DNA from: Nemertoderma westbladi
Taxonomy: Eukaryota; Animalia; Xenacoelomorpha
DNA: 48,485 nt
NCBI GenBank assembly: GCA_032718475.1
Contig: JAUCBJ010008966.1
Location: 1-48,485 of the forward strand
Direction of reading: 5' to 3'
Position 1 is the first letter of the stretch. Each line of letters starts with the position of its first letter. The notes under the pieces were generated by a model, which saw nothing but the letters and a program-made list of their open reading frames with translations, was not told the origin of the DNA and ran no database searches. The position numbers and the translations under genes are program-made. This document shows, one piece after another, positions 1 through 48,485 of this stretch.

Positions 1-883
1 TACTTACTTTATTACTGTTATTTGAGCAGTAATCCAACTGATATTGAGACCTGATGGTTATATGGTAGGCCTACTATTTATAAATCGTTAGATTTGATTT
101 ATAATTTATATATACCCGTTTTAATGGGTTTTGTCAATGTTTGAAATAAATGTTATTATTTCTGGGGAGTAATCACTACACAAAGCGGTGCGCTTTCAGT
201 GAAGTGTTACGTATAGGACACTAAAACAAATAATTATAATTTACCTAAGTTACTTAATACTACAAATTACGTACAATTCGGGTGCGATTACAATCTCTAA
301 ATAAACACAAAAATTTTACAAAAACACAAATACGAATTTTTAGGGTAATTTTACAAGAAGTCTACAAACCAGCCTAACAAAGGGTTAGAAAACTGATTAT
401 TACAGCGGACAGGGTACTACGGTATTTGAAATAATAAGTAGTAGTAAATACACTGCGTTGTCCAGATAGGAAAATACCACCGCCTGACGACCTATAGCCG
501 TATCGCTATAGGTTCTACGTTATGTATCACGGAGTGTTCCTACCTAGAAGTTAATAGAGCTAATCGAATGTGCCTATCAACCACTTTACAACACAAATAT
601 AATGCCTACAATAATTACTTCAGAAAGTACGGTACACTAAACCCTAAATTAGGTACGAGTACTTGTACAACAGATAATCAGTAATTAAATATACTTGAAC
701 AGCTAAAAGAACCACGGCATCTGCTGGAGTGACCGATGCACAAAATCACCAGTCTTTACCTACGCCGAGCAGCCCGTGTAGTACCGAGGTTAATTTAACT
801 ATAGCGGTATGTATAACAAACACAATTACTGTAGGAACAAACTTGGGGACTTGAATGTTGCGAATAATCGCATAAACTCTGAA

Positions 884-1456
884 TAATAAATATTACGCTA
901 CGCGTACAAACTACTCAAACAAAATACAGACCGAACACTGACAGACTACTATCAAGCCTAAACAAACTACGGTATATGCAGACTCCGAAATGATTAGGGA
1001 GTATGCGCTCTAACCCAGTAGTGCGACTTATTCTTTAGTCGGGGGTTTACCTTACAGCGTTCGCTGCCCCTACTGCCTAATCGTACTTAATCGGACAGAT
1101 GATCTACACACGCGGCAATCCGTTCAGACTTAATAACAGCCAGACAACTATCCAGCCTACAAATTATCTAAATAAAATTATACGCTACCCGTACAGACTT
1201 ACACAAACAAAGTACAGACTAAACGATGGCAGACTACTCTCAAGCCTAAATAAATTACAGGACATGCAGACTCCGAAATGATTAGGGAGTATGCGCTCTA
1301 ACCCAGTAGTGCGACTTATTCTTTAGTTGGGGGTTTACCTTACAGCGTTGCTGCCCCTACTTCCTAACCGTACTTAATCGGACAAGTGCTCTACACACAC
1401 TGCAATTCGTTCGGACTTAACAGCAATCAGACAACAGCTCAGCCTACAAATTGTCT
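884..1456. repeat. Tandem duplication, two copies of a ~288-bp unit
   Basis: The segment 'atgcagactccgaaatgattagggagtatgcgctctaacccagtagtgcgacttattctttag' occurs at ~976 and ~1264. The flanks also align at an offset of ~288. Confidence 0.9.
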
Positions 1457-3809
1457 GTACAATCTGATCAGGTTTACACGCCTTCTGTTCAATACTGGCC
1501 TACAAATAAATAAAACTGACAGAAATAGGCCTAAGTAAAATCCCAATAAAAACCAGGCGTCCCCGATTAATTATTAAGACCTACCGGCATATATAATCAA
1601 ATCGAATAATACTGCTGTACTTATACGGAAGTAGGTACCGGTCCGGATGATCAGGCAGTCAGGCCTACTGGTTACCGGTCGACCGGTACTTTCGACTTTA
1701 TTGCTTACTGCAATAAAGAAGCTATATCCTTTAATGTTCGCGCTTTCAGACCTTTGGCAGTTTAACCCACCAAATTAAGATGTCTTCTAGATATTAAATC
1801 TGTTTTTAGTCTATGATAAGTATTTGATTCACTACACTAGTCGAAACCAATCCGTGCGCGACCATTCACCCGCTGGATATTCCCGGGAGATTGGGTTCGA
1901 CGGTTTAATTTTTATTGCTATGTAAGCCTAATGTATTATTCGACTGACAGTATTATATAATCTCTGACAATATTATTCACCTTCGGGAATATTAACAGTT
2001 CCTTTAGGACGTGGCGCTTTATCTATATAAACAGAGTTATGACTTAAACTACTCACAACGATATGGCTTAATTATAATTCACATATATGGCGCATTCTTT
2101 AGGAATTGCTTCTTTAACAGACTCACTCATACACAATGCTGCACAATACTGCATACTAATCTGCCAATCTTCACTGATTTTAGTCACATATAAAAGGAAC
2201 ACAGGCTGACTCATGTAGGGTCTATCAAATAACATTAGATTCACTTCAAACCACTTTAACATAAGTCACAATCGTTATTGGTAACCTTTCTCTCTTACCT
2301 TCGGTATATCAAGAATATTGGGTTGCGGGGTTATTTATCGTTATTCCAAATATAATAATTCATCAACCATATTATGAAGAACTGACAGTAAATAGCAGTA
2401 TAAAACAACAACTGAACACTGATTGTTACGAGTTTGCAATGTTTCAGCAGTCAGGATGTATGATCAGTTAGCAGTAGTCTTTAGGTATGTTAAAGGATAT
2501 ATGCCCTTTATAATTAAACCTACTAGTGTAAGACCAAAAACAGTAAGGCACAAAATACTTCCAAGCCGTTCTTTCTTAGGCTCAGGACTGAATGTAAACA
2601 CTGCACATAGGCATTGCGTCATTTCTCGGAAATTTTCTGTACAAGGAGCCACAAAAACGCTCTCATTGGCTGACTGAACTGAGAGACGCCGTAGAACAAA
2701 GGAAATCAACACGTATGAATGTCAGCTGTTAACCGTAGTCATAGTAACTACTGTTCAAGAGTAGCTATCACCCCTTTGCGTCACGAATTGCCATAGAATC
2801 ATAAAATATGCCTTTCACAGTACACATACGGAGGAAATAGGTCTTAGATCCTCTAAAAACACCGATACAGCAATAATACGGTCTCTTACACTTATTAAAT
2901 CAACTACAGAGTATTTTAATGTAAAAGATAATAAAAATAACGGGGCAATTCAGCAAAGGCTTTTACAATATCCTAACTAATAAATTGAGTTCAGCTTCGC
3001 AGTTAAACAACCGATAATTTTTTACTGCTTCCACAAACACACTGGTGCCAACAGAACAACTAACCTTGTTTGCTGTGAGATTCCACGTCCGCGTCCAAAG
3101 ATTCAGGCCCTTCGCTGATTGCAAACCGAACCCGCAGACCCACACGAACCCCAAACTCAGAAGTTCCGTCTTGCCATGTATCTCCAGATGGTATAAAATA
3201 ACTAAGCGGTTACCTAACATACCGGTACAAACTCTAGAATTTTACAAAATAATTTTGACCGAAACTGAATTCTCGCAAACCTAGCTAAAATTTTCAAAAA
3301 ACTTACTAATTACAATTTGCCCTAAGGCCTAAGGAACTGCTGTATTCGCAATTAGCAAAAACGCACTACCGTACATCCACTGTATGCAGTACAGTAAGTA
3401 AAACAGTACACCAACCTAACAGCCTAATGATACTGTATGTGGTACGGCAAACAAATGTCCTTCTACCGTCCGCAGTAACAACAATCAGCCTAATGTACTA
3501 CTGTACTATAGTACTCAGCCAGTGAATACAGTAATCTAAACTAACAGCCTAAAAGAATATACTCAATGTCTTACTGTACGCTAGCCTATAGCCTACAGCA
3601 GACGATCACGTGCTCTAATTTATTGCTTAATACTGTGATACAACTAACAGCCTAAGAATACTCTATTGACCGCTGCAAGCAACAGCCAATAAAACACGTA
3701 TCACTGATAAACAACCACGACCTCTATACTAACAGCAGAACTGTTGAACAGACCAATACCCGTTAATATCCTTCTGCCAACCTAATAAGTTCTCGCCTAA
3801 CCAATAAGA

Positions 3810-4070
3810 CACAAAGACTGCTCTACTGTTAAGTAAAGGGGATCAGGAGCGTGATATTACTAAATTGTAAGGGTTGCTAAATACAAAACCGCTACTTACC
3901 GTTAGATGGCGCTAATCTGCCGTCCGCTAATATATTTTACTAATTTTACACAGCTCCTGCAAAATCGCTTGTTCCTTTCTCTACCGATTGCTCAATAGAG
4001 AGCTAACTGTTCGAATCTATGAGCCACGCGGGAATAACCAAAACAATAAACCCGAGTCGGCTCCCTAAGC
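3810..4070 (+). repeat. Interspersed repeat segment with a diverged inverted copy at ~33598-33880
   Basis: 'agctaactgttcgaatctatgagccacgcgggaataaccaaaaca' here matches the reverse complement of 'tgttttggttattcccgcgtggcttatagattcgaacagttagct' at ~33625-33670. Confidence 0.85.
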
Positions 4071-5377
4071 TTACTTAAGACGAGTGCGAGAGGCCTTGCA
4101 CTCAGAGTATTCTTACGCCTAATTCTATCACTATTAAAACACGCTATTACCTACGTCTTTTCTAATCGCGAATACTGGGGGTTCTCTAACGTAATGTGTG
4201 AATGCGAGAATATTTAAATATCAAAATGGTACAGTATTTGTCTCTCGTGGATAGTACCGCTCTGGGTCTAAACTTGCCTGCAGCTGGCTTTAGGCCAGCA
4301 AATTACTAGCGTTTCGTGCGTACCGAATAGTGCGATCTAGCTGATTGCCCGCTAATGCAAATAACCGCTCAGCGTGAATAGTTTACAGTACTCTAATTAT
4401 TACCTTAGCTACTCTCCGCTATGCTGCGTACTAATTCTTAATTTTTACTAATTAATTACAGTCACAAATATTTAACAGCGTACTAATTACTAAGAGTTCC
4501 AGAATACGTAATTCTAATTTATCACGCAACAGGTTTCGCTAGTAATAGCCTAAATTGCCGTATTACTTTGACCTAATCAGTAACTAATTGTTGTAACTAA
4601 GAAATAGAAATCAATCAAAGAGAAAAAGAGCGCCTACCTAAACATTCACAATCATAGGCACACTTCAATAACACACCAATCAGCGTCAGCAATCACAGTT
4701 CGCTATTATGCAGTTAACTACTGTATAGCCCACAATTATGCGACTCACTATTCGTACTCCACACTCAACATTGTGATACGTGCAGGCCTCTCCCGGGTAC
4801 ATATAGGACTCCTAACTAACCTGATTCCTGCCCCCCTAATACTAAATAGAGACGAAACCTGGATCATCAGCCCCCTAATTACTGTACCAGCGATTGGTCT
4901 GCATACCACAGCGTAAACTTCCCGACCGCAACGGTGACCCCCCGCCAGCGTTGCTCGCTTTTGAATCCTCCGCTCTCCCTTCGTCGCTAACCCCCCGATG
5001 TGCCCACCGCCCACTGGCGCCTTAGCCCTCCATTACGCTAATAGCTACCGTAGCGGCGCATGCAAATCACAAAGTCTGACAGTCTCAGAAATCCCTTAGG
5101 ATTATTGCGCAGAAAGGAATCACATAGAACCATTAATCAAAAGGTAGAAATCATAGTTCCAGTTGTAATTAGCAGTAATCGAAGGAATTAATTGAGAAAC
5201 ACAATCAAGAGTAATCGCACTAGCAAATCATTTCAAGAAACTAATCAAAATTGGCAAATTGCAGAAAATACGCTAAATTATCCGTCAAAAATGAATAGAG
5301 ACAGCTCAGCAAGTACAACAGCAGTGCAGGTCATGTGAGGGACAGATTGAATCGATTGATAGGCTCTACCGGCACAC

Positions 5378-5555
5378 CGCCAATTTATAGGTGATCCGGA
5401 TGGGGTGATGCAATAGGGTGACTCAATCGCTCTCCTATTGGCTCTCCAGTCCGCGCTAGCATTAGACCAACCTGGAAGCAGTTAGTCCAATAAGGAGGCC
5501 GGATTGTAGCCCTATTGCCTGCCCAAACCTCAAATTATTACCATATATGGTAATG
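5378..5555 (-). promoter_or_regulatory. Possible Pol II promoter/enhancer motif cluster
   Basis: Minus-strand TATAAA (~5384-5389), CCAAT/ATTGG boxes (~5437, ~5488), AP-1 TGACTCA (~5419) and a CArG box CCATATATGG (5541-5550). The evidence is motifs only. Confidence 0.3.
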
Positions 5556-5811
5556 GTTCACGTCCCTGGCTGCTGAATGGCCAGGACAGCGTCCCTATAT
5601 GCTAGCCCTATCGATGCTAATATCAGCAAGCACAAAATCCAGGGTCCGAATAAACTTGCTACCCTGGAACTATCTACATATCCTAATACAAAATTACGTA
5701 GGTAGGGCTACATACTATACAAAATGGATGGATTCAAATATATGGGTGTTTCGATTTCCCTTTCTAAATACCACTGCGTTATTATGCCTTATCTAAAATA
5801 TTATGCTGCAC

Positions 5812-5900
5812 AACGGACTAATATTACGTACAGTATAACGGACTAATATTGCATACTGCATAACGACTAATATTACATACTGCATAATGACTAATATATG
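5812..5900. repeat. Minisatellite, ~3.5 copies of a ~25-bp unit
   Basis: Repeated 'gactaatatt(a/g)c(a/g)tac(t/a)g(c/t)ataa'. Confidence 0.8.
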
Positions 5901-6126
5901 TGGATACAGCGCCATATACTGTAACATAGGTACTAACCCTAAATAGTCCATCCCTAAGTAGTAATATTTCCATTCAGCCATTATAATTTCGCTATAATTT
6001 CGGACTGTCGGACACTATTGTCACGCGAATGTAACAATCCGGATATAGTTGTGTAGGATATACCGGTAGCTGACTACTGGACTAGACCTAACGCCCTAGT
6101 CAGCTAGTGTTGGAAATTGGCTGAGA

Positions 6127-7837
6127 ATGCCATACCCAGTACGGCAACGAAAACCACCCCATTCTTATTCAGATGAGTGGATTCAGATGAAGACATAGAC
6201 GAAGATGGTAGTGAGGCTGACACAGCTGGCAGTATCGACGACAGTGTTAGTGGTACCGGTAGTAGCGATGATGACGATGACTGCTTTATGCTCCCTGAAT
6301 CCAATGTTTGGAAATCGATTGATCCAGACCAGGATCCATTTCAGCCTCACTGTTTCAATTCAACATCTGGCTGGCGGGGTGTGGATACAACAAATTTTGA
6401 AATTGGAAATTATGTTGATCTTTTCTTGACTGATAATTTAATTTACATAATTGTAAAGTGCACCAATCAAAGAATCCACCAAGCGAACAAAGCAGCATTG
6501 AATTTAGCTACTACGTCCGGGAAGAAAGTTATACCTGTCAAAGATATCGCAGCTTCTGAAATGCGACAATTTTTGGGAATTACATTTTTGATGGGTGTAA
6601 TAAGAAAATGTACTTTACATGATTACTGGCAGACTGGTCCACTAGGGAGAGTATCGCTACTCTGCATTTCGGGAAACTAATGTCACGAAATCGATATATT
6701 GAAATCCTTCGTTATCTAAGATTTTCGGACTTAGATAAATTGGACCCGGATATCAGAATGACGCGTCTGCAGGATTTCATTGACGAATTGCATCTAATTG
6801 TAAAAGTTTATACTGCTGGGGAGGAACTTTCGCTTGATGAATCATTACTGTTGCATAAGGGGCGGTTACTATTCAAACAGTACATAAAGACAAAAGCAGC
6901 GTGATTTGGAATAAAACTATTTATTCTCACTGATCACCTTGGATATATGTTATCTACTATTATATACTTTGGAGCACAATCTAAAATAAATAGAGGTGAG
7001 GATGGTGCTTCTCACCTTAGCAAATCTGAGCAGGTTGTTGTTTCGTTGTTGAAGGAAGCTGGCTACCTAGATAAAGGATACACGGTATCAATTGATAACT
7101 GGTACAATTCTGTTCGGCTTGCCATGTACCTCTACGAACGGAATACTGGAATTAGAGGAACTATACGATGTGACCGTGGTATTCCGCTGGATCTAAAGAA
7201 TAATGAGTTGACTCCAATAAACTCGGTATTTTCCCGTAATAATGATGGTAATGGTCCGGTACTTGCCATAAAATTCTGCGACAAAAGAGTCATTTACTTT
7301 ATTACAACCTCCGATAAAGCCGACCTTGTAGATAAGACCCGCTACCTATCCGCAGGACCAACTCAAGACTATAAGAAACCGCAACCTATTGATAAATACA
7401 ACTATAACATGGGTGGAATAGATTCTTCGGATTCAATGATTTCTTCGTGTACATCTGTCCGCAAATGTCAGAAATGGTTTGTCAAACTAGGAATCCATTA
7501 TATTCAGCGCCTTGTATTGAATAGTTATATCCGCTACCGGGCTGAAAAGAAACCGAAACATCTAACATTCAGTATGTACCTCTTGGATGCTATCGATTAC
7601 CTAACACAAGTACCAACACGAGCCGTCCCACACAAGCGTCAATCTTTGGCAGCCGTGCCAACCACTCACAAGTTGGTCAAACTGGAACCATCTGGAAAGG
7701 TACTGTCCCCGCAGAAGCGTTGCCGTGTGTGTTGGAAAAATCGTACTTACAAAAGATCGTGCTATATTTGCCCAGCTTGTCCTGATAAGCCTGGACTTTG
7801 TCCAACCTGCTTTGGAGAATATTCTCACTCAAATTGA
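6127..7837 (+). pseudogene. piggyBac-family (PGBD4-like) transposase, disrupted
   Basis: Acidic N-terminus, DYW...MSRNRY, all three catalytic aspartate motifs (LSLDES, IDNWYNS, MGGIDSSD) and a C-terminal Cys-rich domain CRVC...CPAC...LCPTCF. There are frameshifts near 6175 and ~6645 and an in-frame TGA at 6902-6904 (KAA*FGIKLF). Confidence 0.93.
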
Positions 7838-7862
7838 TTATAGATTGGTAAATTGGTAACAT

Positions 7863-9183
7863 TTCTTGAGACGCATCTTAAAGGACACTGGCCTTGAAGA
7901 TGCGGATGATCTAGCAAATGTTATGGGTGATAGTGAGTTGTGGTGGCGCAATTTTGTCGATAAGCCGGCACAGCATTCTTAAAAATGCAGCTGCAATGCA
8001 GCATACTGATCCGATACTTATCTATCTAACTTTCTACTGTCCGCACTTACATTGTACCTTACTTAATACCATACATATCTATCTAACTTTCTATTGTCCG
8101 CACTTACATTGTACTGTACATAATACCATACTTATCTGTCTAACTTTCTACTGTCTGCACTTACATTGTACTGTACTTAATACCATACATATCTATCTAA
8201 CTTTCTACTATTTGCACTTACATACCGCACCTTACGCGACATGTATTTTAACTAACACTCACCAATCTGTTTCTAAATATTGTACTTTATGTTACTTTAA
8301 GGTCCAATTATTTAGAGCAGCAGTAGTTCCAGTACTCCTCTATGGGAGTCCATTCTGGGCTCTATCTGCTGAGGAAACCAAATCTCTGGATGGCACTTTC
8401 TCAATAATGCTATGCCGGGTTCATTGTGTCAAGTACAATGCACACATCTCCAACCAGACACTATATAACATTGGAGGTGTCTCATTGGTTCCCCCAAGCT
8501 TGACACTAGAACAAAATCGCCTCCGCTTTGCAGGACATTGCTTTCGCCGTGAGGACCAGCCAGTGCTTAACCTTGTACTTTGGCAGCCTCATGGAGTGAA
8601 TAAGCATGGTGGACAGCCCATGACTTTCTTGAGACGCATCTTAAAGGACACAGGCCTTGAAGATGCGGATGATCTAGCAAATGTTATGGGTGATAGTGAG
8701 TTGTGGTGGCGCAATTTTGTCAATAAGCCGGCACAGCATTCTTAAAAATGCAGCTGCAATGCAGCATGCCGATCCTAGTTACTTATCTATCTAAATTTCT
8801 ACTGTCCGCACTTACATTGTACCTTACTTAATACCATACATATCTATCTAACTTTCCATTGTCCGCACTTACATTGTACTGTACATAATACCATACTTAT
8901 CTATCTAACTTTCTACTGTCCGCACTTACATTGTACTGTACTTAATACCATACATATCTATCTAACTTTCTACTATTTGCACTTACATACCGCACCGCAC
9001 CTTACGTGACATGTATTTTAACTAACACTCACCAATGACTTTCTTGAGACGCATCTTAAAGGACACTGGCCTTGAAGATGCGGATGATCTAGCAAATGTT
9101 ATGGGTGATATGAGTTGTGGCGGTGCAATTTTGGCGACAAGCCGGCACAGCATTCTTAAAAATGCAGCCGCAATGCAGCATGC
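7863..9183 (+). repeat. Three copies of the LINE 3' end (~140 bp at 7863, 8626, 9041); the first two are followed by a 57-bp minisatellite
   Basis: 'ttcttgagacgcatcttaaaggacac...gcaatgcagcat' occurs three times. The unit 'atctatctaactttctactgtccgcacttacattgtactgtacttaataccatac' occurs ~3.6 times at 8020-8225 and again at ~8785-8990. Confidence 0.9.
8299..8745 (+). mobile_element. 5'-truncated non-LTR retrotransposon (RTE-like) ORF2 C-terminus
   Basis: FRAAVVPVLLYGSPFWAL...RLRFAGHCFRR...LVLWQP..G....GG.P is the typical post-RT C-terminal region of RTE-type LINEs. Confidence 0.8.
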
Positions 9184-9184
9184 C

Positions 9185-11309
9185 AATGTTAGTAGTTGTA
9201 GTAATAGACTAACACTAACTCTCATACATAATGCACATTAGATGTTTATGTATCTGCCTACTTTCCTTTCTACTGCCTACTTACCAGCTCTCCCGTCTCT
9301 CCCGATGCACACAGTGACACCCATGGCACTGACTCTTTGCTCTGCTCCAAATCCAACTGCTCCAATATCCACCGCTCCAATCCCAACTCCCCTCACCGTT
9401 CCAACCCTAATTTATCTCATTGCCTCGACCCCCATACTCTCCATCTCAATCCTCCACGCCGAGGTCTCTGTCTCAACCACCAGTCTCACCAACATCCCAA
9501 TGTCCTGCTGGTGCACCATATGCACTGGTCGCAGCAGCCGACCTCTATCCACATTCCACACCATATGTAGTGTCGGTTGTAGTAACCGACCTTTATCCAC
9601 ATTCCTCACCATATGTGGTTTCGGTTTGTTTTAACTGACCTTTATCCACCTCCTTGTAAGACGCCGAGCAGATTGGCTTCACTATCGGACCCGAATTTAC
9701 AAGAGTGGACCAGTTTGCTTCTCTGTGTGGCATCCATATGATGGACCATCCCCCGGTCGATGCTGTTTCACCATCCACTGGATGATACACATTCCCGAGA
9801 TCCCGGTTGTAGTCGCTGGTTGCAGAGCGATCAACTTCTCGGCCGAAACCAATGCACCGGGCCTCCAACTTGTCCCCCTCCGATATTTCCGTCATATTCA
9901 TAATTAACATACATCCATATGGTAAAAATGCATCTCCTCCCGCACTGTGCTGACCGGTCCACTTAACGTCCATCCAAATGGTGTTAATATCGCTACTGGA
10001 TCACCAGAATTTTCCTCCCCGAACACCATTTTCATCCTATTGTGAACAGTTGGACAGTCCATTCCAACTATTAATTATACTTTCAGTACATTGAGATATG
10101 ATATCCTGAAGTCTATTCCCTTAAGATCAATATATTGTTGTTCGTTTCTACACTAGTTGGTCTCCTGGCATTAATGTTGAGGGTTTCTATGATTCGTATA
10201 GGATCACAGGTTTGCGAGAACTCCCATCCTGGCATGACAGACTCTATTGTGCACTGTCCTATCCTCATCTGAACAACTTCATCCTTGTTAGTTATGGTTG
10301 TCACCACCACATCTCTCGGTCTCGTTACTAGTCCTATCTTGTTTGCTATTGAAAGTTCTGTGAGTGTGAACACAGCCCCGCCACCTATTAACATTAGCAT
10401 CATCACAGATTTATCATTCTCATCACTGATCCTCACGGGCACTACCCAGAGTAACACCATTATTATGTTCTCTTTCTTCTCACATCGCTGTCCCCATATT
10501 ATTAGTTTGTCCATCCCGACTGCCAGGTTCACCAAAGGTACATGCATATTCTCTATGTCCCCTTTTAACGCAGTTGTGACATAGTATCTGCTGATTTGTG
10601 TATACTTTTCTCTTGGCCGCGAGTATGCTTTTTCATTCATTACTGTTTGCTGTATCGTGGTTTTCTTCACTGTGTCTCTGGCATGTATATCGTCGGTCGT
10701 ATGGAACATTTAATCTTCCTTCCTTCAATTCCCTTTCTCAAGCTCATTGCTGAAAGTTTACACTATGGCTTCCTCCCTGGTCTTCCGGTCTACTTCCACT
10801 CCATGCTTGGTACCCTGTGTACCCCTCTGGTTCCTCTTCTGAAATGTTCTACCTCTGTCTATGGAAATGCCATGGAATAAGCTGCTGTCTCAAGGTTTAG
10901 CGGTGAGGCCCTTGCTTCTTGTGCCTCACTCGTGTCACCAACTTCAGGCCTACAGCCTACTGTTCTGATCCCTATTACTTGATCTATACTGTTTTCATGT
11001 TCAATACAATTTTTGCAAGTTACATTTCCTATTGGGGTGCTCGCGTACCATCGCCGGTCGTTGACGTCTGCACTGTTTATTCTAACAGCCAGTCGACTCG
11101 ACCTCTTTGCTTTCTTGCACGACTCCTCTATCCGCTACAACTTCTTTGGAATCCGTTCGATCAGCATTCCATCGATCGACTTAATCCCAAATCCTCCGAT
11201 CCTCTCCATGATCCTGCTCCCATCCATACACTGGGACTCTATAATCGGGTTGCCCCTCCGCTCCCACACACGATTACTCGTGTTCCCTTCCTCGAACCAT
11301 CCATTGACT
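9185..11309 (-). mobile_element. Old degenerate BEL/Pao element, 3' part (gag/protease remnants, large internal deletions)
   Basis: ORF 10113-10709(-) aligns with the protease region of the young element (VVPVR...LML.xxGA.FTL...NINARRPT). The 9960-10080 region reads IVGMDCP...DPVAILTPFGWTLSGP. The left boundary is uncertain. Confidence 0.8.
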
Positions 11310-11314
11310 CGTCT

Positions 11315-11860
11315 TGTTAGCTTATTCAATCCCGCTAACACCCCATAAAGTTAAGCCGATAAGCAATATTGGGAGCCACGAGATTGGGTAATTAACCAAC
11401 TCGTGCCACCCCAATAAGAATGGGAAGGAAACACACAATGAGGGTCAGGGGCCAAACCCCTAACCCAGAGAGAACAGGTGGAGTGAACGGGAACACTCCA
11501 AAGGGCGCCAACAAGGGTACCAACCAATCAGAGGGGGGAAAGGCATCGATTAGGTAGAGTAACAAGGCCAACCGTGCAATATAGCCACTTGGCAGTAATC
11601 ATATCATTTCAGTTATATCAGTGCAATATTGGTGCTAGTTTAGGTCAGATAGTTTAGCTAGGGAAGGACCGGGACTTTAGTTACCGTATCCCGCCTTCCG
11701 TATACAACAACCATATTATCTCATATCTATACCTATATCTATATCTGTATACCCAAATATTATATACGACGAACAGCACAAACTCATTTACTCTTTATAC
11801 ACGGCGGGGACGCGTGAACTAACACCGGATAAACCGGGATCCCTCTTGGATCCCATCACA
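11315..11860 (+). repeat. 5' LTR (546 bp)
   Basis: tgttagc...tcaca. By eye it differs from the 3' LTR by about 4 substitutions and 1 indel. Confidence 0.97.
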
Positions 11861-11932
11861 GTAACTAAATCAGAGCTGCCGCCCTAGCTAACTAAACTCA
11901 GCAACCACCAGCCACCAATCTGCAGAAGAGAG

Positions 11933-14900
11933 ATGAGTCGGTAAGGTGAGACGACACCGACGCGGACCCAGGACGAAGAGCTAACGATCCGCGAGGCCGC
12001 AACCAGGCGATACAGGCCCACGACGCCGGAGCCATTGGTAACGGGCGAACCGGAGATTCAAGATGAGGGGGGCCGTCTGGAGTCAGAAGTCGAGTCGAGA
12101 GGAGGGGGAGTCGAGTCGGAGGATAGAGAGAACGAGCTCGAGGGAGAAAGAGACCAGTCGACACGGAACGAGGGTCGGCGTGCCGATGTCGCGGGCCAGC
12201 CACAGGCCGAGAGCGACGAACGGCCCACCGAGACGGCGACGGCGGGGCCGACGGTACGACGCCGGACCCGGAGAGACGACGGAGATGTCGATACCGATAT
12301 CGCCGGCCAGGCACAGGCCGAGGGCGACGGACGGCCCACCGGAACGGCGACGGTGGGGCCGCCGGTACGACGTCGAACCCGGAGAGACAGACGAGAGGTC
12401 GGCGACGAGGACGTCGGGGTCTCCGATCGACTTCGACGGGCCTACAACGCGACCCGGAGACTACTAGAGGAGGCCAGAAAGGGGAAAACGATAGACGAGG
12501 TAAAACTAAAGTCAGGACTAGGTAAGTCGGACAGACATTTATACTATCTAATGCGTTTCGGGCAGAGAGAATTGGCCGAGGAGAGAGCGAGAAGGGTTGC
12601 CGAGGAACTGTATGACTCATGGCGGCATGGGGGTATACAACCTAGTGTAGTGTACATAGGGCCATATTTAATCGATGCCCGGGGTATAAAATTAGTGGGT
12701 TGGAACAGACCTGAGGAGGGCGAATCCGAGGTTAACCCCGAGGATTCGGCCTCGTCGGTCGGAGGAAGTTCCGGGAAGCGGGGGAAAGTTAGTAGATCGG
12801 GAAGGCGGAGGGAGTCCGTCGTAAAGTCTGCTACATCCTCCGCGAAAGAAAGACTGGTGAGAGAGGTAGGTGCCGCGTACCGTCTCGGCCTGATAGAGCA
12901 AGGTCAGAGGGAAATGGATAGACAGCTAGAGGAGGGGAGAATGCGGCTAGAGAGGGAAGCGGCATTGATTAGAGAAACCGGAGAGAAGGCCGAAAGGGCT
13001 TTGAGAAGCCTTAGGGAGTGTGAGGAAATAGAGGAAAAGGAGTGTAGGGAGCGTGAGGTGAGAGAGGAAAGGGAACGCAAGGAGCGTGAGGCGAGAGAGG
13101 AAAGGGAACACAAAGAGCGTGAGGCGGAACGCAAAGAGCGTGAGGCGGAACGCAAGGAGCATGAGGCGAGACGGGAAAGTGAACGCAAGGAGCGTGAAGC
13201 GAGGCGAAGGGAGAGCGCTAGGAGAGTAGCAGAGTTGGCTGAGCGGGACGCGCGGAGTGTGAGAGGAGAATGGTAGAAGCTGAGCGAGAGCAAAAGGAAT
13301 TAAAGAGACGCCAAAGTGAGCTTGCGGAACATAGGATTAGACGCGCGCACGAACTACAACTGGTGCGGGCGGGGGCGTCTGAGAGCGGGACTGGCTCGAG
13401 TATTTTAGGGGAGCCAGGGGCCGTGGATACATTTATTAATACCCCACTCACAGGGACCGCACGACAGACCCAAAACTGGTGTGACCGTACGGGCGGGGGG
13501 GGTAATAACAATAATGCTACAGTAGACGTTGTTAATATTAATAGTACCGTATGGGATAATTCTAATCAAACCTTTATTGCAGGAAATACTTTGCCTAGTG
13601 ATAGTAATTTAAATTTAAATCAGAACAATCCTAGTATTAATGTAGAAAATAATTCTAATATTAATGTAGCTACACAAAATAATCCAAATAATCAAAATAA
13701 TAACCCAAATTCGAACCTACAAAATAATTTAAGTAACGCAATTACACAAAATAATCCAAATAACTTAAATAATGATCCGAGCCCTAATTTACAAAATAAT
13801 TCAGATAGTGTAGTCGCGCAAAGTAATTCAAATGATTTTATTTCGAACGAACAAATTAATTCCGTTTCCAATATGGGTGCTATTAACGTAAACACATCGG
13901 GCGTGTATAGCCAGACAGACGGGGGCCTGGTAGGCCACACAGTTGGTGGGCCGGAAGTAGCTGGGTTAGGTAGACCCAGCGAGGGCCTGGTAGGCCACAC
14001 AGTTGGTAGGCAGGGAGTGGCTGGGTTAGGTAGACCCAGCGAGGGCCTGGGAGGCCACATAGTTGGTAGGCAGGGAGCAGAGGGCCTGGTAGGCCACGTA
14101 ATAACAGAGGGAGAGGCGGGGGTGAATAGACCCGACCGTGATAGGGTTGATGTGTCGACTAGAGGGGGATATAGTAGCGTAGTGAGAGATAGCGAAATTG
14201 GATGTGGCGAGTGGGGGGGGCTACAGGGGCCCCACAACAGCGAGTTAGCGGCGAAAGGGGGGGGGGGGCAGAGAGTGTCCCACAGCCGTCAGCGGATAAT
14301 GCGCGGGCCGAAATAGGTAAACCGCAACACCCGGCGACGGAAAGTAATAGGGGGATTGCGAGTATCCCCAGCGGCGTGCGACCGAGCAGAGAGAGACAGG
14401 TTGACGTCGTAAGAGGGCGGACAAAGCGTCGAGCCCGATCAGAAGAGGGAAGAAGAACAGTGGGGTTTAACCGGGAGGTCGACGAGAGATCTCACGAGCG
14501 GGAATACTCCACTGAAAGGAGAAGAAGGGAAGACAGTAGTAGAGGTATCGCCGCGAACGATAGAAGCGTGAGGACGGATAGCGAGCCGTCGGTAGTCGAG
14601 ATGAGAACGGAGAGTCAGTGGGGTCGGACTCCGGGAGATTGCCGTCGCCCCAGAGAGATGCGACCCGGCGAGGCGCACTACGCGCCGATGGAGGAGTACG
14701 CGATGTACCGGTACGAAGACGAGAACAGTAGAGGGGGGGGGTCGAAGAGAAACTTTCCGACGGAATACACCTATCGATCGAGAATACGGTAGCCGCGGGG
14801 AGGATTATTCGAGAAGAATAAACTTCGATCCCGAGCGACACATGCAGACTGTAGGACATACTGTAGGCCTTACTGCACATACCATAGGCCATACTGAGAG

Positions 14901-17900
14901 AGGCAATGTAGGCGATAGGATAGCGTGGACAACGGGATTAAACCCGGAAGTCGCGGAATACATACCGGTGGGTAGGCCAGAAGCTGATAGGCCTATACTG
15001 GTACCAGTACAGCAGTATGACTACAGCATGCAGGGACATAACATATACCCAGGGGAGGGGGGAATTATTGCGGATAGGTGTATGGGCCCCAACATATTAA
15101 CATCAACCCCAGTACCAAACATACCGGTGGGGGGGGGGGACAGGGTGACATTCCTCCATCACAATATCAACAATATACCCCGATAGGAGCAAGAACAACG
15201 AGACCCTTGGATGAGAATAGGTCGTGTGATACAGACATATGGAGGGGGCCGCTACCCCCGATGACATACCCAAGTCAGAGAAAGTCAAGAAATAGGACGG
15301 ACGAACCGCACCAGACAGGAGAAACTATACAGCACCCATCGAATCGATTGGAAGCACAGGCGATGGGGATGGCCACGTTGATCGATGCGTTGAAAACGAG
15401 GATCGAGTTACCACCCGTGGAACCATTCAAATTCGATGGGAGCAGGCCGGAAGAATATTTACAGTTTCGGCGCATGTATAGTAACGAAATACTAACAAAA
15501 AACTTGACGCAGGCGGAGTGCCTAAAGTATCTGCAAGTATACACGGGAGGCCCAGCATACGACATCGTGAGGCAATATCAAGGAATAGAGGGCGGCTTCA
15601 CGACAGCATGGCGGGCACTGGATAGGGAATATGGGCACCCGGCCAAGATCATCAGACAGACATTGAGAGGCATAACATCGGGTGGCCTACAGGATAATCC
15701 CGTTAGCATTAAGACATTTGCTAACAAAGTTGAAAAGGCGCTAATCGTGCTGAAGACGCTAGACGCGCCATACAAGCTCAACGCGTCCAACAACATCACC
15801 ACGATAGCGCAGGCACTACCGAGCTGGCTGCGCAACAAGTGGAGGAAAATCACCTTCTCCACTCGAGATAAGAAGGGTGCGGAACCGGGTTTAGAAGAAA
15901 TGTCAAACTTCTTAAACTACGAGGCTGAACTAATAACTGACCCAGTCTATAGCGAAGATAGCCTGGGAAAGGGACCGAAGACGGATTACCATAGACCGAA
16001 ACCAGAGCACAATACATCAAACGCATTACTGAGGCTCAGGCAATCATTGCCATATGCAGCGACGCAGGGGACTGCAAGTCCACAGCTAGCCGAAGATGAG
16101 ACCACACCATGGAACGGACAGGGGAACAATAACAACACGAATAAATATAACCCCAGTACGTCCAGTAGGCCGAATCCAAACAATAAGAATAGTAGGGACT
16201 TTGGTACAAACGCAACTGCGATACGCAATGCGCTGTATAAGGAGGGCTACGACCCAAAGAGCAAATGCCAGCTACACGCAAATGCGCTTCATCAAACCAT
16301 GAACTGCAGGTACTGGCAGGCGCTACCTAGGCAAGATCAGATAGATTACGCGTTGAGCAATAAAATCTGCTCGCGATGTGTAATGAGTGGACATAGAGCA
16401 AGGCAGTGCAAGGAGAAGCCGGTCAAGTTTGGTCAAAGGAGAGGCCAAACGATGGCGACGAGCACAGTAGGGGCGAAGAAGAGAGGAATGGTGCTACTTG
16501 GTGTAGTACCCGTGCGAGTGATTGGGGAAGGCAATCGATCAGTAACAACACTAATGCTGGTTGACAGTGGAGCTGCCTTCACACTAGTCGAGGAATGGGT
16601 GGCCGAAGAGATAGGATTGAGAACGAGGCCAAGCAGAATGGCGGTAACAACCATCTCTAGCAAAGATGAGATCCTGGAGATGAGAACAGGACGGTGCGCA
16701 ATTGCAGCAGTGGCACCAGGATGCGACTACGGGGCAACCATCGACCCCATCCAAGTGATAGAATCAATTAATATCAATGCCAGGCGGCCAACCAACATCG
16801 AGGTCGAGCAATACAAATTCCTGGACGACATTGACTTCTCAATCCCAGACGTGGACGTTAGGAAGGTGTCCATCATAGTAGGTATGGACTGCCCAATGGC
16901 CCACGAAAGAATGCAAACGGTCTTCGGCGAAGACAAGCAGAGTGACCCGGTGGCCATATTAACACCATTCGGGTGGACGCTTAGTGGTCCAATCAAGAGT
17001 AAGATACCATTTGGGATGTCGGAGACATCAGGATGCATGTTCGCGGGAACAATGCAGGAAATGGGTGACGAGGGAGCAGAGGAGCAGCTTAAAAGACTGC
17101 TCAGACAGGATTTCGAGGGACTGAAAGAAACCGGGGTCGGGACCTCGGTAGAAGACAAGCAGGCTTTACAAAGCGTGGAGGAATCGATGACATGCGATGA
17201 GGGGCGGTATAATATAGGAATGGTATGGAAACTACCGAAGATACCGCTGCCCGACAATAGGGGGATGGTACTCACGAGACTCCGCAAGCTGAAACAAACA
17301 CTAAAACGGAGCCCCGAGAAGAATGAGTACATCCACAGAACGATGAAGAAGTACGTCGAGAAAGGATGGGCCGTGGAGTTACCGGTCGACGAGCCGAACA
17401 CGGATAGGACATATTACCTGCCACTACACGTGGCTTTAGATCCAAAGAAAGGTAAACTACGGATGGTAGTCGACGCATCGGCAAAGACCGACGGAAAGTG
17501 CTTAAACGACTACCTGTTAGAAGGCCCAAACATATACAATTCGGGCATAGAGGTGTTACTTAGATTTAGAAATGGGAAACACGCCTTCACGTGTGACATA
17601 GAAGGCATGTTCAACAAATTCCGTGTAACGGAGGAAGATAGCGACAGTCAACGCTTCTTATGGTATAACGGCGAGGAAGAACCGCCGATAATACCAGCAT
17701 ATAAGATGGTAGTACAAAACATGGGGGCCAAGTCGTCTTCATTTACGACGACTATGGCAGTGAGAGACACAGTGAAAGGGAAGGAAGATAGATACAGCAG
17801 TAGGGCCGTCGATATGATTCGACGCGGCTTCTACGTAGACGACGGAATGGAGTCTGGGAATACGGTTAAGGAGATACTGGACACAGGGCACGAGGTTAGC

Positions 17901-19445
17901 GACACCCTAAAAGGATCCGGCTTTAACCTGACCAAATTCCAATCCAGTTCGGAAGAATTTATCAAGGCGATAGAGGACAAAAGACCAGAATCGACCATGG
18001 ATAATCCCACAACAGCCAAAGGGCAGGACATGGCGATTAAGAGAACAGAATCTCAACAGAAGGCATTGGGAATCGTGTGGGATAGAGAGACAAACTGAAG
18101 TATGAACTGACGAACTGAAGTATCAGCTGAGCCAAGAGGGCGCAGACATCCACACGAAGAGGGGCTATGTATCGTATATAGCAAGGATATACGATCCCCT
18201 AGGCCTAGCATCCCCATTATTAGTTACGGGAAAACAGATACTCAAGAGAGTATACAAATTGAAAGATGAGTGGGACGTAGAGGTACCAGAGGAAATCAAG
18301 AAACAATGGAGTAAGTGGACAGGAGACTTGGAGAAGATGGGAACATACAACATGCCACGAGTGTATTTCCCGGATGGGAACATGACGAGTCTGGACCTAC
18401 ACATGTTCTGCGATGCGTCGTTGGAGGCGTACGGAGCGGCACTCTATTTAGTACAACGAGAGGGGGCTCATAAGCCCAGACTAGCCTTTAGCAAAGCAAA
18501 GTCAACGCCGCCAGATTCAGCATCAGTTCCCAAGTTAGAATTGACAGCTGCGAGACTAGGAGTTAGAGCCACATCCTACCTAGTGGATACTATCCCCAAC
18601 ATAGTGGAAACACACTACTGGACGGATTCCATGGTAGTGCTTGGTTGGCTACATAACGAAAGGACGAGATACCCGATATTTGTCGCAAATAGAGTGGACG
18701 AAATAAGAGCGACCACAGAACTGGAAAGGTGGCACTACTGCCCAACAGACGAGAACCCAGCGGACTTGCTGTCGAGGGGCGTGGAACGCCACACTTTCTT
18801 GAAGAAGGAAGTATTGTGGCAGCATGGGCCATGATTTCTGAGCCATGAGACGACGACAAGTAAAGTGGGAGAGAAGGACGCCGTATGCACCACATACACT
18901 AGGATGCGTCGAGAGACTGGTGGGCAGTTCAAAGCGTCTAATGACGAAGCTGATGAACACCCACATGGTCACTGAAGACGTGTGAGGGTATCATTAATAG
19001 CAGACCGCTATATCCGGAGAATGATGACCCTGAGTCATTAGACGTGCTAACACCTAGCCATTTCCTGATGGAAAGGCCAGCGACCATCGATATGCGGGGT
19101 GTAGACCCAGATGATATACACTCCCGCCAAAGTTGGAAAGTCGCTAAAGCAATAAGCGCAGAGTATTGGAGGAGGTGGGTCGAGGAATACCTACCCACAC
19201 TCCATAAAAGAAGCAAGTGGAGGAAGCCAAATAGGGAGTTAAGAAAGGGAGATCTCGTAATCGTTACGGATGATACTATCATCAACAACCAATGGCGGTT
19301 GGCGAGAGTCGTGGGCACTTACTCCGATGAGGACGGAAGAGTCCGATCGGTAGAAATGCTGATAGGTGGTAAGATAGGTGCGAAGGACAGAAAAACCTAC
19401 AGGAGAGCTGTAGGGAAATGCTGTCTGCTAGAAGGAGCACCTTAG
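11933..19445 (+). pseudogene. BEL/Pao gag-pol polyprotein, disrupted
   Basis: The ATG at 11933 is followed by a premature TAA at 11942 in the frame of ORF 12035. ORFs 12035, 13270, 14202, 14842 and 15078 join through frameshifts. Motifs seen: Gag LPPVEPFKFDG, knuckle CSRCVMSGHRARQC, protease LVDSGA, RT FYVDDG, RNase H FCDAS...PKLELTAA...WTDS...NPADLLSRG, and integrase tail ERLV...NSRPL...LTPSHFL...WRRWVEEYLPTL. Confidence 0.95.
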
Positions 19446-19589
19446 AGGGGTTAGAAAAGAGTTTAGTCATCCAAGATTTGGACTGAGGGGGGTGGGATTG
19501 AGGGCGAGACGCCCTTCCCACACAAAAAAATAGAAAATAAAAATAAAAATAATAAGTACATAGTAGGTACGCAGTTAGTAGGCAGAAGT

Positions 19590-20125
19590 TAGTTAAGAGG
19601 TATGTAGTACCGATAGTTAGTTAGTTAGTTAGGAGGTATGTAGTACCGCTAGTCAGTTAGGGAGTTAGTTAGAGGGTACGTAGTACCGCTAGTCGGTTAG
19701 AGAGTTAGTTAGAGGGTACGTAGTACCGCTAGTTAGTTAGAGAGTTAGAGGGTACGTAAGTACTGCTAGTTAGTTAGAGTTAGAGGGTACGTAGTACCGC
19801 TAGTTAGTTAGAGAGTTAGAGGGTACATAAGTACCGTTAGTTAGAGGAGAGTTAGAGGGTACGTAGTACCGTTAGTTAGAGAAGAGTTAGAGTTAGAGGG
19901 TACGTAGTACCGTTAGTTAGAGAAGAGTTAGAGGGTACGTAAGTACTGTTAGTTAGAGGAGAGTTAGAGGGTACGTAGTACCGTTAGTTAGAGAAGAGTT
20001 AGAGTTAGAGGGTACGTAGTACCGTTAGTTAGAGAAGAGTTAGAGGGTACGTAAGTACCGTTAGTTAGAGAGAAAGTAAGAGTTAGAGGGTACGAGTCCG
20101 TTAGTTAGAGAGAGCAAGAGGTAGA
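19590..20125 (+). repeat. Tandem array of ~14 units of 35-41 bp (GTAGTACCG...GTTAG...AGAGGGTAC) inside the LTR element
   Basis: Directly visible. The plus strand is strongly G/A/T-biased. Confidence 0.95.
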
Positions 20126-20691
20126 AGGGTATATAAGATATAGATATTAGTTAGCAGTTAGTAGCGAGAGGGGGGGCATATGAGTACAGTTGGATAGATC
20201 GTGTAGGCCACGCGACATATACTGCTGTACTGCACAGGCCCACAGAGTAGGCCAGAATGTGGATTAGGAGATAGAATAATCCATAGGCAGTAACAAGTAA
20301 TAGGAAACAGTAAGGTAGTAGGATTGAAATTAAATCAAAATAAAATTAGAATAAGAATAGGGCTAAGAAGGGGAACAAATTATGGTAACAGTAGTAAGAA
20401 TAGGCAATAACTCAGAAATTCAGAAAGAGATAGGCCATCGAACTGAACTTAAACCACCTAAACCCATCACTCATCACGTTTGCGCCTTGGCAAGGCACCA
20501 CCTATGGGTGAGCGATCGGGCAGAGTTCGAGATGGCAGGCAAACTTGTGAGAGAGGAGAGAAGCAGAGGAGAGGGAGGAGGAAGCTAGGGCGCAGAGCTA
20601 CGGCTTCGAGGAATAAGCAGCCCTAGACGAACTTCGTTGGGCTTCGTCAGAGAGTTCGGGGGAGTCTCTAGGGAAAGAACTGGGGTGGACG

Positions 20692-21906
20692 GTGGGATCA
20701 CCGAAACAGTCGACGTCGGGATTGCAAGCGATGCCCATACCAGCGGGCGCCGAGGGCGAACAACCGCAAAGGAAGTTAAGGGAGCTAGAGGGATGGAGAG
20801 CTACGGGCGAAAGCCAAGGCGGGAAGGGACATAGTGGGTCCACCAGGATGCCGGGGTTGGGACCACTGCGAGAGGAGGACGAGGACGACGACGAGTTCGG
20901 AGAGATGCCGCCCATCGAGAGGATAGGTCACTCGGACACGGACTGGGTTGGCGGGAGGGTGGTGACGGCCAGTGGGGCGAGAGCCTTCTGGGACAAACCC
21001 GGCAAGCGGACCTGGGTGCACGAGGAGCCGGCGATGGATTTCGCGGGGAGCACTATCAGGTTGGGCGAGCAACCGGGGACGGCACCACGGGTAGTATTCG
21101 GGGAGACGATGCCCGAGAGGGGCGGAGAGATCGACGTAGACAGAGACACCAACGTGGAGAAGTTCGCCTACCAGCGACTCCACAGACCGCGGAGATCGCT
21201 TGGGACGAAAGACGACGTGGGACGGGAGACATTGGTACTCGGCTGCGACTACTGTGGGAGACAGACCCACCAGGAAAGGAGCTGCTTGTACCGGTTCCAG
21301 AAGGGAACCTTTTGTCTCTACTGCCGAGAGCCGAGCCACAGGATGGGGGCGTGTCCACGGTTGCATAACCGATGTCCAAAGTGCCACTTTCGGGGACACT
21401 ACGGACGCCAGTGCGACTGGATGGACGACGAGGAGAATTTCAGAATATTCGAGGAGTGGGCCGACGTCGGGGCCATGACGCGCCAGCGCATGAAAGCCCA
21501 GGAGTTCAAGTGGGGTTTCTTCCTTATCAATCAGGAGGCCCACATGGAAATCATAAAACGGAGGTTACCGTTTACCTATCAAGAGGTAGCAACGGCGGCG
21601 TCATATGCCGGAGTGATGAATACACAAAGGTATTTGGACAGGTGGACGCCACAGAACCGAGGGGAGTTTAGGGATTTCTTGGCGGAGCACGTACCGCAAG
21701 CAATGAAGATGATCCTATGGGATGCCACCAGAGGGAGACAACCGGGCCACTCTGAGGGGCCACCGGCGAAGCGATATCGGGCACTAATAACACCAGCGCC
21801 CAAGGAGCCAACAACCGGAATCAGCAGGGAGGTGGCGGCGAAAGTCCGAAAGCAGAAAGCGGATCCCAGAGGAGCGGTGGTAACCAAGAAACGACCCAGG
21901 GAATAG
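20692..21906 (+). CDS. Extra retrotransposon ORF with three CX2CX4HX4C zinc knuckles (putative nucleic-acid-binding protein)
   Basis: 404-aa open frame containing CDYCGRQTHQERSC, CLYCREPSHRMGAC and CPKCHFRGHYGRQC, with a basic C-terminus (KKRPRE). The true start is uncertain; the first ATG is at ~20731. Confidence 0.8.
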   Translation: MGSPKQSTSGLQAMPIPAGAEGEQPQRKLRELEGWRATGESQGGKGHSGSTRMPGLGPLREEDEDDDEFGEMPPIERIGHSDTDWVGGRVVTASGARAFWDKPGKRTWVHEEPAMDFAGSTIRLGEQPGTAPRVVFGETMPERGGEIDVDRDTNVEKFAYQRLHRPRRSLGTKDDVGRETLVLGCDYCGRQTHQERSCLYRFQKGTFCLYCREPSHRMGACPRLHNRCPKCHFRGHYGRQCDWMDDEENFRIFEEWADVGAMTRQRMKAQEFKWGFFLINQEAHMEIIKRRLPFTYQEVATAASYAGVMNTQRYLDRWTPQNRGEFRDFLAEHVPQAMKMILWDATRGRQPGHSEGPPAKRYRALITPAPKEPTTGISREVAAKVRKQKADPRGAVVTKKRPRE

Positions 21907-22644
21907 GACGCCAGGGGGAACTATCCTCAGAGGAACAGATAGGTTCCCAGGGCCGGGGGAGAGAAACTGAGACTTGGACGTGGTACGCCTGGAAGGCGCC
22001 ACGTGAGATGTGCGAACTATGTACAAATTTAATTAATGTGAATAATCATATAAGTACAATTTGTATGTACGTACGTAGCAATCAGTAATCTACAAATATA
22101 TACGTTCGGAGTAAGTACTATAGTCATACAACCTTTCTCAATTAGCTACTGGGACTGGGGGGTAAACTGACTATGGCACTATGGACGAGACACCAGACAA
22201 TTTCACACTTCTTGAGTGCAACGGCACAAGAGGGGGGGGAGATTCGTCAGAAGGGATGAGGTAGTCAGAGTGGGGTTGAGGGACGGAGTAGTAGGTGCGA
22301 AGTGCGGAGAGAGTGCGGACGCAATTCTAGTGTGGGGGGGGGGGAGAATAAGAGGCTGAGTGAGGGACGAGGAGGTCCGAGTGTATGAGAGAGTTAGGGT
22401 GAGAGTGGAGAAGAGATAGGGCGGAAGTGTTGGGGAAACAAAAGTTGCGTGAGAGGTGAGCGCGATCGGCCCGACATGAGACGCCAGGCATATAGGGTAG
22501 CGTTATCATACCCATAGGGAGCGGCCTGGAAAGCCGGCTCCGAGAGAAAAGAATTCCACCCCACACCCGATACTAGATCGGGATCCAGCGGGATTGTAGC
22601 GCACTTTTTTGGTTGATGCTATCTTCTTACCGGGAAGATAGCAT

Positions 22645-22653
22645 GGGGGGGAG
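22645..22653 (+). other. Polypurine tract
   Basis: GGGGGGGAG directly abuts the 3' LTR. Confidence 0.9.
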
Positions 22654-23198
22654 TGTTAGCTTATTCAATCCCGCTAACACCCCATAAAGTTAAGCGATAA
22701 GCAATATTGGGAGCCACGAGATTGGGTAATTAACCAACTCGTGCCACCCCAATAAGAATGGGAAGGAAACACACAATGAGGGTCAGGGGCCACACCCCTA
22801 ACCCAGAGAGAACAGGTGGAGTGAACGGGAACACTCCAAAGGGCGCCAACAAGGGTACCAACCAATCAGAGGGGGGAAAGGCATCGATTAGGTAGAGTAA
22901 CAAGGCCAACCATGCAATATAGCCACTTGGCAGTAATCATATCATTTCAGTTATATCAGTGCAATATTGGTGCTAGTTTAGGTCAGATAGTTTAGCTAGG
23001 GAAGGACCGGGACTTTAGTTACCGTATCCCGCCTTCCGTATACAACAGCCATATTATCTCATATCTATACCTATATCTATATCTGTATACCCAAATATTA
23101 TATACGACGAACAGCACAAACTCATTTACTCTTTATACACGGCGGGGACGCGTGAACTAACACCGGATAAACCGGGATCCCTCTTGGATCCCGTCACA
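22654..23198 (+). repeat. 3' LTR (545 bp)
   Basis: Direct repeat of 11315-11860, followed by the TSD CGTCT. Confidence 0.97.
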
Positions 23199-23203
23199 CG
23201 TCT

Positions 23204-25193
23204 CTTCCTCACGACTTCTGATTACTCACCCTTCTCATCACTCTACATCCCCGCAAGCTTTCAAAATTCAGTTTGCACTTAACTACTTTGTTGATGACAA
23301 CTTCTTTGACTCAGACCCGCTCCGCTTTCCATTCTGGTAGAACCGGTTCTCCTCTATGACGTGATCATGAGCTCTCTCTCGATCGCAGCTCTCTATTACC
23401 TTCCTCTATACAAGGAACTTCTGCTCCAGCACTTACCTTCGCTATTATCTGCCCGGCCGGTATAAAATTCGACTGGGTTCACCTCACTGCACCACATTCG
23501 GTGTGCTCCATCGACCCCTACCTCTGTCGCCCCCTGCTGTTATGGGATTATTAATGTTACCCGTAATATTATAATTATGTATATCTCTTGTCTATAATTT
23601 GCAATATATTGTTAATCATATTACTGTTTACATCATGGTGTATATCATAATGTTCGTCGGTTTGTTCTGTATTAACTGTATTATCGCACCAATGATTTGT
23701 CTGTCCATACATATCGCTTATTGATTTAGAAACAAAGCTGTAAACAGAACTGTCAATATTTTCCCGTTCCACTCCCCGAAAATCGCATCTTCACTAATTC
23801 CTTAAATTTATCCTGTTCTATAGGTCATTCCTCTAACTTTGTATTTTGTTCGGATTATTTTCTAGTTTCTTCTTCCTCTACCGCCATTCCATCTAATCTC
23901 TCTTTTACCTCTCTCGCCCTTTTTTCTCGTTTTCTCACTCTTACCACTCGTTCCTCTAATATTCTCACACGTTCCACTTACCGTTCCCCTTCCTTTCTTA
24001 CCCATTCCTCTTCCCTTCTCACTTGTTCCTTTCTCTTGGTCTGCTTCCTAATCTGCCTCTTGGTCCACTCTCAATTGTTCTTGCTCTCTATCTCGTTCTA
24101 TACTCCCTCTTTCCCCGCTGTCTAATTCCCTATTTTTCTGTATAACTTTTCTTTCTCCAAGTCTATCTCCCACTTTTGGCTCACCACATCAATTGCCACC
24201 ATCCATCTTAAAACTTTAGAGGGCGTTGACCCCGCTATACTGCTCTCTTGGGAGGCGTTTTGCACCCCCCCCCCCCCCACCCTCTTATTTACTCTCAACC
24301 CCATTTAGTTAATTGTTCTAAATAGTTATTTATCTCAGTAATCCTGCTCATCCTGCTCATTGCGACAAATGGGCTCGGGGTTTCCAACACCTCCTTGCAC
24401 GGTCACTCCCCATTTGCTGGCTGTGGCTCTTCTCCATGGCGCGCCAGCAGCTCTCGCCCCACCACGCGATCGTCCCGACTCGCTCGCTTCGTCCGTATCT
24501 ACTTTCAGGTTCCCGATGTTCATCATTGGGCCTTTATCGACTACTATTTGTAGACGATCTCGTCCTCCAGGGGTCCCCCCATAGGCTGATCGTTAGCCAT
24601 CTGGTCCCCTTCCTTCTCGCTTATTGCTTAGCTCCCTGTCTCTATTGGTACCATAGGCCTATCTGTCAGTAGTACATACCAATCTTTGAGTTTCTACTTC
24701 TACCTTTCATTCCATTCTCATCCCCGTCCTGATATCCGTTTCAGCGATAATTTGTACTGTTCAGTAGTGGAGTTGAGCCGTGCGCCGTACCGTAGGATTG
24801 CGCGACTAGCGTACTCGGGACTGGTCTTGTGCAAATCGTTCATACAGTTCAGATCGAAAGATAGTTTGATGTTTCTATAGATTATAGTATGTATATTGAT
24901 CGCTGAATAATGAGTTATAATTGATTGAATATTGCTGATATTTGATACTGATTGACTATTAAATGTTACACTAAAATGACCAGTAAGTAGTAGGTTACAA
25001 ATTAGTTCGCAATCCTATCTGATGTAATTGCACAACTAGTTGAATATTGAATACCCACAACTGATATTGGTTTGGCTATTGCCTGTACCATACTAGGCTG
25101 TGATTGGACCACCACTGTATCTGCTGATTTGTGTACAGCTGTCAACGTGGCCCTTTCTCTAACTACAGGGTGTGTCATATATTCCTACCTACA
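23204..25193 (-). mobile_element. Old degenerate BEL/Pao element, 5' part (N-terminal extension remnants and putative LTR)
   Basis: Minus-strand E/R-rich coiled-coil-like stretch at ~23860-24120, and QTNHWCD matching QTQNWCD in the young element. It is contiguous with 9185-11309 once the young insertion is removed. Confidence 0.7.
24758..25193 (-). repeat. Putative 5' LTR of the old BEL/Pao element
   Basis: The minus strand starts TGTAGG and ends GAACA. It shares ordered motifs with the young LTR (acacc, gcaat..agcca, tcagtt, caatatt, ctagtt, tcagatag). No partner LTR was found. Confidence 0.55.
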
Positions 25194-25925
25194 TTATTGC
25201 ACAATAGAAGTTTCCCGTGTGTGTTAATGAGGCTACTTTCCCCTGCTTGTGTAATAGGTTTGGTACCGACGTTTTCGTTTTCGGCACGAATGGTTTAAAG
25301 GGACTAGCCAGGGCGCATCTCTTAAATGTTGCTAATTTTTTTCCTTGTGCCCCCACGCGGGGCAATTGGTTTAATTTTTATGAAGTAAACGTCTGCGCTT
25401 TAACTTCTTCATATCAGAATTACATGATGCAACATGTCATACATGTTAAATTATCAATTTATATTGTTAGTATATTTAGTGATTAGCCAGCGATTTCCCA
25501 GCGATTATTATAAAACACATTAATTCTGAATAGATTTAAATCGTAAATTTCAACTTAAACAACTGTAACAAAAACGATAGCACTGAAGTAGTAACTAATA
25601 ACAACAAATATCACCAATAAGTTATAGAATAAATCAACACAAGATTATATTTCTTGAATAATATTGATAACTATTTATACACACATACACATAGTGTTTT
25701 AACGATTGGTCATGGCTCGTAGGTTTGCACTTTTAAGGAAACAGGCATACTGAGTTATAGTGCGGTCGTATATATATCATAACAGTTTTCATGTGGTAAG
25801 ACAATGCAGAATAGTTTCAGCGATTATTCAGATTAACAGAGGGAATAACAATACACGTTCGAACTGTGTGGATTAAAAGATTTTCAGTTTTAGAAGGCGA
25901 CCCACACTACTCAAGTTATTGGATA

Positions 25926-26582
25926 TCAGTAGAAGTCAATAGTAATTGTTACTGCCAACAGAATATAAGCAACAGCTCCAGTGAGGTGATTCGCCAAACT
26001 AGCTGTTGTGAATATTTCTGCGGTTGTCAATGGTTCTCTCTCTGTTGTTTCTGGTTCGGTTGTTACCGGATCAAACATGGGATCATTCCAATCCACGGTT
26101 CCATTGGGGAACAGATAGTCGTGTTCCCACATAGGGTCTACTACTTTGTTGCAGACTTCTGTTCCGTTGCAGCAGATGAAAATGCAACTCGGATGTGTCA
26201 GCTCGACGGTGTACTCTGAACTACCTGTCTCGTACGCGTCTCCAATAATTTTTCTACATTCCTCTTCATCGTGATCCGTGCAGCCATCAGAACGATGGCA
26301 GGTTTCTACCCTTGTATACAACAAACCTTTCGATGCTTTGTTATTCGCAGAGAATGTACCTGGCAATTGCATATAATACAGAAAGCAGTTTGTGCAACCC
26401 GTTTCATTGTAACCTGGATTTTCTTCTAACCAGCCGCCGCTATCCGGGAACGCTTCATGCTGAGCTGTCTTATAAGCAACCATGGTGTGTCGGGTCATAC
26501 ATGATACAGCCGACACATCCATAACTATCTCTGTAACTATATAAACAGCTACAAATATCATTTTCACATATTCGATATCCAT
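25926..26582 (-). CDS. Single-exon Ly6/uPAR (three-finger)-like, probably GPI-anchored surface protein
   Basis: Hydrophobic N-terminus, Cys-rich domain ending CCNGTEVCN, N-glycosylation sequons (NET, NGT twice), Thr/Glu/Pro stalk and a hydrophobic C-terminus with no cytoplasmic tail. Confidence 0.75.
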   Translation of the reverse strand: MDIEYVKMIFVAVYIVTEIVMDVSAVSCMTRHTMVAYKTAQHEAFPDSGGWLEENPGYNETGCTNCFLYYMQLPGTFSANNKASKGLLYTRVETCHRSDGCTDHDEEECRKIIGDAYETGSSEYTVELTHPSCIFICCNGTEVCNKVVDPMWEHDYLFPNGTVDWNDPMFDPVTTEPETTEREPLTTAEIFTTASLANHLTGAVAYILLAVTITIDFY

Positions 26583-27094
26583 AACTTTTGACCCTCTGAT
26601 TTGTGTTCGATATTCAGTATACCGTTTCCCAGATTATTAATACCGTTAGCTACTGTATTATAATTTTAAGAATTATAATTATTAATAATACATAATTGTT
26701 AACAATTTATTAGTTGCGTTTTGAATGATGGCCAATGTTGCTAAAGAATTTTACCAAAGAGAGGCCCTGTCACTTAAATACGAAAGACACATTATTTCAG
26801 TCGAGTGTAACCCAACACAGAAATATGATTTTCGCATTGTAGAAAATTAATACATTGAAATTCTGTAATTGTAGATGCTGGTTAAGTCTTAAGATTATAA
26901 AATAATATCGATGTTGACCAAACAAATAAAAATGATTCGATAGTTTTTATTAGGATAACTGTGATTGTTGATTGTGTCTGAAACAACCCGTTATACAGTA
27001 TAAAATGAGTTAGACAAGGCGTATTGATGTACAGCCGTAATTAGATAGTGTAAATAAAATATATAAGTTAATTTATATTCAGTCGATTTTATAC

Positions 27095-29560
27095 TGTATA
27101 GTATGTTATCCATATGTAATGTGCTTTTCAACACTCATACAATGCTTTGTGTTTTTCCCATTCAGTGCAGTTTATTGCTGTTAGTAGCTTTCAGCTATTA
27201 CATAGGCCTAGTGTACCGTGCAGAACTTGTATATTTAAGTTGCTATAAGGTGGTGGGTTCGACATGAAGTGTATTGTATCAGCTGATATTGCAATATTAA
27301 TAATTAAATATTCCTATTATTAACCAACCATGTCTGCGCTTTATATTTGGCCTTGTATATAGTACGCCGTGATTGCAGAACCCCCTATTAATGATTAAAG
27401 TCTTACACATATACAGTATGTACTGTAGCCCTATACTTACGTAATTTTTATTACGATTAGACTAGAGGATTATTCAAACATTAATAAACCTGTTAGGATA
27501 TTAGCCTGGATATTCCGATTTGTACATAATATAAAGAATCCAGAATCAATGACAAAAGGATCTTTGTCTGGTTCTGAACATAGTTATTCATTGAACTACC
27601 TTATTTCGATAGAACAACATCGCCATTATGTAAAAGAAATCAAGTCACTGAAGTCTAATTCGAATAATTTAAGTCAGAGCTCCTCCATTTGGCGCCTTCA
27701 TCCAGTAGTTATGAATAATATACTTATGATGAAGCCTCGTACCAATGAGCCTCCACTTCCTATACTTCCTTGTAGAAGTTACCTAACTAAACTTATTGTA
27801 TATGATATTCATAGTTGTATTATGCATCAAGGTGCTGAAGCAACCTTAGCTCAGGTTAGATGAAAATATTGGATACCTAACGGAAGGTCGTTGGTACGTC
27901 AGTTGATTTATAATTGCAAACCTTGTCTTCGTTACCGAGCTCAACCTTATGATACTTCAGACTCATATCTTCAGCCATTTAGAAGTCAACCAATAGTGCC
28001 ATTTACTAAATCTGAACTTGACTTTTTTGGACCCTTGAATTTAGAAAATAACACTAAGGTTCAGTGTTTATTGTTTACATGTGCAGCTACTGTACAAGAG
28101 CTGTACATCTTGAGTTGGTTGATGATGGTTCCGCAGCCAATACACATCTTACTATACGAAAATTCTTAGCCCGATGTATACCACCTTTGTATCCTGTTGA
28201 GTTATACTCAGATAATGCTCGAACATTCACCAAATTGTCAACTATGAGATTCCCAAGTCACCTTGTTACATGGAAATTCATACCAGCAAGATCCCCACAT
28301 TGGGGTGGGTGGTGGGAGCGCCTAGTTCGACTAGCCAAAACATGTTTGCGAATATCGTGTCATGGTCGTAAGTTTACGAGATCCCAGTTGGAAGCAGCTC
28401 TAGTAGAGTCTGCAGCGGTAATGAATTTGCGTCCTTAACTGCTTCTTCTGACGACCCAAATGATTCATCAGCTATAAGCCCTAGTGACTTTTTATATGGA
28501 TCTCCACCTACTGATAATGTTTTTGATTACTTTGCTGTTGATTCTAAAGTTATTCGTAACAAACTTCTACTTCGTGATCGATTTGCCAGAATATTCTGGA
28601 AACACTGGCATGAACGATACCTTGCGTCATTACGTACATGGAGAACTGTTGGTAATGATCCAAAGCGTGTGCCCTCGGTTGGAGATCTTGTATTAGTCAA
28701 GGAGAAGGCTCCCCGAGGCCAATGGCATTTAGCACGCATTATGCATTTATTCTTAAGTCGAGATAGTTCGCCACTTGCAGTTGAAATTAAACTACGTGGC
28801 CGTACAACAACGCGCTCATCTCATTTGTTGATCCCTCTCGAGAGTGACCCTGGATATACTGATAGAGTTGGGGGGTCAACCATGCCTAGCTCGACCAAGG
28901 ATAGTAATAAACAATCTAGTAGTCGTGGGGGCAAAGACACTTTACGAAAGAATGTCTCCACAACAACTGTAGTGACCCCACAACCAATACCTACACCTGT
29001 ATACACCACCTTAAAAGGTCGCGTTATTAGGAAACCTCAAAAACTGGGAATACCCTAAGATGGAAAACAAACTTTTTATAACAAGAAATTTTTTATCCTG
29101 AGATTGAAAGAAAACTTTATATCGCAATGAATTTTTTGCGACGTGGGGGGATGCATAGTACGTTATCCATTTATGTAATGTGCTTTACAACACTCTCATA
29201 CAATGCTTTGTGTTTTTCCTATTCAGTGCAGTTTATTGCTGTTGTAGCTTTCAGCTATTACATAGGCCTAGCGTATAATAATCTAGCTTATATAGCTTGT
29301 ATATTTAAGTTGCTATAAGGTGGTGGGTTTGACATGAAGTGTATTGTATCAGCTGATAATGCAATATTAATAATTAAATATTCCTATTATTAACCAACCA
29401 TGTCTGCGCTTTATATGTGGCTTTGTATATAGTAGGCCTTGATTGCAGAACCCTATTAATGATTAAAGTCTTACACATATACAGTATGTAGCCCTACTTA
29501 CGTAATTTTTATAATAAAACCTTAGTATATTAATTTGTGGTGGCAAACTTCTATAAAACA
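27095..29560 (+). mobile_element. Second BEL/Pao-family LTR element, internally deleted (LTR copies 27095-~27453 and 29152-~29560)
   Basis: Direct repeats of ~360 bp starting tg(t/c)atagta, with a PPT-like GGGGGGA before 29152. The 5' LTR is fused directly to the pre-integrase region. The TSD and right end were not resolved. Confidence 0.88.
27452..29058 (+). pseudogene. BEL/Pao integrase remnant
   Basis: H2C2 finger (IHSCIMHQG...CKPC), LDFFGP, RAVHLELV, SDNARTF, WKFIPARSPHWGGWWERLVR and VGDLVLVKE..PRGQW, with stops and frameshifts. Confidence 0.92.
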
Positions 29561-32500
29561 AAACATGAATTTGCCGTTTCCTAATATCTATTGAATCTGA
29601 TACATATTTGTGCCAATTTTATTTACATTTCTCTATAAATCAATGTTTGTGCTAATTAGTGTTTCTGCTTGTCCTTGTACCGGTAACTCTTAAATTTTGA
29701 CTTTTAATTTTGACTGGCTGGCTGATGTTGTATGCCACTTCAAGATCTTCCTTAGCTTTCTCAACCTTACAGAGGAGGGGGGGTGGGGTGGGGGCCTGGA
29801 CGCAATAAAAATTTAATTTAAATTTAAAATTTAAAAATTTAATTCTTTTTTATATTATTCTGGTATATTGAATCGGTGGAATGAATGGTCTTCATTCATT
29901 GACTGAAGTGCTTCAAAGCGGTTTTGAACTTCTACTGTGTATCTGTACTGTGTACTGTGTATCCTTTACTGCATTGTCAGTTCTGAGTTTCTCCCAGTCA
30001 TAGTTGATTCGCTTACTTGTCATGATGGGTTAGCTGGCTATCAAACTGAGTCTGATCTCTGCAGTCACGATTCTGTGGTCCGAACTAATTATGTACGAAT
30101 GGAGAATGTATTTAGGTAGAATTAATTAGTGTACTTTAAATAATTTATCTAACAACATAAGACAGGTTCGTTTAAAGTCAAACTTTTTGAATGGTTTTTA
30201 AAGACTCAAAAATACCATATTGACGCCCCTTTCAGTAGGCGCCTAAGGGCAAGTAACCCTCCTACCCTCTACAATTCTAACTGTTGTTGCCTATAAAACA
30301 ACGTAAAATTAATGCTACAATGATAAATATCATGTCCATTCACATAGTTTGTATAAACTTTATGCTGGAAACAATTAACAATTACAGTAAGAATTATTGA
30401 TTATGCCTCTGTCAGTACTACTGTAGATGCATGGGATGCTGATATTGCAGTTGAATATGAGTTTTATGCGACATACATTTCCTCCCTTAGGTTCCATAAC
30501 TATTAACACGTTAAGCGCGGGAGCAAAACCATGTGTGTGTTGGGCCGTTACTGCGTTATGTGCACCGGTGCGCATTGTATGGTACAAATTAATGGAAATG
30601 TTGTAGTATTAATGGTATAAATTCCTTGGTGTGCATTTAGCAAATCACACTTAGTGCGATTTGCGCACCGGTGCACATGCTGTTACTGGTCCTGAAGTGC
30701 GACATTCGCACCCGCGCTCATTTTTTGACTTCATTTTAATCATTGATGTTAATTGTTTCGCATTTCGCCATCATGGTTATGACTCAGCTTTAGGCAATAA
30801 TTCTACAATAAACTACATCTCAGTAGCTGCTCCCAATCTATAGTTATCCACTAATGCAGTATTGCACAATAGTCCAATTTATATATGAGATCACTTTGGG
30901 TTTTAGATAAGTTTTGGTTTTGGATCCGATTTTGATTTATTTCTCTCGAATTTGTAGATCAATGCAACTACTTACAACAATGTACGTACAAACCAATAAT
31001 CTTACTAATAGCCAACGACTACTAGACTAGTTATTTGAATTTTATTTACAGAGACAAACAGGATGGAATGATAATGCCGAGAAACTTCGTGGGAGAATTT
31101 GTTAAATTGCGTCGAGAAATTCAATTGTTGATTCTAGAAAAATAAACTTAACCGAGCCAAATCGCTACTGTCTCCCTATTCTTATAAGAATTCCTTACAC
31201 AAACAACTCGTATAGCCTACCTTTTATTTGTTTATAACGTAATGTTTTCATATTATTCAGCCTTATAAATTTAAATTAATTTTTTATATATGTATATTTT
31301 GTTTCGCAAGATGTTTTTATTCGCTCCAATGGATGTATTCCTTATTAATTGCAGTAATGGATTTCTCGTGCCTCTTGGTACGATAAGCTCCTAAAACGGA
31401 TTTGAATCTCAAAAGGTTCCAAGAAGTGCTATCTTTCCTCTTATTGTTTTGGTTCCCGGCCGTCATAAAAATATTTCCCACTAGAACACGGTCCTTCAAT
31501 GACTTGTTATTTACGGACATCCACAACCCTTCAAGATAGTGCAAAGACACAGCGATTTCTGTTCTACCCAAGATGAATATTGCTCCCTTCTGGCATATAA
31601 AAATAGTGTACTGTAACACCATATAAAATCCTCTGGGATGAGGAAAAAGAGAAACCGGGTGAGGGGTGCTTTGGGTCCGTTAGGATCCAAAAAGTATAGC
31701 CTCAAAAAATCAAAATAATCCAAATTATACAGAAAAATACAGTATTTTTAGTCGTTTCGTTCAACTAAAAATACTCTGAAAAAATACAACACAAAGTCGT
31801 GAAAAATAGTCTATGGGCAGTGAAAAAGTCTTAGAATAAAGGTTTTGGAAAATCGTAGAAAATCTCAGGTTATGAAAAAGTCTTAATAAACTTGTTGCAG
31901 CTTCACGTTATTGGAACTTGGCGATAGTGCAGAACACCAGGTTACCGTCTGAGTCCAAACAGGGGTGGGACCGATTGGACGCAAATGGTTAGCTGTTACT
32001 TTGCCCACAAAACTATACCGTCGAACCTGGCGAGTCTGGGATGAACTGTATAGCCAGCGGACAGACTGCACAAGCACCACCGTAACTGACAAGAGTTGAA
32101 GCCTATAGAAACACTGCTACTTTGCCCCCAAAACTAAATAGTCGGTACGGGGATGAACTAAGTAGCCATTGGACAGAGTGCGCAAGCACTCTGAGGCTAG
32201 TTAGCCAGAGATCTCAATCCTTGGCGGTAACGTCTTACCTTCCCAGCTACCACAAACCCGCTAAGGCTGGCCTGGGAAGAAATAAGTCCAATACCTTGGA
32301 GCAGAGCTCACTTTAAGGCTAGTCAGCTAAAACTCAATCATTGGCAGACAGGGTGACATTTCCCCAATACAATATCCGCAATATAGACAACCAAGAACAA
32401 AGAGGATTCGACGAAGAGAGTGGGGTGGGAGGTGGGACGAGCTAGAAGGGGGGAAGATGGGAGAGATGAGAAGGGTACAGGGGATGCGTTGAACTAAGTA

Positions 32501-32587
32501 GGGCACGGGCATGATGACGTGTTTGATGCAAGAGCAGGGTATGTTAATTAGGGTGGGTGCCGGGCACAAGTGGTGCTGGGCACAAGA

Positions 32588-32705
32588 AGTTAGTGGAGTT
32601 AGTTGAGTTAGTAAGAGTTAGTAGTAGAGTTAGTTGAGTTAGTAAGAGTTAGTTGAGAGTTAGTTGAGTTAGTAAGAGTTAGTAGAGAGTTAGTTGAGTT
32701 AGTTG
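32588..32705 (+). repeat. GAGTTAGT-type simple repeat, followed by a short 'gataagatgtaaaggtagatgtagagga' repeat at ~32760-32890
   Basis: Directly visible. Confidence 0.85.
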
Positions 32706-32893
32706 TTCACATAATTAACATACCCACTTTTACAGCACTCAGAGCGTCATGTGCAGGTGAGAAGATGTAAAGGGGATAAGATGTAAAGGTAGGTGTAGAG
32801 GAGATAAGATGTAAAGGTAGATGTAGAGGAGATAAGATGTAGATAGAGTAAAGGAAGTAGATGCAGAGATAGTTGCAAAGGAAGTAGATAGAG

Positions 32894-33030
32894 GCGGGAG
32901 ATTCCTAAAGAAACGGTCTACCTGTACTCAATTATTGGAATGTACAACTGAACTGAAATTGCACCAATCAGTTCAGTTGTACATTCCAATAATTGAGTAC
33001 AGGTAGACCGTTTCTTTAGGAATCTCCCGC
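32894..33030. repeat. Perfect 63-bp hairpin with an 11-nt loop
   Basis: 32894-32956 is the exact reverse complement of 32968-33030. Confidence 0.95.
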
Positions 33031-34352
33031 AATATTCATCTTGGGAAGAACAGAAATCGCTGTGTCTTTGCACCATCTTGAAGGGTTGTGGATGTCCGTA
33101 AATAACAAGTCATTGAAGGACCGTGTTCTAGTGGGAAATATTTTTATGACGGCCGGGAACCAAAACAATAAGGGGAAAGATAGCACTTCTTGGTACCTTT
33201 TGAGATTCAAAGCCGTTTTAGGAGCTTATCGTGCCAAGAGGCACGAGAAATCCATTACTGCAATTAATAAGGAATACTTCCATTGGAGCGAATAAAAACA
33301 TCTTGCGAAACAAAATATACATATATAAAAAATTAATTTAAATTTATAAGGCTGAATAATATGAAAACATTACGTTATCAACAAATAAAAGGTAGGCTAT
33401 ACGAGTTGTTTGTGTAAGGAATTCTTATAAGAATAGGGAGACAGTGCCAAGTTTCGACACCAATAAAGTAACAGATCTGGTCCCGGTAAATTATTAAAAC
33501 ATTCTCACATTCGACGTGTTCTACCCAGTGAATTCCAGTATTTTGCAATAAGTGAACTCCAAGTGTTAGGCCATCTGCACTCGTCGTTTTTTAAATAGCT
33601 TAGGGAGCCGATTTCGTGTTTAATGTTTTGGTTATTCCCGCGTGGCTTATAGATTCGAACAGTTAGCTTTCTGTTGAGCGATCAACAGAGAAAGGAGTGA
33701 GCGATTATTTGGAGCCGTATAGTAAATAATAGTAAAACATATTAGCGGACGGCCCGGTCAGCGCCACTTAGCGGTAAGAAGCAACTTTGTGTTTTTGCTG
33801 CTTGCGGACGCTGTATTGTTCAATAGTAAGAACCAGCTCCTGATCTCTCTTGTTTAACATACACTGACTTGTATCTAAATTCTGACTAGTAACCTAATTT
33901 TTTACATTTCAGCTTTGAAAAATATCGCAAAATTTTGTATTTGAAAAATCCCCCCAAATACAGAACATTGGCGGGAATGTTTGAAACTCTCATAACTTCA
34001 AATTCGATTTCCTCAAAACTTTGTTAATATTTATTTGGTCATAAGACTGCTAATTTTCAAAACTTATTCTTGACAACACGTTATTGGATTTAAAATCTGT
34101 GCTCAGTGTTCGATTCAGCATAAAAATGTGTATTAGAATGATAAAAAACAAATTTATTTTTTGTAACCGTAGGTCGGTTTCTTGATCAAACCTTACATAC
34201 AGTATTTTAACATTGTTTAATTTGATTCACTTTGATTAGATGCGTTAATTTTGAGTCTGCACCCCCCTTTCTGGCTCTGTCCCGTGAAATCCTGGCTACG
34301 GCACTGCTTTGGTCAAATACCATGATTATTCTTTCAAAGTTTTGTAAATCGA

Positions 34353-36182
34353 TTAAGTTTCTTTGTATATATCTGTATTTTCTAGAGGAGTAGATGAAGC
34401 TTCTTTGTATATCTCAGTATTTTCTAGAGGGGTAGATGAAGCTTCTTTGTATATCTCAGTATTTTCTAGAGGAGTAGATGAAGCTTCTTTGTATATCTCA
34501 GTATTTTCTAGAGGAGTAGATGAAGCTTCTTTGTATATATCATCATTTTTAAATTCTTGGAATATTCTAGAATTTTGTGTCACATCGCCTTTATCTTCAA
34601 AAACTTCATATTCATCATATTCTGTTTCCATAGCAATATTTTCTACGTTATGTGTTACGTGATCTAATTCTTCATAGACGTGATATAAATCATACTCAGT
34701 TTCCATGGGAATATGATCGACCCCCCTTTCATTCCCCTGGTAATTCATGGTTGTATAAAATTCGGCATCCTTTTCAATCCTCTTAACCACTTCACGTTTC
34801 TTGCAAAACAAAATTACTACAAATACTGATATCGTTATGAAAATCACCATTAACGGAATTGTTATGGCCACTATGATTGATACATTTTGTCTTGTTGGAG
34901 TTGAAGTGATAACAGCTGATGTTGAACTGAAAATAGTTGATGATGAATTGGTAACTGCTGATGAAGAAATGATAAAATCTGGTGTTGATTTGACAACAGA
35001 TGATGATGAACTGATGATAGGTGATGTTGAATTATTGACAGCTGGTGTTGAACTGATGACACCAGGTATTAAGGTTATGGTTTCTTGTGTTACAATAACC
35101 TTGAAGCTGCTTGAATATACATCTTCTTTCCACGGTATGCAGTAAACTTCATACCAGTAGATTGCGCTTTCAACAATTTTTGTCACGTTTACTAATAGTT
35201 TATGTTCCTGTCCCACATCCTCAGTAAAATTCCCAGAACTTCTAAACCATATAATTTTGTTATCTGGAGATCCAGGGATGAACTCGGAATTCAGAACCAG
35301 AATATCTCCTTTAGGAAGTTCAATGTGATCATTTATGTGTATATTGGTGTCTACAGTTATTATAAGATTGGTTGCTAAGTAACCTATTACCATAGTAACG
35401 CCACACTCAATAATCCCATTGGATACAACGTTTTTAGAAATGCAAGTAAACATCTGTTGGTTATATAAACTTGGGTTGGTTTCTATGTCGTCAGGAAGGT
35501 TTAGTTTTAGGATTTCTACTGAATCCAGTTTCTCGTAGGTATAATTATTGTTAATATCTTTATTATCGCTGTTAACCCATTGGAATACGCCGTTGTTAGG
35601 ATAAACAGATTCTTTAGGAGATGGTAACCAATCAGTAGCTTTACATTCAAGGAAGGGGTTTGATTGGTTCGTTTCCGACAGGAATTTATTTGAATTCGGA
35701 TCGAATATTAAAGGACAATTAGAGTCACCGGTTTCTGCTTCCCCATTACAACCGCATTGTAGGTCGGATGATTGACAGCTTGGGAATTGTAAAATATTAG
35801 AATTTAGAAGATAATTAGGATCTCTGCAACAAACATAGTGTTGCGTTCCATTATATTCGTAGTCATATATAAGTTCATTAATAGTAAATGTAACTGTTAG
35901 TGCTTGAAAATCTGTCGCAATTAATCCTCGGTTCACGTTATCAGTGGATAATAGTTGCTTCCATTCCACCGGATAAGTTATGTATAATTTCATGTCAGTC
36001 GTGTTGTCAGCACTTAACTCATCGTCGGGACAAACTAATTTCAGTTTGTCTCGTTTCATTAAACAATCTCGTCCTTCCGGCAATATCATTGTCATGCCAG
36101 ATAAACCAAAGACGAAAACATTGGGCGCAATTGCTATTCCATACACAATACACAATACTTGTATACTTTTCTTGGACATCAT
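34353..36182 (-). CDS. Single-exon type I membrane protein with Ig-like ectodomain, Ser/Thr stalk and Tyr-motif cytoplasmic tail
   Basis: Uninterrupted 609-aa ORF in AT-rich DNA. It has a hydrophobic N-terminus, Ig-like patterns (LECKA..W.P.P....FQW...FTC; IIWF...AIYWYEV), an S/T-rich stalk, a TM segment VSIIVAITIPLMVIFITISVFVVILFC followed by KKR, and many acidic-context tyrosines. Confidence 0.85.
   Translation of the reverse strand: MMSKKSIQVLCIVYGIAIAPNVFVFGLSGMTMILPEGRDCLMKRDKLKLVCPDDELSADNTTDMKLYITYPVEWKQLLSTDNVNRGLIATDFQALTVTFTINELIYDYEYNGTQHYVCCRDPNYLLNSNILQFPSCQSSDLQCGCNGEAETGDSNCPLIFDPNSNKFLSETNQSNPFLECKATDWLPSPKESVYPNNGVFQWVNSDNKDINNNYTYEKLDSVEILKLNLPDDIETNPSLYNQQMFTCISKNVVSNGIIECGVTMVIGYLATNLIITVDTNIHINDHIELPKGDILVLNSEFIPGSPDNKIIWFRSSGNFTEDVGQEHKLLVNVTKIVESAIYWYEVYCIPWKEDVYSSSFKVIVTQETITLIPGVISSTPAVNNSTSPIISSSSSVVKSTPDFIISSSAVTNSSSTIFSSTSAVITSTPTRQNVSIIVAITIPLMVIFITISVFVVILFCKKREVVKRIEKDAEFYTTMNYQGNERGVDHIPMETEYDLYHVYEELDHVTHNVENIAMETEYDEYEVFEDKGDVTQNSRIFQEFKNDDIYKEASSTPLENTEIYKEASSTPLENTEIYKEASSTPLENTEIYKEASSTPLENTDIYKET
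34359..34540 (-). repeat. Coding 42-bp tandem repeat (~4.3 copies, EIYKEASSTPLENT)
   Basis: Directly visible in both DNA and protein. Confidence 0.95.
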
Positions 36183-39100
36183 TGATAAATAAATTATTGA
36201 TATAAATTAGTTATACAACACAATTAATTATTGTATTTTATTATAATTGCAATGATCACCCAAGATTTCAATACCCGTTTTCTGAAGCATCTAACATAAC
36301 CTCATTTAGGGCTATAAAATATAGAAGGAAGTTTCAGAACATAAAAAAATAATGAAAAGTATATAATGTACCTAAAGGAACTGCGATTGCAATGACAATG
36401 TTGGATGTAACAAATCAACTTCAATTTATTGGTTGGACTAAATACTGTTAGGTATAGAATTATTGCCAACAGGCAAATCTCCAACAAAAAAATCCCTCTC
36501 GGTGGGATAAATATTTCTCCATTTGACGCAACACCGCCGCGGCCGCTATGAGGGAGGTGAATACCGCGGCCGCTCCTAAAGCCGCAGGCCATCGCTAACT
36601 ATATAGGTTAACTTGGGATTCTGGGGGACTTTTCGATGAAGGAACTGACCAATTTTTTTTATTTTCGCACCAGGGGAGCGGCTCGGAATTTTAAGATATT
36701 AGCAACTCTAACATTATTAAATCTAACCCTTCGACGGACACGGCGGACAAAAAACCGTCATTTTTTCGACAATTTTAAAATTTTTTTGAAAGGCGCTCTA
36801 CAGTGGCTCGAAAAAACCCTAGGTTATTGCTTAGCCGACGCCGGGATACGATAGAAGGGATTAATTAGTGATTCGTTTTTTTTTTCAAAAAAGATTAACA
36901 CGCCTTTTTTCCGAAAATTTCCGTCAAAGTTGAAAAAACGGACAAAATGACTTTGCGGGATCCGCTATAACTCGGCTAATATTAATCGTACGGGGACGAA
37001 AGTAACGCGGTTGGAAAGGGGAAGAGTGGTACTACCTTCGTATCGAATGGGGGTAAGATATTTATTAAAATTTCGGGTGGAAAAAGGGGCTGTAAATTTG
37101 TACGTTTTTGTCCGTCTTTTTTGGAAAACTTATTTCCGAAATGTTTAATTCGACAACGCGGGTAGGAATCCACTAATTCTTTTATGAAACTCGTAGAAGA
37201 CCATTGGGGCTACGTTCCTATCGAATGGGGGTACAAAAAATATGTCGGCAATAGGGGCCAAAAAGGGCCAGAATTTGTAAAGTAGTTTTTATCGAATAAT
37301 TTTTTATTTTTAACTTTAGTTGGATAAGGTACATTCTATACAGTCAATATCCATACGGGGAATTCAAATATGCTATCGGTTTTGCTCCAAGGATGATATT
37401 AAAAAAATGAGGGCCAAAATTATAATTTCGCGCTTCAAACTTGCTTCGCGGGAAATCGTCTAGCTCGAAAACTACTTAACTTACGGGAGATTTGTTTACA
37501 CAGACTTATAGTGCGTTAAATTATCTATCTAACAGCGTTAATCACAGCGCCGGAGGTATTATACAACTGGAGCGGCAGGCGATCGTGTGAAATATAATAT
37601 TTATAAAAAGGGACGAAAAATTTTTTTTTTTAACAAATCGCTATTCCATTATAATTTAGCGTATTGCGCCAAAAGTATCTGTAAAAAGTATCAAATTAAC
37701 TCCGCTATCTTTTATCTTAACATAAATAATTAAAATTACGAATTTTAAGGGTCGAAAAATATCGCGTTATTTTGGCCCTTTTTTTTAATTTTTTTGGGGC
37801 CAAAAATAACCCCTTCTCAAAAGATTAAGAAAAAAATTACGGCAAAGAATATACCAATTTTATTGAATTTGGACCACCAGAACCGAAGTTAGAGCGATTT
37901 TAGTGAAAAAATAAAAATAATTTTTTTTGCAAAAAAATTAAGAATGGTCAGGTCAATATTGGATTTCGAACCCGCGAACTTAGGTTTCATTAACGTGATT
38001 GATGACCACTAGACTATGTGACCAAGAGAATTTGAAATTTTCGAGTGACTATTTTTAAACATAAATAACTTCGGTTCTACAGGGCCGTTTAATCTGAAAC
38101 TTTTTTCATTGGATAGAAGATAGATTGTAGTGTGTGAAATAGGATAAAACTTGGGAAAAGACTTACAGTATGTGCACTTAGTGCAAAATGCACTTAAATA
38201 GTGAACATTTTTTCGATATTTCAAACACTATTATTTCCAGTTCTATTCATCGTAGAATGTTATTTTTTGGATTAAAATGTAGTTGGGAATGATTTCTAAC
38301 TATAATCGTAACATTTGTTTAACTTTTTATGTCTATAAAGTGACTTAAAATGTCCATGAATATGGTCCAAAATCGCAAATCGAGATTTATTAAATTGGAT
38401 TTTTGACACTTTTAGCGACTGACACTTGATCATACACCATCGTAGATCGGTAGAGGATAAACATAAGTTTGTTAAATAAGAGCCACCATTACGATCTGCT
38501 AAAGTGCATTTGTACAAATAAGTGTGCAAAAGTGCAAATTTTTTTAATAAGGTCAAATTATATAGTATTGGGTTATTTTCTTTGCAGATACTTTATTTTC
38601 ATATTAATATGTTGTTTGAACCTTACTGAGCGCATTTGTGGATATGCGTACAAATAACCGGCCCTTATGAGGCTTCGATTGGGTAAATTAATAAAACATA
38701 AGGTTGTATAGTGTAATATTATAAAAACCAGTGTAATATTAAATGCACTTTAAATAATAAATAGAAATCAAATAACAATTGGACCACACAATTAAAAACT
38801 CGCACAATTTTGTACTTATTATATCGCTTCAAATTAATTCAACAGTGGATATTTGGGGGAAGGGGGAAGTTACAGTGTGCATTCTGGGGAAGTTTGGTGA
38901 ACTGCATTTATGCAGTGAATCCAAACTTCCCCCTTTGATATATCATATACTTAAGACATGCTAGGGTGACGGGGAAATATTTGTTACTGTCACACTTTGC
39001 TTCCATTTATCCTATCCTTTATTATTACCCCAGTCAGATAAGAGATAATAAATCAGTAAAAACTAAACTAAACTGTCTTTCATGCAAACAAATTTCTAAC

Positions 39101-39878
39101 TAAAGACGGGTGAATGACCATGACCATGGAAATAATTTTAAATATAATTGTATATCAACTATTTGGGGAGGCTTCCAAGTTAAACCCGAAAACAATTATT
39201 TTGTTACATAGTAAATAACGTTGTATGTTCTTCTTCCTCTCATAATAAAATATAAATGAAATATCTCAGATCGCTATGTCCTGTAACATTTCACAACCAA
39301 AATATTTAAGTGTGAAAAGTGTAGGCCTACCACACTCCGCCCAAACAACCGCAAACGCATAGACAACAAATATAACAAAAGTTTACATACATGTTGGGTT
39401 CATGACGAGATGAGTGAAAATTGATCGCGTAATATAAAGTAAAAAATTAAGAGACGGGCTGGCTCTCCTCCACTTTCTTACCCAATGGATATGTTGTTGT
39501 AATGATCTAATATTGGGGCGGCTTTATCTCGGTATTTCGTATTAAGTGTCATTCAGTTTATGTGGGAAATTAGAATAGTAGTGGCATGAAGGGAAGGTGA
39601 TTACCATTCCTAGACAACGTAACATATGTAACAGCCAATCACAGCCGATTTTCAAAATTGGCTTCCCGCTCTTACTTAAACCCGCCATTTCGACTGTTTC
39701 CACGTGTTTTTACAACAAACTCACCCAGTCACTCTATTCAGGGCACCTTCTCACCCCTTATTCATTTGTTTCTGGCCCAACAATTTTCTCGCGCACCAAA
39801 CCTATTCTAGGACCAATCACATCACATGCGAACTATTTCACCGGGTAGTGTACAAATTTCGGAATCGAGTAATCTTTA

Positions 39879-40214
39879 GGCCCGTGTGAAGAATACCAGA
39901 CTTTCTGCCGTTATATTTCACTTTGCAGTTACCCCCATGTGAAGAATACCAGGTTTTCACCAAAAACACAGGTTACAGGAGGGCTGAATCTAACCAAAAC
40001 AATAAACGAATTAGTATATGTACAGGTTATAAGCACCCATGTAAAGAATACCAGGATTTCACTTTTTGGTCGACTTTTTATTGGAATTTTATATATGATG
40101 ATTTTTTTATTTTTTTTTTAATTTTTAAAATTTGCTTGCTTTGCTTTGCTTCACATGGGTTAACTGCAAAGTGAAATATAACGGCAGAAAGTCTGGTATT
40201 CTTCACATGGGCCG
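39879..40214. mobile_element. MITE with ~67-bp TIRs, PIF/Harbinger-like
   Basis: 'ggcccgtgtgaagaataccagactttctgccgttatatttcactttgcagtta' has an inverted copy ending at 40213. TTA lies on both flanks, and 'cccatgt(g/a)aagaataccagg' recurs internally. Confidence 0.8.
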
Positions 40215-40250
40215 TTATAAGAAAGAAATACTGTAAGCGCTATAAAACAC

Positions 40251-40322
40251 TTAACCCTTTGACGCCTGTGACCTACATGGTAGGTCACACAATAGGGCTC
40301 TATGACCTACATGGTAGGTCAT
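40251..40322 (+). mobile_element. Orphan piggyBac-like terminus
   Basis: TTAA followed by CCCTTTGACG, then two copies of the palindrome TGACCTAC-ATG-GTAGGTCA. The opposite end was not found. Confidence 0.55.
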
Positions 40323-41189
40323 GATGTTTCTCTTATCATTAGCACTGTATCAGATGGCAGAGCACTAGCATGGAACATTAATTAAATGTACAGAGCCCTT
40401 CAGTGCTTACATCTGGCGGGAAATTCAAATGTATAATAATTTTAATAACTGTCTGTATTGTAGTGTGCAACACCGTTATGAATAACTTTGCAACAAAGTA
40501 AACTAAATATTTTGAATAAAATATGTTCGCAAGAATACTGCATGTAGGTGGCGGAATTCTAATTGAAAAGTATAAAACATATTAAATTGTTGTATTATAT
40601 GTCTATATAGTGTACTGCGTGTGTGCCATAAGATACTCCACAGGTTTCTGTAGAAGAGTTGAGTATCTTACCTAAGTAGTTGCTCAACTTCCAATTTAGT
40701 TTTTCCAAATTGCGCTAATACTATTAATACATTCCTTGTGAAAATTAATAACGATTCGTAAGTAATGAATGCAGTGGACTCCTAAGCTACTCATCTGTCT
40801 GGATACTGAAAGTACTTTGTTTAGCCTATTATTGTGACGGTGTACTGGTAAATGCTATATGCTGTGTACTTGTGTGGTTTTATGATGATGATTGTGCATT
40901 TCAGCATTTGGTTGTTTACGAGATAAATTGATTGTAGTCAGCTACCCGTAACAGAATATTTATTTTGCTGACACTGAATTCTGGTAACCCTGACGCTGGA
41001 TCTCACTCAAGGTGTACTAAATAACAGGTCATACAGCGAGCGGAATGCTGAAATTTGCGTGGGCCGATGGTTTATAGCCAGCTGTATACAGGTATAGGCC
41101 TACTCCAGTATTACATATGAAGTAGAGCAATGTACAAAGTTTTGCATTTACAGAGATAATAATAATTAATGAGAAAATTTATTCTGGTA

Positions 41190-42967
41190 CTAGAAAGCCC
41201 GTGGCCTTCGGCCACGGACCTTCTAGTTAGACCGCAAGCTGGCACAAAGTGAGAAATTAAGTGTTATCAATGGTTTAAAAGTCATATGAACTGAACTGCC
41301 TTTGGAAATTTCTGCTTAATGAGTTTCCCCAGTGACAATAATAATAAGATATTATAATTCTTTATAATAACCAAATTTAATTGATTACCAAATCATTCTG
41401 AACAAAATAATTAATTTCAACCAATAAAAGTTGTAAACTACACAATTATGCAATGGAATATCAAATAAGACAATTGATTCCAGATGAGATCCGGCCAAAA
41501 AATCGACGTGGCTCAAATTTTTTTCAATTACGATTCTTCCATTCCGTGCTCAGATTACACGCGACCGACCCACTTGTAGATAAATTATCTGGGCTCGGAC
41601 TCACGAATCAATCTCCAGTGTCGCCAGTTAGAGAATTTGTAGTCCCTATTCATGAAACATATCAATTACAATCGGGTGACTCCATTGGCTGTTTCTTTCA
41701 ATGCGTAGTGAAGGTTATCAGGATGGACAACTCGGGAAAATCAGAAGATGAGACTGTAGAGTTGGCTATCACGATTTAATATTTGTCGAGCATCCCGTTT
41801 CTGAGCAGTTTCACTGCCACACATTATTGTAGTTGCAACTTGCAACTCGATCCGCTGTCCGGCGAGTTGCCCGTTCCGCGGCAGATTCTAAAGATAGCAC
41901 TGTTGCATTGCAATTGCAACCCTATCCGCTGTCCGGCGAGTTGCCCATTCCGCGGCAGATTCTAAAGATCGCACTGTTGCAGTTGCAACCCTATCCGCTG
42001 TCTGGCGAGTTGCCCGTTTCGCGGCAGATTCTAAAGATCGCACTGTTGCAGTTGCAACCCTATCCGCTGTCTGGCGAGTTGCCCGTTTCGCGGCAGATTC
42101 TAAAGATCGCACTGTTGCAGTTGCAACCCTATCCGCTGTCTGGTAAGTTGCCCATTCTGCGGCAGATTCAGAAGATTGCGCTGTTGCAGTTGCAGTTCGA
42201 TCTGTAGCCAGGCGAATTTCCTGATCGACATCATTTTCCATTGCTCCTGTTTTCGCCACCCTGGAAGAATCTCGGTTCTTCTTTCTATGTGTCAGTCTGG
42301 CTCTCTTTTTCTGAGGCATTATCTGATTATAACAGCAGGCGCCATACCGGTAGTCCTGTAGTCGCAGAGTCATACCGGTCAGCCAGTATTATAATACACT
42401 AACACCAGTAGTGTAGTACAGTTCAGTCATTTCAGTTACCCTACCTGCCTACTGTCCTAATCGTAATACTGTAATACCGGTATACCGGCTGACCGGTACC
42501 GGCGGACCGTGACGAGTCTGATAAGTGCTGAAGTGCAGCAATGCATGTCCGATGCGATACGAACAAAAAGCCTACCGCGCTACCGTAAAAAAAAAAATAA
42601 AATTACCATTCCGTTACCACAGTACAGCAGTACTGCAGCACCAGTCACCGGTACAGAAACAACAGCATTTGGGCATAGGCCTAATTCTGTAATATGCATT
42701 ACCGGTACCGCAGTACCCCATCTGCCTAGGTACAAACGCAGATCAGCTGGAATAATGGTTTTACATTTTATGGGTAGCAGCTAACACTGATTTGCGGGAT
42801 AAAACGGTGTTAAAACGAAAATAACGCCTGTAACTTTCTAGAAAATGTCGTGTTGCAACGTCCGAAGTCAGGCCGGTTCCTAATCTGTCACAATCGCGAT
42901 AAATGGTAGAGATGAGGCGAAACGTATAAGCGAACAGATAGACAGACTGAGGAGATTTATATATATA
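41190..42967 (-). mobile_element. Helitron-like element H4 (internally deleted, keeps an N-terminal coding remnant)
   Basis: The minus-strand 3' end is hairpin CCGTGGCC-GAA-GGCCACGG followed by CTAG|T at 41190. The 5' end TATATATATAAAT...CTGTCT resembles that of the neighbouring copies. Confidence 0.72.
41845..42319 (-). pseudogene. N-terminal remnant of a Helitron-type protein with 23-aa (69-bp) STPR-like repeats
   Basis: MPQKKRAR start followed by ~5 repeats of RSLESAAKRATRQTADRVATATV. The R..ES...R..R...DR pattern is typical of Helitron Rep/helicase N-termini. No Rep or helicase domain is visible. Confidence 0.6.
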
Positions 42968-44956
42968 CTAGAAAGCCTGTGGCCCTTCGGGCCACAGCTT
43001 TCTAGTGCACCTGCAGATGATATATGACTATGTGTGGGAGATTTGAGAACTGCATATGGAACAGACACCATCATTAAATAAAACACCACCCCCATAAGAG
43101 ATAACTGTCAAATTTCAACTTTAGGCAGATTGTAAATAACAAAATTTCCAGAAAATGATCACTTTCAGATCGACTCCGTAAAGGTACAGCCTATGCTGTA
43201 TGCCTACCAAGTTTCAGTCTAAACCGTTAGTAAATAACAGTAGACTGGGGAAGTGTATAGGACTCTGCAACTCCCTAAAGATACAGCCTATGATGTAGTA
43301 GATACCTGCCAAGTTTTAGCTCAAAAAGATTAAAAAGAACCAAATGGGATGAGGTTTTCACTATCAGACAATTCGCCCTCTAGCGGCTGACTGTGGAACT
43401 GTAGACGTCTCTACTACTCCGCAAAGATATAGCCTATGCTATAGTAGATGCCTACCAAGTTTCAGTCTAAAAGGATTGTAAATAACAAAGTTGGAGGAGA
43501 TGTTAACTTTCATACATTTCGCCCTCTAGCGGCAGACGCAGGTAATGTAGACAACTCTGCGCGACTCAGTAAAGATATAGCCTATGCTGTAGTAGATGCC
43601 TACCAAGTTCAGTCTAAACGGATTATAAATAACAAAGTTGGAGAAGATGTTAACTTTCAGACATTTCGCCCTCTAGCGGTAGACTGGGGAATTGTAGACG
43701 ACTCAGTGACTCCGGAAATATACAGCCTATGCTGCAGTATATAGCTACCAAGTTTCAGCTCAAAAGCATTAAAAATAACAAAGTTGGAGAAGATGTTAAC
43801 TTTCAGACATTTCGCCCTCTAGCGGTAGACCGGGGAATTGTAGACGACTCAGCTACTCAGTAAAGTTACAGCCTATGCTGTAGTAGATGCCTACCAAGTT
43901 TCAGTCTAAACGGATTGTAAATAACAAAGTTGGAGAAGATGTTAACTCTCAGACATTTAGCCCTCTAACGGTAGACTGGGGAACTGAAGACAACTCAGTG
44001 ACTCCGGAAATATACAGCCTATGCTGCAGTATATAGCTACCAAGTTTCAGCTCAAAAGCATTAAAAACAACCCAATGAGATCAGGTTTTCACTATCGGAG
44101 AATTCGCCCTCTAGCGGCAGATGGGGAAACTTCAGACGGCTCTGAGTATTACGTTGCAACGAGTTAGGGCAAGACCTATCTAACGAGCTATAGTAAGCGA
44201 GATTTCATGATCGAGATTAGATGTATAATATTAGATAAAATAATAATACAGTAAGTATAGGCCTACAGAAATAATTATTTTACTTTTAATATTCATAACA
44301 GTAAAACAAAAATGTTATAAACCTCTCCTTCCATGCAGCCAATGATTGAGAAAGCAGAATTACACTTGAGCAGTTCGCAACAGACAACCCAAACCCACCC
44401 CAATCAACACTACAGCCTGGCTTGCTCCTTATCTGTGCCCAGCCAGCTAGCTGCGATTTCAATAATTACCTTAACGTTGCTATGATACAGAAAAAAATCC
44501 TTCCCTATATTCACTAAAGCACTAAGAATAGGCCAATTCGATCATGCTTGGCTAATATGACATATTTATACACTATTTGGTTTTTAATCAATAAATAATC
44601 ATACATATTTATATTAAACACTCGAATAAAATAAAAACTTTGTGAGAATGGGACACGGCGAATCTACTCATGTTAATTTTATACCAGATGGGATAAATGT
44701 TAGCCCTCTAAATAATTAATTACCGATAGAAGAACCGAAATAATTCGATAAATTTCGCCCGAAAATCACGAAAATCGCCCTCTAGCGGCAGACGGGTGAA
44801 CTTCAGACGACTCTGAGTATTACGTTGCAACGAGTTAGAGCGAGACCTTTCTAACGAGCTATAGCAAGCGAGATTTCATCGAGATGGGTTCGATTGTATA
44901 GCTGATGACAAACAGACAGACAGACAGACAGACAATCGATATTTATATATATTAGA
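42968..44956 (-). mobile_element. Non-autonomous Helitron H3 (1989 bp)
   Basis: 5' TCTAATATATATAAAT plus (CTGT)n; 3' hairpin CTGTGGCCC-GAA-GGGCCACAG plus CTAG. Confidence 0.85.
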
Positions 44957-47817
44957 CTAGAAAGCCTGTGGCCCTTCGGGCCACAGCTTTCTAGTGCACG
45001 TGCAGATGATATATGAATATTGTGGGAGATTTGAGAACTGCATATGTAACAGACACCATCATTAAATAAAACACCACCCCCATAAGAGATAACTGTCAAA
45101 TTTCAACTTTAGGCAGATTGTAAATAACAAAATTTCCAGAAAATGATCACTTTCAGATCGACTCCGTAAAGGTACAGCCTATGCTGTAGTAGATGCCTAC
45201 CAAGTTTCAGTCTAAACCGTTAGTAAATAACAGTAGACTGGGGAAGTGTATAGGACTCTGCAACTCCGTAAAGATACAGCCTATGATGTAGTAGATACCT
45301 GCCAAGTTTTAGCTCAAAAAGATTAAAAAGAACCAAATGGGATGAGGTTTTCACTATCAGACAATTCGCCCTCTAGCGGCTGACTGTGGAACTGTAGACG
45401 TCTCTACTACTCCGCAAAGATATAGCCTATGCTAGAGTAGATGTCTACCAAGTTTCAGTCTAAAAGGATTGTAAATAACAAAGTTGGAGGAGATGTTAAC
45501 TTTCATACATTTCGCCCTCTAGCGGCAGACGCAGGTAATGTAGACAACTCTGCGCGACTCAGTAAAGATATAGCCTATGCTGTAGTAGATGCCTACCAAG
45601 TTCAGTCTAAATGGATTATAAATAACAAAGCTAGAGATGTTAACTTTCAGACATTTCGCCCTCTAGCGGTAGACTGGGGAATTGTAGACGACTCTGCGAC
45701 TCAGTAAAGATACAGCCTATGCTGTAGTAGATGCCTACCAAGTTTCAGTCTAAACGGATTGTAAATAACAAAGTTGGAGAAGATGTTAACTCTCAGACAT
45801 TTAGCCCTCTAACGGTAGACTGGGGAACTGTAGACAAATCAGTGACTCCGGAAATATACAGCCTATGCTGCAGTATATAGCTACCAAGTTTCAGCTCAAA
45901 AGCATTAAAAATAACAAAGTTGGAGTAGATGTTAACTTTCAGACATTTCGCCCTCTAGCGGTAGACTGGGGAATTGTAGACGACTCTACAACTCCACAAA
46001 GATATAGCCTATGCTATAGTAGATGCCTACCAAGTTTCAGTCTAAAAGGATTGTAAATAACAAAGTTGGAGAAGATGTTAACTTTCATACATTTCGCCCT
46101 CTAGCGGCAGACACAGGTACTGTAGACAACACTGCGCGACTCAGTAAAGATATAGCCTATGCTGTAGTAGATGCCTACCAAGTTCAGTCTAAACGGATTA
46201 TAAATAACAAAGTTGGAGAAGATGTTAACTTTCAGACATTTCGCCCTCTAGCGGTAGACTGGGGAATTGTAGACGACTCAGTGACTCCGGAAATATACAG
46301 CCTATGCTGCAGTATATAGCTACCAAGTTTCAGCTTAAAAGCATTAAAAATAACAAAGTTGGAGAACATGTTAACTTTCAGACATTTCGCCCTCTAGCGG
46401 TAGACCGGGGAATTGTAGACGACTCAGCTACTCAGTAAAGATACAGCCTATGCTGTAGTAGATGCCTACCAAGTTTCAGTCTAAACGGATTGTAAATAAC
46501 AAAGTTGGAGAAGATGTTATCTCTCAGACATTTAGCCCTCTAACGGTAGACTGGGGAACTGTAGACAACTCAGTGACTCCGGAAATATACAGCCTATGCT
46601 GCAGTATATAGCTACCAAGTTTCAGCTCAAAAGCATTAAAAATAACAAAGTTGTAGAAGATGTTAACTTTCAGACATTTCGCCCTCTAGCGGTAGACTGG
46701 GGAATTGTAGACGACTCTGCGACTTAGTAAAGATACAGCCTATGCTGTAGTAGATGCCTACCAAGTTTCAGTCTAAACGGATTGTAAATAACAAAGTTGG
46801 AGAAGATGTTAACTCTCAGACATTTAGCCCTCTAACGGTAGACTGGGGAACTGTAGACAACTCAGTGACTCCGGAAATATACAGCCTATGCTGCAGTATA
46901 TAGCTACCAAGTTTCAGCTCAAAAGCATTAAAAACAACCCAATGAGATCAGGTTTTCACTATCGGACAATTCGCCCTCTAGCGGCAGATGGGGGAACTTC
47001 AGACGGCTCTGAGTATTACGTTGCAACGAGTTAGGGCGAGACCTATCTAACGAGCTATAGTAAGCGAGATTTCATCGAGATTAGATGTATAATATTAGAT
47101 AAAATAATAATACAGTAAGTATAGGCCTACAGAAATAATTATTTTACTTTTAATATTCATAACAGTAAAACAAAAATGTTATAAACCTCTCCTTCCATGC
47201 AGCCAATGATTGAGAAAGCAGAATTACACTTGAGCAGTTCGCAACAGACAACCCAAACCCACCCCAATCAACACTACAGCCTGGCTTGCTCCTTATCTGT
47301 GCCCAGCTAGCTGCGATTTCAATAATTACCTTAACGTTGCTATGATACAGAAAAAAATCCTTCCCTATTCACTACAGCATAATACAGCATAGGCCAATTC
47401 GATCGTGCTTGGCGAATATGACATATTTATACACTATTTGATTTTTAATCAATAAATAATCATACATATTTATATTAAACACTCGAATAAAATAAAAACT
47501 TTGTGAGAATGGGACACGGCGAATCTACCCATGTTAATTTTATACCAGATGGGATAAATGTTAGCCCTCTAAATAATTAATTACCGATAGAAGAACCGAA
47601 ATAATTCGATAAATTTCGCCCGAAAATCACGAAAATCGCCCTCTAGCGGCAGACGGGTGAACTTCAGACGACTCTGAGTATTACGTTGCAACGAGTTAGA
47701 GCGAGACCTTTCTAACGAGCTATAGCAAGCGAGATTTCATCGAGATGGGTTCGATTGTATAGCCGATGACAAACAGACAGACAGACAGACAGACAATCGA
47801 TATTTATATATATTAGA
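44957..47817 (-). mobile_element. Non-autonomous Helitron H2 (2861 bp)
   Basis: Same termini as H3, with exact CTAG|TC junctions at 44957/44956 and 47818/47817. Confidence 0.87.
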
Positions 47818-48485
47818 CTAGAAAGCCTGTGGCCCTTCGGGCCACAGCTTTCTAGTGCACGTGCAGATGATATATGAATATGTGTGGGAGATTTGAGAAC
47901 TGCATACGGAACAGACACCATCATTAAATAAAACACCACCCCCATAAGAGATAACTGTCAAGTTTCAACTTTAGGCAGATTGTAAATAACAAAATTTCCA
48001 GAAAATGATCACTTTCAGATCCACCCTCTACCTGCGGACTGGTGAAATGCAGACGACGCTGCAGTTTGGTAAAGATGGGGTTTATGGTGAAGTAAAATGC
48101 CTGCCTTTCAAGTTTCAGCTTAAACAGATTGTAAATAACAAAATTGGTGTAGATGTTCACATTCAGACATTTCACCCGCTAGCGGTAGACTGAAGAACTG
48201 TAGACGACTCTGGGACTCCGTAAAGATACAGAATATGCTGTAGTAGATTCCTGCCAAGTTCCAGCTCAAAGGGATTAAAAAAAGAACCAATTGGGATGAG
48301 GTGTTCACTAACAGACAATTCGCCCTCTAGCGGCAGATAGGGGAACTGTATACAACTCTGCGACTCAGTAAATGTAGAGCCTATGCTGTAGTAGATGCCT
48401 ACCAAGTTTCAGTCTAAACCGTTTGTAAATAACAAAGTTGGAGAAGATGTTAACTTTCAGACATTTCACCCTCTAGCGGTAGACC
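47818..48485 (-). mobile_element. Helitron H1, 3' part (runs off the window)
   Basis: Same 3' hairpin plus CTAG, with more diverged satellite units. Confidence 0.8.

Follow-up and report, generated by a model that had tools for sequence, protein, structure and literature searches.

Candidate self-priming of a BEL/Pao retrotransposon by a long segment of its own RNA

How does an LTR retrotransposon start reverse transcription when its primer-binding site (PBS) does not fit the 3' end of a tRNA? The question is raised by an 11.9 kb element in a contig of Nemertoderma westbladi (JAUCBJ010008966.1), whose predicted priming feature sits at its 5' end. The window, i.e. the whole stretch of DNA that was analysed, comprises 48,485 nucleotides. 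The element belongs to BEL/Pao (Belpaoviridae), a family whose 18-nt PBS is described as pairing with the 3' terminus of tRNA-Arg or tRNA-Gly, and whose replication is called poorly understood (PMC8742986). An earlier note on this DNA had proposed that the element is instead primed by its own transcript, much like Tf1.

The element is flanked by the target site duplication (TSD) CGTCT (11310-11314, right copy 23199-23203) and bounded by LTRs of the TG...CA type, 546 nt on the 5' side (11315-11860) and 545 nt on the 3' side (22654-23198), which are 99% identical and differ at 5 places; a G-rich polypurine tract (22644-22653) abuts the 3' LTR. Between them, on the forward strand, lie an extended stretch of upstream coding sequence that occupies several frames and has no Pfam match (11945-15186), an ORF for DUF1759 (gag), aspartyl protease (PR) and reverse transcriptase (RT) with a YVDD motif (15078-18098), a Peptidase_A17/RNase H (RH) region (18106-18834; Pfam, E 4.6e-42), a C-terminal integrase (IN) remnant with DUF5641 (18842-19445; Pfam), and an additional ORF of 429 aa (20617-21906), which has knuckle-like Cys/His motifs and matches nothing in Pfam. 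About 310 aa of the integrase, including its core, are missing, and with several stops besides the copy is broken. The region upstream of DUF1759 is unusually long (3 kb) and contains Glu/Arg-rich, Asn-rich and repeated segments; the 429-aa ORF lies inside the element, 3' of pol, and is preceded by a tandem-repeat tract (about 19590-20100).

The Pol domains are of the Pao type in the order PR-RT-RH-IN (with the integrase core deleted here), and the LTRs fall within the 0.2-1.2 kb of the family and are accompanied by a TSD and a polypurine tract. The PR-RT homologues listed are BEL/Pao polyproteins (24-36% identity) and the RNase H region is 34-42% identical to the BEL/Pao homologues listed. 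The element shares with canonical Belpaoviridae (Semotivirus) the gag-PR-RT-RH-IN layout, DUF1759, Peptidase_A17, DUF5641, TG...CA LTRs, the polypurine tract and a 5-bp TSD, whereas the Ty3/gypsy chromovirus RT that defines the Tf1/sushi group is not what its proteins contain. Unlike canonical members it has no 18-nt site that a tRNA-Arg or tRNA-Gly 3' end would fit (PMC8742986). Membership in BEL/Pao is kept despite the non-tRNA PBS because the assignment rests on protein domains; judged by its sequence, the priming statement in the ICTV profile of Belpaoviridae does not fit this element.

To the left of the element, weak RT-region matches on the minus strand (9949-10460) make it appear that the insertion went into a decayed retroelement with the reverse orientation, and further left (6177-7837) are fragments of a PiggyBac-like transposase (DDE_Tnp_1_7, zf-Tnp_2). 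An older BEL/Pao remnant (27095-29512), with LTRs 89% alike, has lost PBS, gag and RT, and its internal part starts within coding sequence that precedes the integrase. A stop-free frame of 617 aa on the minus strand (34353-36206) carries repeats of 14 aa at its termini, several motifs containing Tyr and a stretch predicted to be membrane-like, and it has no Pfam match. The stretches 31167-33445 and 42964-48481 contain a pair of inverted repeats of 417 nt (98%) that enclose an inner palindrome of 63 nt, together with arrays of a 146-nt unit that recurs in larger blocks.

Directly behind the 5' LTR, with no spacer, lies the PBS (11861-11871). It is not of the tRNA-3' type, as the earlier note had recognised: TGG is absent from the first 10 nt 3' of the LTR. 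No tRNA gene was found in the window, and there was no Rfam match across 11300-12000. The first nine bases, GTAACTAAA (11861-69), are the exact complement of 11676-84 inside the LTR, and this 9-bp core gains GA/TC pairs across the bulged C11675; this pairing, and every sequence that the earlier note quoted, was found where it had placed them. After dinucleotide shuffling, 10 of 4000 LTRs had a complement of at least 9 nt at offset 0 and 35 of 4000 had one at offsets 0-5; complements of this length were also present at 45 of 6644 positions of the window, which served as a natural control; with splice joints permitted, 9 of 110 mismatched LTR-leader pairs attain 9 nt. The 9-mer match is thus real, albeit by itself only modestly significant.

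The complement does not end with the core, and here the earlier note, right about the nine bases, was incomplete. Positions 11622-11684 form the 5' arm of a long imperfect duplex, with perfect blocks at 11676-84, 11654-63 and 11628-34, and the leader (11861-11924) forms its 3' arm. A perfect 10-bp helix (11654-63/11882-91) shares its register with the 9-bp core, from which a further helix of 7 bp (11628-34/11913-19) deviates by two bases. Against the complement of 11861-11924 the segment scores 93, compared with 45.2 ± 6.8 for shuffled sequences (0 of 1000 as high), and the alignment terminates exactly at the first base past the LTR. In natural controls, which are stricter than shuffles, 93 was reached by none of 336 other 546-nt windows and by 2 of 655 other 72-mers (2 of 991 in total). 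The distal part without the 9-nt core was matched by 0 of 300 shuffles, and the duplex energy is -43.5 kcal/mol compared with -26.1 ± 4.3 (0 of 500 shuffles).

Could such pairing be unrelated to priming, an RNA structure serving packaging, translation or dimerisation, or else the relic of an inverted duplication? The two equally high-scoring natural 72-mers would suit this explanation, as would the distal helices, which every long fold predicts as stable (11654-63 at P 0.9-0.98). We nevertheless consider it quite improbable, since the duplex ends exactly where a primer must, at the first base past the LTR, and since relatives (see below) share an end-anchored match. Some primer, moreover, the element needs, because the family is high-copy and the present copy is young (LTRs 99% alike).

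A predicted TATA-like box (11579-11585; TATAA in the loose ends of other copies) precedes an initiator-like TCAGTT (11609-11614) whose predicted start, A11611, lies 31 nt past T11580. The distance from TATA to start is usually about 30 nt, and from the two motifs and their spacing a start at about 11611 is therefore predicted. A second candidate initiator, TCAGTG, is found at 11618-23; comparison was made with the Inr consensus given in the accessible part of PMC3601003. From 11611 the segment through C11684 amounts to 74 nt, and this stretch (11611-11684), with a predicted 3' end at C11684 between AC and the next C, is the putative self-primer. By itself it does not fold into a cloverleaf.

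The earlier note had favoured a start at 11673-79 and a Tf1-like primer of 11 nt. In such a short version transcription would begin at 11673-11676 and the first 9-12 nt would be the primer, in keeping with the 9 nt of the perfect block, with an Inr-like TTAGTT at 11677 and with a fold from 11673 that is dominated by the primer/PBS helix (P 0.79, z -2.9). On the other hand, no TATA-like motif lies about 30 nt upstream, and a start at the Inr-like A11679 would leave 6 pairing bases (P 0.01). Neither the 50 further nucleotides of in-register complement nor the geometry of a relative described below (L040) would be explained. With the promoter motifs favouring about 11611, a duplex of about 63 nt and a predicted primer of about 74 nt, we regard both the late start and the short primer as unlikely.

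Two structures flank the core, a helix whose 5' arm (11685-11695) lies just 3' of the predicted cut and pairs with 11803-11812, and a 7-bp hairpin (GGGATCC/GGATCCC, 11836-11854) preceding the LTR end. Both had been predicted in the earlier note, and both form with P 0.94-0.99 in folds from 11560, 11611 and 11620, and with P 0.52-0.98 in the fold from 11673. The primer/PBS helix itself has a P of 0.01 in free folds from 11560, 11611 or 11620, because 11664-84 prefers 11813-30, and forcing it costs 4.1 kcal/mol. The competing partner (11813-11830) is unlikely to be the selected structure because indels among copies are denser there than anywhere else in the region, with 7 of the 12 listed (of 34 rows). 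A long primer would in any case need refolding.

Family copies were followed in Logan contigs, unphased, from five DNA runs of one organism. Up to 1854 contigs per run cover the LTR-leader stretch and many are only 80-95% alike, from which it follows that the family is high-copy and diverse. At 85% likeness, contig depth peaks on two pairing blocks, at about 11650-11700 and 11794-11860. Among the substitution sites listed, a single one falls in the 9-nt primer core and none in the 11-nt PBS, the 21 nt of the adjacent helix or the 14 nt of the hairpin stem, and there are 15 in the 44-nt spacer. The loop of the hairpin at 11836-54 occurs in several forms while its stem is kept, the bulge base 11675 is variable, and the leader changes listed at 11888, 11891, 11902 and 11906 preserve wobble pairs.

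G11680A, the variant in the core, accounts for 25%, 15% and 14% of the depth in samples X1, X2 and X3. As to the covariation that the earlier note had proposed to examine, a PBS form complementing G11680A occurs as one contig form in two samples (X2, X3), and the matching change is not among the substitutions listed, which come from unphased contigs where divergent leaders may be missing. We read this as a hint of compensation and at the same time as a gap in the evidence. The earlier note had also considered that other copies might carry a normal TGG PBS. Neither a TGG-type site nor an insertion behind 11860 is present among the indels (12 of 34 rows) and loose ends (23 of 114) that were listed, which makes a deletion an unlikely origin of the non-tRNA PBS. 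The contig joints listed, from contigs that are short, include no strand-changing joint of the kind expected from a read-through copy of the primer. Contigs of X2, X3 and X4 return from 11890/91 to 11857/59 (within 11857-11891), and in those from X2 and X3 another unit resembling LTR end and PBS lies in between; these tandem primer-site units are possibly an aberrant strand-transfer product.

Is the situation peculiar to this family? A metagenome scan provided 78 BEL/Pao loci with 26-34% identity in PR-RT. Thirteen with terminal repeats were examined, and L026, L044 and L089 were dropped because their LTR end was unclear or cut, leaving ten with fixed LTR ends. Nine of the ten lack TGG and have a PBS with an 11-15 nt self-complement. 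For eight this complement exists only across a GTAAG...YAG intron in the LTR, 72-164 nt long, the second exon supplying 6-7 nt of the match; L058 has an unspliced 11-nt complement, and L037, with TGG at its PBS and without any match to its own LTR, is of the tRNA type. At most nine relatives are independent, because L043 and L087 are kin, and the only 2 of 110 mismatched pairs that attain 11 nt both involve this pair. Relatives with predicted LTR introns are L018, L022, L027, L043, L046, L054, L075 and L087, and also L038 and L040, with complements of 11-16 nt. Between LTR and PBS the nine relatives have a spacer of 2-4 nt, compared with 0 nt in the window element. The predicted primer ends after AC in 10 of 12 elements including that of the window, AC making up 3-8% of these LTRs, a statistic that is partly circular because it is the match that sets where the primer ends.

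These comparisons bear on the possibility that the primer is a host RNA supplied in trans, for instance half of a tRNA or some other small RNA, and that pairing between LTR and leader controls how accessible the site is. Copia lineages with half-tRNA priming exist (accessible part of PMC6317226), L037 keeps its TGG site and falls in the same 27-row clade as the window element, and in the free fold PBS and primer segment are not brought together. However, in the absence of TGG no tRNA 3' end would fit, and the differing PBSs of nine relatives each match their own LTR, which a single host RNA cannot explain; such a primer is accordingly judged to have a low probability, too. With no TGG, nine of ten relatives pairing with their own LTR and AC ends in 10 of 12 elements, tRNA-independent self-priming, as advanced by the earlier note, is the best reading of the locus, and self-priming in some form appears likely.

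Might the primer of the window family also be spliced, as 8 of 10 relatives would have it, with AG 11679-80 as acceptor? Two GT-AG pairs (donors 11554 and 11644) do yield matches of 8-9 nt. But removal of an LTR intron, which creates the PBS complement in the eight relatives, does not do so in the window LTR: there is no GTRAG donor, only 5 of the 15 bases before the acceptor are pyrimidines compared with 10-14 in relatives, match length was never gained in 515 pairs, and the acceptor AG is lost in 14-25% of the LTR depth. Donor, acceptor and match length together led us to reject this candidate, which has hardly any probability left. An unspliced primer is thus retained for the window family.

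The RT cores of the relatives are at most 38-39% identical to that of the window element. In the RT tree the latter is a long branch (2.0) of unsure placement within a starred 27-row clade, which also includes coral, hydrozoan and Daphnia proteins, the spliced-primer loci L018 and L022, the tRNA-type L037, and L040; references for Dan, Flow, Sinbad, Suzu and Sailor are not part of this tree. L040 shares an RT subclade with the window element (SH-aLRT 89). Once a 131-nt intron is removed, its predicted primer end follows the TATA motif by 106 nt, as it does in the window element, and it has an 11-nt junction match together with a distal duplex in the leader, which 0 of 300 shuffles equalled; this is one case, with the LTR end deduced from a single-LTR contig. 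Among 12 elements the distal duplex is significant in these 2 only.

In 15 single-LTR contigs with a guessed LTR end, which were excluded from the count, 6 have a best spliced match of 10-16 nt against shuffled maxima of 9-11, and L038 (16 nt) is the sole outlier. For a 16-nt pattern of LTR end and PBS, IMG/VR yielded 15 matches that were treated as chance, similarity not continuing past 16-22 nt, and a 24-nt family pattern was found in 0 metagenome contigs. None of 29 pattern matches in viral contigs was confirmed as a BEL/Pao relative.

Since nine of ten distant relatives self-complement without TGG, self-priming is likely a wider BEL/Pao trait. The independent origin in this lineage that the earlier note suggested is too narrow a view of a trait that spans relatives with no more than 38-39% RT identity, mostly in spliced form. 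By its sequence the window family is likely an intronless variant with a long primer.

The reading that we somewhat favour is that this BEL/Pao element primes with its own RNA, by means of a long unspliced self-primer of about 74 nt folded onto the leader. What the sequences show is the anatomy of the element, its capacity to pair and the conservation of the pairing blocks among copies; the start, the formation of the duplex, the cut and the enzyme we infer. RNA polymerase II would initiate near 11611, and the 5'-most 74 or so nt (11611-11684) would pair with the leader (11861-11924), a step of about 4 kcal/mol refolding that is presumably assisted by Gag. The distal duplex would likely anchor the short AU-rich core, and helix and hairpin would place C11684 beside the end of the LTR. 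The 3'-OH of the primer would be provided by cleavage just 3' of C11684, for which the element's RNase H is the probable enzyme by analogy with Tf1, and synthesis of strong-stop DNA would then copy 11860 to 11685. In most relatives the same kind of primer would be assembled across the LTR intron, a step that the window family would achieve without splicing.

The segment falls within the predicted R and is hence present at both ends of the RNA, and DNA cannot distinguish the copies. The primer might accordingly come from the 3' R copy, or from a second RNA molecule. We find this very improbable, since a cut there would presumably destroy the R needed for strand transfer; the LTR contains no canonical AATAAA. 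Several observations count against the long 5' primer as well, namely the P of 0.01 in free folds, the core of 9 nt, the 0-nt spacer, a G11680A variant whose PBS counterpart is missing from the substitutions listed, and a distal duplex in 2 of 12 elements. The model leaves the 0-nt spacer and the absence of a canonical poly(A) signal unexplained, and likewise the imperfection of the distal duplex if plus-strand synthesis copies the primer.

How does this compare with known systems? As far as the accessible parts of the sources go, the primer of Tf1 consists of the first 11 bases, RNase H cutting between 11 and 12 (PMC7175516), Tj1 has been proposed to prime like Tf1 (PMC4600332), and self-priming has been predicted for Tcn1 chromoviruses and for the plant Copia TAR lineage (Houba, Osr-1), so that it is not confined to Tf1/sushi (PMC6317226). 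As in Tf1/Tf2 of S. pombe, Tj1 and the Tf1/sushi group, the PBS of our element complements its own predicted 5' RNA in place of a tRNA site, and an RNase H cut and a structured U5 region are predicted (accessible parts of PMC7175516 and PMC4600332). It differs from Tf1 in belonging to another superfamily, and in a predicted primer of about 74 nt with a 9-bp core and an imperfect duplex of about 63 nt, as against 11 nt; BEL/Pao relatives would, in addition, build their primer across an intron. With Copia TAR and Tcn1 it shares that self-priming is predicted from an LTR-PBS complement. Those elements, however, are Copia or Gypsy and from plants, and the self-priming criterion given in the accessible part of PMC6317226 is at least 10 perfect nt. 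At offset 0-5 the window copy has 9 perfect nt, which is under this criterion, 11 with one bulge (9 plus 2 over it), and about 63 with imperfect pairing.

No report of BEL/Pao self-priming was found in the literature searched, in which subscription papers and Repbase reports are sparsely covered. The word tRNA occurs 0 times in the main text of two BEL/Pao surveys (PMC3118150, PMC6238403), and the accessible parts of PMC6934838 and PMC3286476 have nothing on the subject.

In a broader and more tentative version, to which we give slightly less than an even chance, a large animal branch of BEL/Pao has swapped the host tRNA for a capped piece of its own transcript. This piece would be tRNA-sized (73-75 nt) and clamped to the leader over its full length in the window family and L040; most relatives would splice an LTR intron, and the window family would have turned intronless. 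Should the window element indeed be self-primed, BEL/Pao would be the third LTR superfamily with self-priming, after Gypsy, where it has been shown, and Copia, where it is predicted, and its design would differ in the long primer and, among the relatives, in the dependence of that primer on host splicing. Annotation tools that require a tRNA PBS would miss or misread such elements, and self-primed elements would presumably evade control by 3' tRNA fragments.
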